DNA of 64,000 nt, taken from an uncultured cyanobacterium. GTDB lineage: Bacteria; Cyanobacteriota; Cyanobacteriia; Phormidesmidales; Phormidesmidaceae. Made by a program: the position numbers and the translations under genes. The notes below the pieces were generated by a model. The model searched no databases. It was given only the letters and a program-made list of their open reading frames with translations, and was not told the DNA's origin. Shown here in pieces: positions 1 to 64,000 of this stretch (position 1 is its first letter; the number at the start of each line of letters is the position of its first letter). The stretch covers positions 32,001-96,000 of the forward strand of contig CAWBZI010000004.1 of NCBI GenBank assembly GCA_963793265.1. The letters run 5' to 3'.

Positions 1-257
1 CCGTAAGATCTACAGTCAAGTCTGATGAAGAGGTAAATTTAGCAACCGACATAAACTTACTAAAAGCTTCCTAGAGTAGAGGACAAAATAAATTAAAAGC
101 CAAACAAGAACGATAGAACAAATTATAAAACAGCAAAGCTAGACAAAAGTTCTAGCTTCAATATATAAAGATCATTTGTTGAATTGACAGCTTTTCAATC
201 ACTCTAGAGCCCCCAGCCGCCATACTGACGGTGCTTGTGCAGCTCTCGCATAGTAAT

Positions 258-272
258 TATGCAAAAAGCAAA
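258..272 (+). promoter_or_regulatory. Candidate NtcB (LysR-type) site upstream of nirA
   Basis: TATGCAAAAAGCAAA contains TGC-N5-GCA and fits T-N11-A, about 30 nt upstream of the NtcA box, the usual position in nirA promoters. Confidence 0.4.
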
Positions 273-299
273 ATTATTCATTCAAAATAGCGAATAACC

Positions 300-341
300 G
301 TATCGGATGATACAAAACGTTAAGTGAATCTTCCATATTGT
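300..341 (+). promoter_or_regulatory. NtcA-activated promoter of the nir operon
   Basis: GTA-TCGGATGA-TAC (300-313), exactly 22 nt, then TATTGT (TAN3T, 336-341): canonical class II NtcA promoter layout. Confidence 0.85.
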
Positions 342-553
342 GATGTCAACTCAACAGCAGATGAGTTGAACAAAACCCTAAGACGGTTCCTTATAAGCGT
401 GGTAGGTAGGTGCGTTTGTCGAATGCTTAAACGGTTTTTAATAAAAGCATCTACCCCTTTCTTCCACCGCCTAAATGAGAGGGTTTGAGAGCTACTTTTA
501 GTAGACCATTGCTAGGTTCGCGTTTTACACGGTTGTTAATAGTTGGGTACAGC

Positions 554-2125
554 ATGTCTACGACTCCAAGCGTTGCTGAAAAAGTAGAAAAGAAAGTAGA
601 AAAAAAGAACAAATTTGAGAAATACAAGGCCGAGAAAGACGGCCTAGCTGTTAAAGACGAGCTAGACAAGTTTGCTGAGATGGGTTGGGAAGCTGTCGAT
701 AAAACCGACCTCACCGGACGGCTAAAGTGGCTCGGTATCTTTTATCGCGAAGTCACCCCTGGCAAGTTCATGCTGCGCCTGCGGATGCCCAACGGCGTCA
801 TCACTAGCAGCCAAATGCGAATTCTTGCCGAAATTGTAGAGCGCTACGGCGACGACGGCTGCGCTGACATCACCACCCGCCAAAACCTCCAGCTCAGAGG
901 CGTCCGCCTAGAGGATATGCCCGGCATTTTCGAGCGTTTTAAGCAGGCCGATATCACCTCTATGCAATCAGGCATGGACAACGTGCGCAACATCACCGGC
1001 TCTCCAGTTGCAGGCATTGCCGCTACTGAGCTAATCGATACGCAAGAGCTAGTGCGCAAAGTCCAGGACATGATCACCAACAATGGTGAGGGCAACTACG
1101 ACTTCACTAACTTGCCTCGTAAGTTCAATATTGCTCTAGAAGGCAGTCGCGAAGACTCGATTCACTCTGAAATCAACGACATCGCCTTCATTCCTGCTTT
1201 TAAAGACGGTACGGAAGATTCAGAACTAGGCTTCAATGTAATCGTCGGTGGCTTCTTCTCAGCTCGGCGCTGCGATTCTGCGATTCCGCTTAACGCCTGG
1301 GTGCCTGCTGACGATACGGTCGTTGAAATTTGCCGGGCAATCCTTACGGTATTTCGCGACAACGGCTCACGCGGCAACCGCCAGCAAACCCGTCTGATGT
1401 GGCTGATTGAGGCGATGGGCTTAGAAGGGTTTCGCGCTGCGGTAGAAGCAGAAATGGGCCAAAAACTTGAGCCTGCTGCGCCTAGCGATGCCATTACTGA
1501 AGAAGACAAAAGCGATCACTTAGGCATTTACCCCCAAAAGCAGCCTGGGCTCAACTATGTAGGATTGCATGTCCCTGTTGGCCATATCTATGCCGAAGAC
1601 ATGACTGAATTTGCTCGCCTCGCTGAGGTGTACGGCAACGGCGAGATTCGCCTCACCGTAGAGCAAAACGTGATCATCCCTAATATTGCAGATGCCCGGC
1701 TAGAAGCCTTCTTGCAAGAAGAGCCCGTGCAAAAGTTCTCTATTGAACCCTCTACGCTGGTGCGCACTCAGGTGTCCTGCACAGGATCGCGGTTCTGCAA
1801 CTTCGCGCTGATAGAAACCAAACAGCGGGCCCATGCCCTAGCCCAAGCGCTAGACGCAATGCTAGACGTGCCCGAAAAAGTGCGAATGCATTGGACAGGC
1901 TGTCCTAATTCTTGCGGTCAGCCGCAGGTCGCTGACATTGGCTTTTTGGGCACTAAGGCTCGCAAGGATGGGAAGTCGGTAGAGGCAGTGGACATTTATA
2001 TGGGCGGCAAGGTGGGCAAACATGCTCAACTGGGCGATCGCGTCATGAAAGCCGTCCCTTGTGAAGACTTGCAGGAGGTTGTTTCTGGCCTGCTGAAAGA
2101 AAAATTTGGTGCGACAGCCAAATAG
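554..2125 (+). CDS. nirA: Ferredoxin-nitrite reductase
   Basis: RLKWLG, ITTRQN, NLPRKFN and the siroheme/4Fe-4S motifs CTGSRFCN and TGCPNSCG; ATG at 554 preferred over TTG at 485. Confidence 0.95.
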   Translation: MSTTPSVAEKVEKKVEKKNKFEKYKAEKDGLAVKDELDKFAEMGWEAVDKTDLTGRLKWLGIFYREVTPGKFMLRLRMPNGVITSSQMRILAEIVERYGDDGCADITTRQNLQLRGVRLEDMPGIFERFKQADITSMQSGMDNVRNITGSPVAGIAATELIDTQELVRKVQDMITNNGEGNYDFTNLPRKFNIALEGSREDSIHSEINDIAFIPAFKDGTEDSELGFNVIVGGFFSARRCDSAIPLNAWVPADDTVVEICRAILTVFRDNGSRGNRQQTRLMWLIEAMGLEGFRAAVEAEMGQKLEPAAPSDAITEEDKSDHLGIYPQKQPGLNYVGLHVPVGHIYAEDMTEFARLAEVYGNGEIRLTVEQNVIIPNIADARLEAFLQEEPVQKFSIEPSTLVRTQVSCTGSRFCNFALIETKQRAHALAQALDAMLDVPEKVRMHWTGCPNSCGQPQVADIGFLGTKARKDGKSVEAVDIYMGGKVGKHAQLGDRVMKAVPCEDLQEVVSGLLKEKFGATAK

Positions 2126-2313
2126 ACGTGCATATACCCCGGCCTGGCGGCTACCTTCGATCCTTTTGGAGGTGGGGTGCCGGGCCAAAAAAAGAAGCCC
2201 AGAGGCGGCAACCTTTGAGCTTCAGGCTAAAACACACTGCACTTGCAACGTTGGTTTTAAGAACCTGACATATCAAGTGCAACGCATATTTATACTTAGG
2301 AGCATAGCGCAAG

Positions 2314-3945
2314 ATGATCGGAGAGTTGTTTACAAAACCAACTCAGGGTAGGTATAAAATCCTTCACCTTACTTGGTTTGCGTTCTTTTTATCGTTCGTA
2401 GTCTGGTTTAATTTCCCGCCTTTTGCGACCACAATTGTTCAAGAGTTTGGCTTAACGCCTGCTCAGGCCGGTACGATCGGCCTTTGTAACGTAGCTTTAA
2501 CAGTTCCGGCCCGCGTCATTATCGGAATGCTGCTCGATAAGTACGGCCCTCGCTTAACCTATTCTGCCTTACTTATCTATTCCGCCATTCCCTGCCTAAT
2601 TTTTGCCACGGCAACAAGTTTTAATCAGCTTGTTATTGGCCGCTTGCTGATGGGTATCGTCGGCGCGGGGTTTGTCATTGGTATTCGGATGACGGCTGAG
2701 TGGTTCCCGCCTAAAGATGTTGGAACCGCTGAAGGTATCTACGGCGGCTGGGGCAACTTTGGCTCCGCGTTCAGCGCGTTTACCATGGTGCTGATTGGGA
2801 TGGCGCTAAGCTTTTTGCCAGGTGCCTTTCAGTTTCCTGAAGCGCAAAGCTTTAACGTGCTAGGCATTGGCTTTAGTAGCGATGTGCTGAACTGGAGAGC
2901 TGCGATCGCAGGCTCTGGTATCATCGCCGCTCTCTACGGCTGTTTCTACTACTTCAACGTTACCGATACGCCCCCCGGCAAAGTTTACCGCAAGCCCAAA
3001 AGTGCGCGCGGCATGGAAGTCACCACCGTTCGCGACTTCTGGTTCCTGATGGGAATGAACATTCCTTTAACGGCCATTTTGATGGTGCTTGCCTGGCGCT
3101 TAACTAAAGTCAACTTCATCTCCATTCCGGTGATGTACATCGTTTGGCTTGGTCTATTAGGTCTTTATGCGTTCCAGTCTTACAACTGCTGGGCTGTGAA
3201 CAAAGAATTGCTGGCAGGCCGCAAGCGCTATACCGCTGAAGACCGCTATCGATTTAAGCAAGTAGCCCTGCTAGAGCTAACTTATATTGTGAACTTCGGC
3301 TCTGAGCTAGCTGTAGTTTCTATTCTGCCTGCATTCTTTGAAGGAACCTTTGGCCTAGACAAAGCAACCGCCGGTATGATCGCGGCAAGCTACGCATTCA
3401 TGAACCTAGTGTCTCGTCCTGGCGGCGGCATCATCTCTGACTCTGTGGGTAGCCGTAAATGGACAATGACCGTTTTACTAGGCGGAATGGGCATTGGCTA
3501 CCTAATCTTCAGCATGGTGGGTAGCAGCTGGTCGCTTCCTCTAGCGGTTCTACTTGTGATGGTTTGCTCTTTCTTTGTACAGGCCGCAGAAGGTGCAACC
3601 TTCGCCCTAGTACCGCTGGTCAAGTCTCGTATTACAGGGCAAGTTGCCGGTAACGTAGGCGCATACGGTAACGTTGGGGCAGTAGCCTATCTCACTATCT
3701 TGCTACTGCTCAAAGAAGCGCTTGTCCCTGCTGGTGACGGCATTGATCCAGCCTTGGTAGCAGCCGGAACAGCCGCCGCTAACTCCGCTTTCTTCCAAGT
3801 TCTAGGCGTTGCCGGGCTAGTTGTGGCCTTCCTATGTGCGTTCTTCCTCGACGAGCCGAAGAACTCCTTTGCTGACGCTCACGAAACCGATGCGGAAGAT
3901 TTGGCTGTTCCTGTAGCACCGGGTAGTCCCTCTGTAATGAGCTAA
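2314..3945 (+). CDS. nrtP: MFS nitrate/nitrite transporter (NrtP/NapA, NarK family)
   Basis: Multi-TM MFS protein with nitrate signature AEGIYGGWGNFG; lies between nirA and narB. Confidence 0.92.
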   Translation: MIGELFTKPTQGRYKILHLTWFAFFLSFVVWFNFPPFATTIVQEFGLTPAQAGTIGLCNVALTVPARVIIGMLLDKYGPRLTYSALLIYSAIPCLIFATATSFNQLVIGRLLMGIVGAGFVIGIRMTAEWFPPKDVGTAEGIYGGWGNFGSAFSAFTMVLIGMALSFLPGAFQFPEAQSFNVLGIGFSSDVLNWRAAIAGSGIIAALYGCFYYFNVTDTPPGKVYRKPKSARGMEVTTVRDFWFLMGMNIPLTAILMVLAWRLTKVNFISIPVMYIVWLGLLGLYAFQSYNCWAVNKELLAGRKRYTAEDRYRFKQVALLELTYIVNFGSELAVVSILPAFFEGTFGLDKATAGMIAASYAFMNLVSRPGGGIISDSVGSRKWTMTVLLGGMGIGYLIFSMVGSSWSLPLAVLLVMVCSFFVQAAEGATFALVPLVKSRITGQVAGNVGAYGNVGAVAYLTILLLLKEALVPAGDGIDPALVAAGTAAANSAFFQVLGVAGLVVAFLCAFFLDEPKNSFADAHETDAEDLAVPVAPGSPSVMS

Positions 3946-4012
3946 GGCGCAGATTCGTTTTTCTTAAGTAAGTACGATGTGATTGCTTTTCAATAGCAGG
4001 TACTTACTGAAT

Positions 4013-4048
4013 CGATAGGGAGCGCTATTTTGCTCCCTATCGTTTTTT
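4013..4048 (+). terminator. Intrinsic terminator-like hairpin between nrtP and narB
   Basis: CGATAGGGAGC-N8-GCTCCCTATCG perfect 11-bp stem followed by TTTTTT. Confidence 0.75.
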
Positions 4049-4094
4049 GTAGCTCAGGCTTTTTACGGCGCATCTTTACTTAAGGGAGGTTTTT

Positions 4095-6365
4095 ATGCCA
4101 CTTTCACCCCAAGTACTCTCAGATAAGACCATGTGTCCTTACTGCGGTGTGGGCTGTGGTTTAGAAGTATTCCCGCCAGCTCGCAAAGGCCGAGGTGTGA
4201 CCCGCGACAGCGAAGGCAGACCCATTTGGCAGGCTGTCGGTAACAAGGCCCACCCTTCCAGCAAAGGGCAGGTTTGTATTAAAGGCGCTTCTGTAGGCGA
4301 GTCGTTGAACAAAGACCGGCTAAAAGTGCCGATGATGCGCGAATCTTTAGACGTGCCTTTCGTAGAAGTAAGCTGGGAAGACGCCTTCAGCCGTATCACT
4401 TCAGAAATTCAAAAGTCCATCGCTCAGCGCGGCCCCGATTCAATTTGTATGTATGGCTCCGGCCAGTTTCAAACCGAAGACTACTACACCGCCCAAAAGC
4501 TCGTAAAGGGATGCATTGGCACTAACAACTTCGATGCCAACTCCCGTCTGTGTATGTCTTCAGCGGTCGCAGGCTACATCCAAAGCTTCGGCTCTGATGG
4601 CCCGCCTTGCTGCTACGAAGATTTAGAAACAACAGACTGTGCTTTTTTAATTGGCACCAACACCGCCGAATGCCACCCGATTATCTTTAACCGGCTCAAG
4701 AAGCACCATAAAAAGAACAAAGCCGTCAAAATGATCGTGGTCGATCCGCGTCGAACCGCGACCGCTAAAGACGCCGATCTGCATTTGCCGATTAAGCCTG
4801 GCACAGACATTGCCTTGCTCAATGGAATTGCTCATCTGCTAATCCGATGGGGCAAGCACGACCCCTTGTTCATTGACTACTGCACCGATGGCTTTGCCGA
4901 CTACGCGCAGGTGGTGAGCCAGTATCCGCCAGATAGAGTGGCCGAGATTTGTGGTATTTCTCAAGCTGAAGTAGAGACGGCGGCGCGGATGTGGGCGGAC
5001 TCTGCGCGGGTGCTATCGCTGTGGTCGATGGGCGTGAACCAATCGACAGAAGGCACCGCGAAAGTTCGTACGATTATTAATTTGCACCTGATGACCGGAA
5101 ACATTGGGCGTCCTGGTGCCGGGCCGTTTTCATTGACCGGACAGCCCAATGCGATGGGTGGGCGCGAGGCGGGCGGGCTAGCTCATATTTTGCCAGGCTA
5201 CCGGCTGATCAAAAATCCTGAACACCGGGCCGTGGTGGAGAGGGTTTGGCAATTGCCGCCGGGTAGCATTTCGCCTGATCCGGGGCTGGCCGCCTGGGAT
5301 ATGATGCTGGCTTTGGAGCAGGAGCAGGTCGGGGTGATGTGGATTGCCGCGACCAATCCTGCTGTGAGTATGCCAGATATTGCGCGGACGAAAGCGGCTT
5401 TGCTTAAGTCGCCATTCACTATTTGTCAGGATGCTTACTATCCGATTGAAACAGCCGCCTACGCGCATGTGGTACTGCCTGCGGCACAGTGGGGCGAGGC
5501 TACTGGCACTATGACCAACTCAGAGCGCGTGGTAACGCTGTGTCCGGCGTTTCGCGCCCCGGTTGGCCAGGCCAAAGCAGACTGGGAGATTTTTGCAGAA
5601 GTCGGGCGCAGGTTAGGCTTTAAAGAGCAGTTTAGCTTTGCAGATTCAGCAGCGGTGTATGACGAGTTTGTAGGGCTCACTGCCGGGCGGCTGTGCGATA
5701 TGAGCGGGCTTAGTCATGAGCGACTCGCGATCGCTGGCCCGATTCAATGGCCCATCCCGATCTGCGAAACCGCCGCCACCGCCGCTACCAAGTTTGACAA
5801 GCGTCTGTACACCGACTTTCAATTTCCTACCGAAAATAGCCGTGCCAAGTTCGCTGCCTTTCACGTCAAAGGCTTAGCTGAACCGCCCGATCAGGCATTT
5901 CCGATGGTGCTCACGACCGGGCGACTGCTGGGGCACTGGCACACCCAAACGCGAACCGGGCGAATTGAGAAAATTGCCAAGAAGTATTCGCAGCCGACGC
6001 TAGAAGTTAATCCGAGGGATGCACAGAAATTGGAGTTGCAGTCAGGAGATTGGGTAGAGGTGCGATCGCGTAGAGGCTTTGCCCATCTTCCTATCCTGGT
6101 CACCCAAAACATCGCCCGAGGTACCGTTTTCATGCCGATGCACTGGGGCTTTTTGTGGGCCAAAAACATCGAAGTCAACTCACTCACCCATCCCGAGGTA
6201 TGCCCGATTTCACTAGAGCCCGAGCTAAAAGCCTGCGCCGTACAGCTCACACCTATCGCCATGCAGCCAGCCACCGTTCGGCCGACCACCGCCGAACAAA
6301 TTATGGCAATGGTGCAGCCGACTCAGGCTGTTGCTAAGCAACCCGTGAGCGTCGGTCAAAGTTAA
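4095..6365 (+). CDS. narB: Ferredoxin-nitrate reductase (Mo-bisPGD)
   Basis: CPYCGVGCG 4Fe-4S motif, [25 protein letters not shown]...HWHTQTRT. Confidence 0.95.
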
Positions 6366-6388
6366 TGCGCTAGCCGTGACCTTGTAGT

Positions 6389-6895
6389 ATGAATAAGTAC
6401 TCAGCGGGAGTGTACAGCGGTGTGGGTAAACGACTGGTTAGATTTCTTCGTCACCATCTCAGCGATGAAGGGTTTTTAGTCAATTTAGAACGATTTGAAG
6501 GGCTCGTTTCTAAGCTGCTTTCGATTGCGATGGTGATGGTCATTATCGTTGTCGCAATCGATTTGGTGATGTATCTGAGCGTTTATCTAGGCCAAGAAAT
6601 TTTGAACGTGGGCGATCGCGATCCCATCGTATTTTTTGGCGAAACGCTGCTCGACATTTTTGGTCTATTCCTTAGTGTACTCATCGCCCTAGAGATCTTA
6701 GAAAATATCACTGCCTACCTCAAAAAGCATGTCGTGCAAGTAGAGCTAGTGATTGTGACTTCACTGACAGCCGTGGCCCGTAAGATCATCATTCTGGACT
6801 TGAAGGAAGTCTCGGGTGTGAGTTTGATTGGACTGGCGATCGCAATTCTCTCCCTATCTATTAGCTATTACATCGTCAGAGACATTCACACTTAA
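6389..6895 (+). CDS. PsiE-family membrane protein
   Basis: Four hydrophobic segments with LIALEILENIT..Y and AVARKIIILD motifs. Confidence 0.75.
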   Translation: MNKYSAGVYSGVGKRLVRFLRHHLSDEGFLVNLERFEGLVSKLLSIAMVMVIIVVAIDLVMYLSVYLGQEILNVGDRDPIVFFGETLLDIFGLFLSVLIALEILENITAYLKKHVVQVELVIVTSLTAVARKIIILDLKEVSGVSLIGLAIAILSLSISYYIVRDIHT

Positions 6896-7218
6896 GCCTT
6901 CGCGCCAGACTCAGCACTACTGCGATGTAGCCTGTCAAGCACGCGCTTAACCGAAATTCGTTTCCACTGCTGGCCTCTTTTAGTCGTATAGCCTTTCGCG
7001 TTGAGCCAGTTAGCAATTTGCTGCAGGGACTTCTCTAACTGGTGATGATGAGAAATCAGCGCAATCACCTGCTGCTCCTGTTCATCTCTCACAAGCTGGC
7101 CGTTCACCGTGCGCTCACCATAAGGCGGCGAGCCATAACCTGCATAGCCGCCCTGCGCAGCTTTGGCTCTGCGACCAGCCTCTAATCTTTGCCAGGTAGG
7201 ATTGGGTTCTGAATTCAT
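6892..7218 (-). CDS. Stand-alone recombinase (large serine recombinase DNA-binding) domain protein
   Basis: GGYAGYGSPPYG...EQQVIALI...SLQQIANWLNAKGYTTKRGQQW..ISVKRVL pattern; no catalytic resolvase domain. Confidence 0.7.
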   Translation of the reverse strand: MNSEPNPTWQRLEAGRRAKAAQGGYAGYGSPPYGERTVNGQLVRDEQEQQVIALISHHHQLEKSLQQIANWLNAKGYTTKRGQQWKRISVKRVLDRLHRSSAESGAKA

Positions 7219-7361
7219 TGCCTAATAATCGGTGGGACGGCTTAAGTAATTTGCCGTGCCTGTTTTACGTATTTCCAGCAGCATAGAAGGATACGACGCA
7301 TGACCTATCTGTCCTCAGATAGCTCTTAAAGTCTTTCTTTGGATAGCTCTTTATAGCCCAA

Positions 7362-8051
7362 TCAACCTTCAACAGCCCAAGTCGCCACCGGCAAGCTCGC
7401 CCCGCTTAGCCCGCGCACAATCCGATCTTCACAAGGCTCTAGCACCCCATCTGCATCAGCAAACACCACAAACAGCGGATGCGGCGTTTCTGTCCCTTCG
7501 GCTAGCAAATGTCGATGCTTTCTCGGCATTACCCACTCCACACCCTGCCCCAGCTCTACCTGAGTCTGCCGCCAGCGCATCAGTAAATCAGACAGCTCCT
7601 CACCGGGCCGCTGAATAAATAGCACAATCTCAATCCCCGTTTTAATTTTCCACTCGGGGTCACACATCATCAGTGCCACATCGCATGGAAGCTGGCGGAT
7701 ACGGTAGCGCGTGTCGATAATGCCGCTCGTCTCTGACGTCTCACGGCTGCGCACATTTGGCAGTGGAACAGCGACCATGCTTTGATCGGGGCGTCGAACG
7801 CTAGGAAGCGCCTCGAAGTAGGGGCGGTGCTGCATTAAAACAGACAAAATACCGTCGTAGTGACAGCATTCTGCTAATAACGCTTCATAGGCGGTGCGCT
7901 GCCAGCGATATATCTGCTCGTCCGTCTCTGAGTCATCGGGGGCGATGTCGCTGGGTGCTATAGATGCCATGGTCTGCTGATTTTTAGCCAGTTGTCTAAC
8001 GGTGCTAGTTTGCCCAGGCAAGACCTGTAGCGGCCTGATCTGAGGCATCAC
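7362..8051 (-). CDS. Hypothetical protein, coupled to fmt
   Basis: 229-aa ORF whose start overlaps the fmt stop; LPCDVALMMCDPEWKIKTG resembles a conserved cyanobacterial family. Confidence 0.7.
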   Translation of the reverse strand: MMPQIRPLQVLPGQTSTVRQLAKNQQTMASIAPSDIAPDDSETDEQIYRWQRTAYEALLAECCHYDGILSVLMQHRPYFEALPSVRRPDQSMVAVPLPNVRSRETSETSGIIDTRYRIRQLPCDVALMMCDPEWKIKTGIEIVLFIQRPGEELSDLLMRWRQTQVELGQGVEWVMPRKHRHLLAEGTETPHPLFVVFADADGVLEPCEDRIVRGLSGASLPVATWAVEG

Positions 8052-9076
8052 GAAGCGATTGATTCGCCTACCTGCTCGCCTACCTCTACGCGGCTACCGT
8101 TCGCAAAATCCCAGCCTGACAGCGTTTTTTTGCCTGCTGGCTTTACTTCATGCAACAGCAGATGACCGTTGCCGGTTTGAACAATGGGGCCGTAGTTTTT
8201 AAGGATGGCAATTAGGGTGCCGGGCAAGCTTTCTTGACTGAGGGTGGTTGAGTTGCAGGCTGATTCGTAAAGCGATCGCATCTCCCCCAGCTCATCTGGC
8301 AGCTCATTCCAATACGCCTCACCCACTGGCACCGTCGCGATCACCTTCAGAGAATTCTCTCGAAACTGAGTTACGCAGTTGGGGTAAAAGCCGCGCACCT
8401 GATCGTGAAGCGCCTTGGCACTTTTACGCCAGTCTAGTAAATAGTCTTCTTTATTGATGAGCGGGGCGTAGGTGGCGCGATCGCTATCCTGCGACTTAGG
8501 CTGAATCGTCTGCTGCTCCAAAGCTTGCAAAGTCTTAGGCAACAAAGACGCACTCATTTGAGACAGTTTTTCAGCCACCTGCCAGGCGTTATCCAGCAGC
8601 CCAATCGGTACCGTTTCAATCATCAGCATTGGGCCAGTGTCCATACCCGCATCCATCAGCATCGTCGTTACGCCCGTTTTAACTTCGCCCTTATACAGAC
8701 ACCATTGAATCGGCGCGGCCCCACGATATTCCGGCAAAATTGAGCCATGAGCATTCACGCAGCCCAAGCGCGGCATATCCAAAATCTCCTGCGAAAGAAT
8801 TTGACCGTAGGCAATCACTACAAAAGCATCCGCGTCTAAAGCTTTCAGCTTAGCGAGGGTATCAGGGTCTTTTTTGATGCGAGCCGGTTGCCAAACAGGA
8901 ATAGCTTTATCAGCTTCAGCCGCCGCTTTGACAGGCGTTGGTGTTACTTTACCGCCGCGACCTCGACGCTTATCGGGCTGAGTGACTACAGCAAGCACCT
9001 CAAAATTAGGGTGATCAAGCAGGTGTTGAAGGCTCGGAACGGCAAATTGGGGCGTGCCGAAAAAAACAATTTTCAT
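8048..9076 (-). CDS. fmt: Methionyl-tRNA formyltransferase
   Basis: MKIVFFGTPQFA, VTQPDKRRGRG, NAHGSILPEYRGAAPIQ, MDAGMDTG. Confidence 0.95.
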   Translation of the reverse strand: MKIVFFGTPQFAVPSLQHLLDHPNFEVLAVVTQPDKRRGRGGKVTPTPVKAAAEADKAIPVWQPARIKKDPDTLAKLKALDADAFVVIAYGQILSQEILDMPRLGCVNAHGSILPEYRGAAPIQWCLYKGEVKTGVTTMLMDAGMDTGPMLMIETVPIGLLDNAWQVAEKLSQMSASLLPKTLQALEQQTIQPKSQDSDRATYAPLINKEDYLLDWRKSAKALHDQVRGFYPNCVTQFRENSLKVIATVPVGEAYWNELPDELGEMRSLYESACNSTTLSQESLPGTLIAILKNYGPIVQTGNGHLLLHEVKPAGKKTLSGWDFANGSRVEVGEQVGESIAS

Positions 9077-9097
9077 AACAATCTGAATAGTGGTCAG

Positions 9098-10462
9098 TTA
9101 GCGGGTATCTACAAGTATTTCAATGCGCCGGTTGCGCTGCCTGCCTGTGTCTTCATCGTTGCTCTCCACCGGCAGAGACTGACCGCCGCCCACTGCAACC
9201 CAGCGATAAGTGCCCGGCAAAGATGCCTTTAGATAAACGCTTAAAGCATTCGCCTGAGCCAGCGTATAGTCTCGGCTGTCGCTGGGAGTCGCCTGATCGT
9301 CACTGTAGCTACGAACCACAATAGTTGACTCAGGATAGTTCACTAGCTGGTCTAATACTTGCTTAAGCAGTGCGTTTTCCTTCAGCTCGCTTTGCCCCGG
9401 ACTGAACAAGGCGTCGCTGGGCAGCGTGATTCGGAGCCTAGCAACGTCTAGCAGCGTATCGTTTGGATCTATCGGCGTGGGTGTGTAGTCGTCAGGGTTG
9501 AGGGGCGATCGCACGGGTGGATCAATCGCCGTCCGCAGCGAATTCAGCCGATTATCAATATCTGCTCCCTCATAAGGTGGCCTGCCTAACTGCTGCTCTA
9601 GCGTCTCCATTCGCCGATCTAGCGTCAGAATCTCTGTCTCAATCGAATTTAGCTCATCAATCAACGGCTGGCGTTCAATCGGAGAAAGCTCAACAGGCTC
9701 AATCACAGGGCCGGTATTCGGCAGTGGAATCGCTTCAATTCGCGTTTCAACCGTAGGCGTTTGCCAGAGCTGCCCGATGTGAAAAAGGCGGCTAGTTAAG
9801 CGACTGGATTTTCGTAAAAAAGCTTCTTGCAAAGGCGGTTTTTCAAAGTTACCAGGCAGAAATTGGGCAACTAAGAGGCCAAAGAGCCAGGCTGTTGTGA
9901 CAGTGCCGCTGAAGGCTGCAAGGTGAGCGATCGCTAAATAAGGCTGCTTTTGCCACCAGGCTTTCGGTATTGGCTGTGGCAGTGGAGCCGGAACAAACAC
10001 CGTAGTGCCATCTACCGGATTGACCACATACTGACCTAGCTCTCCGGTAGGCCCAACCGATTGCCCAGCCGGTTGCCCGGCCTGCTGATAGTCTGATAGC
10101 GCCTCGGGTTGAGCAACTTCCTTCTTAGACCAGGGCCAGCGAATGCCTTTTTTTTCCTGAGGCGGCGTTAGCGGTACTGGTGGCTGAAGCGTAGTAACAG
10201 GCGTTGGAATAGAAGTAGGCGCACCGCCAGCACGGCTATCCCCAGCCGAAAAAAAGGGTACTGAAGTCGGCCCTTTCTCAGGAACCTCGTCCGAAATTAG
10301 CCGATCTTCGTCATAGCGATCGAGTTCGTCGTAAGGATTCGTCTCTCGGCTGAGTATCGGTCGCCCAGAGCTACTACCAGCGCTATTGCCAAAGTCATCA
10401 GCAGAACTATCACCAGAGAGATCGCCTATACCCGTATCTCTCAACTCTGGCCCATCGGCCAT
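9098..10462 (-). CDS. Membrane protein with C-terminal OmpA-like domain
   Basis: Disordered N-terminus, one TM segment, coiled coil, then LPSDALFSPG and GRQRNRRIEI. Confidence 0.8.
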   Translation of the reverse strand: MADGPELRDTGIGDLSGDSSADDFGNSAGSSSGRPILSRETNPYDELDRYDEDRLISDEVPEKGPTSVPFFSAGDSRAGGAPTSIPTPVTTLQPPVPLTPPQEKKGIRWPWSKKEVAQPEALSDYQQAGQPAGQSVGPTGELGQYVVNPVDGTTVFVPAPLPQPIPKAWWQKQPYLAIAHLAAFSGTVTTAWLFGLLVAQFLPGNFEKPPLQEAFLRKSSRLTSRLFHIGQLWQTPTVETRIEAIPLPNTGPVIEPVELSPIERQPLIDELNSIETEILTLDRRMETLEQQLGRPPYEGADIDNRLNSLRTAIDPPVRSPLNPDDYTPTPIDPNDTLLDVARLRITLPSDALFSPGQSELKENALLKQVLDQLVNYPESTIVVRSYSDDQATPSDSRDYTLAQANALSVYLKASLPGTYRWVAVGGGQSLPVESNDEDTGRQRNRRIEILVDTR

Positions 10463-10492
10463 AAGCTGGCCTCCTGTTAATCACAGCCCGCT

Positions 10493-11974
10493 TTACTCGT
10501 AGTAGCTCCAGCCCCACCAGGGGCTCACTTCTACCACGCCGCGCTCTGTAAATACTACTCGGTAATCTACCGAAGGCGTATCTTCGGGCGCAGATTCTAC
10601 CAGCTCGGGCAGCGGCGTTTCGTCAATAGCTTTGGCTGCATCTGAGCCGACTGCCTGATAGCCAGTCACCGTACCGTCTTCGTTCATCCGCACCCGGTAG
10701 GTTGCTGCGTCTCTGCCTACTCTGGGCTGCTCGCGGTTGTCAACGATTGTGCGCTTAAGCTGATTGTTGAGCGCTTCAACCTCTGTGTAGTTATTGAGCG
10801 TTGTCGGTGGCTCATCCGAGAAATTATCGCTACTGCTACTCGCAACCGGGCGGCTGTCAGTAGGGTCTTTAGCCTCAACCTTACTAGGCTCTATATCCTC
10901 TGTTGGCTCGACCTTCTCTTCAGGCAAAGTAGCGACTGTATTCGCTGTCTGTAATGGAGAAACTTCCACCCCATCGGTGTCAAAGTCAACGCTGTACTCA
11001 GCGATCGCATTCTCTTCTAGCCCTTCTACACCCGCATTCGCACTCGCCAATCGCGGTAGCGGCGTCTTATCGACATCGCGCAGCGCCGCGTCGTTATCAA
11101 ACTGAAAACCAACTACCTCGCCTGCTTCATTCACCGCCACCTGATAGGCCAGCGGATCGGCAAAGTTAGCATCCGCGTCTGCGCCCTCTTCAAGCTGCGT
11201 CTGTAAGCTTTCCTGAAGCCGCGCTATCTCATCTTCATCCGTAATTCTGGGTGCATCTTCCCACAGCGCGCTAGACATATTCGCAGCGGCAATCCCATCT
11301 ACAGTCGGCGGTGAGCCATCTCCACCCGGCGGCTCGGCCCCGTCAATATCTGCGGTTTGGATCACCTCACCCGCGCGGCCTTCCACCGCCGGATCGCGCA
11401 TCTCGGGCAGTGGCACTAGGCCAATCACCATCGTTGCGGCCACTAAGCTACCGACACCCAAAATAGCGGGCAGGGCGCGATCGCTCAACGGCTCATCGCT
11501 GCGCACAAACCTGCGCGGCAAAGGTGAAAGCCCAGGCGCTAGCTCAGGCAGCGTCTGATTGTCATCAAAAAACTGATCGACCGCCTCAGTCAAATCAAAA
11601 AGCTGCACCGACGACAGCTTAATATCGATCGCCCGGCCATCCCCCGAATCACCAAGATCGGCAATTTCAGGCTGTATCACCAAATGATGATACGGCCCAT
11701 CGCCCGGATTGATGTGCACCAGTAAAGGCTCGCCCTCAATGACTTGAGGATGCGCAAAGCCGCTGAGCACTTCTTGAGAATACTGGCTGACTGCACGCAC
11801 CAGTGCGGCGAAGAAATTATAGCCACCGTTGAGCGATCGCTCCAGCCCGCTAATCCGACACTCCGCATTCACCAGCAGCGACATTGTTTCTTCACTACTC
11901 GCTTGAGGATCAATGCTCAAACCATCCAAAATCAAACTGCAATTAGGCAGTTGATACTGTCTGCGAATCGTCAT
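10493..11974 (-). CDS. DUF4335-type membrane protein
   Basis: MTIRRQYQLPNCSLILDG and LSSVQLFDLTEAVDQF, one TM, duplicated C-terminal domain; coupled to the DUF3038-type gene. Confidence 0.75.
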   Translation of the reverse strand: MTIRRQYQLPNCSLILDGLSIDPQASSEETMSLLVNAECRISGLERSLNGGYNFFAALVRAVSQYSQEVLSGFAHPQVIEGEPLLVHINPGDGPYHHLVIQPEIADLGDSGDGRAIDIKLSSVQLFDLTEAVDQFFDDNQTLPELAPGLSPLPRRFVRSDEPLSDRALPAILGVGSLVAATMVIGLVPLPEMRDPAVEGRAGEVIQTADIDGAEPPGGDGSPPTVDGIAAANMSSALWEDAPRITDEDEIARLQESLQTQLEEGADADANFADPLAYQVAVNEAGEVVGFQFDNDAALRDVDKTPLPRLASANAGVEGLEENAIAEYSVDFDTDGVEVSPLQTANTVATLPEEKVEPTEDIEPSKVEAKDPTDSRPVASSSSDNFSDEPPTTLNNYTEVEALNNQLKRTIVDNREQPRVGRDAATYRVRMNEDGTVTGYQAVGSDAAKAIDETPLPELVESAPEDTPSVDYRVVFTERGVVEVSPWWGWSYYE

Positions 11975-12582
11975 GACACTTCTCCATCAAAAAGGCTTAT
12001 CCAGAGGCGATCTGCGCCATCTGTGCCCGTGCAAAATAATAATTTGGTCAATAGCTCAATCGCCAGCTCATTCAGCTTTTCATCCGTGCTGTAGGCAATC
12101 ACCCCAGAGCGCTTCGCATTCATCCGCGCTCGAAAGTGAGAGCGAAAGCGCGCCAAATAATCCGATAGCCTGAAGTGATGATCAAAAGACAAATCCTGAT
12201 CGTTCAACTGCTGATAGCCCAGCAAAAGCTGCCGAATCAACACGGTCAGCCGCTTCGCCAAAAAGCAGGTAATCAGCACCAGCGCCTTCCCTTCGTCTTG
12301 AGACATCGGCTGACGCTGGCTAAATCGCCGCAACGGGTTGCTACTGCGCAGTAGCCACAAATTGACGCGGCCTCGAATGACCTCTTCTAGGCCCAGCTCA
12401 CGGGCCGAGGCCAGCATCGCTTCAGCCCCGCCTAAGTCCAGCGCTTCAATCGCTAGTAGCATAAGGTCAAGCTGCGTCTTAGCCCGCCGGGAGCACTCGC
12501 TAGGCAGTCCTTCAGGCGTGCTTAGCTGGTCAATAAGCTGGAGCTGTGACGATTGGGCAGTAGGGGGACTCTGTACTTGCAT
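11971..12582 (-). CDS. DUF3038-type protein
   Basis: LDLMLLAIEAL, LWLLRSSNPLRR, RLWISLFDGE. Confidence 0.75.
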   Translation of the reverse strand: MQVQSPPTAQSSQLQLIDQLSTPEGLPSECSRRAKTQLDLMLLAIEALDLGGAEAMLASARELGLEEVIRGRVNLWLLRSSNPLRRFSQRQPMSQDEGKALVLITCFLAKRLTVLIRQLLLGYQQLNDQDLSFDHHFRLSDYLARFRSHFRARMNAKRSGVIAYSTDEKLNELAIELLTKLLFCTGTDGADRLWISLFDGEVS

Positions 12583-13015
12583 ACGATTGGCGACTATTCA
12601 CTCAGAGGTCTTATCAAAACATATTTGTGGGTAATTCAGGTATCACCTATTCACAAGACTTATGAGATTTAGTCTTATGTACAGGCCCCAAATACCAGAT
12701 GAAAGCCATTATCAAAGAATTCTCTTGGGAGAATTCTCACTAGAAAGCAAAAAGGCATCCGTCAAAGTCAAGTTGAGTGCTAAGGCTCAACGCTACTCCT
12801 TTGATAAAGTTGCCCGAAACGTTGCCCTGACATAACAACATCTCTTGATTTCATTTAAAAAAATATAAATGTAGACAGAGCCAGATTTAGACCCTTATCT
12901 GCTGTGAATATTGAAAAAGATGTGTTAAAGACCTTGCATAGTACCGTCTGACGCAAAAACTAAAGCTATGTTCCGACGCTTAATAGAGTGAAACATTCTT
13001 TAATCGCCTTTTGGT

Positions 13016-15352
13016 TTAATTCCCAGCGGAAATGCCGTTTATCAGCCAGTTCTCATCCTGACGAATCAGCTCGTAGTTCACCGTCACCGTGTCATCTGTG
13101 TAGGAAGGTGGGCTGCCTAACGCCTCACCATTCTTAAAGAACTCAGCCGATTCAGTTACCTGCGCCTGGACATCTAACCTGTCCGCGCCCGTAGCATCTT
13201 CAGGCTCTACAGAAATAATCGTCACCGGCTCATCGCTGTAGCTATAGTCAACGGTGACGCCTTCTGCCTCTACCGAAGCCACATCGCCTTGAGTGTCATT
13301 GAGCGGTGAACCTGCTAAGACGCTGCTAAGCTCGCTGGTGTCATAGTCGCCTGTATAGGCAGATGGCTTAATGTCTAACCACTGGTTAATAGTGGCTCTG
13401 GCAATTCCAGCAGCATCGCTTGGCAGTACAGAATCAGCACTAGGCGCTGTTGCTTCTAGCGGCACTACAGGTTCATTAATACTCACATCATTCAGCGGCT
13501 CATCCTGAATATTAGGGCCGTTACCCCCGCCTACCAGGCTAATAATGCTCCTCGCCAACAGTAGCGCCAGCAGCAGAAGGGAAAATCCAGCCAGAATTAC
13601 AATTGCCAGCCGTCCCCACTTAGGAGAAGGGGCGTTGCGCCGATTACGCCGACCTCTGCTCGCGCCACTGCCTACCATACCTGTGCGAATGCCACGATCA
13701 GACGTGCGATCTGGCGGAATGGGTAAGGCCGCGCCTCTAGATCCAGAGGACGTAGCGTCCGAATCCCGCGAAAGCTGACCATTAGGTGAGAGCCGGGATA
13801 TTTTCTCAGCAATATTAGCCGATCCGACTAGGCCCGCCACGCCCGCAGCACCCGCAGCGCCCACTGCACCAATCCGGCTACCTAAGGTCTGACTGTTAGC
13901 AGCAGACTTACCGAGAACCGATGATCCGGTATAGCTAGCATCTTGCGGCGAGGCACCGACTTGACCCGTCACACTAAAGGGATTTTGGCTCCCTGGTGTT
14001 GTCGTTCTTTCTTGAAGCAGTGTGCTAGTACCCACGTTCTGAGAACCGACACTTTGACCGACACCTGTAGCCACTTCCTGCGACTCCCAGCCTGACTGCC
14101 GGTTGTTCCGCTCGTTTTCTAACGGCAGATTCTCTAAGTAGCTCTGCACCGTGCTGTCTGCGAAATAATCTTTGAGCGTAGCGGGCTCCTGATCGAGATC
14201 GCGAAAGAATGGAAAGACCTCTTGCTGAAGCCAGTTTTCTGCATACAGGCACAGTCCTGGCAGTAGATCAGGCGATCCCTGTGAGTGTTCGCGGATGAAC
14301 GCCAGCGGATCGTACTCCTGAGAAAGCTCTAGGGCGCGGCTGGCTTCTTCAGTTTGGCCCAGGAGCACTGCGCACACGGCCTGCTCTAGATGAACATCTT
14401 GGCGACCGCTCAGGCGCAGCAGCATTTGCTTGGCCCTGCGAATCAAGGCGGGCTGGTGCTGAGCAAAGCCACGAGCGAGTAGGGCATATACGGCTAAATA
14501 GGTACCCACCGCAGAAGGTCGCTGAGCTTCTGCTTCAAACACTTCTTGCTGTTCAGCGGCGGTAAGATAGCCCCGAAGCTGCTGCACAAATCTGAGAAAA
14601 TCATCGACGCCTAAACCCGATAAATCGTCTTCAGCGCCGTCGATGCCGCCTCTGTCTTGAAGCATTCCGCGCAAAAGGTTGACGCCTTCTTGACGCGATC
14701 GCCCCTGATCCAAAGGCCGCGCAATCAGCTCCAAACACCGATAGGGCCGCAGCTTATACAAATCCGCCTGAATCTCAGCTCTGAGCACTGGAAACAGATC
14801 TTCTTTAATCAAAAGCTCTCGCCCAGTCTCTAACGACTCAGCGGCGTGCTCATAGTGATTTTGCTGCCATTCTTCGCGCCCTAGCTCCAGACAGGCCACG
14901 GCCAGCGTCAGCATAATATCGGGTAGCTCTGGCTGCTCTTTAAGCGCCTGCCCTTCGGGCGTATGCACGTCGCGCTTCAGGTAGGGGCGACCCAAACGCA
15001 GAACCAGTTCGTACTCACCTAGCTCTAGCAGAATCAGCAGTGCGCCGACGAGCTGACTATTTTCGATTTCAATTGTCGGGGCGCTAACTTCGGCATCATC
15101 CGTGCCGTTATTAGGGCTGGCGCTTTTCGTCGAAGAGGCCAAAAATTCCTGGTCGTATTCAGCCCGGCGAATGCTGTCACCCAGCACACTATACGCCGCG
15201 TCTAAAAGCTGCCGACGGGCGTCTATGGCGAGTTCTGAATACTCGCGTCTGGGGACTTGCAGGGTGCGATCACGATGAGACTGCTTAAGCTGCTCAGCCG
15301 TCGCCTGAATCGGCAAACCCAAAATTCGGTAATAGTCCAGCGGAATTCGCAC
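13016..15352 (-). CDS. ftn2: Cell division protein Ftn2/ZipN (ARC6 homolog)
   Basis: MRIPLDYYRILG J-like domain, DLYKLRPYR, PDLLPGLCLY, TM segment, C-terminal IMS-type domain. Confidence 0.9.
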   Translation of the reverse strand: MRIPLDYYRILGLPIQATAEQLKQSHRDRTLQVPRREYSELAIDARRQLLDAAYSVLGDSIRRAEYDQEFLASSTKSASPNNGTDDAEVSAPTIEIENSQLVGALLILLELGEYELVLRLGRPYLKRDVHTPEGQALKEQPELPDIMLTLAVACLELGREEWQQNHYEHAAESLETGRELLIKEDLFPVLRAEIQADLYKLRPYRCLELIARPLDQGRSRQEGVNLLRGMLQDRGGIDGAEDDLSGLGVDDFLRFVQQLRGYLTAAEQQEVFEAEAQRPSAVGTYLAVYALLARGFAQHQPALIRRAKQMLLRLSGRQDVHLEQAVCAVLLGQTEEASRALELSQEYDPLAFIREHSQGSPDLLPGLCLYAENWLQQEVFPFFRDLDQEPATLKDYFADSTVQSYLENLPLENERNNRQSGWESQEVATGVGQSVGSQNVGTSTLLQERTTTPGSQNPFSVTGQVGASPQDASYTGSSVLGKSAANSQTLGSRIGAVGAAGAAGVAGLVGSANIAEKISRLSPNGQLSRDSDATSSGSRGAALPIPPDRTSDRGIRTGMVGSGASRGRRNRRNAPSPKWGRLAIVILAGFSLLLLALLLARSIISLVGGGNGPNIQDEPLNDVSINEPVVPLEATAPSADSVLPSDAAGIARATINQWLDIKPSAYTGDYDTSELSSVLAGSPLNDTQGDVASVEAEGVTVDYSYSDEPVTIISVEPEDATGADRLDVQAQVTESAEFFKNGEALGSPPSYTDDTVTVNYELIRQDENWLINGISAGN

Positions 15353-15676
15353 TCTTTATATCCCCAGCCATTAAAGCCAATCTTTATAGATAAAACTGCT
15401 TATCAGTCGATAATCGCTATCAAACGTAGCGCAAATTAGGTCTGAAGCTCAATGATTCCAAGCTTCAATACACAGCTCTGATATAACAACTACTTGCAAA
15501 TACTATATCTATCCAGCAAGTTTATTAACTATTTTAGAAAGTGAATGTAACTCTCGCATAGCTTTAGGCCCCACATCCTATTTGTCAAGACCTTTTGGCC
15601 TGGCCTATTTGTGGAAGGTAGAGAACCTACTATGATGATTCGTAGCTAAATGACAAGGACACACGGACACAAATCT

Positions 15677-16705
15677 ATGGTTCAGGAAAGACCGCTACCG
15701 ATATTTCAAGCGCCTGAGTCCCAGGTGACCCGAGACGAAGGACTGCGGGTCTACGAAGATATGCTGCTAGGTCGCTACTTTGAGGACAAGTGCGCCGAGC
15801 TATATCAGCGTGGCAAAGTCAAAGGATTTGTGCATCTATACAACGGACAGGAAGCGGTTTGCTCAGGCGTTGTCAAAGCCATGAGATCGGATGACTACGT
15901 ATGCAGCACCTATCGCGATCACGTTCACGCGCTTAGTGCAGGCGTCAGCGCGCGCGCGGTCATGGCCGAATTATTTGGGAAAGAAACCGGGTGCAGCAAG
16001 GGCCGAGGGGGCTCTATGCATATGTTTTCAAAGGAGCACAATATGCTCGGCGGCTTTGCCTTTATCGGTGAAGGTATTCCGGTGGCCTTGGGCGCAGCTT
16101 TTCAAACCCGCTATCGCCGCGACGCGCTCGGTGAAGCTGGGGCCGATCAGGTCACAGCCGCATTTTTTGGCGATGGCACGACTAATAACGGTCAGTTCTT
16201 TGAGTGTTTGAACATGGCGGCGCTGTGGAAGCTACCGATTCTGTTCGTGGTTGAAAACAATAAGTGGGCGATCGGTATGGCCCACGAGCGGGCGACTTCG
16301 CAGCCAGAAATTTATAAGAAAGCCAGCGTCTTCGGGATGCCTGGCTACGAGGTAGATGGCATGGACGTGCTAGCCGTTCGAGCCGCTGCTAAGACGGCGA
16401 TTGAGCGGGCGCGGGCGGGTGAGGGGCCGACGCTTTTGGAATGCCTGACCTATCGGTATCGCGGGCATTCGGTGGCTGATCCTGATGAGCTGCGGCCTGC
16501 TGAGGAGAAGAAATTTTGGCGCGATCGCGATCCCATTAAACGCTTTGAAGCCTACCTGCTAGAGCAAGATCTGGCCAACGAGAGCGATCTCAAAGCCCTC
16601 CGCGACAAAATCACCGAAGTCGTCGAAGACTCGCTCACCTTTGCCGAAGAGAGCCCCGAGCCCAGCCCCGCCGATTTGTACAAATATATTTTTGCTGAAG
16701 ACTAA
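15677..16705 (+). CDS. pdhA: Pyruvate dehydrogenase E1 alpha
   Basis: [21 protein letters not shown] motif FFGDG...NN, YRGHS; MVQER start at 15677. Confidence 0.95.
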
Positions 16706-16711
16706 ATCCCC

Positions 16712-17695
16712 ATGGCACAAACCTTTCTATTCGACGCCCTCCGCGAAGCTATTGACGAGGAAATGTCCCGAGATCAAACCGTCATGGTCATGGGTGAAGA
16801 TGTCGGCCAGTACGGCGGCTCTTACAAAGTCACCAAAGACCTCTACGACAAATACGGCGAACTGCGCGTACTCGACACCCCGATTGCCGAAAATAGCTTT
16901 TGCGGCATGGGCATCGGCGCGGCCATGACCGGCCTGCGCCCGATTATCGAAGGCATGAACATGGGCTTTTTGCTCCTCGCCTTCAACCAAATCTCTAACA
17001 ACGCTGGAATGCTCCGCTACACCTCTGGCGGCAACTTCAAAATTCCAGTGGTCATTCGCGGCCCTGGCGGCGTCGGCTCTCAGCTCGGCGCAGAGCACTC
17101 CCAGCGCCTAGAAGCCTACTTCCAGGCCGTCCCCGGTCTAAAAATCGTCGCCTGCTCCACCCCGCGCAACGCCAAAGGTCTGCTTAAAGCCGCCATTCGC
17201 GACGACAACCCTGTCTTATTTTTTGAGCACGTCTTGCTTTACTTCAATAAAGAAGATTTGCCCGACGATGAATACATCCTGCCGCTAGACAAAGCTGAAA
17301 CCGTGCGCTCCGGTAAAGATGTCACGATTTTGACCTACTCCCGAATGCGCTATCACGTGATGCAGGCCGTTGAGTCATTGGAGAAAAAAGGCTATGACCC
17401 CGAAGTCATTGATTTGATTTCACTTAAGCCCATTGACTACGAAACCATCGGTGAGTCTATTCGTAAAACGCATCGGGTGATTATTGTTGAAGAATGCATG
17501 AGAACCGGCGGCATTGCAGCCGAAATTATCGCGTCTATTAACGATCGCTTCTTCGACGAACTTGATGGCCCGGTAATTCGCATGTCGTCACAAGATATTC
17601 CCACGCCCTATAACAAAGGGCTAGAAGATCTGACGATTGTGCAGCCCGCACAGATTGAAGAGGCCGTGGAGAAAATTATGCAAGGACGGCTGTAG
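16712..17695 (+). CDS. pdhB: Pyruvate dehydrogenase E1 beta
   Basis: [29 protein letters not shown]. Confidence 0.95.
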
Positions 17696-17814
17696 AAGCG
17701 GTCACAATTCATCAACCTTTTTGCCTCAGTCACAACGATTGAGGCATTTTGGTATTACGATACTTAACTGCACCGGGCTCCACTATCAGCTCGAAAATTT
17801 TTAACATGGATTCT

Positions 17815-19245
17815 ATGAGTAAGCAACGCTCGATACTAGCCGCCCTGCTGGCACTCGTCATTGCGGCCATCGTCATTATTGTGAATGTGCCGACCCAGCT
17901 AGGTCTAGACTTGCGCGGCGGCACTCAGCTCACCATGCAGGTGATGCCTAACGAGCAAATTACTCAGGTCGGTGAACGCGAACTTGCCGCTGTTCAGCGC
18001 GTGATTGAAAACCGAGTCAACGGCCTCGGCGTCTCAGAAGCGGTTGTGCAAAGCGTCGGCCAAGACCAGCTCTCGATTCAGCTACCGGGCATCAGCGATC
18101 CTGAGAAAGCAGAACGTGTCCTCGGCGGCACCGCGCAGCTAGAGTTTCGTAACCAGAAGCCGAATACAGAAGGCGAATTTCAGGCGCTACAGACGATTGC
18201 GCAGCAGCAGCAGATTGAGAAGCAGGTGCTTGCAGACAGTGGGGATGTGGAGGCGATCACAGCCAACCAAACCGCCATCGAAGCTACCCAAGAAGACATC
18301 CTCGCCCTCTTTGCCGACACCGAACTAACTGGCGACAAACTACGAGACGCCCTCGCTAGGCCCATCGGTGGCCCCGGCGGCGCATGGGAAGTCGTAATTG
18401 AATTCACCAACGAAGGCTCAGCCCTCTTTTCTCAGCTCACTCGCGACATCGCAGGCACAGGACGCGGCATCGGGATCTTCTTAGATAACCAGCTCATCAG
18501 CGCCCCTAGCGTAGATGTGGAATACGCTCAAACCGGCATTACAGGCGGCAGCGCCGTCATTTCCGGCAACTTCAACGTCGAATCAGCCCGCGATCTTGAA
18601 ATTCAGCTTCGCGGCGGCTCTCTTCCCCTCCCCGTAGAAATCATCGAAAACCGTACGGTCGGCGCAACCTTAGGCCGCGATAGCGTAGAACGCAGTCTAT
18701 ATGCTGCCCTATTTGGCTTAGCACTCGTCCTCGTATTTATGGCCGTTTACTACCGTCTACCCGGCATTCTGGCCGACATCGCCCTCGTTGTTTATGCCTT
18801 GCTCACTTGGGCCGCTTACAATCTGCTCGGCGTCACCCTCACGCTGCCAGGGATTGCAGGCTTCATCCTCAGCATCGGCATGGCTGTAGATGCCAACGTC
18901 CTTATCTTCGAGCGCACCCGAGAAGAACTGCGAGCAGGCAAAACGCTATATCGCTCCGTAGAGTCCGGCTTTTACCGCGCCTTTTCTAGCATTCTAGACA
19001 GCAACGTTACTACTCTTATCGCCTGCGGAGCGCTGTTCTTTTTAGGTACTGGCCTGGTCAGAGGCTTTGCCCTCACGCTCGCAATCGGCGTTATTGTCAG
19101 CATGTTTACAGCCGTTTCCTGTAGCCGCACGCTGATGTTCTTTACGATTGGCTTCCCTCAGTTCCGTAAGCCCAATCTGTTTTGCCCTGGCGTTGAGGAT
19201 ATTCCTAAGCGATCGCCCAACCCCTCCCCTTCCACGCAGCAGTAA
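17815..19245 (+). CDS. secD: Protein translocase subunit SecD
   Basis: LGLDLRGG, RVNGLGVSE, TLPGIAGFILSIGMAVDANVLIFER; start is ATG 17806 or 17815. Confidence 0.93.
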   Translation: MSKQRSILAALLALVIAAIVIIVNVPTQLGLDLRGGTQLTMQVMPNEQITQVGERELAAVQRVIENRVNGLGVSEAVVQSVGQDQLSIQLPGISDPEKAERVLGGTAQLEFRNQKPNTEGEFQALQTIAQQQQIEKQVLADSGDVEAITANQTAIEATQEDILALFADTELTGDKLRDALARPIGGPGGAWEVVIEFTNEGSALFSQLTRDIAGTGRGIGIFLDNQLISAPSVDVEYAQTGITGGSAVISGNFNVESARDLEIQLRGGSLPLPVEIIENRTVGATLGRDSVERSLYAALFGLALVLVFMAVYYRLPGILADIALVVYALLTWAAYNLLGVTLTLPGIAGFILSIGMAVDANVLIFERTREELRAGKTLYRSVESGFYRAFSSILDSNVTTLIACGALFFLGTGLVRGFALTLAIGVIVSMFTAVSCSRTLMFFTIGFPQFRKPNLFCPGVEDIPKRSPNPSPSTQQ

Positions 19246-19299
19246 ATTATTCCAACAAAGCGTATTCTCGCCTCCAGCCACAAAAGCCTTCAGAACCAT

Positions 19300-20271
19300 A
19301 TGAAACTCAACGTCATCAAGCAAAGAACCCTATGGTGGTGCATCTCAGGAGCCATCATCCTAGTCGGCATCGCATCGATGGCGTTTTCGTTTCAAAAGTA
19401 CGGTGCGCCTATTCAGCCCAGCCTTGACTTCATCGGTGGCACCCGCTTGCAGCTCACCCGCGACTGTAGCGAGGCCGCTAACTGCGCTAGCCCTATCGAA
19501 ACCTCTACCGTGCAGCGGGTACTGACCGATCAGGGGCTAGCAGGTAGCGTTCAGCTTATAGGCGATGACGGTCAGACGGTGGCGGTGAGGACGAGTAATT
19601 TGGATGTGGATCAGCGCGATCGCCTCCAATCTGGTCTAGCAGACGCCATCGGCACTATAGATCCAAACTCTACTCAAAACGATACGGTTGGCCCCATCTT
19701 AGGCGAACAGCTTCTCAGAACAGGGCTTCTTTCTTTGATCGTGTCATTCGCCCTGATCGCAGCCTACCTCAGCCTTCGATTCAAACTTGACTATGCTATT
19801 CTCGCTATCGTTGCCCTGCTGCACGATCTACTCGTTACGCTAGGGATTTTCTCTATTCTCAGCCTCACTATTGGCTACGAAGCAGACTCTTTGTTCATTG
19901 TGGCGCTGCTCACCATCGTTGGCTTCTCAGTCAACGACACGGTGGTCATTTACGATCGCATTCGAGAGACGCTCAAGCTAAAACCCAATCTACCGATCAA
20001 TCAGGTCGTAGACGAGTCAGTTAACGATACGCTAGGCCGCTCTATCAACACCACCCTCACCACGGTGCTCACGCTGCTCAGCATTGTGCTATTTGGCGGC
20101 GGCTCGCTCAAGTTTTTTGCCCTCGCTCTGATTACTGGATTTGTTGCGGGTGCTTACTCTAGTATTTTCATTGCCAGTACGCTATTGGCCTGGTGGCGCA
20201 GTCGCTCTGAAGACGATAGCTTTGATGGTGGCAATGAGATTGAGCCCGTAGATTCTGCACCTGCTGTATAA
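19300..20271 (+). CDS. secF: Protein translocase subunit SecF
   Basis: [37 protein letters not shown]. Confidence 0.95.
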
Positions 20272-20326
20272 AAACCTATGTAGAAAACTTAGCTGTAAAC
20301 CCTTCTTCGCAAAGAGTATTGAAGCA

Positions 20327-20725
20327 TTGGTAAAAGAGCATACGGCCACTGAAGCTGAAGAACTAGAAGCTTTGCGCCAGCATATGATGCGTAGCTGGTG
20401 GTGGATTTGCTTGGGTCTTTGGCTAACGCTGGGGCTGCTGAGCCTGTGGACACTACGTTTTGAATTGCAGGAGCTACGCGAATATTTCACTTGGGCAGCC
20501 GTACGCTACATGTTTTATTACAACCGGCTTGCGGCGATTGGGATCGGGCTGTGCGTCGGTGTTACAGTAGCGACTTTGTATGCAGAGAGCCGTCATATTT
20601 TGTGGGGTCTGTCCAAGCAAGAAAAGAGTCAGCTTACCTACCGTCTTAAAAAGATTCATGCGCAGGGTTCATCGCATCCGCAGTGGAAGATTATTAGGTC
20701 TACTCACTCGCAGAATAAGGAATAA
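20327..20725 (+). CDS. Hypothetical membrane protein
   Basis: 132-aa ORF with two TM segments and FTWAAVRY motif; start uncertain. Confidence 0.65.
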   Translation: MVKEHTATEAEELEALRQHMMRSWWWICLGLWLTLGLLSLWTLRFELQELREYFTWAAVRYMFYYNRLAAIGIGLCVGVTVATLYAESRHILWGLSKQEKSQLTYRLKKIHAQGSSHPQWKIIRSTHSQNKE

Positions 20726-20832
20726 GTCTTACGTAACTGATTTTGCGTAGCTTCGTCCATCACAGAGTCAGTCCATAATATGAAAGCAAAGACTCTTGCT
20801 TCGAATCACTGTAGTTGTTTCCAAAGGAATTT

Positions 20833-21039
20833 ATGAGATTTAACGTAACGCTTAACCGTGACGAAGATGGTGTCTGGATCGTGGAGTGCCACAGCATTCC
20901 GGGTTGCGTAAGCCAAGGGGAAACACGCGAAGAAGCACTAGAAAATATTAAAGATGCTATTTCGAGTTGTCTACAGGTTCGAGCAGATCTAGGAATGCCA
21001 TTAACTATCGAGACTCATCAGGTCGAGGTTGTGGCCTAG
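20833..21039 (+). CDS. hicB: HicB-family antitoxin, short form
   Basis: RDEDGVWIVECHSIPGCVSQGETREEALENIKDAI. Confidence 0.85.
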   Translation: MRFNVTLNRDEDGVWIVECHSIPGCVSQGETREEALENIKDAISSCLQVRADLGMPLTIETHQVEVVA

Positions 21040-21263
21040 TGAGTTCTGCTCTTCCGGTTTTGAGTGGCCGCAAGGTTGTTCGCGTTTTTGAAAATTTAGG
21101 TTGGGAAGTGGTTCGCCAAGCTGGCAGTCATATCATCATGGTCAAAGGAAAGAATCCAGTGACGCTTTCAGTCCCAAACCATCGCGAAGTGGCAAAAGGA
21201 ACCTTACGAAGCCTAATTCGATCTGCTGGGCTAACAGTGGAAGAGTTCATCGCGGCGAAATAG
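21039..21263 (+). CDS. hicA: HicA-family mRNA interferase toxin
   Basis: GWEVVRQAGSHIIM...VPNHREVAKGTLRSLIRSAGL; GTG at 21039 overlaps the hicB TAG. Confidence 0.85.
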   Translation: MSSALPVLSGRKVVRVFENLGWEVVRQAGSHIIMVKGKNPVTLSVPNHREVAKGTLRSLIRSAGLTVEEFIAAK

Positions 21264-22164
21264 TGACATGGCAGCTTGCTTTATCGAGCAACGCCTGATA
21301 CAAGTTTGCGGCAGAACGATCTATTAACAGGCTTGCCTGTGGCGTTTGCCTGAGCATAGAAGCTGGACAGTCCGTATTGATTGAACCTGTGAGCATCTTG
21401 TGAATAACGTCTGCTTTACCCTCGCCATAGGCCAGGCATAGGCTGTGTCGGGAGGCTCTAATAGCGCTGAGCGTAAGCGTAAAGGCATATTGTGGGACGG
21501 CTTCTATGCTCGCAAAAGCACTGGACTCGGCTTGCTGCTGACGGTTTCTCTCGTCTAGTCGAACGATTTTTACCCAGCGAGGATCGCGAAAGTCGGCAAC
21601 GCTTGGGTCGTTGAAGGCGAGGTGCCCGTTGTTACCAACACCTAAAAAGCAGAGGTCTGCTAGATGCTCGCGGAGTTGTTTTTCGTAGCTTTGACAAACT
21701 TCTAATGGCAACAGTGCGTTTCCTTCAAGGTCGTGCCATTGGCCCAATGGCACTTTGCTAGTGAGATGCTTTTTTAAGTAGTGACGAAAGCTGGCCGGAT
21801 GGTCGGCGGCGATGCCTAAGTATTCGTCTAAATGAAAGCCGGTGACTTTTGACCAGTCTATAGGCGGCTGGCGGTTTGGGTCGGTGAGGTGATTGAGAAG
21901 CTGTACTTGCGATCGCCCCGTTGCAAAAATAGCGTTCGCCTGCCTCTTTTCCTCAATCGCCTTTGCCAATATCTGTCGGGCGATCGCACTCCCAGCCATG
22001 GCCACATCCGCCGCCGACTCATAAACCCGCACCGTTAACAAATCCACCGTCAGCGTTTTAATCGGTACCGGCTGATCCGCATTTGAGCGAGCAAAATTTG
22101 AGCGAGCAAAATCATTCAAAGCAGTCACACTAGAAGAAGCTACTATTTTTGCACAGCAGCACAA
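21247..22164 (-). CDS. nagB: Glucosamine-6-phosphate deaminase family protein
   Basis: FATGRSQ, FHLDEYLG, LGVGNNGHLAFNDP, CPASML; true start probably downstream of 22164. Confidence 0.85.
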   Translation of the reverse strand: MCCCAKIVASSSVTALNDFARSNFARSNADQPVPIKTLTVDLLTVRVYESAADVAMAGSAIARQILAKAIEEKRQANAIFATGRSQVQLLNHLTDPNRQPPIDWSKVTGFHLDEYLGIAADHPASFRHYLKKHLTSKVPLGQWHDLEGNALLPLEVCQSYEKQLREHLADLCFLGVGNNGHLAFNDPSVADFRDPRWVKIVRLDERNRQQQAESSAFASIEAVPQYAFTLTLSAIRASRHSLCLAYGEGKADVIHKMLTGSINTDCPASMLRQTPQASLLIDRSAANLYQALLDKASCHVTISPR

Positions 22165-22196
22165 AGCCTACTCTTCACTTCATCCCATGGCAATTT

Positions 22197-22403
22197 ATGG
22201 CTCCCATCGAATCTAATGATGGTCTAATGACCACGCTTATTTTAGCGGTACCGTTTGCTGCTCTGCTCTATTGCGGCTTGGCCATTGGCGTATTACTAAC
22301 AGTTCCTGCCGCTAAAGCCTATCCATTAGTTTTCGGTGGTATTTTTGGCCTGATTCCACTCGTCACAGGTGCCGCCATTTGGGTAGGCCCCTTCAGAAAA
22401 TAA
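22197..22403 (+). CDS. Small two-TM membrane protein
   Basis: ATG 22197 (MAPIESNDG...), two hydrophobic helices; fills the intergenic gap. Confidence 0.6.
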   Translation: MAPIESNDGLMTTLILAVPFAALLYCGLAIGVLLTVPAAKAYPLVFGGIFGLIPLVTGAAIWVGPFRK

Positions 22404-22414
22404 ACGTATAGCTG

Positions 22415-23755
22415 CTACAACTGCCATTGCACCAAGCGAACCGCATTGCCTAAGATTCGATGCTTGAGCCAAGAACGATTTTTCCACTGCTTGAGCGAAA
22501 TTTGCTCGCTTTGTGAAAAACCTCTCTCAAATACGGCCTCGACGCCCTCAAATAGTTTATCGCTGCTGGTTACAATGTCTAGCTCGTCGTTGTGCAAAAA
22601 GCTGCGGTAGTCAAAGTTTGCGCTACCGATGTTAGCCCAGTCATCATCGACAATGAGCATTTTTGCATGAGTCATGCTGGGCTGATACTCAAATATTTTG
22701 ACGCCCGCTTTCAAAAGTGAGCCGTACACTTCAAACGAAGCGTAGTAAACGGGCTTTTTGTCTGATTTGACGCTTGTAGTCAAAATCCGCACGTCTACGC
22801 CTGCTTCGTGAGCTGAAATTAGCATTTGTCGCGTACTTTTGTTGGGTAAAAAATACGGACTCGATATCCAAACTCGATGCCTGGCGCAGGCAATCAGCGT
22901 TTGCTTGAGCGTTTCAATAGGAGAATCACGATAGCCTGGTTTTGTACCGGGCGTAACTAGGATTGAAGATGTTTCATTTGGCCGAGATAGCTCAGAGGGT
23001 TCTTTCTTTTTTGGCGACGGATACACGACGCTCATATCAATAGACGTTACTTCGCCCTTCTCTTTTCGATGCCCTAGCCAGTGAGCCTGAAAAATGGCCC
23101 CCAGCACTTCAACAATCTCGCCCTCAACTGCCGCCTCAATATCTAACCAAGGCTTTGTATCATCCGATTTTTCGGTGCCGTCCCATAGGTTAGAAATACC
23201 TGCGCCGCCAGTTAAGGCTACTTTGCTGTCGATAATGAGTAGCTTACGGTGTGTTCTGCCTGCGAAGTTAGCGGGTGCTCGCCAGTCAAACGGATTAAAG
23301 AAAACAATTTCTACGCCGACTGAGCGCAGCCGCTGCCAGTATTCGTCTTTAAGCGATCGCGTTCCCCAAGTATCAGCGAGCACCTGTACGCTTACCCCGT
23401 CGATGGCTCGGCGGCATAGCGCATCGGCAAAATCATCTGCTCGCCGCCCAGGCGTCATCATAAAGGTTTCAAACTGGATGCTGCACTTGGCGCTATTAAT
23501 GGCATCGACTCTGGCTTTTTGAATTTCGTCCATCGTGTCCCAAAACTGGGTGACGTGGCCGGTGGATTCCAGGGAGCCAGTGATGCTTTTTAGGGCGGTG
23601 AGGAAGCGTGGATCTGTCGGTGCGATCGCTTTTTCTATATGAAACAAAGGTCGCCACCGAAAAGCCCCGCGAATGTAAAGGCTTAGCAGTATCAGCACTA
23701 CCAGAACCAGCACGGCAATTAACGACCAAAAAAGAATGTCGAGAAAGATTCCCAT
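22415..23755 (-). CDS. Cardiolipin synthase-like phospholipase D family protein
   Basis: Two HKD motifs (HRKLLIID, HAKMLIVD) and an N-terminal TM segment. Confidence 0.88.
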   Translation of the reverse strand: MGIFLDILFWSLIAVLVLVVLILLSLYIRGAFRWRPLFHIEKAIAPTDPRFLTALKSITGSLESTGHVTQFWDTMDEIQKARVDAINSAKCSIQFETFMMTPGRRADDFADALCRRAIDGVSVQVLADTWGTRSLKDEYWQRLRSVGVEIVFFNPFDWRAPANFAGRTHRKLLIIDSKVALTGGAGISNLWDGTEKSDDTKPWLDIEAAVEGEIVEVLGAIFQAHWLGHRKEKGEVTSIDMSVVYPSPKKKEPSELSRPNETSSILVTPGTKPGYRDSPIETLKQTLIACARHRVWISSPYFLPNKSTRQMLISAHEAGVDVRILTTSVKSDKKPVYYASFEVYGSLLKAGVKIFEYQPSMTHAKMLIVDDDWANIGSANFDYRSFLHNDELDIVTSSDKLFEGVEAVFERGFSQSEQISLKQWKNRSWLKHRILGNAVRLVQWQL

Positions 23756-23994
23756 GCAGTTTTCCTGTTATCTACAGACCTTTTATACAGCCAACGAGAG
23801 CGCACACCTGACCAAAGTCTATATACCTCTGGGTATTTTCTTGGTCTGACAGAAGGCATAGATTCAGGGAAGAGAACGGATTGAAAGCCGAAGAGAAGAG
23901 CAGTTTGTTCTTTTCAAGAATTTACGGCGTGGTGCTGCAAAAACGTATCCTCGAAGTTTGTTCTTTTTGTTTTTCGGTGCCTAGTGAGTGGCGT

Positions 23995-24456
23995 CTAATG
24001 AGGGCTCAGATTGAATTCTCGCACCGCAGGCATGAAATTATTGTTTTCGTGACTGGGGCGGCTGAGCTTGATTAAAGCAAACCGCTGAAGCTCACTTAGC
24101 GCTGCCCACTGCTCTACGGAGAGCGGTACGTTCTGCGACTGAAACTTTTGAACGACCTGCTCTGGAATGTTTGAAAGGTTTTGCCAGGGCGGAGAAGCAG
24201 ACACGTCTAAGGTTTTGGCGGGGGCACCTGCGCGATCGGTGATGAGAGCTTGGAGGCGATCGCGATACTCCTCTATCTCCTTAGTTGTGCTGCACGGCCA
24301 CTTTACTAAGGTTAAACGCTCATCAGGCGTAAGTTTATTCCAATGCTCTAATTTGAGCTTTACCCCACAGGTATCGAGGCTGTGGCGAACGCTCATAGGG
24401 ATGCAGCGCAGTGAGCCTACAAAATCCTGCTCAAATTCAAAATAGGGAGAAGCCAT
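23995..24456 (-). CDS. narM: Nitrate reductase-associated protein
   Basis: FEFEQDFVGSLRCIPMSVR..LDTCGVKLKL and LQRFALIKLSRPSHENNN; ATG at 24456. Confidence 0.88.
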   Translation of the reverse strand: MASPYFEFEQDFVGSLRCIPMSVRHSLDTCGVKLKLEHWNKLTPDERLTLVKWPCSTTKEIEEYRDRLQALITDRAGAPAKTLDVSASPPWQNLSNIPEQVVQKFQSQNVPLSVEQWAALSELQRFALIKLSRPSHENNNFMPAVREFNLSPH

Positions 24457-24769
24457 TAAAAAGCTTTTTGTAGTTTTTCCTGTAAAAGTCTGTCTGTAAT
24501 AAAAGACAGCACGAAACAATTCTTTTTATCCTGCCTAGATAATCTCATACCTGAGTACTAGGCGATCTCACTCCTTAGTAGACCTTGATTCGCTTGACTC
24601 GCTCGGTCAGTTAAGGGAGACTTAATATAAGTACAAGTAGTCAGCTAGTGGTCACTCTCGCCTGATGCGAACAATTGTAAAGTTTTGCAGCGTTATGCCT
24701 AGTTAATTTCAGTGACATTGACTACGATTATAAGGAATTATTTCCAAGCTCCTCTTAGCACGGTTTTAT

Positions 24770-24991
24770 ATGGAAACGCTTGAGTTTGTAATTTATCCCG
24801 ACGGTCGGGTTAAGGAAACGGTAACGGGTATCGTCGGCGCTTCTTGCGCTGAAGTGACGGCTGCTATAGAAGCGCAGCTTGGCGAAGTGATGGCCCAAGA
24901 GACGACTTCTGAGTATTACGCGCAGCCGGTTACCGTCGCTAGCAAAGTGTCTAATGCTGCTCAAGCCAACGTTTCTCATAGCCACTGGTAG
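24770..24991 (+). CDS. DUF2997-type protein
   Basis: METLEFVIYPDGRVKETVTGIVGASC; first gene of the known DUF2997-DUF1257-ferredoxin triplet. Confidence 0.8.
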   Translation: METLEFVIYPDGRVKETVTGIVGASCAEVTAAIEAQLGEVMAQETTSEYYAQPVTVASKVSNAAQANVSHSHW

Positions 24992-25094
24992 CGCTCTTTT
25001 TTACGGTACCTTCGCTTCATTTTTTGACGCTATAACTGACGACTTCTATGCGTCATTCAGCTCTCCAACTGCCTAATCTATCCAGGTCTTACAA

Positions 25095-25487
25095 ATGTCT
25101 CACTTTAGCCAAATAAAAACTAAGCTCCGCAACCTTTCCTCTTTGCAGCTAGCGCTAAATGATGCAGGCGTTCGCTGGGAAGTTGGCCCTAAGACCGTTC
25201 GCGGCTACCAGGGAAAAACTGAAACCGCTGAGGTCGTGATTGAGCAGCAAAACGGCTACGATGTCGGGTTTAAGCGCGACGAAGAAACCGGCAACTATGA
25301 GCTAGTGGCTGATTTGCAGTATTGGCAGCAGCCGCTTTCGGTGAATGGCTTTATTAATCAGGTCACGCAGCGCTACGCCTATCACACCGTTCTCAATGAG
25401 TCTGCTAATAAAGGCTTTCAGGTTTCTGAGCAGGTAGATAATAAGGATGGCTCTATCCGCTTAGTGCTACAGCGCTGGGGCGCATAG
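25095..25487 (+). CDS. ycf35: DUF1257 / Ycf35 family protein
   Basis: MSHFSQIKT, YELVADLQYW, QRYAY, DGSIRLVLQRW. Confidence 0.85.
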   Translation: MSHFSQIKTKLRNLSSLQLALNDAGVRWEVGPKTVRGYQGKTETAEVVIEQQNGYDVGFKRDEETGNYELVADLQYWQQPLSVNGFINQVTQRYAYHTVLNESANKGFQVSEQVDNKDGSIRLVLQRWGA

Positions 25488-25605
25488 CTTTCCGATGGCT
25501 TCTCTTTTTTTGGAAGCCTAATCAATTTTCAAAAGCCTTGGTTTGTTCGCAGCCGAGGCTTTTTATTTATCTCGAAGCGAAACATTGTCTAACGAAAGAT
25601 TGCAT

Positions 25606-26067
25606 ATGTCTAAAAACCCATCCGAAAATAATGCCGACAGTCGCACTGGATTTGAGCCTGAGCTAGGCGGCGTGCTGAGAAATGCCCAATCGCGCAGCGG
25701 TTTGGAGCCTGAGCTAGGCGGGCAGTTTCGTCAAAAGGGTGTGTATGTAGACGAGATTAGCTGTATTGGCTGCACGCACTGCGCCCATGTGGCTCGCAAT
25801 ACGTTTTATATAGAGCCGGAGTATGGCCGGGCGCGGGTGGTTCGTCAGAATGGTGATTCGGCGGCGCTGATTGAAGAGGCGATGGATACCTGTCCGGTGG
25901 ATTGTATTCATGAGGTGGACTATACCGAGCTGAGACAGTTGGAGCGCGATCGCCTCAATCAGGTTATGCCGGTGGTAGGCTTCCCCGCAGAAAAGGCCGT
26001 TGCGATGGTTCATCAGCGCCGCCGTAACCGCAAACTGCGCCAGGCTAAAAATCGGGAGCCTGAGTAA
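25606..26067 (+). CDS. Ferredoxin (3Fe-4S/4Fe-4S type)
   Basis: VYVDEISCIGCTHC...AMDTCPVDCIH; repeated GxEPELGG at the N-terminus. Confidence 0.88.
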   Translation: MSKNPSENNADSRTGFEPELGGVLRNAQSRSGLEPELGGQFRQKGVYVDEISCIGCTHCAHVARNTFYIEPEYGRARVVRQNGDSAALIEEAMDTCPVDCIHEVDYTELRQLERDRLNQVMPVVGFPAEKAVAMVHQRRRNRKLRQAKNREPE

Positions 26068-27562
26068 CTTGAACCTGCCCGTTAGGGGCGATCGCTAAGC
26101 GTAGGGTCACCATCGAGACAGTCTCTAAGCTTTCGGCTGGCAGATTGAGAGACAGTCCGCTGGGCTGAAGGTTGCTTGCCTCGGCTTCAGCCGCTTCGCT
26201 CTGTGCTTCAAAGCTGACGATTCGCCCCTGATTGGATAGCTGAATTTGATAGATCAAGGGGGCTGAGGGTGATAGCTCAATGATTTGCTGTCGGTTTTGG
26301 AAATAGGTTTGGGTTTGGGCGATCGCCTGCTCAACGGCATCGGCATAAAGAGCACTGCTAAGTCCCAAAGCATCACTTGCCTCAGCGGATGCGGATGCCC
26401 TTTGCTCATAGGCTTCAGCAGGCAATGTCTCAGCAGCAGAGTCCGAGGGCAGGTCAGACGCTAACGATTCAGGCAGCTCTGACATACGCCCCTGGGCCTG
26501 GCGCTCTGTCTGTATTGCCGAGGGCTGTCTTATGGGCGGTGCCGATGCGATGTCTGGGATTTCGTCGGCTGATACAGGCGGTGGAACAGGCGCTGGCGGC
26601 GCGGCTGGTTGTGAGCTGTCCGGTTGACTGCCGCTAGAACGTTCAGGCTTTATATCCGGTGGGTCTGAAGCAACTGGTATGTCTGAAGTAGGTTGATCTG
26701 CGGCGGATCTGTCCGTAACGGATGGATTTAATTGCTCTTCTAGAGGCTCAATAGTGCGATCGCCTATCGATTCTTCTGTGCGTCCTCTACTAGCCGATTC
26801 TTGGGGGAGTGCAGATCTTTGACGGCTGGTTCCCTGACCAGCTTCAGGCGGGGGCGAGGGAGTCGCGTTGCTGGGGCTCGGTTCAGCCTGAATGGCCTCC
26901 AACTCTCTGTCTGTCGCTGAATCTTCTGCCTCTTGGATTGAGCGCTCGGCTTCTCTATTAACGGTAGCCGTGAGCTGCTGGTCGTTTGAGCTGTTTTGCC
27001 AAATTGCCGTGCTAAGGCCGACAGTCAGTAGTGCGCCCGCTGCTGCTGATCCTATCCATAGCCTACGGCGACGGCGGGCGGCGGACAGGGAAATAACATT
27101 ATTGGTTTGGATCGTTTCGGCAGGCTGGGGAGCGATCGCCTCTACTGAACTTTCTTCTACTGAACTTTCTACCGATCTCAGCGCTACAGGCAGTGCTCTT
27201 GTGGCCTGCTCGCACTGATATAGCACGGACTGTAGGTCGCATAGCTGCAGATAGCTGAGGGGCTGAGAGATTGCTATAGGAGAAGGCGGCGGGGCGGTTT
27301 GGTTGAGGTGGGCGATCGCTAAGGTCGAGCGAACTTGCTGCGATATAGACTGCGATAGCGCTTGGAGGGTGGTGCGATCGCCCTGAGCTAATAGCACGGG
27401 CTCTTCATTCTCGTGTGTACTCATCCACAGCTCAAACTGTAGGTCTTGCGCGATGGGCTGCGGGTACCACTTTGAAAGCGCCGAGAGCTGCAAATCCACA
27501 TCGAGAATATAGTTGCCAGCGGTATATCGTTGTTGGGTAGAAGGAGTCGCTGGCGTAGCCAT
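26045..27562 (-). CDS. Second DUF4335-like membrane protein
   Basis: N-terminal RYTAGNYILDV..SALSKW...LQFEL and LSYLQLCDL, TM segment, Pro/Ser-rich linker, C-terminal LIYQIQLSNQGRI domain. Confidence 0.6.
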   Translation of the reverse strand: MATPATPSTQQRYTAGNYILDVDLQLSALSKWYPQPIAQDLQFELWMSTHENEEPVLLAQGDRTTLQALSQSISQQVRSTLAIAHLNQTAPPPSPIAISQPLSYLQLCDLQSVLYQCEQATRALPVALRSVESSVEESSVEAIAPQPAETIQTNNVISLSAARRRRRLWIGSAAAGALLTVGLSTAIWQNSSNDQQLTATVNREAERSIQEAEDSATDRELEAIQAEPSPSNATPSPPPEAGQGTSRQRSALPQESASRGRTEESIGDRTIEPLEEQLNPSVTDRSAADQPTSDIPVASDPPDIKPERSSGSQPDSSQPAAPPAPVPPPVSADEIPDIASAPPIRQPSAIQTERQAQGRMSELPESLASDLPSDSAAETLPAEAYEQRASASAEASDALGLSSALYADAVEQAIAQTQTYFQNRQQIIELSPSAPLIYQIQLSNQGRIVSFEAQSEAAEAEASNLQPSGLSLNLPAESLETVSMVTLRLAIAPNGQVQVTQAPDF

Positions 27563-27658
27563 CTAGCAGTTTGATAAATCGAGTGGTGAGCATACACCTA
27601 ATAGAATAGCGACGAATTCGCTTCTCATTCGCCTGGTTACTGATATGGCAACGCTCGC

Positions 27659-28875
27659 TTAAGTGGGATAGTCGTCTCTGCTATCGTCTAGCTCGTCTAG
27701 TGATTTTGAAGGGGGCTCTATCACGCGATAGTCCGCCTCGTAAACGCCCTCTGCGTCGATGTCGTCTAAATTTTCTGGGTCTACGTAGGGTGAATCGTCG
27801 TAGAGGCCATCTCGGTACACGCGCTTTTGAGCGTTGGCAGGTGGAGCGTCGCTGTAAGTTTCAAAGTTTTCCCAGCCGCTGTCTAAGTTATCGCGATCGC
27901 CGCTGGTAGAGTCATAGCGGCCCGCATAGCCTTCGTCGTAGCGGTCTTCTGAGTAACGGCTGTCTGCGCGATAACCCCCTTCATAACCGCTGTAGCCGTC
28001 GCTGCCTTCGTCCCATCCTGCCGCAATCTCATCTGCTGTCTGCGCAGGTGCTTGAGGCGGCTTACCGATGCCTATGAAGTCTAAGAAGCCTTTCTTTGTC
28101 TCAGCGGCTCTAGCCGGGTCGTCGGCGTCCCAAGTATTGCGGTGCTCAACTGTTCGCAAATCGCCCCAGTCGTCACCAATCTTTTTGTTTGCTACCGGCG
28201 TGTCACTGCTTTTACTCTTTTTTTTTTGGAAAAAGGATTCACGATAGTCGAACGTGGTTCGGGTGAAGGCAGGGGTTCCGAGGCTCGATCTGTAACAGAT
28301 GGAGCGGTGATGATAGGGTCTGAGGGGGGGACTATGGGTGGTTCTATAAAATTTTCTGCAGGATTAGCTGCACTCTCAGGCGTACTGTCAGCGGCTGCGT
28401 AAGCGCTTTGATAAGGCGGTGTGTAAGGTTCTGGTCTGTAGGACTCAGCGCTATATTCGGGGCCGTAACGGCTGCTGTCGGCGGGTGGTGAAGCGGTGGG
28501 AGCCGAATCTTGAGGCGGCGGCGAGGGCTCGCTGACAAAGGCCGTTGAGGGCGCGGGCGCGCTGTAGGTGGCTGCGGGTGGCTGATGCGCTGGCCCGGAG
28601 GGGGGCAGATCAGTGGAGCCTGGGCTAGCTGGGTAAGGAACGCGCGAGCCGATGGGCCGGTATTTACTTTCGGGTGGACGCCGCAGGCCGATGAGCCCGT
28701 ATAAAATTAGCGTGATGAGTGACCCCAAAACTACTGCGCCTACTAGCATTAAGCCAAGTGGAATGGCGGGCGTGGTGTAGCTACCGAGAACGACGAGCGG
28801 AAAGGCTGTTGAATTCTGAATGGCTAAAGCGGCCATTACTAAAATAATCAGCAGCAAAACTATCAGTCGAGGCAT
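27659..28875 (-). CDS. LapA-like membrane protein with long low-complexity tail, split by a frameshift at an A10 tract
   Basis: ORFs 28192-28875 and 27659-28159 join (...PFSKKKKSKSSDTPVANKKIGDDWGDLRTVEH...) if one A is added at 28218-28227; N-terminal LAIQN...IPLGL two-TM pattern. Confidence 0.65.
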
Positions 28876-28924
28876 GGTTGGGGTACTCCTTGGGGGCTTG
28901 TAGGTACCTTTGCTATTTCGTATC

Positions 28925-29611
28925 TTACTCGCCTGTCCAGCGGCGTAATGGTACACAGTCTATCGCAAGCTGATCTAAGGCTCTAGCGACGACGAAATCG
29001 ACTAGATCATTGATGCTTTGGGGGCGGTGATACCAGGCGGGAATGGCGGGTACGATGCGCGCGCCTGCTTCGGCTAGGGTGGTGAGGTTGCGTAAGTGGA
29101 TGAGGCTTAGCGGTGTTTCTCTGGGTACGAGAACAAGCGATCGCCCCTCTTTAATCTGAACGTCAGCCGCGCGTTCTAGCAAGTCAGAACTTAGCCCTGC
29201 TGCGAGCTTACCAACAGTGCTCATACTGCACGGCATGACCACCATGCCCAGGGCTCTAAACGAGCCGCTAGCAATGCTTGCCCCGACGTTTCCAGACGCG
29301 TGACAGCGCAACGTTCCTGCTTTCTCTACGCCCGCTTGCTCGCGCCAAAAGTGCGCCTGTTGCTCTGGATTGGTGGGCATTTGAATGCCGTCTTCTTTGA
29401 GCCAAACCTGATGAGAAGCTCGCGAGGCGACTAAATCGACGGTGTAGCCTGCTGTGAGGAGATGGGTGAGCGATCGCACCGCATAAATCAGTCCTGAAGC
29501 CCCGCTGACGCCTAAAATAATCGGCGTTTGAGGAACAGCTTGTGTTGAATTAGATGATGCGGGCGTTTTAGCTTTAGTAAGGGTTACATCAGCAGTATTG
29601 TTTGCGGTCAC
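28925..29611 (-). CDS. ubiX: Flavin prenyltransferase
   Basis: LGVSGASG, IASGSF, PCSMST, RAADVQIKEGR, PRETPLS. Confidence 0.93.
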   Translation of the reverse strand: MTANNTADVTLTKAKTPASSNSTQAVPQTPIILGVSGASGLIYAVRSLTHLLTAGYTVDLVASRASHQVWLKEDGIQMPTNPEQQAHFWREQAGVEKAGTLRCHASGNVGASIASGSFRALGMVVMPCSMSTVGKLAAGLSSDLLERAADVQIKEGRSLVLVPRETPLSLIHLRNLTTLAEAGARIVPAIPAWYHRPQSINDLVDFVVARALDQLAIDCVPLRRWTGE

Positions 29612-29657
29612 GTTTTAGTTGCGTTAGGGATAGGGAGTTTGCTGCTGCGTCTCAGAT

Positions 29658-32006
29658 TTATTCCTCTTCAGAAGGGAAGTCTTCACCACCATCGTCGTCT
29701 TCAGCGGCTTCGCTGCCACCACCCACGGCGACCAGATCAATTTGCTGACGGTAGTAGTCCACGCTCTTGACTTGAACTTCGACGCGATCGCCCAGTCGAT
29801 ACTGCTGCCGATTCTTTCTACCCACCAGCTTTTGCTGACGCGAACGATACTCATACCAGTCATCTTTAAGCGAGCTTACGTGCACAAGCCCTTCTACTAG
29901 CAGCTCCTCTAGCTCTACAAAGAACCCGTAAGACTGAACGCCGGTAATCAATCCGTGAAAAACTTCGCCTGTGTGCGCCTGCATGAAGGCTGCTTTCTTC
30001 AACCCTTCCAAGTCAGATTCAGCATCTTGAGCAACCCGTTCGCGCTCGGTGAGCTTGATCGGTGCGCGCGATAGCTGCTCTTCCATCGACTGCTGTACCG
30101 CAGGTGGGAGAACGCTCCAGGTGATGTTGCCATGGCATGAGCTGTGGCGCAGATTCACGCTGTCTTTTGACCGGGTAGAGCGGCGATCGCGCCCATGCTC
30201 AAACACCGCATGTAACAGCCTTTGCACCAGTACATCAGGATAGCGGCGTACGGGGGAAGCAAAGTGGGTGTAGGCGTCGTCAATGGCTAGGCCGAAATGA
30301 GGGCCAGGTTGCGCGCTATAAACTGGCGGCTTAAAAGTTGCTAGCAGCAGGTAGGTCAGCACCTTCTCAGACTTGGACTCGGCAAATGCTTCGGTGAAGT
30401 TGCGATAGTCGCTAGGTCGCACCTCTTCTTCATTTTCAAGCTGAATGTCAAGATCCATATTGTTAGCCAGCTTGACCAGCTCTTGCACGTCAGCCAAATC
30501 GGGCGTGCGATGAATCCGGTAGAGCCCAGGAATGCCCAGCTCTTGAATGTGCTTGGCGACAAGCTGATTGACGAGCAGCATGGCCTCGGTCACGATAATG
30601 CGGGCAGGCAGCTTAGCCGATACGGCCATCGCGCCTAGTGAGCCTTCATCGTCATAGTGAAACTTGGGTGAAAGATATTCTGCTAAGTCTTCAGCTTCGG
30701 GTGGAAATACATGGTCGGGCAGGCTTAGCTCAAAAGAACCGCGCTCGTGACGGTGCTGTCGCAGCTCTTGGGCGAGCTGAAACAAACTATCAATCAGATC
30801 GAATGCTGGCTCAAACTCTTCTAAATCATCTGGGTCAATGCCTAGCTGTTCTAGCTCCTCATCCTCTTCGCGTGCCAAGATGCCCTGAACCTGGTCGTAG
30901 TCTATCTGATGTTCTACCTGGATGACGCTCGGCTGAATTTCGTACTCTAATACTTGCCCACCATCGTCAATGGTAATGAGCACCGAAATCGCTAGCCGAT
31001 CTTTTCCAGGGACTAGCGAGCACAGCGCATTGGGTAAAGGTGGCGGCAGCATGGGGACAATTTCGTCGCCTAGATAAACGGCGCTACCACGGCGGCGGGC
31101 CTCACGGTCGATAGCTTCGTCGGGCTGTAGGTAGTGCGCAACGTCAGCAATGTGAATGCTCAAACGGCGGAGCCCATCGTCGGTAATATCAAGGCTGAGG
31201 GCGTCATCAACAACTTTGGGGTTAGGCCCGTCTATGGTGATAACGTTTTGGCCGCGCAGATCGATGCGATCTTTGGTGTCGGCTTTGCGGACGCGATTGG
31301 GCAAGCCGCGAGCGGCGATGAAAACGTCTTCCTGGAAGTTTTGCGGAAGATCGTGCTTGCAGTACACGATGTCGATGTCGGCGGCATCTTCAGCATCGCT
31401 GCCGAGAATGCGAGCCACTTTGCCTTTTGGCGGATTTTGGGCCAGCGGGTACTGGGTGATTTCGACGTGGATGAGGTGGTCGATGGCCTCTGAGAGGTCT
31501 TTTTCACTTTCGGTAATGTCTAGCTCAAAGAGCAGGCGGTCGTCTAGGGGGACGGCTTTGAAGGTGTCGTCTGTTTCGCCTGCTTTAACTTTGGAGAGCA
31601 CGGAGGCGTTGGCGCGCTCTAGAATGAGCTTGACTTCGCCTTCGGGGCTGCGGCGACGGCTGCCGTCTTTGGTGACTTTGACTAAGACGCGATCGCCATT
31701 CCAGGCCGTGTGTAGCTGCGACTCCCGTACGTAAATATCGTCGGCAGTTTCTTCATCTTGAATAGCAAAGCAAAACCCCTTGCTAGAGCATCTTAATTTG
31801 CCTTCTACAACGTCCTCTTCTTCGACTCTGCGATACTTCCCGCGTGATTTTTCTAGAACGTTAATGCGCTCAAGGGCATCTAGGGCGATTTGTAACGCTT
31901 GAGAGCTGGCTTTGCCTGAGCAGTTTAGTTTTTTTTCTAGGGCTTTAACAGCAACTAATTTATCGTCCGAAAAATTAGCTAATAGTGACGCAATCGAAAA
32001 TTCCAT
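29658..32006 (-). CDS. rnr: Ribonuclease R (RNB family)
   Basis: Cold-shock domain, TIDG...DDALS, YTHFASPVRRYPD, C-terminal S1 domain. Confidence 0.9.
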   Translation of the reverse strand: MEFSIASLLANFSDDKLVAVKALEKKLNCSGKASSQALQIALDALERINVLEKSRGKYRRVEEEDVVEGKLRCSSKGFCFAIQDEETADDIYVRESQLHTAWNGDRVLVKVTKDGSRRRSPEGEVKLILERANASVLSKVKAGETDDTFKAVPLDDRLLFELDITESEKDLSEAIDHLIHVEITQYPLAQNPPKGKVARILGSDAEDAADIDIVYCKHDLPQNFQEDVFIAARGLPNRVRKADTKDRIDLRGQNVITIDGPNPKVVDDALSLDITDDGLRRLSIHIADVAHYLQPDEAIDREARRRGSAVYLGDEIVPMLPPPLPNALCSLVPGKDRLAISVLITIDDGGQVLEYEIQPSVIQVEHQIDYDQVQGILAREEDEELEQLGIDPDDLEEFEPAFDLIDSLFQLAQELRQHRHERGSFELSLPDHVFPPEAEDLAEYLSPKFHYDDEGSLGAMAVSAKLPARIIVTEAMLLVNQLVAKHIQELGIPGLYRIHRTPDLADVQELVKLANNMDLDIQLENEEEVRPSDYRNFTEAFAESKSEKVLTYLLLATFKPPVYSAQPGPHFGLAIDDAYTHFASPVRRYPDVLVQRLLHAVFEHGRDRRSTRSKDSVNLRHSSCHGNITWSVLPPAVQQSMEEQLSRAPIKLTERERVAQDAESDLEGLKKAAFMQAHTGEVFHGLITGVQSYGFFVELEELLVEGLVHVSSLKDDWYEYRSRQQKLVGRKNRQQYRLGDRVEVQVKSVDYYRQQIDLVAVGGGSEAAEDDDGGEDFPSEEE

Positions 32007-32488
32007 GTAGCGGTGAATCCTAAGTTTGAATCCTGAGATATCGAAGATGAAGTGAGCTTTGGACTGGGCTTTAGAATGAGCCTTCTATTTTGCCGAAGGC
32101 GGCGGCATCTACTTAAGGCATGTAGTTAAAAATGGGCTGTTTGGGTAGCCCGGTTTTTTAACTACCGTTCCTAACTTTAAAGGCACAAAGATGCCCATCA
32201 GCTACAATCTCTTAATGGTTTTGGAGTCTTTTGATTTGCAGTTTTGTTTCTATAGCTCAGATGCTTTGTCCCGAGGGCTCAGCTCACCCTAGTAGGTTCC
32301 AGTGAGAATAGCCTAGTGGGAATAGATGGCATCTAAAACAAACGTCAAAAACAGACTCTTTTAAACACTAAAAAATAAAGCGTCAGGCAAACCTTGCCTA
32401 CTGTCAGCTTATATCACAACCTTCTTATCGTTCCGCAATAGGTAGAGTACTGTCAAATTTTTCTCAGGTGACGGGCCCAGAAATGAGC

Positions 32489-33343
32489 CTAAAACCGCTC
32501 GCCAGTCACGACAAAGGTGACGCGCTTGCCTACATTTGTGGCATGGTCGGCAATCCGCTCTAGGGCGCGAATGACGAGCACCAGCAAAATAATCGGTTCC
32601 ATTGAGCCTTCACTGCACTGCGTATGAACAAGCTGTTCGTAGAGTCTTTCGTAGTCATCATCAACTGCATCGTCTTTTTGCTTGATGGTGCGACCGGCTT
32701 CTGAGTCTAGCTCGGTGAGCGATCTAAGGCACAGCGCGACCATGGAGCGGCAGCGGTCTGTCATGGTTTCAATCTCGCCCATGCAGGCGTGCTCGGGATA
32801 GGGAAATAGCTTGATGGCCGAATTACTGATGCTTTTGGTGTAGTCGCCAATGCGCTCTAGGTCGCGTACGATTTGCATATAGGCGCTGACCATGCGCAAA
32901 TCTTGAGTGACTGGCGCTTCAAGATTCAACAGATTGATGCAGTCTACTTCGATTTGTCGGTAGAGAGCGTCAATCTGTTTGTCTTGGAGTGGGATTCTTT
33001 GGGCGGCGTCTAGGTCTTTTTGGCAAAGTGCCTGGCGAGCGAGCAAACAGGAGTTTTCGACCAGCGCCCCCATTTTGAGCACGTCTCTTTGAATGCGGGT
33101 GATCTTGCGATCTAGCCCGGCGCGGCTGATGGTGCGATCGCCTGGCACTTCCTGGATGGAGAGCCTCCCTTCATCAACTCTGCTGCTATCAGCGTTATTA
33201 CTATCGTCAGTATCCTGTCTATCTTGCAAAGGTTGATAGCTCTTTGTAGGCTGGTCGAATGGAATTTGTCTAGCGCTATTATCTAATCGGCCATCGGTGT
33301 TTGTCACAGGACGGCCAGATTGAGAAGAAGGAGCGCTTTTCAT
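32489..33343 (-). CDS. phoU: Phosphate signalling protein PhoU (SphU)
   Basis: DLRMVSAYMQIVRDLERIGDY, DDAVDD, ERIADHATN; start uncertain because of a long N-terminal extension. Confidence 0.9.
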   Translation of the reverse strand: MKSAPSSQSGRPVTNTDGRLDNSARQIPFDQPTKSYQPLQDRQDTDDSNNADSSRVDEGRLSIQEVPGDRTISRAGLDRKITRIQRDVLKMGALVENSCLLARQALCQKDLDAAQRIPLQDKQIDALYRQIEVDCINLLNLEAPVTQDLRMVSAYMQIVRDLERIGDYTKSISNSAIKLFPYPEHACMGEIETMTDRCRSMVALCLRSLTELDSEAGRTIKQKDDAVDDDYERLYEQLVHTQCSEGSMEPIILLVLVIRALERIADHATNVGKRVTFVVTGERF

Positions 33344-33620
33344 AGTTTTGTTTAGATTTGCGGATGTTTTTTGAAGTGTATTTTTAAGTGAGGTTTAATA
33401 GTAGCGGCTATCTCATGTGCTGCTATGTCTGCTATCTAACATCTTCGCAAGCTTATGGCTCATATAACTGACTCATATATGACTCATATAACGGTGTGTA
33501 ACGGTTAGCCGATAGGGTGACGACAATGCAACCATTTTAGTCAACAATTTATCTAGGTATCTAACGTTTTTAGGTATCGTGTGTTCTTAACGCCCACTCA
33601 TAAAAGAGGATAGTAACCCT

Positions 33621-33716
33621 ATGGCTTTATCAGATACTCAGATCTATTTCGCCCTCATCTTTGCACTGGTTCCTGGCTTTTTGGCGCTACGCCTATCCAC
33701 TGAGCTATACAAGTAA
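33621..33716 (+). CDS. psaM: Photosystem I subunit XII (absent from the supplied ORF track)
   Basis: Manual translation MALSDTQIYFALIFALVPGFLALRLSTELYK*; AGAGGA RBS upstream. Confidence 0.95.
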   Translation: MALSDTQIYFALIFALVPGFLALRLSTELYK

Positions 33717-33755
33717 CCCTTGCATAAGTAACCACTGCATCTAGCAAGATGCACC

Positions 33756-33807
33756 AAAATCTCCCAATTAGAGGCCGCTGTAGGTCTGAATAGTCGGGAG
33801 ATTTTTT
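33756..33807 (+). terminator. Hairpin/terminator downstream of psaM
   Basis: AAAATCTCCC...GGGAGATTTTTT with an inner GAGGCC/GGTCT stem. Confidence 0.55.
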
Positions 33808-33959
33808 GATTGGGAAAAGCGCATAAAAACATCTGTGAAACGTCAGCGTGCTGTGGGCAAATATTCTCAATTTATGCGAGTATCGTTTGAACCGTAATTT
33901 CTCGGAAGCTGTGCGCCTTAGAGTCAATTACAATCAGCTCGCTATTTTGGTTTCGCTTT

Positions 33960-34376
33960 ATGAACGCTGATAAGCGCCCACTTAATCCGGTTGCCACCCC
34001 CCCGACGCTACGTTCTCAATCGCCCGCTACTCGAAAAACGCGCACTTACCAGCCTAAGCGAATTCCTTTTGCCGGTGCGCGCCGGGCGATCGCCTTTGAG
34101 TCTTCCGTCAAGCTGACGGTGAATTTGCTCTTAGCGGTGGTGGCAACAACAACGATTGCAAAGCTTGTTCCTTACTATCAGGCGCAGCATAACCGGCTAG
34201 ATACCCTGGAGGCATCCGTTGAGGTGGCTGAGCAGAGAAACGCTAAGCTGCGCGATCAGTTTAGCCGCAACTTTGACCCGGCTCAGGCTTCTCGAATTAT
34301 GCAGGAGCAAAGCGGCATGGCCTACCCCAATCAAAAGCAGGTGATTTGGCAGTCGCCTATCGAAGATCAGCTATAG
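33960..34376 (+). CDS. Slr1601-like single-TM coiled-coil protein (FtsL/DivIC-like)
   Basis: TM helix, coiled coil and FDP....IMQEQ tail. Confidence 0.6.
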   Translation: MNADKRPLNPVATPPTLRSQSPATRKTRTYQPKRIPFAGARRAIAFESSVKLTVNLLLAVVATTTIAKLVPYYQAQHNRLDTLEASVEVAEQRNAKLRDQFSRNFDPAQASRIMQEQSGMAYPNQKQVIWQSPIEDQL

Positions 34377-34484
34377 GCGGCTATAGAACAGCATTGGAGC
34401 GGCACCGGATCTCAGGGCAAGAAAGGGCGCAGACCGATACAATCGAGAGGTATAAATTTTCTTGAATTTGTGTAAGGAATACCT

Positions 34485-36242
34485 GTGGTTGATGCCGCTC
34501 ACGATGCGTTTAAGTTTGATTCGATAGAAGATGCCCTGGCGGATTTGGCCGCCGGGCGAGCGATTGTGGTCGTTGATGACGAAGATCGTGAAAATGAAGG
34601 GGATGTGATCTGCGCGGCGCAGTTTGCAACGCCCGATATGATTAATTTTATGGCAGTTGAGGCCCGAGGGCTGATTTGCCTGGCGATGACGGGCGATCGC
34701 CTCGATGAACTCGATTTGCCGCTGATGGTGACCAGTAGCCCGTTTGAAGACGAGAACGAGCAAACAGCATTTACCGTCAGCATTGACGCGGGGCTGAACT
34801 GGGGCGTGACGACTGGGATCTCTGCTGAAGATAGAGCCAGAACCATTCAGGTCGCGATTAACTCTAAGGCTAAGCCACAAGATTTGCGTAGGCCCGGTCA
34901 TATCTTTCCGCTGCGGGCTAAAGAGGGCGGCGTGCTGAAGCGGGTGGGCCACACTGAGGCGGGCGTTGATCTAGCTCGGATGGCTGGGCTGTATCCAGCG
35001 GGCGTTATCTGCGAGATCTCTAATCCTGATGGCTCTATGGCCAGAAGGCCCGACTTGATTCACTATGCCAAACGCCACGGCCTGAAGTTTATCAGCATTG
35101 CTGATTTGATTAGCTACCGGCTGCGGCACGAGCGCTTTGTAAAACGCGAAGCGGTGGCGGCGATGCCGACTAAGTTTGGCAAATTTCAGGTGTATGCCTA
35201 TCGAAATGAGCTGGATGGCTCTGAGCATATTGCGCTGGTAAAAGGCGATCCCGCCACTTTTAAAGACGAGCCAGTGATGGTGCGAATGCACTCTGAATGT
35301 TTGACGGGCGATGCGCTGGGATCTATGCGTTGTGACTGTCGAATGCAGCTTCAGGCAGCGCTAAAGATGATTGATAATGCGGGCAAAGGTGCGGTTGTTT
35401 ATCTACGCCAGGAAGGCCGGGGGATCGGCCTGGTGAATAAGCTAAAGGCGTATTCTCTTCAGGATATGGGGCTAGATACGGTCGAGGCGAATGAGCGTTT
35501 AGGGCTTCCTGTCGATCAGCGTAACTATGGGATGGGCGCACAGATTCTGATGGACTTGGGGATCAATCAGTTCAAGCTGATTACGAACAATCCGCGTAAG
35601 ATCGCTGGGCTTAAGGGCTATGGCTTAGAGATGGTGGATCGGGTGCCGCTGCTGATTGAGGCGACGACATATAACGCGAGCTACTTAGCGACGAAGGCTG
35701 AAAAGCTCGGCCATATGCTACTACAGACCTACTTGGTTACGGTGGCTATTCGCTGGCGGGATAGTGGTGATGTGGAAGTTGACTCGGAGCTAGTGACGGC
35801 TCGCTATGAAAGGCTTGAAAAGCTGCGAGGGCTAGCGAAAAAGCACGATTTGACGCTGCAAGAAGAGGCGCGTTCGGTGGCGGTTGCTGTGTTTGGGCAG
35901 ATGCCGCTGATTGCGAATTTGGGGCTCGATCAGCCTGATCTGGCGAGCGATCGCTGGTACAAAGACAGCGATCATCCCTATGTAAGGGCGATCGCCTCTC
36001 TTTTAGACGAACTAATCGCCTGGAAAGACATCGATCAGCTTGAGTTCTTAGTCTCGTCAGGTGGCGATCCCTTCACGCAGCTTAAAGTCAGGCTCGATCA
36101 GCAGATCTTTCCCTGGCCTCACTCAGGCGGAAAAGATGGCGAAGCGATGGTTCTGCCAAGTGACGTTTGTAAGAAGCTAGAAACACAGCGGCTTTACGCC
36201 TTTTCTCAACATGCGATGGAGGTCGCACATCAGGCTGTTTAG
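34485..36242 (+). CDS. ribBA: DHBP synthase / GTP cyclohydrolase II
   Basis: DDEDRENEGD, RPGHIFPL, RMHSECLTGD..GSMRCDC, QEGRGIGL. Confidence 0.95.
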   Translation: MVDAAHDAFKFDSIEDALADLAAGRAIVVVDDEDRENEGDVICAAQFATPDMINFMAVEARGLICLAMTGDRLDELDLPLMVTSSPFEDENEQTAFTVSIDAGLNWGVTTGISAEDRARTIQVAINSKAKPQDLRRPGHIFPLRAKEGGVLKRVGHTEAGVDLARMAGLYPAGVICEISNPDGSMARRPDLIHYAKRHGLKFISIADLISYRLRHERFVKREAVAAMPTKFGKFQVYAYRNELDGSEHIALVKGDPATFKDEPVMVRMHSECLTGDALGSMRCDCRMQLQAALKMIDNAGKGAVVYLRQEGRGIGLVNKLKAYSLQDMGLDTVEANERLGLPVDQRNYGMGAQILMDLGINQFKLITNNPRKIAGLKGYGLEMVDRVPLLIEATTYNASYLATKAEKLGHMLLQTYLVTVAIRWRDSGDVEVDSELVTARYERLEKLRGLAKKHDLTLQEEARSVAVAVFGQMPLIANLGLDQPDLASDRWYKDSDHPYVRAIASLLDELIAWKDIDQLEFLVSSGGDPFTQLKVRLDQQIFPWPHSGGKDGEAMVLPSDVCKKLETQRLYAFSQHAMEVAHQAV

Positions 36243-36256
36243 TCAACTACGGCTCT

Positions 36257-37630
36257 TTACGGTTCTATGCGGCCTAGCTGGCTAGGGGGCTGGGCTGGCA
36301 TGGCGGGAGCAGCGATCGCAGGTGTTGCACTTTGGCGGCGAGCAACGACATTCGGTTCAATAGCCTCAACGGCCTGCACAAACTGAGGGTCGGCGTCGGT
36401 ACCGCGCAGAGCGGGATTAGTGTCTAGATCGCGTCTTTGCTGCTCAGTGAGTGTGACGTTGATATCAGGCGTAATGCCTCGGCTGCTGATATCAGTGCCA
36501 TCAGGCGTGTAATAGTGTGCCACCGTCACAGCTAGGCCCGAGCCATCTGAGAGCCCATGTAGGCTTTGCACTAAAGCTTTGCCAAACGTGGGATTGCCAA
36601 CGACGATAGCGCGATCGTTATCGCCTAGCGCGCCCGTCACAATCTCGCTAGAGCTGGCTGACTGCCCATTGACTAATACCGCCATAGGCAAATCAGTGAG
36701 CGCTGTACGGTTTGCTGAAATTTCGTCGTCCTGACCGTCTCTATCAACCGTTCGCACAATACTGCCCCGAGGGAGCCACATCCGGCTGATGTCAATACTG
36801 GCCTGTAATAGTCCACCTGGATTACCGCGCAGGTCTAGCACAAAAGCTTCAGCCCCTCGACTGGTCAAATCATCAATAGCTGCGCTCATTTGCTCAGCGG
36901 CGTGAGCGCTGAACTCGTCTAATCGGATGTAGCCGACTTTAACAGAGCCCTGCTGCTGAAGCTCAGCGCTAACAGTTGGTAGCGAAACGACCTCTCGAAC
37001 CAGGGCCAGGGTTTCTTCACTACCATCTTTGTGGCGTACGGTTAATGATATTTGGCTACCGCTTTCACCGCGAATGAGCTGCGCTGCGCTTTCTACGCTG
37101 AGATTTTGGCCCGACCTGCCATCGATAATTAAGATGACGTCGCCCGGCGTCAGTCCTGCTTGCTTAGCAGGCGAATTGTCTAGAATGCTAGAAACCACCA
37201 GGTTTTGATCGGCTCTTGATAGTCGCAACCCTATGCCCGATACCTCGCCTGAAGTCTGTTCGGTGAGCGCTGCATACTGAGCGGGGTTCAAAAAACGAGT
37301 GTATGGGTCTTCTAGGCGGCGCAAAACTCTGCGTAGTTCGGTATAGGCAGCCTCGCGCGAGCTATAGTCGCCGCTGAGTAGCGTCTGCCTCACGCCTAGC
37401 CAATCGACTCGGTTAAAGTCGGCATCTACGTATTCTTGATGGACGAGCTGCCAGGCTTCATCTAAGACGACTTTGGGACTGTTTTGAAAAGAGCTTTGAA
37501 GGTTAGAAGTAGTAGCAGGCTCAGCTAACTGCGCGCCCACACCTCCGGCGAAAGCCGCCGGAACCAGTAGGATGGCACCACTGACTGAGCAATTTTTAAG
37601 GAAGCCTAAAATACAGGCAGTATTTTTCAT
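36257..37630 (-). CDS. ctpB: C-terminal processing peptidase (S41, CtpB-like)
   Basis: DPYTRFL, PDZ domain, DLRGNPGG, SASSSEI, TFGKALVQ. Confidence 0.8.
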   Translation of the reverse strand: MKNTACILGFLKNCSVSGAILLVPAAFAGGVGAQLAEPATTSNLQSSFQNSPKVVLDEAWQLVHQEYVDADFNRVDWLGVRQTLLSGDYSSREAAYTELRRVLRRLEDPYTRFLNPAQYAALTEQTSGEVSGIGLRLSRADQNLVVSSILDNSPAKQAGLTPGDVILIIDGRSGQNLSVESAAQLIRGESGSQISLTVRHKDGSEETLALVREVVSLPTVSAELQQQGSVKVGYIRLDEFSAHAAEQMSAAIDDLTSRGAEAFVLDLRGNPGGLLQASIDISRMWLPRGSIVRTVDRDGQDDEISANRTALTDLPMAVLVNGQSASSSEIVTGALGDNDRAIVVGNPTFGKALVQSLHGLSDGSGLAVTVAHYYTPDGTDISSRGITPDINVTLTEQQRRDLDTNPALRGTDADPQFVQAVEAIEPNVVARRQSATPAIAAPAMPAQPPSQLGRIEP

Positions 37631-38127
37631 TTAAGACAGAGGCTACAAAGAATTTTGGAGATGTAGATGAGTTGTATAAAAATGTCTTTGGGCAGAGGTT
37701 GCCCTGATTCAGGACGGTTTCAGGCCCATAAAGCTTATAGAAAGACTAAGAAATATACCAGAGTAATTACGGGTTATTGGCAAATGCTTTATCTAAAGTA
37801 GTCAATAATCCTAAAGACGTAAATAAGTAATTGCCGCTGGATGGTTACCTTATCCGTATTCTATTTGACGCCTGCTAGCTTTATCAGCGCTGGTCATCTC
37901 TCTTTATTTATTGCTACAGAGATTTGCTAAAAGTAGCTCGACCTACCGATATACTCCATGTTCCACCAATTATTCGCTTCATCAGGAACTTATCAAGTAC
38001 AACCGTGTATTTACGGTGTCTCAGATCGATTGCCTGGTTCGACTGCTAATGTCTGTACTTTACGTCATCTTCATATATATTCTCTCTGATAGATTAGGGT
38101 TTCTCTAAAGCCTTTTGCCCGCAGCTT

Positions 38128-38934
38128 ATGCACAGCTACATTCCGCCAGCGCGATTTTTTCCGTATCTGACCTGGCCTCAAGTAGAGGCGCTGCCGGATA
38201 AGGAGAATGTTTTAATCATTCAACCGATTGGTGCTGTAGAGCAGCATGGGCCTCATTTGCCTTTGATTGTAGATGCGGCGATCGCAACGGCTGTCGTGGG
38301 CCAGGCCCTGCACAAGCTCAATAGTGCTATCCCTGCCTACGCCCTACCCACGCTCTACTACGGCAAATCGAACGAGCACTGGCGCTTTCCAGGTACGGTG
38401 ACGCTGAGCGCGCAAACGCTCACGGCGGTGCTGATGGAGATGGCCCAGAGCCTTTATAGCGCTGGGTTTCGGAAGCTGCTGCTAATCAACGGGCATGGCG
38501 GACAGCCACAGGTGTTGGAGATTGTGGCACGTGATTTGCGGCAGCAGCACGGCGATTTGATGGTGTTTCCGCTGTTTGTGTGGGGTGCGCCGCATTGCAC
38601 GGCTGAAGTGGTAGGTGAGCAGGAATATGAGCGGGGCCTCCATGCGGGAGATGTGGAGACGAGTGTGATGCTGGCGCTGATGCCTCAGCAGGTGCAGATG
38701 ACTGAGGCGGTGCGTGAGTTTCCGGCAGACTTTGGGGCGGAAAGCCTGTTGAGTTTGGAGGGGCGGCTGCCGATGGCTTGGACAATGGATGATTTGAGTA
38801 AGAGTGGTGTGGTGGGAGATGCGACGGTGGCAACGGTAGCAAAAGGCGAGAAAATTATGGCGTCGGTGTCGGATGGATGGGTGAGGGTGTTTGAGGAGGT
38901 TTATCGGTGTTCGGGGCCAAATCCTCAGCGCTAG
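38128..38934 (+). CDS. Creatininase / amidohydrolase family protein
   Basis: GAVEQHGPHLP, SNEHWRFPGT, NGHGG, HAGDVETS. Confidence 0.88.
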   Translation: MHSYIPPARFFPYLTWPQVEALPDKENVLIIQPIGAVEQHGPHLPLIVDAAIATAVVGQALHKLNSAIPAYALPTLYYGKSNEHWRFPGTVTLSAQTLTAVLMEMAQSLYSAGFRKLLLINGHGGQPQVLEIVARDLRQQHGDLMVFPLFVWGAPHCTAEVVGEQEYERGLHAGDVETSVMLALMPQQVQMTEAVREFPADFGAESLLSLEGRLPMAWTMDDLSKSGVVGDATVATVAKGEKIMASVSDGWVRVFEEVYRCSGPNPQR

Positions 38935-39031
38935 ATGGATATTTGTGAAGGCGGCTCGGTGAATGAATTTAATTGCGATTAGAGTCTTTAGTAGCTATTA
39001 AAGATATTCGTTAATTTAGGACATTGAATAT

Positions 39032-39817
39032 ATGCAGCCTTCTGATGCTCAAGGTGAGGCTCAAGTTGTGGAGGCTCCTGTGCAAAGTTCAAGGATGCCT
39101 GAAGCGCCTGCTGATATTCCGGCGATGGTGAAGACGCTGGCGATTGATATTGGGGGCAGTGGGATTAAGGCGCTGGTGATTGATGATGTGGGCCAGCCTA
39201 TGGGGGATCGTGATCGCATCAAAACACCTAAGCCAGCTACGCCCGATGCGGTGGTAAAGGTTGTTGAGCAGCTTGCTAGCCAAAAAGCAGATGCGGGGTT
39301 TGACCGCGTTTCAGTTGGCTTTCCGGGAGTTGTGCGTCGTGGCGTTATCTATACCGCGGTGAATTTGCACGAAACTTGGGCGGGGTACGACTTGGCTCAG
39401 CAGCTATCAAATAGCCTAGGTAAGCCAGTTCTGGTGATTAATGACGCCGATATGCAGGGGTTGGGTGCGGTTTCGGGTGAGGGTGTAGAGATGGTAATCA
39501 CGCTGGGTACCGGGTTTGGGACGGCGCTGTTTGTGGACGGGCATTTGGTGCCTAACTTAGAATTTGGCCATCAGCGGTTTCGTAAGGGGCAAACCTACGA
39601 AGAGCAGCTAGGGCGAGCCGCGCTGAAAAAAGTGGGTCAAGACGTTTGGAATCGACGCCTGGCGAAAGCGATCGACGCGCTTTCAAGAGGATTCAACTTC
39701 GACCGACTGTATTTAGGTGGCGGCGAGGTGAAGCAGATCGAGATTGAGCTGCCTGAAAATGTGACGGTGGTTCCTAACGTGCTGGGCTTGATGGGCGGCA
39801 TTAAGCTTTGGCAATAG
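39032..39817 (+). CDS. ROK-family kinase (polyphosphate glucokinase-like)
   Basis: DIGGSGIK, VGFPG, NDADMQG, TLGTGFG, NLEFGH. Confidence 0.85.
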   Translation: MQPSDAQGEAQVVEAPVQSSRMPEAPADIPAMVKTLAIDIGGSGIKALVIDDVGQPMGDRDRIKTPKPATPDAVVKVVEQLASQKADAGFDRVSVGFPGVVRRGVIYTAVNLHETWAGYDLAQQLSNSLGKPVLVINDADMQGLGAVSGEGVEMVITLGTGFGTALFVDGHLVPNLEFGHQRFRKGQTYEEQLGRAALKKVGQDVWNRRLAKAIDALSRGFNFDRLYLGGGEVKQIEIELPENVTVVPNVLGLMGGIKLWQ

Positions 39818-40397
39818 GTGGATTGTTTAGAAACAAGCCGCTTTCGGTGCAGATGCCGTTGAGAGGAATATCCCAGCTTTCGCGAGGGAGCTGGGGCAGG
39901 CGGGCGTATTCAAAGACGATGCCAATGGTGATTTTATTGGCCCAGACAGGACTAGAGAGCATCCGGTCGTAAAAGCCGCCGCCGTAGCCGAGGCGGTAGC
40001 CTTTGATGTCGCAGGCGAGACAGGGGATGAGAATAAGGTCTACTCGGCGGGGCTCTACAAGCGGAGAGGTGGGATCGGGTTCGGTGATGCCGTAGGTGCC
40101 GGGGCGCAGTGGCCATTCGCAGGTAGGGAACCAGCGATGCCAAATGAGGTCGTTGCCTTCGCAGCGGGGAAGGCCCCAAACGCGCTGCTGTTTGAGTAGG
40201 CTGGAGAGGTCGGGTTCGCCGCGAAAGCTGCAATAGGCGAGGGTGAGACGCGATCGCCCAAATACCGGCCAGTTTTGCAAATGCTGGCAAATGCTGGCCG
40301 ATTTCTCTTGCCAAATGCGCTCGGGCATCCGCTGGCGAGCTTTGAGCAAGGTGCGGCGCTGAGCTTCTTTTTGGGTTTGGGCGGTGGAAGAGTGCAT
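39801..40397 (-). CDS. 5-formyltetrahydrofolate cyclo-ligase
   Basis: GTYGITEP, GYRLGYGGGFYDR. Confidence 0.9.
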   Translation of the reverse strand: MHSSTAQTQKEAQRRTLLKARQRMPERIWQEKSASICQHLQNWPVFGRSRLTLAYCSFRGEPDLSSLLKQQRVWGLPRCEGNDLIWHRWFPTCEWPLRPGTYGITEPDPTSPLVEPRRVDLILIPCLACDIKGYRLGYGGGFYDRMLSSPVWANKITIGIVFEYARLPQLPRESWDIPLNGICTESGLFLNNPPIAKA

Positions 40398-40444
40398 TGA
40401 GACGGTAAAGGGCGATCTTGCGGGCGATCGGGTGGTTTAGACGA

Positions 40445-42055
40445 TCAAGCGGTGATCCGTCTGTAGAGGTCAGATATTTTGCTGATGACCTCCTCAGCAC
40501 TGAGGTGATCGGTGATAATTTCGATGGCATCAGGAGCTTTGCGTAGCGGCGAGACGGCTCGGGTGCTGTCTTTGCGATCGCGCTCCGCAATCAAATCGGC
40601 TAGCTCAGAAATATCGGGTAGTGTTTGACCGTCTGCCTGCTCAGCCGTCTTTAGATCTAGATGACGACGCTGAGCGCGTTCTTCGACGGAGGCAGTGAGG
40701 TAGATCTTAAGTTCTGCATCTGGGAAAACCTGGGTGCCAATGTCGCGACCGTCTGCAACGATGCCGCCCTGGATACCGTATTGCTGCTGCTGCCGAACAA
40801 GATGCTCACGAACGGCGGCTTGCGCGGCGATGGTAGATACCTGGCTAGTCACGCTTTCACTGCGAATGTCGGCGGTGACGTTCTGGCCGTTTACCTTGAC
40901 CTGGGGTGGCTGCGGCTCGTTGTCTTTGACGTTTGCAATAAGCTGAATGTGGCAGTGGGGCAACAGTTCAGCTACGGCAGTGGCGTCGGCCGGTTTAATC
41001 CCTTGCTGAAGGACAAACCATGTGAGGGCGCGATACATAGCGCCAGTATCGAGATAGAGGAGTCCGAGCTGATGTGCGATTTGGCGGGCGACGGTGGATT
41101 TGCCTGCACCGGCTGGGCCGTCGATAGCAATAATGGGCTTTCGCTGGGGGCTGTGGTTCTGGCTGGGATTCTGGCTGGGATTCTGGCTGGGATTGTCGGG
41201 GGCTTTGAGAAGTACGTTGTCGAGTAGCCGGGCTTTGCCGACGTTTGCTGCGATCGCCATCATTCCTACGGTATTAACAGTTTGCAAAGGCTTTAGTGTA
41301 TCAGGGTGAACCAACGACAGATAGTCTAGCGAGACGGTGGGCTCGGTCGCTAGCACGGTGAGGGCAGCTTGCTGGAGGCGATCGCCCGACCTTTCCCCCT
41401 GTTCAAAAGCCGCTTGAGCTGCCCTGAGACTTTTGTTGAGAACCGTAGCCTGCTGGCGCTGTGTCTCGGTGAGATAGCGGTTGCGAGAGCTGAGAGCGAG
41501 GCCGTCAGGCTCTCTGACAATGGGGCAAGGAATAATTTCGCCGGGCAGATTCAGGTCTTGGGCAAGGCGCTTGAGGATGGCGACCTGCTGGCCGTCTTTT
41601 TGGCCAAAGTAGGCGCGTGTGGGCCGCACGATGTTTAAGAGCTTGGCGACCACGGTGGCGACGCCCTGGAAGTGGGTGGGCCGCGATTTACCACAGAGCA
41701 TTTGGGTCATGTGCCTAGGGGGAATGACCTGAGTGACAGTTGAAAGATCGGGACGCGCAACGCCGTATAGATTTTGAGGTGATGGCATAAATATGGCATC
41801 TACACTGGCGGCCTGGCAGAGCGCCTGGTCGGCGGCGGCAGGTCTGGGGTACTGATCGAGGTCTTCGTGGGGGCCGAACTGGAGAGGGTTGACGAAGATA
41901 CTAACGATTACGATGTCGCAGTCTTGGCGGGCCTGATTAACGAGGCTGATGTGGCCTGCGTGAAGTGCGCCCATGGTGGGCACGAGCCCAATGGTTTTAT
42001 CGCTTTGTCGGTCTAGATAGTCGCGCAATTCAGCGATGGTGTTGAATAGCTTCAC
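40445..42055 (-). CDS. panC-cmk: Bifunctional pantoate-beta-alanine ligase / cytidylate kinase
   Basis: PTMGALHAGH, FVNPLQF, GLALSSRN; IDGPAGAGKST, DGRDIGT. Confidence 0.95.
   Translation of the reverse strand: MKLFNTIAELRDYLDRQSDKTIGLVPTMGALHAGHISLVNQARQDCDIVIVSIFVNPLQFGPHEDLDQYPRPAAADQALCQAASVDAIFMPSPQNLYGVARPDLSTVTQVIPPRHMTQMLCGKSRPTHFQGVATVVAKLLNIVRPTRAYFGQKDGQQVAILKRLAQDLNLPGEIIPCPIVREPDGLALSSRNRYLTETQRQQATVLNKSLRAAQAAFEQGERSGDRLQQAALTVLATEPTVSLDYLSLVHPDTLKPLQTVNTVGMMAIAANVGKARLLDNVLLKAPDNPSQNPSQNPSQNHSPQRKPIIAIDGPAGAGKSTVARQIAHQLGLLYLDTGAMYRALTWFVLQQGIKPADATAVAELLPHCHIQLIANVKDNEPQPPQVKVNGQNVTADIRSESVTSQVSTIAAQAAVREHLVRQQQQYGIQGGIVADGRDIGTQVFPDAELKIYLTASVEERAQRRHLDLKTAEQADGQTLPDISELADLIAERDRKDSTRAVSPLRKAPDAIEIITDHLSAEEVISKISDLYRRITA
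41157..41194. repeat. 12-bp tandem repeat x3 (NPSQ) in the PanC-Cmk linker
   Basis: TTCTGGCTGGGA x3. Confidence 0.9.
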
Positions 42056-42252
42056 GACATTTTCCTAGCTGACAGGGAATCGGGAACTGTGTATCGGGGA
42101 ATAAAGGGGCGCTGCGTAATTTGGCTCACATTAATTTAACGCAAATTAGCTGTTTTCATGGTGCGTCGCCGTAGGGTATCTGCCCTCAGACTCATACAAA
42201 GAATGCGATCTATAACAGGAGACATAAGACGTTAGAGCAAGAAAAATCTAAT

Positions 42253-42285
42253 AAAAAAGACTCCTCTGTTAGGAGGAGCCTTTTT
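42253..42285 (-). terminator. Intrinsic terminator after rlpA
   Basis: Minus strand GGCTCCTC-CTAACA-GAGGAGTC-TTTTTT. Confidence 0.75.
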
Positions 42286-42314
42286 GCATAAGACAAATGA
42301 GACGGCAGGCTGAT

Positions 42315-43439
42315 TTAATAACCCAGAATGTCTATTTGTACGGTGCCTACGCCTGAACTGATCAATCCGATTTGCTCGGCTGCGCCCATGGATAGGTCGA
42401 TAATGCGATCGCCTGCATAAGGCCCACGGTCATTAATCCGAACTGTGACCTGACGCCCGTTGTACAGGTTAGTCACAAGCACGCGGGTGCCAAAAGGCAG
42501 AGTCCGATGCGCTGCGGTGAGTGCATATTGGTTAAAGATTTCGCCGTTAGCACTCATTCTGCCGTCGAAGCCAGGGCCATACCAGGATGCGCCACCGACG
42601 TTGCTAGCAACAATCGCAACCTGCTGAGCAGGAGCGGCTTCTACAACAGGTTCAGGTTCGGGCTCGGGCAAGCCTTCAATCTCTGAGACAGGCTCAGCGT
42701 CACCGAGCAGCCGACGCAGGCGATTGGTGATCTGTAAAGCGTCTTCCGCCAGGTTTTCGGTGGTATCAGGTAAAATCGTGCGGCTGTCTAAAGAAAGCAG
42801 GTCTTCACCGGCTAGGGTGACGATGTAGCCTTCGTCTGATTCATTTTCATTCCAGCGAACTGAAAGATCGGTTGCTTCGATATCGCCTGTGACTAGCTCT
42901 TCACCTAAGTTAGAAGCTCTTAAAACAGGGTCGTTCTCTAAGCTAGCGTCTAGAACGTCTCCGGCAGAAGCCGCGCTGGCCTGAAGATTACTGGATGAAT
43001 CAGCAGCAGCGACCGAGACGGCATCGCTGTTGTTAGAAAGACTATCTACTTCAGTGCCAATAAAGGTGAGCACCGGGATGTCTTTTATATAAAGCGTGGC
43101 GGCACGGCGACCGTCAATCTCGTGAGCGTGAACCAAAACTTTGCTGTTATCAGCAGCAGGGTTGAGTTCGTTAGCAGCTTCAATCGATCCATTTGCTGGA
43201 TTGCTTGAGAGCGTAGCTGATGCGGGGATGTCGCTGAGTACTGAGCTATCTGAAATCAGTACGGGAATATCGGATGCTAGAGATGATTCTGTCAGAACTG
43301 ATGCAGAAGCATTTGTTCTTGGGGTGTCGCCAAGGGGCTGAGCACCTGTGATAGTTGCGTTTGCTCCTGATAGCACGAGGGCTATGGTTAAAGAGCGGGC
43401 GAACTGATGTTTGATTGAACCGTTAAAAAGCACAGACAT
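42315..43439 (-). CDS. rlpA: Septal ring lytic transglycosylase RlpA family
   Basis: ASWYGPGF, TAAHRTLPFGT, VRINDRGPY, IIDLS. Confidence 0.9.
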   Translation of the reverse strand: MSVLFNGSIKHQFARSLTIALVLSGANATITGAQPLGDTPRTNASASVLTESSLASDIPVLISDSSVLSDIPASATLSSNPANGSIEAANELNPAADNSKVLVHAHEIDGRRAATLYIKDIPVLTFIGTEVDSLSNNSDAVSVAAADSSSNLQASAASAGDVLDASLENDPVLRASNLGEELVTGDIEATDLSVRWNENESDEGYIVTLAGEDLLSLDSRTILPDTTENLAEDALQITNRLRRLLGDAEPVSEIEGLPEPEPEPVVEAAPAQQVAIVASNVGGASWYGPGFDGRMSANGEIFNQYALTAAHRTLPFGTRVLVTNLYNGRQVTVRINDRGPYAGDRIIDLSMGAAEQIGLISSGVGTVQIDILGY

Positions 43440-43671
43440 AATAGGCTACATCTCAGCGGCTCAGGCGATCGCCCTTGAGCGAATGACCTTTGTTTTGAGC
43501 CGGTGTGTCATAGCAGCGCTGAAACCTCGATATCGAATTAAACGAACATCGCTAATCTACATGACTAAAATTGCGCCAAGATCCGCATATTTTCGTGTCA
43601 ACTACCCAACAATAAGATTCATCGTATCTTCATAAAAAGTGTGAAATGACGAAATGTAAAGGCTTTGCAGG

Positions 43672-43687
43672 TGTATGACTCGCTACA
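43672..43687. promoter_or_regulatory. NtcA-like palindrome in the rlpA/purM divergent region
   Basis: TGTA-TGACTCGC-TACA; no correctly spaced -10 element seen. Confidence 0.35.
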
Positions 43688-43993
43688 AAATCATTTGACA
43701 ATGCTTATGACTTCCTAAAACTGTGTTCTGGATAACTAATCAATGAAGTCTGTTTTTTACTGTGCACAATAGAATAGTTTTTTTTAGACTATGCAACTTT
43801 ATGCATTGTTTTTGTCCCAAAAAGGAATTTACCACTACCCAAAACGCTGCTGAAATTCACATTGAGTAACCTCTGATTTACGTTGGGTGAGACACTAGAT
43901 ATGGATTTTCTCTACTGCTTTATTGCTAGGTTGAGGCGCAAACCTGGCTATATGTGTGAGTAGTTGTCAGATGTGAAGGGAGCAGCGTTAGCT

Positions 43994-45058
43994 ATGGACT
44001 ACCGGCAAGCAGGCGTAGATATAGAGGCGGGCCGTGCGTTCGTCGATAAGATTCGTGACATGGTGAATGGGACGTATCGGCCTGGGGTACTTGGGGGGCT
44101 TGGGGGCTTTGGGGGCTGCTTTGAGATTCCTGATGGCTATCGGAAGCCTGTGCTGGTGTCGGGTACAGACGGCGTGGGTACGAAGCTGAAGATTGCTCAG
44201 GTGCTAGACCGGCACGATACGGTGGGCATCGATTTGGTGGCAATGTGCGTCAATGACGTGCTGACGATTGGCGCGGAGCCACTATTTTTTCTGGACTATT
44301 TGGCGACGGGAAAGCTGGCTCCTGAGCAGTTGGCGCAGGTTGTTGCTGGAATTGCAGGCGGCTGTAAGACTTCGGGGTGCGCGCTGCTAGGGGGTGAGAC
44401 GGCAGAGATGCCGGGGTTTTATGGGCCGGGCGAGTATGACCTAGCGGGCTTTTGTGTGGGGATTGTGGAGAAAGATCGGATGCTGGATGGCTCGAAGGTG
44501 GCGGTGGGCGATCGCCTGATCGGTCTGGCAAGTAGCGGCGTGCACAGCAATGGCTTTAGCCTGGTGCGAAAAATTGTGGCCGAGGGCGAACGGGATGCGC
44601 GTGAGGCGGGGCGGCCTGCTGGCTACGATTGGGCGGAAAAACCAGCGGCGTTTGGCGGCGAGTCTTTGGGTGAGATGTTACTGAAGCCGACTCAGCTATA
44701 TGTGAAGCCGGTTTTGGCGGCGCTGGCCTCTAATTTGACGATTCATGGCATGGCACATATCACCGGGGGCGGACTGCCGGAGAATTTGCCTCGGTGCTTG
44801 GGCGCAGGTCAGTCTATTCAGCTAAAGGCTAGGAGCTGGCAAATTCCGCCTGTGTTTGACTGGCTGCGCGAGGCGGGCGGGGTAAGCGTGGCGAATATGT
44901 ACAACACCTTTAATATGGGCGTTGGTTTTGTGGTGATTGTGCCGCCAGATGAGGCTGAAGCGGCCCGCGCTCAGTTTGCAGGTGAAGGAATCGAGGCGGC
45001 GATCATTGGTGAGGTGGTGAAAGGGTCGGGGGAATTACTCGGGGTGCCAGTGAATTGA
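43994..45058 (+). CDS. purM: AIR synthetase
   Basis: [38 protein letters not shown]. Confidence 0.95.
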
Positions 45059-45225
45059 CAGAGCAGATCGGTAAACAGCACCTAAATGTGCGGAGCTTAA
45101 CAATAGATAAAGGTGTTTTGTGCCTGGCTCTTGGGGCGGGGCTTGCTTATCAAGTTAGGCTGTATTAAGCATGAGGCTTTGGTTTTTGGCTTTGGCCTCT
45201 CTCTATATAAGAAGGAGTTTTTGCG

Positions 45226-46068
45226 TTGAGTGCAAGTAAAGGAAATAGTCAGCCGGTTTTTATTGCAGCGATCGCGACGGTTGTTGCGATTGTGCTGGCG
45301 AGTAGCTTTGTGATTATCAATCCAGGGCAAGCAGGCGTGTTAAGCGTGTTGGGGTCGGCCCAAGACGGCGTGCTGCTAGAGGGCATTCATTTGAAGCCGC
45401 CGTTCGTGTCGTACGTAGATGTGTACGACATTACGGTGCAAAAGTTTGAGGTGCCTGCTGAGAGTTCGACGAAAGATTTGCAGGATTTGAAGGCGCGCTT
45501 TGCGATTAACTTTCGCTTAGAGCCTGAGCGCATGGTGGATATCCGCCGTAAGCAGGGGTCGCTCTCTAATATTGTGAACAAGATTATTGCGCCCCAAACG
45601 CAGGAGTCTTTTAAGGTGGCAGCGGCCAGGCGTACCGTAGAGCAAGCGATTACGCAGCGGGCCATTTTGAAAGAAGACTTTGATAATGCGCTAGCGCTGC
45701 GGCTAGAGAAATACGGGATTGATGTGCTTGATACGAGCGTAGTTGACCTGACGTTTTCTCCAGAGTTTTCACGTGCGGTAGAAGAAAAGCAAATTGCTGA
45801 GCAAAGAGCGCAGCGGGCTGTATATGTGGCGCAAGAGGCTGAGCAAGAAGCGCAGGCTGAAATTAACCGGGCTAAAGGTAGGGCCGAATCGCAGCGCCTG
45901 ATTGCCGATACGCTAAAAGCACAGGGCGGTAAGCTGGTGCTACAAAAAGAGGCAATTGAGGCTTGGAGAGCAGGCGGCGCGCAGATGCCTCGGGTGCTGG
46001 TGACTGGGGGAAGTGACGGTAGCGGCAGCGTACCGTTTATCTTTAATCTGGAAAAAGACGATCAGTAG
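45226..46068 (+). CDS. Prohibitin/SPFH (band 7) protein
   Basis: N-terminal TM, TKDLQ, FSPEFSRAVEEKQIAEQ. Confidence 0.88.
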   Translation: MSASKGNSQPVFIAAIATVVAIVLASSFVIINPGQAGVLSVLGSAQDGVLLEGIHLKPPFVSYVDVYDITVQKFEVPAESSTKDLQDLKARFAINFRLEPERMVDIRRKQGSLSNIVNKIIAPQTQESFKVAAARRTVEQAITQRAILKEDFDNALALRLEKYGIDVLDTSVVDLTFSPEFSRAVEEKQIAEQRAQRAVYVAQEAEQEAQAEINRAKGRAESQRLIADTLKAQGGKLVLQKEAIEAWRAGGAQMPRVLVTGGSDGSGSVPFIFNLEKDDQ

Positions 46069-46150
46069 GTTGCCTTTGGGAGCATAGATAGCTCTGTCTT
46101 TGGGCGGATAAACAAAACTGTTTCATTGCTTATCGTTCGCTTGATAAACA

Positions 46151-47050
46151 ATGCCGTTGTTAACCCACCCGAGTGCTGCCATGATCTCTGCTAAAGCTTC
46201 GCCAAATGCATCCGCTTCCGGCCAGTTTACGCTTTCAGATCGATCTGTAAATCGGCTGGGATATGGCGCGATGAGAATCACAGGCGAAGGCGTATGGGGC
46301 GAGCCCGAAGACAGAGCCGAAGCGTTGCGCGTCTTAAAACGTCTGCCAGAACTCGGGATTAACTTTATCGATACGGCAGATAGCTATGGGCCTTTTGTCT
46401 CTGAAGATCTGATTGCTGAAGCACTGTATCCTTACGACGGCCTGTTTATTGCAACTAAAGGTGGGCTCACTCGACATGGGCCTGGCAAGTGGCCAGTTTT
46501 AGGACGGCCTGAGTACTTGCGTCAGTGCGTGCTGATGAGTTTGCGACGGCTCAAGGTAGAACAGTTAGACCTGTGGCAACTGCACCGCATTGACCCCAAG
46601 GTTCCTCAAGATGAACAGTTTGGCGCGATCGCTGACATGTTGAGCGATGGGCTGATTGCTCATGCCGGGCTTAGCCAGGTTTCAATCGAAGAGATAGAAG
46701 CGGCGCGTAAGATATTTCCGGTGACGACCGTGCAAAATCGCTATAACTTAGCCGACAGAGCTGATGAAGCGGTACTTGAGTATTGTGAGCGCGAGGGGAT
46801 AGGGTTTATCCCCTGGTTTCCTTTGGCAGCAGGTGATCTGGCTAATCCAGGCGGTGTGGTAGATAGCATTGCCAAAGCCCATGATGCATCCCCTGGACAG
46901 GTGGCACTCGCTTGGATATTAAAGCGCAGCCCTATGATGTTGCCAATTCCAGGCACTAGCAAAGTTTCGCACTTAGAAGAGAACGTTGCTGCTGCGCAAA
47001 TTGAGCTATCGGACGATGACTTTCAGCAACTTAACGAAGCCGCCCAATAG
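46151..47050 (+). CDS. Aldo/keto reductase
   Basis: [35 protein letters not shown]. Confidence 0.9.
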
Positions 47051-47095
47051 GCCGCGCTGTCCGTTGGCCGTCCGACTATTCGATACAATGTATCG

Positions 47096-47323
47096 ATGAA
47101 CTATATTATCTTTTGGATTTTTGGATTCGGCACCCTTTGGGCAGGACTAAAGCTATTTGATGACGAGGTGCTTTTGATTGTGACGATCCTTGTGGGCTCA
47201 GGATTGGTGCTGATGGGCCTGTTCTCTTCTCCTGTGCAGCTACAGGTTGGTGTTGAAGTATTCCTCGTCTTCAATCTGTTCTACATTTGCATGGAGTGTA
47301 TTAGGCGCGGCGATCAACAGTAG
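47096..47323 (+). CDS. Small hydrophobic membrane protein
   Basis: 75-aa ORF with about three TM segments, co-oriented between the reductase and the hydrolase. Confidence 0.6.
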   Translation: MNYIIFWIFGFGTLWAGLKLFDDEVLLIVTILVGSGLVLMGLFSSPVQLQVGVEVFLVFNLFYICMECIRRGDQQ

Positions 47324-47335
47324 GCTTATCAGAGT

Positions 47336-48244
47336 ATGACGCAGCTGCAAAAGAGCGATTTAGCAGAAAAAAACGACCGCTGGGACACCTGGCAAGCATT
47401 CAAGGCCGATCAGCAAGAAATGCTGCTACCTGCGGGCATGGCCGCTCATATTTCGGTAACTATTCGGTACATAGACGAGGGAGAGCCAGCGCAGGGTACT
47501 GTTTTGCTAATGCATGGTATTCCGACCTGGGGATATCTGTATCACGAGATTATTCCGCCTTTGGTGCAAGCAGGCTATCGAGTGCTGGCACCCGATTTTT
47601 TAGGGCATGGCTGGTCGGATAGACGCGATCGCTTCGACCGTTCCTTTCAAGCTCAGGCAAAAATGATTGTCTCCTTCCTATCGGTGCTCGGCTTGAGCGC
47701 AGTAGACGTTGTTGGTCATGATACTGGTGGGGCAGTCGCTTTAATTCTGGCAATTGAACATGCGGCCTGTGTCAACCGTCTTGTGATTACAAACTCAGTC
47801 TGCTACGACCGATTTGACGACGATATGCTTGATTTTGGTCATCCGCTCAGGTGGAAGTCTCGCCCTCTATCAGAGCTGGTTGAGGCGCTAGAAGAGAGTC
47901 TTGATATGGGTATTACAAACAAAGCGAGACTTACCGATGATTTTAAGGAAGGTATTATTGCACCCTGGGCTAGCAAAGAAGGTAAATTAAGCCTGCTTCG
48001 CAACGCCTCTGCGCTCAATGCAAATCAAACAATGGCCCTTGTTGATCGCCACAGCAGTATTTCTGCGCCAACGCTAATTTTATGGGGTATGGACGACCCC
48101 TGGCAAAAGTCGGAAGATGGAAGACAGCTAGCAAGTGAGATTCCGAATGCTATCTTTGAACCCATAGAAAATGCATCTCATTGGATACAACAAGATACGC
48201 CAAAACAGTTTTTTAATGCCGTTCTCGCGTTCTTTAAAAACTAG
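47336..48244 (+). CDS. Alpha/beta hydrolase (epoxide hydrolase / haloalkane dehalogenase-like)
   Basis: HGIPTW, APDFLGHGWS, nucleophile elbow GHDTGG (Asp), ASHWIQQD. Confidence 0.85.
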   Translation: MTQLQKSDLAEKNDRWDTWQAFKADQQEMLLPAGMAAHISVTIRYIDEGEPAQGTVLLMHGIPTWGYLYHEIIPPLVQAGYRVLAPDFLGHGWSDRRDRFDRSFQAQAKMIVSFLSVLGLSAVDVVGHDTGGAVALILAIEHAACVNRLVITNSVCYDRFDDDMLDFGHPLRWKSRPLSELVEALEESLDMGITNKARLTDDFKEGIIAPWASKEGKLSLLRNASALNANQTMALVDRHSSISAPTLILWGMDDPWQKSEDGRQLASEIPNAIFEPIENASHWIQQDTPKQFFNAVLAFFKN

Positions 48245-48302
48245 CTGGTAGAGAAATTTGTCACGATTGCTTCAGTTTCATCTACCTTCTCAAAACTTGT
48301 TT

Positions 48303-51245
48303 TCACAAAACCTGGTCTATTTGCTGTGCCAGCTCAAACACATGAGGCGGGCGAAACATGCTCATATGACCACCCGAGTTAGTGATTACTTTGATATCGC
48401 CTTGAACATAGCGCGACCAACCTAAATCATTCTCAACAACGACTTCGTTTTCAGGTGTCTCAAGTGCTCGAACGACCAAAAGATTATCAGGATAGTGGGA
48501 TAGCGTGTATTGCTGGGCGAGTTTGCTATGGTGGCGACGAGCGGTTTGGGTTAGCGTACTGCTTGGACGCTTGGGCTGTTCTTGAAAGCTGCTATGTTTT
48601 GCTAGAAACCTGCTAATTTTGCCTTGTTCATACTGGTAGCGCTTGACTATTTTGGCTTTCATGTAGCTAAGGCCGTCTTCGCGAAACTCTTGCCAGTAAG
48701 CTTGATATCTGCTGGCGGTAGATTCTACGTACCGGGCTCCTGGGGCGTGGTGGTCAAACAATATTAGCTGCGCTACAGATTCGTTCTGCTTAATAAGCTG
48801 TTGCGCGATTTCGTAAGATAGTAATCCTCCGAAGGAAGCGCCGCCTAAGTAGTAAGGGCCGTGAGGCTGGATGAGCTGAATTTGTTCGATGTAGTATTTG
48901 GCGGTTGCTTCAATGCTGTTGAATGTGGGGCTCTCTGCATCTGCAAAGGCTGATGTGACGCCGTAGATAGAGCGATGGGTTTTTAGGTGCTGAACGAGTG
49001 GCTGATAGAAGAGAACGCTTGACCCTAATGCATGAATAAGGAATAGTGGTTGATTTTTAGCGCTATCTGTTTGTTTTTGATCAGGTCTTAGCGGGATAAT
49101 CAGGGAGGGTGTGACCGTTGTTGTGTTGGGTGCTTTGGAATCAGGGCTTGTAGCGTTTTTGTTGGATTCTATGGTGAGTAGCTGTGCGGCGATCGCGCGA
49201 ATGGTCGGCGTTTGAAAAAGCTGGTTGAGTGGAAATGCTAGGCCGGTTTGGTGTTCGAGTGCGGCAAATGCCTGCTGGGCTAGGATTGAGGTGCCGCCTA
49301 AGTCGAAGAAACTATCGTCGATGCCGATAGGACGAACGCCGAGACAATCTTCCCAAATCTGTACGAGATTTTGTTCTAGTGGCGTATGCGGTTCGGCAAA
49401 GGCGTTGGTGAGGACATCGGCAGATTTTGGTCGAGAAAGAATAGGAGAGGGCGTAGTAGCGTTGGATAAAAGCCAGTAAGACTGATGGTCGAAGGCGTAG
49501 GTTGGCAGATCTACAAATTGGCAACAGGTTGAGCTGTAGAGCTTTGACCAGTCAATTTTTACGCCTTTTTCCCACTGCTGAACAAGATGCTGGAGGGCAG
49601 TGATTCTCTCTGTAGGCGCAGCCCCTTCTCTGGGATAGGTTTCGGATGAGAGGGTCTGACGCTGGGCGCGCCGGGTGATTGTTTGGCCGATGGGGTCTGA
49701 AGACTTGTAGGCGTGTTCGAGCTGCTGTTGGAGGTCTTGAAAAGAGGTGGTGACGATTGCCAGGCGACGAGAGAAGTGCGATCGCCGCCTACTTGCTGTG
49801 TAGCAAACATCCCTTAAACCCCAGCCTTCTTGCGCGCCTAGAACCGTTTTATAGCGGTGGATAAGCCCTCTCAATGCCTGCTCGCTTTTGGCAGAGAGCA
49901 CTAATATCTCTGGCTGACTATGGCGCGATGTATCGGCTTCAATATTGGCGCTATCTAGTCCTGATAGCACCATATGAACGTTGGTACCGCCTAATCCAAA
50001 TCCGCTGATGCTGGCGATCGCACCGCCATTTTCACCATCATCCTCATCGCCAGCCCTCTGAGGCCAATCCATCAGCGCTGAAGGCAATTTGAGCTTTGCT
50101 TTGTGCCAATCAATGTAATCGCTAGGCGTTTGGCAGTGTAGATGGGGCGGAATTTGCTGGTGGTAAAGCGAAAGCGCCACTTTCATCAGCCCTGCCATAC
50201 CAGAGGCCACTTCTGCGTTGCCTATGTTTGTTTTCACAGAGCCCACAGCACATGGATTATCATCATCACGCGCTGCTGAGAGCACTTCACCGAGCGTATT
50301 GAGTTCTAGCGCATCGCCTAGCGGCGTACTAGACCCGTGAGCTTCGACGTATTGCACCCGGTTAGGCGCAATGTCTGCCTGCTGATAGGCCCTTTGGATG
50401 AGATCTTTTTGCGCTTTGGGATTTGGCCCGGTGAGTCCGTTGCCCCTGCCGTTGTGGTTGAGGGCGCTGCCTTGAATAGTGGCATAGATGCGATCGCTAT
50501 CTTCTACCGCTACCTCTAGTGGCTTAAGAATCACGACGCCTGCCCCTTCACCGCGAACGTAGCCGTCAGCGTTCGTGTCAAAAATTCGACAGCGATCGGA
50601 CGTGGAGAGAAATCCTGTTCCTTTTAATCTTTTAGTGGTTGTATCCGACAAAATCAGGTTGATGCCACAGACGATAGCCATGGTGGATTCGCCGCAGCGG
50701 ATACTTTGAACGGCTTGATGTATGGCGACTAATGACGAAGAGCAAGCTGTATTAATTGCAACGCTTGGCCCCTGAAGATTTAGCTGATATGAGAGTCGAT
50801 TAGCGGCAATACAAGGGTTAACGCTTGTCGCGCCATAGCTATCATCGTTAGCTTTTGCAAAAGACTTTGTTATCTGGTCGTAGCGGCTGTCTACGATGGC
50901 TGTAAAAACGCCTGTACGACTTCCGGCTAAATGGGCAGGTACCTGTCCGGCATCTTCTAGTGCTTCCCAGGCAATCTCTAGCAGTAGGCGCTGCTGAGGA
51001 TCTAGCGAGTTTGCCTCTTCGGGTGTGATTCCGAAGAAATGAGGATCGAACTGGTCGATATCTGATAAAAAACCGCCTACCGTCTCGTCTGTGTCTGCTG
51101 GAAAAAGTGCCTGTCGCTCAGGAGAGGGCAAGGCAATGGCGTCTTTTCCCTGCTTTAGCATCTGCCAAAATTCGTCTGGTGACTTAGCGCCCGGAAAGCG
51201 ACAGCCAAGACCAATGATTGCAACTGAGGTTTGAGATTTTGACAT
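48303..51245 (-). CDS. AT-less type I PKS: KS (non-canonical)-carrier protein-thioesterase
   Basis: DPQQRLLLE, TACSSS, HGSST, NIGNAE; LVLSAKS...LPTYAF linker without an AT GHSxG motif; FFDLGGTS carrier; GASFGG thioesterase. Confidence 0.9.
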   Translation of the reverse strand: MSKSQTSVAIIGLGCRFPGAKSPDEFWQMLKQGKDAIALPSPERQALFPADTDETVGGFLSDIDQFDPHFFGITPEEANSLDPQQRLLLEIAWEALEDAGQVPAHLAGSRTGVFTAIVDSRYDQITKSFAKANDDSYGATSVNPCIAANRLSYQLNLQGPSVAINTACSSSLVAIHQAVQSIRCGESTMAIVCGINLILSDTTTKRLKGTGFLSTSDRCRIFDTNADGYVRGEGAGVVILKPLEVAVEDSDRIYATIQGSALNHNGRGNGLTGPNPKAQKDLIQRAYQQADIAPNRVQYVEAHGSSTPLGDALELNTLGEVLSAARDDDNPCAVGSVKTNIGNAEVASGMAGLMKVALSLYHQQIPPHLHCQTPSDYIDWHKAKLKLPSALMDWPQRAGDEDDGENGGAIASISGFGLGGTNVHMVLSGLDSANIEADTSRHSQPEILVLSAKSEQALRGLIHRYKTVLGAQEGWGLRDVCYTASRRRSHFSRRLAIVTTSFQDLQQQLEHAYKSSDPIGQTITRRAQRQTLSSETYPREGAAPTERITALQHLVQQWEKGVKIDWSKLYSSTCCQFVDLPTYAFDHQSYWLLSNATTPSPILSRPKSADVLTNAFAEPHTPLEQNLVQIWEDCLGVRPIGIDDSFFDLGGTSILAQQAFAALEHQTGLAFPLNQLFQTPTIRAIAAQLLTIESNKNATSPDSKAPNTTTVTPSLIIPLRPDQKQTDSAKNQPLFLIHALGSSVLFYQPLVQHLKTHRSIYGVTSAFADAESPTFNSIEATAKYYIEQIQLIQPHGPYYLGGASFGGLLSYEIAQQLIKQNESVAQLILFDHHAPGARYVESTASRYQAYWQEFREDGLSYMKAKIVKRYQYEQGKISRFLAKHSSFQEQPKRPSSTLTQTARRHHSKLAQQYTLSHYPDNLLVVRALETPENEVVVENDLGWSRYVQGDIKVITNSGGHMSMFRPPHVFELAQQIDQVL

Positions 51246-51277
51246 GATGGCGTTTGAGTAAGGCTGGCTGTGATGGG

Positions 51278-52366
51278 CTAGTTGATAGGGGCAGGTGAGT
51301 TGCCTAATGCCGCAAGAATTTTGCGATCGCCGCTATACGATCGCCGTCCGTGGGCTACCAAGAAATTGTCGAGCACTAGCACGTCGCCTTTTTGCCAGGA
51401 GAATACGGTAGCTTCGCTATCGGCGCAGTCGCAGAGGGTCTGAATTTCTTCGGGTGAAATGGGTGAGCCGTCGCCATAGGTGGCATTCATTGGCATGTTT
51501 TCTTCACCGATCATGTTGCACAATAGCTGTCCTGCTTTACCGTAGGCTCCGTAATGAAATATTTGGGGCTGACAGAACCACACAGTTTCGCCTGTGATGG
51601 GGTGCTGGGTGATCGCAGGCAAAACCTGATGGGTTACTAGGGTGCCGTTCTCTTTCCAGACGTATTGAATATCGCTTTGGTTTAAGAACGCTTCTACTTC
51701 GGTGCGATCGCTGGTTTCAAACTGTTGCTGCCAGGGCTTTCCTAGTAGCTCAAATGGTTTCTGCTCACCATCGACCATGTTTTTTGTATAGCGAATTTTC
51801 CTATCTAAAAAGCGCTGACGCAAATCTGCTGGAATCTTTTGATAGATAGCGGCGGTACTGGCAATAGGCGTTTGGCCCTCTGTTGCTGGCGGCGTTTCGC
51901 AAAAGAACACTATTTTGTGAGGTGCCCAGCAGGTGTAAGACAGCTCAGTATGAAGCGGGATGGGTTTGGAGGCTACGTAGTTTGTAGAAGTGTAGATTAG
52001 ATTATGAACCCGACTGCGAGGAGAACTTCCTTGCGTATAAGGCACACATTTTATTTGAAGGGCGATGACGACCTGCTCAAACATTTCAGCAGTTTGAACG
52101 CCGCACCCTCGCAAAAGAATACCGCCGTGCTTTAGTAAAGTCTCTTCGATCCAGCGTCTATGTTCTGTTATCCATGTCAGCAAAAGCTTGAATGCGTCAT
52201 CCTCAGACTCCGGCATGGTTAGCACTAGCGGGAGCAAGCAATCTGCTGCAAACAGAGATGCCCTGAGGGGTTGCGGGCAGTGCATAGGGGCAATCGTTAT
52301 TGGCATGTCTAGTTCTTTACAATATTTGGCTGCTGATAAAACCGGCTCGAAACGCTGCCTTATCAA
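51278..52366 (-). CDS. TauD/TfdA (SyrP-like) Fe(II)/2-oxoglutarate dioxygenase
   Basis: HGGILLRG, IPLHTELSY (HxE), WQKGDVLVLDN..VAHGR; start TTG 52366 (overlapping the P450 stop) or ATG 52306. Confidence 0.88.
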   Translation of the reverse strand: MIRQRFEPVLSAAKYCKELDMPITIAPMHCPQPLRASLFAADCLLPLVLTMPESEDDAFKLLLTWITEHRRWIEETLLKHGGILLRGCGVQTAEMFEQVVIALQIKCVPYTQGSSPRSRVHNLIYTSTNYVASKPIPLHTELSYTCWAPHKIVFFCETPPATEGQTPIASTAAIYQKIPADLRQRFLDRKIRYTKNMVDGEQKPFELLGKPWQQQFETSDRTEVEAFLNQSDIQYVWKENGTLVTHQVLPAITQHPITGETVWFCQPQIFHYGAYGKAGQLLCNMIGEENMPMNATYGDGSPISPEEIQTLCDCADSEATVFSWQKGDVLVLDNFLVAHGRRSYSGDRKILAALGNSPAPIN

Positions 52367-53604
52367 ATTGTTTTAAAAGTAATGGGTAAAGACTTTAATC
52401 CTCTGAGGGTGATGCTCTCTCGCCAGTCTAGATGATCCGTATTTAAGGAAATGTCGCAGCAGCGCTCTACCAAAGACTGAATCGCGATTTGCCCTTCAAT
52501 GCGAGCGAGGGCCGCGCCGAGGCAGTAGTGCATTCCGCCCCCAAACGGCAGATTGTTGAGCTGGCGCGTCCAGTCTAGCTGGTCAGGATTTTTGCAGTAG
52601 TCAGGATCGCGGTTGGCCGCGCCCAAACAAACAATTACTTTCTCTCCTTTCTTGATGGTTCTATTGCCTAGCTCAATATCTTCGCTAGCGAGCCTGGCTA
52701 GTACCTGTACTGGGCTGTTATAGCGCAATAGTTCTTCTACCACCGGGCCGATTTTATCAGGATTATTTCTAACAAATTCAATCTCGTCAGGCTGCTGTAA
52801 TAGCGCCAGTATGCCATTGCCAATCAGGCTTTTGGTCGTTTCTTGCCCAACGATAAACAGCATGATACAAAAGCCAAGAATTTCATCCTGGCTCAACTTT
52901 TGGCCCTGATCACGAGCCTGGATCAACTGACTAATCAGTCCGTCTGTCAGCTCAGCTTCTTGCTGCGCAATCAAGTCGCGCAAGTATTCTCTCGCTTCGA
53001 TAGCGACCTGATTTTGCCTTTGGTAGCCTTCTAACGACATAGGCTGATCGAATACAAAGAAGAGATCGTTCGACCATTCGCTGAGCTTGTGAGCGTCGCA
53101 ATCAGGCACACCGATGATGCGAGCGATTACCATGGCAGGCAGTGGATTAGCCAGATCGCTCATCACGTCCATTTGCCCCTGGCTGGTGGCTTGCGAAATG
53201 AGATCGTCTACTAGCGCCTGAATGCTAGGTCGTAGTGCTTCGATGCTGCTGAAAGAGAATGCTTTGCTGACTAGCGATCGCAGCCGCTTATGATCGTCCC
53301 CTTCTTTAAAAAATAACCATTTGCCGATGGTTTGAGAGAGTGGATTTAAGTTGTCGGGTTCAAGAAAGCGATTTTTTTGCTGCAAGCGCTCTGGTAAATC
53401 ATCTACAGCAAATCGAGGATCTTTTAGGACGAACTGAGCGTCTTCATATCGGGTGATAATCCATGCGCTGAGAAAGCTCCAATGCACCGGGTCTTCTCTG
53501 CGTAAGCGCTCGTACGTAGGGTAGGGGTTGGCGTGAAACTCTGGTGAAAAGGGGTTGAACTTTACGGGAGTGGAAAGCACGGGTAGTAGGCTTGTATTGA
53601 ACAA
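52363..53604 (-). CDS. Cytochrome P450 (CYP107/BioI-like)
   Basis: NPYPTYERLR, I-helix VGQETT, ExxR EELLRY, heme motif FGGGMHYCLG. Confidence 0.92.
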   Translation of the reverse strand: MFNTSLLPVLSTPVKFNPFSPEFHANPYPTYERLRREDPVHWSFLSAWIITRYEDAQFVLKDPRFAVDDLPERLQQKNRFLEPDNLNPLSQTIGKWLFFKEGDDHKRLRSLVSKAFSFSSIEALRPSIQALVDDLISQATSQGQMDVMSDLANPLPAMVIARIIGVPDCDAHKLSEWSNDLFFVFDQPMSLEGYQRQNQVAIEAREYLRDLIAQQEAELTDGLISQLIQARDQGQKLSQDEILGFCIMLFIVGQETTKSLIGNGILALLQQPDEIEFVRNNPDKIGPVVEELLRYNSPVQVLARLASEDIELGNRTIKKGEKVIVCLGAANRDPDYCKNPDQLDWTRQLNNLPFGGGMHYCLGAALARIEGQIAIQSLVERCCDISLNTDHLDWRESITLRGLKSLPITFKTI

Positions 53605-53652
53605 ACGGGTTAATGACTTAGATTTAATAGCTTAGATAAGGGCTAAGGGCGA

Positions 53653-55752
53653 TTACTGCGCGGATGTAGCTCGGTTGAATAAGTACTGACTGAGCACTTC
53701 AATGTTGGGATATTCCCAGAACAAAGTGGGCTCTAGGTGGCAGCCTAACCAGTCTGCTAATTCGCCAGTTAAACTCATTGATACCGACGAGTCGAGTGCG
53801 TATTCAGAGAATGAGACTTCAATGTCGATATCGTCTGGATTTTGCTGAGTTGATTCAGCAACTTTGTCAATTAGCCAGTCCTGTATTACAAACTCGGTGA
53901 TTTCTAGCCTCTCGCTGTTTTTGACGGCTGGCGCGTCTGTTGCAGATTTTATGGACGCTTGAGATTCGACTGGCAGTATAGTTGGTAGTTCGTCTATAGG
54001 TGCTGTAGTCCCGACCCACTCACCTACTGTTTGTAGTGCGCCTGTTGTGAAGGCTGTTTTGCACGCCTGGCGCTGGACTTTGCCGCTGGATGTTTTGAGC
54101 AGGCTGGCGGTTTTTATGAGCGCGATCGCATACACCTGAATGTCGTGCTGCTCGGCTACGGCCTGCCGAATCGCACTGGCGATCTGATCGCAATCAAAAT
54201 TACGTAGGTGAGTACGTTCAATTTCTTGAACGATGACCAGACGTTCTGCGCCCTCGACTTCTACCGAAAAAGCGGCCCCGCACTCCGGCCTTAGCGCTTC
54301 GTGACTCTGCGTGACTGTTAGCTCAATATCTTGCGGGTAGTGGTTGCGGCCCCAAATAATGATGGCGTCTTTGATGCGTCCGGTGACAAATAGCTCGCTG
54401 CTTCTAAGAAATCCTAAATCTCCGGTGCGAAGGAAAGGCCCCTGTGGCGGTACGTCTGCTTCGTGACTGGCTAAATAGGCACCAAACGTTTCTTCGGTTC
54501 GTTCTGGCTGCTGCCAGTATCCTTGCGATATGCCAGGGCCAGCGACCCAGATTTCTCCGACCTGATCAGGCTTACAGCGCGTTTTCTGCTGTGGATCGAC
54601 AATGGCGACGCGTGTGTTTAAATGCGATCGCCCGCATCCTACTAAAACGCGGGTGGCTGATTTTGATAGCCCATCAGCTTCGACAATTCGATGACGCGCC
54701 AGTTCATCGGCGCTAACTTCAATGAAAACGGGGGGCTCATCTACGCGCCCGCCAGTGACCATTAGCGTTGCTTCTGCCATGCCGTAGCAGGGATAGAAGG
54801 CGTTGGGGCTAAAGCCACAGCAGGCGAACTTGGCTGCAAACGCATCCAAGGTTGGCTGGCGGACGGGCTCAGAGCCGCTGTAGGCACTTTCCCAGCGGCT
54901 CAGGTCGAGCTGGGCCATCGCTTCGGGTGCGATTTTTTGAGTGCATAGCTCGTAGCCAAGGTTAGGGCCGCCGCAGTGGGTCGCTTGGTAGTCGGAAATA
55001 GCCTGTAGCCATCGTATAGGCTTTTGGATGAAGCTGCCTGGCGACATGAGCACGCCTAAGAAGCCTGTGTATAAAGGCTGGATAATGCCGTCGATGAGGC
55101 CCATGTCGTGAAAGCTGGGTAGCCAGGTGACCGAGACGCTTTTGGGTGAGAGGGCGAAGGCGGTTTGAATGTATTTTGAGTTGTGTGAAAGGTTGTCGTG
55201 GCTGACAATGACGCCTTTGGGTGAGCCGGTGGAGCCCGAGGTGTATTGGATGAAGGCAAGCGGCTGGCTGTTCGGGGTTTGCCAGGTTTCGATTAGGCTG
55301 GTGCGCGCTGCGGTGGGGATGCTGGCGACTGTATCGGTGGCTATCCACGCTAGCTTTGAGAGGGGCGAGTCAGTGGGAATTTGCTTGTTTATTAGCGGCT
55401 GTACGCTGCTGTTGGTGAGGGCAACTTTGGCCTGAGAATTGGCTGTGATCGCTTCTAACCGAGTAGTTTTTTGACTGCGCCGGGGCAGCGCTGCTGGCAC
55501 CGCAATGACACCTGCATACAGACAGCCGAAGAAGGCTGCAATGAAGTCTAACCCTTGAGGATAGAGGAGCAGCGCTCGGTCGCCGCAGTCTACTGTGGCC
55601 TGCAATTGAGCAGCGATCGCTCTGGCTTGCTGGTCGAGTTCTGAGTAGGTGATGTGAATGGCATCTGCTTCACCATCAATCAGAAAGGTATAGGCTTTTT
55701 GGTTGGGCTGATGTTGCGATCGCCAATGAAGCACGTCTGATAGGCTGTCCAA
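53653..55752 (-). CDS. Fatty acyl-AMP ligase fused to ACP
   Basis: QYTSGSTGSPKG, WLPSFHDMGLI, CYGMAEATL, FAAL-type insertion before LVGCG, RTGDLG, KTSSGK; C-terminal ACP with LDS; true start may be ATG 55768. Confidence 0.92.
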   Translation of the reverse strand: MDSLSDVLHWRSQHQPNQKAYTFLIDGEADAIHITYSELDQQARAIAAQLQATVDCGDRALLLYPQGLDFIAAFFGCLYAGVIAVPAALPRRSQKTTRLEAITANSQAKVALTNSSVQPLINKQIPTDSPLSKLAWIATDTVASIPTAARTSLIETWQTPNSQPLAFIQYTSGSTGSPKGVIVSHDNLSHNSKYIQTAFALSPKSVSVTWLPSFHDMGLIDGIIQPLYTGFLGVLMSPGSFIQKPIRWLQAISDYQATHCGGPNLGYELCTQKIAPEAMAQLDLSRWESAYSGSEPVRQPTLDAFAAKFACCGFSPNAFYPCYGMAEATLMVTGGRVDEPPVFIEVSADELARHRIVEADGLSKSATRVLVGCGRSHLNTRVAIVDPQQKTRCKPDQVGEIWVAGPGISQGYWQQPERTEETFGAYLASHEADVPPQGPFLRTGDLGFLRSSELFVTGRIKDAIIIWGRNHYPQDIELTVTQSHEALRPECGAAFSVEVEGAERLVIVQEIERTHLRNFDCDQIASAIRQAVAEQHDIQVYAIALIKTASLLKTSSGKVQRQACKTAFTTGALQTVGEWVGTTAPIDELPTILPVESQASIKSATDAPAVKNSERLEITEFVIQDWLIDKVAESTQQNPDDIDIEVSFSEYALDSSVSMSLTGELADWLGCHLEPTLFWEYPNIEVLSQYLFNRATSAQ

Positions 55753-55988
55753 ATTTCTGCTCAGACATATTTTCGGACAGCACTGATATCGAAGGCGAAG
55801 CGTTCATATGTCTAAGCTATTTCTTTAGATTGTTTTATAAGGTTTCCATCATTTCTTGATGAGTAAGACCGTATTAAGCCCTAACAATTGCGCGATCGCC
55901 TATCAGCTTGCGTACATTCACGAGATCGCTAATCACGTATCATTTGGCTTGTTAGGTGGTTTGTTAGGACTGCGATCATAGCCATAAC

Positions 55989-56023
55989 AAAAAAGCCTTA
56001 TCTACAAATTAGATAAGGCTTTT
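55989..56023. terminator. Bidirectional terminator-like hairpin
   Basis: AAAAGCCTTATCTA-CAAAT-TAGATAAGGCTTTT; separates the 56103-56450 gene from the FAAL upstream region. Confidence 0.75.
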
Positions 56024-56102
56024 AATGCGTAGATAGAGCAAAGCAGCTAAATAAAGCTCTGTTCTATTTTGTAGTTGTTTTTGTTGTGAAACAAACGTTG
56101 GA

Positions 56103-56450
56103 CTATGATTCTATAGCTGCTTTTGCATTTTCAGTCACGTCTTTTGCCATATCCAAATAGTCATCCGGATCGCTGTCTCCGGGGCTATTAATCGCATCGA
56201 CTTTACCGCCGCTGGTCGTTGAGCTTGACTTACCGGCTGTTCCGGCGGCACCCTCTTTGCGATTTACAGGATTAGGATCGCTCGACTGCGTGCCTGAGCC
56301 GTTCTTGTTTGCCTGAGCAATGTCGTACTCTTTATCGAAGTTGGTTTCAGCAACGTCTGTTTTCGCTCTTTCTGAGACAGCTTCATCGCTGCTGCTCATA
56401 TCATCTTTGAGCTGGTTGGCTTCTTGAGGGATGTTGTTTGGATCTGCCAT
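56103..56450 (-). CDS. Small hydrophilic, probably disordered protein
   Basis: 115-aa D/S/G/K-rich ORF with GGAGG RBS and a downstream terminator. Confidence 0.7.
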   Translation of the reverse strand: MADPNNIPQEANQLKDDMSSSDEAVSERAKTDVAETNFDKEYDIAQANKNGSGTQSSDPNPVNRKEGAAGTAGKSSSTTSGGKVDAINSPGDSDPDDYLDMAKDVTENAKAAIES

Positions 56451-56601
56451 AGGGCCTCCACTAATTACTTTCTTTATTAACTTACGGCGTTTCGTTGGGC
56501 CTACACATATCTCTGACGGCGTAGGCCGCGCCTGCTGATAGGTATAAATATTGTGGTTTTGGAGCGCTAGACTATAGGTAGGTTTAAGAAATGTAAAGCA
56601 A

Positions 56602-58110
56602 ATGGTGAGTAGCGTAGCGCAGCAGAAAGTAGTAGTGATTGGAGCCGGGATTGGTGGCTTAACGGCGGCGGCGCTGCTAGCGCATCGGGGCTACGGTGTG
56701 AAGGTGTTTGACCAGGCAATTGTGCCGGGGGGCTGTGCGTCTACGTTTAAGCGGCGCGGATTTACGTTTGATGTGGGGGCAACTCAGGTGGCTGGATTAG
56801 AACCTGGGGGAATTCATTACCAGATTTTTGAGGAGCTGGGGATTGATCTGCCGCCTGCGAGCCATTGTGATCCGGCCTGTGCGGTGTTTTTGCCGGGGGA
56901 GAATGAACCGATTAGCGTGTGGCGCGATCCGGCGAAGTGGAAGGCAGAAAGGGAACGGCAGTTTCCGGGGAGTGCGCCTTTTTGGAATTTTATGAAGGCG
57001 CTCTTTGACTATAGCTGGCGGTTTCAACAGCGTGATCCGGTGCTGCCACCGCGTAGCCTGTGGGATATTTGGCAGTTGTCCGCGGCGGTGCGGCCCGATA
57101 CGCTATTGACGGTGCCGTTTACGTTTTCGACGGTGGGTGAGATTTTGCGAGGGTATGAGCTGTACGATAATCGGCGGCTACGGACGTTTTTGGATATGCA
57201 GCTAAAGCTGTATTCGCAGACGACGGCGGATAGGACGGCGGTGCTATATGCGGCAACTGCTTTGGGGGTGTCGCAGGCTCCGCACGGGCTGTACCACTTG
57301 AAGGGGAGTATGCAGGTTTTAAGCGATCGCCTCCACCAGTCCCTAGAAGCAAACGGCGGCGAACTCCACATGCGCCATACTGCCGAGGCCATTGAAATTG
57401 AAAACGGCAGACCTACTCAAGTGAAGATCGCTAGCCGAAAAGGAGAAAGCTGGATAGAAGAAGCCGATCATGTTGTCGCTAACGTTACAGTGCAAAATCT
57501 GGTTCGCTTGGCGAAAGACAATAGAATGAAGGGCTACGAAAAAAGAGTGGGTAAGCTTGAGCCTTCTTCGGGTGCCTTTGTAATTTACTTAGGGGTAGAA
57601 CAAGCTGCAATTCCTGAGAACTGCCCGCCCCATCTACAGTTTATGTATGATTATGACGGGCCAATTGCCGAAAATAATTCTCTTTTTGTCTCGGTAAGCC
57701 GCCCAGGAGACGGACGTGCGCCGGAAGGTAAAGCGACGGTGATTGCCTCTTCTTTTACAGAAGTGCAGCAGTGGTACGACTGTGATGAGGCGGCATATAA
57801 GGTGATGAAAGAGAGATATACACAAGAGGCAATCTCCCGATTAAAGAACTACTTCGATCTGCGGCCTGAGCATTTGGTACATGTGGAGGCTGCGACCCCG
57901 AGGAGCTTTGAGACATTTACGGGGCGCGATCGCGGCATCGTCGGCGGCATTGGTCAAAGTGTACCGACCTTCGGCCCATTTGGCTTTGCGACCCGTACGC
58001 CAATCAAAAATCTGTGGCTAGTCGGTGACAGTACTCACCCAGGAGAAGGCACAGCGGGCGTAAGCTATTCGGCCATGACAGCAGTACGACAGATAGAAGC
58101 GGGTGCTTGA
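56602..58110 (+). CDS. crtD: Carotenoid C-3',4' desaturase
   Basis: GAGIGG FAD motif, FDVGATQVAGLEPGG, GDSTHPGEGTAGVSYSA. Confidence 0.85.
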   Translation: MVSSVAQQKVVVIGAGIGGLTAAALLAHRGYGVKVFDQAIVPGGCASTFKRRGFTFDVGATQVAGLEPGGIHYQIFEELGIDLPPASHCDPACAVFLPGENEPISVWRDPAKWKAERERQFPGSAPFWNFMKALFDYSWRFQQRDPVLPPRSLWDIWQLSAAVRPDTLLTVPFTFSTVGEILRGYELYDNRRLRTFLDMQLKLYSQTTADRTAVLYAATALGVSQAPHGLYHLKGSMQVLSDRLHQSLEANGGELHMRHTAEAIEIENGRPTQVKIASRKGESWIEEADHVVANVTVQNLVRLAKDNRMKGYEKRVGKLEPSSGAFVIYLGVEQAAIPENCPPHLQFMYDYDGPIAENNSLFVSVSRPGDGRAPEGKATVIASSFTEVQQWYDCDEAAYKVMKERYTQEAISRLKNYFDLRPEHLVHVEAATPRSFETFTGRDRGIVGGIGQSVPTFGPFGFATRTPIKNLWLVGDSTHPGEGTAGVSYSAMTAVRQIEAGA

Positions 58111-59069
58111 GACTGAAGGGCTACCGAGTTGCTGGGGTATTGAATATTCCAGACTAGGCCAACGTACCTTAAGGCGTTGATGATATTCCAGCTTGGATCG
58201 ATCTGTTCAGGATGCAAACTGAACTTAGCGGCATGAGGAAACGCCTTGTGGTTGCTCTGCCAGCATTCACCCACGGTTAGTAGACCTGTAATCCGGCTAA
58301 GCATAGGTCTTTGCGATTTGCGCGGCTTTTTATAGCCTTTCTTTTTATAGCCTTTCTTTTTATAGCTATTGTGGAGCGGGTGATGCGTTAGGTACTCAAC
58401 GAGCCACTGTCCGGTTGTGCTAACCGCGATGCGCATATAAATTCCCCAAAACACCCAGCTCCAGCCGCCAAAGTAGTAAAAGGCTAGTGCCCAAGGTAGC
58501 TGCTGGAGCATCCAGGTTCGTTCTAGCAGGGTATAGAATCCGTTGTCAGCAATCCTGGATTCGTGGCGAAAAATTGGAGGATAGTGGAGCTGAATACTAC
58601 AGTGCAGGTTCCAAATCCAATCGACTAGGATATTGCGGCGGTTGTTGAAGTAGGGGTGGCAGTTGGGCTGACGCTGTGCCCAGTCGCGCAGGTCGTGCCT
58701 TTCGATGAGGGAGAATGGCCCGCCGAGGCCTGCTAAGACGCCTAGATAGACGAGGCTGTTTTCTAGCCACTGGTGACACTCAAAGCTGTTGTGAACGAGG
58801 CGACGGTGAATGCCGACAGAGTATCCTGCGCAGAGGGTAGTGAAGGTGGTGACAACGAAGAGTAGAAAAGCGTCCCAATAAAATGTTTGGTAGCCACCGA
58901 AAATAGCGCCTGCGTAGATGAAGCTTATCCACAGGGACTTGGTAGGCGACCAGTACACCTGGCCGAAAATAGCACTAGAGTGACCTTTGTTAGAATCTAC
59001 TCGGCCTACGGCTGGATCTCCCGTTGCTGGGTTGCCCGTTTTTAGGTCAATTGAATGGGGGCTAATCAT
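58065..59069 (-). CDS. Membrane acyl desaturase-like protein with degenerate His boxes
   Basis: HRRLVHNSF, HDLRDWAQR, GECWQSNHKAFP; TM segments. Confidence 0.75.
   Translation of the reverse strand: MISPHSIDLKTGNPATGDPAVGRVDSNKGHSSAIFGQVYWSPTKSLWISFIYAGAIFGGYQTFYWDAFLLFVVTTFTTLCAGYSVGIHRRLVHNSFECHQWLENSLVYLGVLAGLGGPFSLIERHDLRDWAQRQPNCHPYFNNRRNILVDWIWNLHCSIQLHYPPIFRHESRIADNGFYTLLERTWMLQQLPWALAFYYFGGWSWVFWGIYMRIAVSTTGQWLVEYLTHHPLHNSYKKKGYKKKGYKKPRKSQRPMLSRITGLLTVGECWQSNHKAFPHAAKFSLHPEQIDPSWNIINALRYVGLVWNIQYPSNSVALQSQAPASICRTAVMAE
58326..58366. repeat. 15-bp tandem repeat, about 2.7 copies (YKKKG)
   Basis: CTTTTTATAGCCTTT x2 plus a partial copy. Confidence 0.9.
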
Positions 59070-59212
59070 GACACGTTGGCGCGCTAGCGAGCGCTAAGGA
59101 GAGGGGGCACGCTCTGTCTATCTGTCACCTTCATAATATGTTGATTTTAGTTTGGTGACGAAATAAACTTAACGATTTTTTTACACAAACCTTGCGGATT
59201 GAAATAGGGGCT

Positions 59213-60721
59213 ATGGCGGCAGATAGTTTTCAGCGAGCGTTAGATTTGATCAGTATTGAGATGCCTTTTGAGGCGCTACCGTTGTTAAATGAGACGATCG
59301 CTGCGCAGCCGGAGCGGGTTGAAGCCTATGTGCAGCGGGCAAAGGTGCGGCGTAGGCTGAAGGATAATGAGGGGGCGATCGCTGACTATACCCAGGCAAT
59401 TAAGCTGGCCCCGATGGCGGCGGTGTATCTGGCGCGGGCGCTGGTGTGGCTGAGCTTGGAACAGGTGAAGGGGGCGATCGCAGATAGTCGTGAGGCAATT
59501 AGGCTGGCCCCTGAACTGGCGGGCGGGCATCGGCTGCTGGGGAAGTCGTTAGGGCAATTGGGTGATGGGGAGGGGGCGATCGCGGCTTATAAGCAGGCGG
59601 CGCGATGCTACTTGAATGATAAAGACAAGGAGAATGCGCAGGCTTGTTTGAATGCGATTGGGCCGCTGCAAAGGCTGCCAGCTTTTGAATATGCTCAGCC
59701 CTCGGGCTCTCAACAGTCTACGGGCGGCGCTCGGTCTTTTGAGGGTGTAGACGCTGCGGACTATATGCGATTAGTGCGGGCGAAGTATGACGCGGGTGAG
59801 TATGCGGCGGCGATGAAGGATTTGAACTGGCTGCTGGGCTGCGATCCGACTCAGGTGGATGCGCTGTGTTTGCAGGGTCTAATTCACGCGCAGCTAGGGC
59901 GAAGGGAGCTTGCGGTTACTAATTTGGCGCTGGCGAAGCAGCAAAAGCCTGGCGACCCTGAGGTGCAGTTTTGTCAGGGGCAGATGCGGTTGATTTTGAA
60001 AGATGGCTACGGGGCAACAGAGGAGTTTTCGGCGCTGATTGCTCAAGCTCAGCAGACCCATAGTCCGGTGGCGAAGTATTTTGCAGCTAGGGGGGATAGC
60101 TACCGGCTGATTGGAGATTTGGATGAGGCGTTTAAGGACTATTCAAATGCGCTGGCGATCGATTCTGAGAATGCGGCGCTGTATGAGCTGCGAGCGAAGA
60201 CTCAGCAGTCGATGAATGGGGTGGATGGGGCGATCGCTGATTTTCAAAAGGCAGCGACGCTATGGCTGAATAAAGGAGACTGGCGCAGGCATCAGCGCGT
60301 GGTGGAGTCGGTTCGCGCTTTAAGATCCAAAGGTAGCAGCGACGCTTCGCCGCGCAATAGCACTGTGGTGCCGATCAAACACTTTACGAATCAGCGGCCT
60401 GTGGTGGACGTGCTGTTTGACGGTATCTCTACGTTTGAGATGGTGGTAGATAGAAATGCCACGCATTCTATCGTGACGCAGCGGATGGCGAGCCTATTGA
60501 AGCTGGAGGCAGTGAGCTATCAATATGTGTATTTGTTGGACGGTACGCCGATGGAGCTGTCGTTGGGACGGCTAAGATCGGTGCGATTGGGTGGGGCTGT
60601 GTTTACGGATGTGTATGTAGCGATCGCGCCTGATAGCGCTACGCCGGTACTCGGTAAAGACTGCTTTAGCCCCTATAAGGTGCAAATTAGCGGTAACGAG
60701 CTTATCTTTGTTCGTCGATGA
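59213..60721 (+). CDS. TPR-repeat protein with C-terminal retropepsin-like domain
   Basis: Multiple TPRs (GAIADYTQAI, AFKDYSNALAI); C-terminal PVVDVLFDG..FEMVVDRNATHS...VLGKD. Confidence 0.8.
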   Translation: MAADSFQRALDLISIEMPFEALPLLNETIAAQPERVEAYVQRAKVRRRLKDNEGAIADYTQAIKLAPMAAVYLARALVWLSLEQVKGAIADSREAIRLAPELAGGHRLLGKSLGQLGDGEGAIAAYKQAARCYLNDKDKENAQACLNAIGPLQRLPAFEYAQPSGSQQSTGGARSFEGVDAADYMRLVRAKYDAGEYAAAMKDLNWLLGCDPTQVDALCLQGLIHAQLGRRELAVTNLALAKQQKPGDPEVQFCQGQMRLILKDGYGATEEFSALIAQAQQTHSPVAKYFAARGDSYRLIGDLDEAFKDYSNALAIDSENAALYELRAKTQQSMNGVDGAIADFQKAATLWLNKGDWRRHQRVVESVRALRSKGSSDASPRNSTVVPIKHFTNQRPVVDVLFDGISTFEMVVDRNATHSIVTQRMASLLKLEAVSYQYVYLLDGTPMELSLGRLRSVRLGGAVFTDVYVAIAPDSATPVLGKDCFSPYKVQISGNELIFVRR

Positions 60722-60802
60722 TACCTTTTGTATCAAAGCCCACTGGTAAAAATCTGATAGTCTTAAAGGTACCTTCTGTAAGTTTCGATTAGGAAACCTG
60801 TC

Positions 60803-62237
60803 ATGAGTACCTTTCTAAGTGTTGATACGGCTGCGGCTGAGCTTGGTATTAGCCCCCAGCGTGTGAGAACGCTGTGCCGAACCAATGAGTTGAAGGCCAA
60901 GAAAACAGGAAATTCGTGGCTGATAGAACCTCAAAGTCTCCATCGCTACGGATTGAAGACTGCTCACATTGTTGCTGAGAATCACGCTGCCTATCGCTAT
61001 ACGAAAACAGCACCAAGTCAGAGGCCGGTCGCATTAAGCTTTTTCTCTGGTGCGATGGGATTGGATTTGGGTGTAGAAAGGGCAGGCTTTGACGTCAGAT
61101 TAGCCTGCGAAGTTGATAAGTTTTGTAGGCAAACTATTGCGCTTAATAAGCCAGATACAGCTCTTTTAGGAGATATTAACGACTATCAACCTGAAGATAT
61201 TTTGCAGGCGGCTGGGCTAAGTGAGCGCGACGATATTGACTTAGTAATGGGCGGCCCACCCTGTCAAGCGTTTAGTACGGCGGGTAAGCGTAAAGGGTTT
61301 CATGATGATCGGGGTAATATTTTTTTGAAGTATGTGGATTTGGCGATTGCGCTTAATCCCAAGTTCATTGTTATTGAGAATGTTAGGGGTCTGTTGTCTT
61401 GCCCTATGACTCACCGCCCGCACGATCAAAGAGGAGAAGGGTTTCCTGACTTATCAGAAGATGAATTGAAAGGCGGGGCGCTCAATTTTGTTTTAAGTAA
61501 GCTGAAGCGAGCGAACTATGCTTACTCTTTTAATTTGTACAACGCGGCTAACTACGGGACACCGCAGATCCGCGAGAGAGTTGTAATCGTCTGCTCTAGG
61601 GATGGTGATCGTCCGCCTTTTATTCCACCTACGCACTCAGAACATGGTGATTTTGGTCTGCCTAAATGGAAAACGCTAAGGCAGACAATTTCGGATATAA
61701 CAGAGCATACTCATCTGAGTTTTCCTGAGAAGCGATTGAAATACTATAGGATGCTCAAACCTGGTCAGAATTGGAAGAACTTGCCAGAAGATTTACAAAA
61801 AGAGGCGATGGGAAAGTCTTATTATTCAGGCGGTGGAAAGACGGGATTTTTACGACGCTTGGCTTGGAACAGACCTTCTCCTACGCTTACTCACTCATCC
61901 GGCGATGCCTGCTACTGATTTGGCGCACCCTACCGAGAATCGTCCGCTTTCCATTCAAGAATATAAACGTATTCAAGAGTTTCCGCATAGCTGGCAGCTA
62001 GCGGGGCCGTTGGTTCAGCAGTATAAGCAGGTAGGTAATGCAGTCCCTTCTAGCTTTGGTTACGCAATTGGTAAGACGATTAAGGCTCTGATTGATTCGG
62101 AGGACATTCCTATTTTTGAGAATTTTAAGTATTCGAGATATAAGAAGACTTCTCAATTGCAGTGGGAGACTGAGTTTGGAAAGATAGTAGAGGCAAAGAG
62201 AAGTGAAGGTTCACAGACTGAGCTACTGCTGATTTGA
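60803..62237 (+). CDS. C5-cytosine DNA methyltransferase with N-terminal HTH, split by a +1 frameshift near 61887
   Basis: FFSGAMG (motif I), GGPPCQAFS (IV), IENVRG (VI), QIRER (VIII); YKRIQEFP and QQYKQVGNAV (IX/X) lie in the +1 frame; joined length about 477 aa. Confidence 0.9.
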
Positions 62238-62930
62238 TGTGCTTTTTTCTTGTCGTAGGTAGGCTTCTACGAAGGCTAAAAATGCCTGTTCTGACAGTCC
62301 ATATCCTTGTATGAGCGGAGGCAAATTGTCCCAGTTTGTCTGAGGCTTTTTAGAAAAGGAACGGAACCACTTTTGAATAGTAGTGCCTTGTCTGATAGCG
62401 CTACTTGAAGAATTTTCGGAATTGTCCCTATTTTTAATTTGCAGTGCTAGCCATTGGCCATCTGTATCGCGGCTGATGAAATCTATTGCTTTTACAAAGT
62501 CTCCGCAGCACCAATACCAGTGATTCGGTCGCAGCACTGAGTCTAAATATCTCTCTAGCAGAGCGCCAATACAGTTCTCTGCGCACATTGAATGCTGATG
62601 TTCTAGTTTTATTCTTTCACACTGTTCTACAGAGTAGTCACAAGCGGCTCTCATGACTATGCTGACTGCTTCGTCTGGGATTGTTCCTGGTGCTTTTGGA
62701 AAGTCTGAACGTTTATAGGCGCTGAAGTATTTGCTGGCTAGAAGGTTCAGCCCTTCTGGCGTATTAGTGCTAGGCCGGTTTTTTCTTGATCGCCAAGATA
62801 AGGCATTTGGGTTGTCGTATAAAAAATGGCAGACGTTAACAAAGGATTCAGCTAGACCTGCCTCGCTTTCAGTATCGGCAGTGAATGTAAGGGCAATCTG
62901 ATTTGCTAACTTTCGATTAAATGCTGCCAT
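62223..62930 (-). CDS. SinI-family type II restriction endonuclease
   Basis: HQHSMCAENCIGALLERYL, WYWCCG, KAIDF, LQIKNRDNSENSSSSAIR..T.IQKWFR; convergent with the MTase. Confidence 0.75.
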   Translation of the reverse strand: MAAFNRKLANQIALTFTADTESEAGLAESFVNVCHFLYDNPNALSWRSRKNRPSTNTPEGLNLLASKYFSAYKRSDFPKAPGTIPDEAVSIVMRAACDYSVEQCERIKLEHQHSMCAENCIGALLERYLDSVLRPNHWYWCCGDFVKAIDFISRDTDGQWLALQIKNRDNSENSSSSAIRQGTTIQKWFRSFSKKPQTNWDNLPPLIQGYGLSEQAFLAFVEAYLRQEKSTSNQQ

Positions 62931-62941
62931 TTTTGGAAGTC

Positions 62942-63297
62942 CTATGGCCGTGTGATTTCGACGGCGACGGTGCCGAGAAAGTCTGGAATAGGGGGGGTGG
63001 GTTTGGTAACTTTTACGTTGATTTTTGAATGCGATGGTCGCTGGCTAGGGCGTAGGTAGCGATCGCATCTGCTAAACTCTCAATCAGCTTATACTTTTCG
63101 GTTTCAATCAGCCTTGTTGTTTCTTGAACAATCTCAACGTAGCTATGCGTGTCTTCTAGCGCGTCGCTTTTGCCAGCGGCTGAGAGATCGATAGAAATTT
63201 TGAGATCGACGATGAACCACTGGCCGAGAACGTTTTCTTCTTTGAGGACGCCGAGGTAGCCGAAGGCTTTGATGCCGTTGATGTGGATGGTGTCCAT
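62942..63297 (-). CDS. folB: Dihydroneopterin aldolase with a one-base frameshift at 63022-63026
   Basis: MDTIHINGIKAFGYLGVL.EE..LGQ.F.VD, LIESLA; adding one A restores ...QKINVKVTKPTPPIPDFLGTVAVEITRP*. Confidence 0.9.
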
Positions 63298-63300
63298 GTT

Positions 63301-63999
63301 TTAAAGATCTCGGTGGGTGAAGGGTTTGGCGTTTTCGCCGGTGTAGGTTGCGACGGTTTGGCCGCTGCCGATGAGCTGGTATTTGTAGGTGACAAGACCT
63401 TCTAACCCAACGGGGCCACGTGGGGGCATTTTTTGGGTGCTGATGCCGACTTCTGCGCCGAAGCCGTAGCGGAAGCCGTCGGCGAAGCGGGTGGAGCAGT
63501 TGTGGTAAACGCCTGCGGCATCGACTTGGCTGATAAAGGTGTCAGCGGCGGTTTGATCGGTGGTGGCGATCGCCTCGGTATGCCGCGAGCCATACTCACT
63601 AATATGCTCAATGGCAGCTTCTAAAGACTCTACAACTCGAACGGCTAGAATCAAATCGCTATACTCTGTAGCCCAGTCTTCTTCTGCGGCCGCTTTGACA
63701 GTTGGAACGATCTGCTGGGTTTTCTTGTCGCCTCGTAGCTCTACGCCTTCGGCTTGCAAGGCTTTGGCGATGATAGGTAGCGCTCTACCAGCAATATCCT
63801 GATGGACTAGCAGTGTTTCGATGGCGTTGCAAGCGGAAGGATAGCCGACTTTGGCATCGACGGCGATAGGCGTTGCCTGTTCGATATCGGCGGCTTTATC
63901 TATATATAGGTGGCAGATGCCGTCGGCGTGGCCGAGTACGGGGATGCGGGTGTTGGCCTGGACGTATTGAACGAAGGCGTTGGAGCCGCGTGGAATGAT
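63301..63999 (-). CDS. proA: Gamma-glutamyl phosphate reductase, 3' part (runs off the window)
   Basis: [43 protein letters not shown]. Confidence 0.95.
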
Positions 64000-64000
64000 C

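Follow-up and report, generated by a model that had tools for sequence, protein, structure and literature searches.

What do four genes make that encode a FAAL-ACP, a P450, a TauD oxygenase and a KS-carrier-TE protein, and what does the KS do in a module from which the AT is missing? An earlier note on the 64,000-nucleotide stretch of DNA analysed here (the window) had proposed that a fatty acid is activated, oxidised on its carrier, handed to a second carrier and released by the TE, and had singled the locus out as its best candidate for an undescribed system. That flow remains the reading we favour, with the KS as a predicted non-elongating shuttle; its novelty was overstated.

Layout and surroundings of the cluster

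Open reading frames and Pfam matches confirmed four co-oriented minus-strand genes at 48303-55752. In the direction of transcription, they encode a FAAL-ACP didomain (53653-55752, 699 residues), a CYP107-like cytochrome P450 (52363-53604, 413 residues), a TauD/TfdA Fe(II)/2-oxoglutarate oxygenase (51278-52366) and a 980-residue protein (48303-51245). In the last, Pfam resolved KS N- and C-terminal domains, a KS/AT linker, a PP-binding carrier, which is of PCP type, and a Thioesterase domain; a post-AT linker precedes the carrier, and the AT is missing. Apart from the adenylation domain of the FAAL, the four genes gave no Pfam match to an adenylation, AT, KR or Condensation domain, as had been claimed. 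The intergenic gaps of 48 nt and 32 nt had also been given correctly. The 4-nt TTGA overlap holds if the TauD gene starts at TTG 52366 (362 residues) and becomes a 56-nt gap if it starts at ATG 52306 (342 residues); the latter is the probable start, and homologues align from this Met21. The right end had been placed at 55768, which is an ATG out of frame with the FAAL ORF; this ORF starts at TTG 55752, and FAAL-ACP homologues align from its residues 1-3.

The hairpin formerly read as the terminator bounding the cluster is real (55991-56023, minus strand, a 14-bp stem flanked by A and T tracts), but it lies downstream of a 115-aa ORF and upstream of the FAAL gene and therefore insulates the 5' side of the cluster without terminating it. 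The scan by itself is weak evidence for this hairpin, since the 9 terminator-like sites found in total compare with 11.8 expected in shuffles. The 238-nt region between the hairpin and the FAAL gene (55753-55990, minus strand) is presumed to hold the operon promoter; the one sigma-70-like match, at 56004-55975, is weak (9 of 12 positions) and no better than those in shuffles. At the other end stands the convergent gene noted earlier, an alpha/beta hydrolase gene by Pfam (47336-48244). Flanking genes were rejected as cluster members on their distribution and contig placement in genomes of the genus: the hydrolase is present in 15 of 46 and an amine-oxidase-like gene in 43 of 46, the two lie on separate contigs in the genomes compared (G514, G526, G530, G541 and G551), and in G541 and G551 the hydrolase and the cassette are on different contigs.

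The window contains 73 copies of HIP1 (GCGATCGC), where 1.9 would be expected. Eleven of these sites fall within 48303-55768, which agrees with the earlier count of at least ten. With 1.5 sites per kb, as against 1.1 per kb in the whole window, the cluster matches its surroundings. This density shows cyanobacterial ancestry; it cannot show long residence in this genome, and the earlier note had taken it to suggest long residence in cyanobacteria.

Domains and catalytic motifs of the four proteins

The FAAL-ACP protein matched the Pfam families AMP-binding (2.5e-65), DIP2-like FAAL C-domain (2.2e-11) and PP-binding (1.1e-11). Its top NCBIfam models, all of them below their curated cut-offs, are FAAL families (PRK05850, 458 bits; FadD32, 417 bits; a third, 402 bits), and the best CoA-ligase model reached only 294 bits. 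Both resources thus place this adenylate-forming fold nearer to FAALs than to acyl-CoA ligases. The fused carrier, ACP1 (PP-binding at residues 625-691), has its phosphopantetheine-accepting Ser in an LDSS motif.

The P450 (Pfam p450, 1.2e-31) carries its heme Cys in FGGGMHYCLG and the I-helix motif VGQETT. Its best PDB matches, both aligned over the full length, are BioI (3ejb, 2e-84) and PksS (4yzr, 2.4e-81) of Bacillus subtilis, the closest solved relatives. BioI (CYP107H1) was solved with ACP, in a complex that we take to contain acyl-ACP, and alignment to 3ejb revealed a P450 fold in which the heme-Cys loop and the I-helix acid/alcohol pair are conserved. The substrate of BioI is a carrier-bound fatty acyl chain, and the chemistry of PksS differs from that of BioI. 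The likeness to both is at the level of the family and does not imply the C-C cleavage of BioI, which sits in a biotin operon, whereas the window P450 sits in a FAAL-ACP/KS cassette.

The TauD protein (Pfam, 1.5e-40) has the triad H139-x-E141...H339, and these His/Glu/His residues are invariant in an alignment with the Cronbergia orthologue. An HxE...H triad, instead of the HxA/G of halogenases, identifies it as hydroxylase type. No NCBIfam family matched the protein, and a Protein Atlas search returned generic TauD clusters only. SyrP-type enzymes are TauD-family beta-hydroxylases of NRPS pathways; they share the TauD fold and an HxD/E...H triad with the window enzyme, whose partner carrier is PCP-like. 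Unlike those NRPS pathways, the window cluster activates no amino acid, so the TauD substrate would have to be the fatty acyl chain. From the family and the gene neighbourhood we infer that this chain would be carrier-bound; no described case of a TauD-family oxygenase hydroxylating a carrier-bound fatty acyl chain was found in the literature examined.

Relatives of the TauD protein at 44-55% identity occur only in related cassettes (loci L032, L033, L034 and L070, the last with two copies). Those at about 40% identity reside in cyanobacterial NRPS genes or are fused to them, with neither a FAAL nor a P450 next to them, and they probably work on aminoacyl carriers. In 28 such loci from Nostocales-type NRPS clusters (L003-L030), flanks of roughly 1.5 kb contain no FAAL or P450, and these loci were therefore rejected as instances of the same cassette. 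The second-best PDB match, 9yut, is a sulfoquinovose dioxygenase according to the excerpts of its description (PMC12951627) and was set aside as uninformative here.

In the KS, the catalytic triad reads Cys168/His303/Asn341, with the first His in EAHGSST and Asn341 in KTNIGN. Cys168 (TACSSS) is invariant in 16 of 16 aligned sequences. In a motif table of 28 KS sequences, the second catalytic His is replaced by Asn or Ser in 15, the window KS included; all 15 keep the Cys and form one clade (support 100/99), and six of them have also exchanged the first His, which the window KS retains, for Asn or Gln. The window KS thus combines a kept Cys with the loss of one catalytic His. A retained Cys with relaxed constraint on both His residues is what a transacylating KS0 would be predicted to show.

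The AT core is cleanly missing: about 355 AT residues of a KS-AT relative correspond to just residues 531-560 of the window protein, and the module looks like an AT-deleted descendant of a KS-AT-type (cis-AT) module. The window's contig encodes no AT domain, and the genome has a single free-standing AT, a 294-aa FabD-like frame on contig C5; a dedicated free-standing AT accompanying the cluster, as in a trans-AT PKS, was not found. The best PDB matches of the KS are 7zma, CurL and PksJ, with Pks13 among the better ones; of these, 7zma and PksJ presumably belong to trans-AT systems and CurL to a cis-AT system. Downstream of the KS, the second carrier is of PCP type (FFDLGGTS), and the TE has a Ser-Asp-His triad (Ser in GASFG, Asp in LFDHH, His in GGHMS) that aligns with that of the NRPS TE 4zxh, in which a Cys takes the nucleophile position occupied by Ser in the window TE. 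Catalytic motifs are intact in the FAAL-ACP, P450, TauD, carrier and TE.

Related cassettes and described pathways

The gene order was compared with that in 14 other loci that have a P450 relative of 46-74% identity. FAAL-ACP lies directly upstream of the P450 in 12 of the 14 (FAAL-ACP identity 45-60%), the remaining two beginning at a contig end, and this neighbourhood supports action of the P450 on a carrier-bound acyl chain. A KS-first gene follows the P450 in 12 of the 14, and the remaining two loci break off within the P450 gene. With the same gene order in 14 other loci, the arrangement is beyond chance. The loci contain 0-2 TauD genes and 1-2 P450 genes, and their endings vary among TE, C-A-T-TE, a separate NRPS and KS-AT modules; the four genes of the cluster thus represent one form of a broader cassette family that can do without TauD. 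This family is cyanobacterial and sparsely distributed (P450 at E <= 1e-90 in 5 of the 172 other genomes from the order, and in 3 of the 45 from the genus), and the window cluster, as a member, is neither a one-off nor a decayed remnant.

Relatives of the cassette feed NRPS modules or type I/III PKS. Among KS relatives with known context, the nearest (51%), in L032, belongs to a locus with a P450, a TauD and a KS-ACP-C-A-T-TE protein, and in L066 a KS-ACP is followed by an NRPS; in these two loci the cassette plainly serves as a lipid starter that is handed onward. The KS-ACP-TE layout is common to a five-member subclade with 50-64% KS identity and to further members, and G534, of the same genus, keeps FAAL-ACP, P450 and KS-ACP-TE at 50-72% identity, which indicates long purifying selection. 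Some AT-less members (L033 from Cronbergia, L034 and L072) have a canonical Cys-His-His KS, in L033, L072 and the Pseudanabaena-type P0066-P0079 as KS-ACP-TE; the AT-less canonical KSs of L033, L034 and L072 suggest that the ancestral pathway may have had one elongation with an AT in trans.

In their logic, the cly and fsh pathways come nearest among described systems, as far as the available portions of their descriptions go. In the chlorosphaerolactylate pathway (cly) of Sphaerospermopsis/Anabaena, a FAAL (ClyA), an ACP (ClyB) and two halogenases (ClyC/D) are followed by ClyE, a KS0-AT0-(DH)-T protein proposed to shuttle the ACP-tailored acyl chain through its KS0-AT0-T domains, and by ClyF (C-A-KR-T-TE) (excerpts of PMC7923214). 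Shared with the window, on these excerpts, are FAAL loading, on-carrier tailoring, a His-deficient KS proposed as a non-elongating shuttle to a second carrier, and TE release; compared by description, L032 closely parallels ClyE plus ClyF. The two differ in the tailoring enzymes (P450 and TauD in the window, dimetal-carboxylate halogenases in cly), in the FAAL and ACP, which are fused in the window, in the AT, which is wholly absent from the window and inactive in cly, and in the ending: the window has no NRPS module and its TE directly follows the second carrier. The fischerazole pathway (fsh) of Fischerella includes the FAAL FshA, ACPs, halogenases, the P450 FshL and the PKS FshH, whose KS lacks one His, and feeding of a labelled C16 acid fits non-elongation (excerpts of PMC13548996). 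By description it resembles the window in a FAAL-activated fatty acid, a P450 (proposed to hydroxylate C-8) and non-elongating PKS modules that hand the chain onward. Unlike the window, the fsh chain proceeds to thiazole-forming NRPS modules, the PKS retains an inactive AT, and the excerpted text describes no TauD hydroxylase (PMC13548996).

In olefin synthase and FadD32-Pks13-type systems, as in the window, a FAAL-ACP hands a fatty acyl chain to a TE-ended type I KS module; these systems differ in having an AT and a canonical KS, in elongating or condensing, and in lacking P450 and TauD, and olefin synthase has KR and ST domains as well (excerpts of PMC11837247). The nocuolin cluster (noc) was rejected as a match for its different gene set, which the excerpted sources give as a FAAL, an ACP, an N-monooxygenase, an aminotransferase and a KS condensing two acyl chains (PMC5333925, PMC10088813). 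A 2025 FAAL review makes no mention of P450, dioxygenase, KS0, non-elongating or hydroxylase. The claim of an undescribed system thus stands in part: searches of full-text literature on FAALs with P450, TauD and thioesterase, on non-elongating KSs and on KS-ACP-TE proteins returned no pathway with this gene set, though MIBiG may contain a match, but the logic had already been proposed for cly and fsh, within the portions available (PMC7923214, PMC13548996). Novelty is reduced further by the wider cassette family with its optional TauD and by the AT-deleted KS-AT module with NRPS-coupled relatives.

Proposed route and alternative readings

On balance we think it probable, though far from certain, that the four genes form a thiotemplated line that would start from a free fatty acid and, by way of a non-elongating KS, yield its oxygenated form or a lactone. 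The FAAL would adenylate the fatty acid and load it onto ACP1, where the P450 and TauD would each hydroxylate the bound chain, TauD possibly near the thioester by analogy with SyrP-type beta-hydroxylases. The KS would act as a KS0-type transacylase, perhaps as a gatekeeper, taking the oxidised chain from ACP1 onto Cys168 and delivering it to the second, PCP-like carrier; the TE would then hydrolyse the thioester or lactonise it onto one of the new hydroxyls. A redox partner, a PPTase and, if needed, malonyl transfer would have to come from elsewhere in the genome. The flow put forward in the earlier note is strengthened by a KS that lost a catalytic His and kept its Cys, by BioI, solved with ACP, as the best solved relative of the P450, and by the conserved synteny. 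A tentative and on the whole doubtful extension is that this member of the AT-less KS clade (Cys-His/Asn-Asn) joins a TauD hydroxylating a carrier-bound fatty acyl chain to a BioI-like P450, the four genes by themselves making a new class of small poly-oxygenated fatty-acid lactones or acids. The KS would then go beyond a mere shuttle, either by admitting selectively the fully oxidised chain or by linking two carrier-bound chains through an ester or C-C bond.

A rather unlikely alternative, which turns on the same KS, is that it condenses: the genome's free-standing FabD-type AT would supply the second carrier with malonyl in trans, the chain would grow by C2 to a beta-keto acyl thioester, and the TE would release a beta-keto acid that would lose CO2 to give a methyl ketone or, by cyclisation onto a nearby hydroxyl, a tetronate-, pyrone- or lactone-type product. 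The window KS still has its first His beside Cys168, so decarboxylative condensation could yet take place, and its Asn can be an oxyanion-hole donor as in KAS III enzymes, whose Cys-His-Asn triad the second-His-to-Asn change mimics. Such a role is also in line with the AT-less KS-ACP-TE relatives that have Cys-His-His. Yet the absence of the second His from all 15 clade members and of the first from six argues that decarboxylation is no longer selected in the clade; the second carrier, moreover, is of PCP type and not a typical malonyl-accepting ACP, and there is no AT gene in or near the cluster.

The P450 might instead, by successive oxidations, cleave the ACP-bound chain at mid-length as BioI does, with TauD giving one hydroxyl, to yield a pimeloyl-like half-thioester and a TE-released diacid, for example as a precursor of biotin or of a different cofactor. 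In favour of this, BioI heads the solved matches and aligns over the full length, one source's automatic annotation names several P450 relatives 'pimeloyl-[acyl-carrier protein] synthase', and the substrate would be carrier-bound like that of BioI. We nevertheless regard such cleavage as improbable: PksS matches nearly as well, the rarity of the cassette fits poorly with a housekeeping precursor, and relatives that feed NRPS modules or type I/III PKS make the cassette look like a lipid starter for secondary metabolites. A biotin-precursor role was judged unlikely on the patchy distribution. We give very little credence to a silent or decaying, productless remnant of a larger FAAL-PKS/NRPS cluster, an outcome that the earlier note had named as a refutation, should homologous loci show it. 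These loci do indicate that the AT was lost from a KS-AT-type module and that close relatives are joined to larger assembly lines; the KS also lacks one catalytic His, and the runs listed as containing part of the locus are six DNA metagenome runs from two studies, with no RNA run among them. Against a remnant, none of the four frames is interrupted and the remaining catalytic motifs are all intact, the five-member subclade and further members have the KS-ACP-TE form too, and G534 keeps three of the genes; the intact motifs and the shared form argue against a recent wreck.

Without a product, this is one orphan cluster among many, of moderate importance. If the favoured reading is true, the cluster would be a very compact and easily expressed means of oxygenating unactivated carbons of a carrier-bound fatty acid regio-selectively, with hand-off and release built in, and the few enzymes that tailor chains loaded by a FAAL would gain a TauD-type member. 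Natural variants within the family connect a single starter cassette to TE, NRPS or PKS endings. Together with cly, as far as the excerpts describe it, it may also display the steps by which a KS-AT decays into a KS0 shuttle, from AT present through AT inactive (cly) to AT deleted (window). The trio of FAAL-ACP, BioI-like P450 and KS-carrier is a genome-mining handle for orphan cyanobacterial lipids.

Layout, borders and genomic setting of the cluster

Four consecutive open frames of 699, 413, 362 and 980 aa occupy the minus strand between 48303 and 55752, confirming the four genes described in the earlier note. The 699-aa product (FAAL-ACP) combines an AMP-binding domain, the DIP2-like C-terminal domain that characterises fatty acyl-AMP ligases, and a PP-binding domain; FAAL families are its top NCBIfam models, all scoring below their curated cut-offs. 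It is followed by a cytochrome P450, a TauD/TfdA oxygenase and a KS-carrier-TE protein with both ketosynthase halves, KS-AT linker domains, a PP-binding domain and a thioesterase. In agreement with the earlier note, a domain search of the four proteins detected no acyltransferase, ketoreductase or condensation domain, and no adenylation domain beyond the AMP-binding domain of the FAAL. The reported 48-nt and 32-nt intergenic gaps are also correct. The reported TTGA overlap, however, exists only if TauD begins at a TTG; homologues align only from Met21, which makes a start at ATG 52306 and a 56-nt gap more likely. The right end had been placed at 55768, an out-of-frame ATG, and the FAAL-ACP frame instead opens at TTG 55752.

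The hairpin that had been taken as a bounding terminator is real (55991-56023). Its place upstream of the first gene, with a 115-aa ORF on its other side, makes it the 5' border of the cluster rather than its terminator. That ORF (56103-56450, minus strand) has no Pfam family and no likeness was found for it. The convergent gene on the left does encode an alpha/beta hydrolase. No other megasynthase gene is present within the window, where the longest remaining frame is 782 aa. Further to the right lie a 334-aa ORF (58065-59069, minus strand) that has no Pfam family and resembles DesA-type desaturases only weakly and over part of its length (6e-6), and a 509-aa protein (59192-60721, plus strand) with TPR repeats and, at its C terminus, a retropepsin-like aspartyl protease domain (PF13650/PF13975).

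The amine-oxidase-like gene right of the cluster is core to the genus (43/46 genomes, 82-91% identity among full-length matches), whereas the hydrolase is accessory (15/46). The two are on separate contigs in the genomes compared, as are the cassette and the core amine-oxidase-like copy in the relative G534. The cluster is therefore an accessory unit in a variable region. Split or broken copies may be present in three genus relatives, where the amine-oxidase-like gene matches in two pieces (G552:C8, G545:C28 and G542:C1); in one of the G552 pieces the match contains two TGA codons. The window holds 73 HIP1 sites where about 2 would be expected; 11 of them fall within the cluster, giving it much the same density as its surroundings. 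The long residence formerly read from these sites holds for HIP1-rich cyanobacteria, but not necessarily for the present genome. The genome has one PPTase and one free-standing FabD-like AT, both on other contigs, and the cluster contains no ferredoxin gene.

Catalytic residues and the ketosynthase clade

The window KS retains Cys168 (TACSSS) and the first His (EAHGSST), and the second His, that of the NIGH motif, is replaced by Asn (KTNIGN). Residues 5-530 align with the KS and linker, and residues 561-592 with the post-AT linker, of a related KS-AT-ACP-TE protein in which ~355 AT residues stand against ~30 in the window protein. Judged by this alignment, the protein appears to be a module of cis-AT type from which the AT has been cleanly removed. 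The second His is absent from 15 of 28 compared KS sequences (13 Asn, 2 Ser), which form a single clade in a maximum-likelihood tree (support 100/99). The first His is also lost, to Asn or Gln, in six of these 15; the Cys is retained in all. The window KS pairs with the database protein P0002 and then joins G534, P0004 and P0005 in a five-member subclade (starred in the tree), all with the KS-ACP-TE layout; the remaining clade members are KS-ACP alone, KS-ACP-C-A-T-TE or TPR-repeat fusions. One clade member, P0007 (1342 aa), is a fusion of KS-ACP-TE with many TPR repeats. The sister group (Cronbergia, SU2 and Pseudanabaena-type proteins) is at least partly AT-less and has the canonical Cys-His-His.

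Outside the KS, ACP1, the carrier fused to the FAAL, has its LDSS serine, the P450 has a heme loop (FGGGMHYCLG) and an I-helix motif (VGQETT), and H139-x-E141 and H339 of TauD are invariant between the window protein and its orthologue, a triad of the hydroxylase rather than the halogenase form. The second carrier shows a PCP-type FFDLGGTS motif, and Ser (GASFG), Asp and His of the TE match the triad positions of the NRPS TE 4zxh in an alignment.

The earlier note proposed that a fatty acid is activated, oxidised, transferred and released. The domain set, motifs, missing AT, altered KS triad and conserved gene order make this largely plausible, although unproven, and we regard it as on balance probable. 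The FAAL would load a fatty acid onto ACP1, the P450 and TauD would hydroxylate the tethered chain, the KS would hand it to the PCP-like carrier without elongation, and the TE would hydrolyse or lactonise it. Rather unlikely is a KS that elongates the chain with an AT acting in trans. The window KS has a Cys-His-Asn triad like that of KAS III enzymes, so some residual condensing activity is conceivable, but retention of the Cys while both His positions drift across the 15-member clade is the pattern that would be expected of a KS merely forming and passing on an acyl-enzyme. It is doubtful that the P450 cleaves the chain to a diacid in the manner of BioI: BioI, whose structure includes an ACP, is its top solved relative (2e-84), but the match to PksS is nearly equal. 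That the cluster is a silent remnant seems very improbable.

Related loci and conserved gene order

At E <= 1e-90, the P450 was found in 6/173 genomes of the window's order, including its own and 3/45 other genus genomes. G534 has FAAL-ACP (60%), P450 (72%) and KS-ACP-TE (50%) and no TauD. FAAL-ACP and P450 are accompanied by KS-ACP and then an NRPS in G551, and by KS-AT-DH-KR-ACP fused to a carnitine-acyltransferase domain in G450. G541 has two FAAL-ACP genes, P450, KS-AT-ACP-TE, type III PKS, methyltransferase, sulfotransferase and halogenase, and G435 is the contig of Cyanobacteria bacterium J06554_1 (L032), with P450, TauD and KS together at its start. The G450 PKS (L067, G450:C11, locus 2171-9328, minus strand) is type I, comes after FAAL-ACP and P450, and ends in a choline/carnitine O-acyltransferase (PF00755, 3e-137), an off-loading domain known mainly from fungal PKSs. 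In the G541 locus (L068, G541:C141, locus 4978-19236) the genes stand side by side, the second FAAL-ACP is split over two frames, the methyltransferase is of the ICMT family and the halogenase is FAD-dependent; the gene content suggests a halogenated, sulfated alkylresorcinol-type cluster.

Among 401 genomes chosen from across the phylum, 44 gave matches in a TauD search (E <= 1e-20), with a single close relative (G166, 52% identity); the others are at most 42% identical and in NRPS settings. A second scan, with a two-sequence TauD profile against species-representative genomes, yielded 27 loci, L032 among them. Of the others, Cronbergia sp. UHCC 0137 (L033) has FAAL-ACP, TauD, two P450s and KS-ACP-TE; unicellular cyanobacterium SU2 (L034) has FAAL-ACP, TauD, P450, a 488-aa protein without Pfam family (locus 12269-13735) and KS-ACP with a 260-aa tail. 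At the position of the 488-aa protein, L069 and L073 have a gap of about that size. Beyond the KS gene, L034 continues with a GT4 glycosyltransferase and an aldehyde dehydrogenase. In the related cluster of Cronbergia sp. UHCC 0137 (L031, locus 2092-6381) a zinc alcohol dehydrogenase gene precedes FAAL-ACP, and nifU-, nifS- and nifB-like genes are a few kb away. In Acidobacteriota including Pyrinomonadaceae (L037-L039, L044, L045, L053), TauD (39-43% identity to that of the window) stands directly ahead of a FAAL-ACP-C-A-T... NRPS, which may represent parallel TauD use at a lipid start; in L037 a CmlA-type diiron beta-hydroxylase is close by.

A metagenome scan added seven loci (P450 identity 54-61%), with FAAL-ACP upstream in six, the seventh beginning at a contig end, and KS downstream in five, the other two contigs stopping inside the P450; two copies of the TauD gene occur in one locus, and two of the P450 gene in one. 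Of all 14 loci, 12 have FAAL-ACP ahead of the oxygenase genes, 12 have a KS gene after them and four have TauD. From these counts, FAAL-ACP, BioI-like P450 and KS-carrier form the conserved core; TauD or a second P450 need not be present, and the ending can be swapped. The cluster belongs to an orphan family of at least 15 loci.

Relation to described pathways

The closest described logic is that of the chlorosphaerolactylate (cly) pathway, in which a FAAL together with an ACP loads dodecanoic acid, the acyl-ACP is the substrate of halogenases, a KS0-AT0-T protein without an active-site His is proposed as chain shuttle and a C-A-KR-T-TE module finishes (PMC7923214). The fischerazole (fsh) pathway has a KS without one His, and labelled-C16 feeding fits non-elongation (PMC13548996). 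Compared with these pathways as described, the cluster differs in tailoring by a P450 and a TauD hydroxylase, in the fusion of FAAL and ACP, in complete loss of the AT and in a TE directly after the carrier, without an NRPS module.

A full-text literature search found no pathway with the FAAL-ACP/P450/TauD/KS-carrier-TE gene set, and the words P450, dioxygenase, KS0 and hydroxylase are absent from a 2025 FAAL review. By that search the system is a candidate for an undescribed one, as the earlier note proposed, but its predicted logic is that of cly and fsh. Its unusual features are the KS clade with its Cys-His/Asn-Asn triad, a TauD enzyme that seems to have been recruited to a fatty acyl carrier, and the small size of the four-gene system. 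The cluster is a variation, from an orphan family, on an already known cyanobacterial scheme, and of moderate significance.
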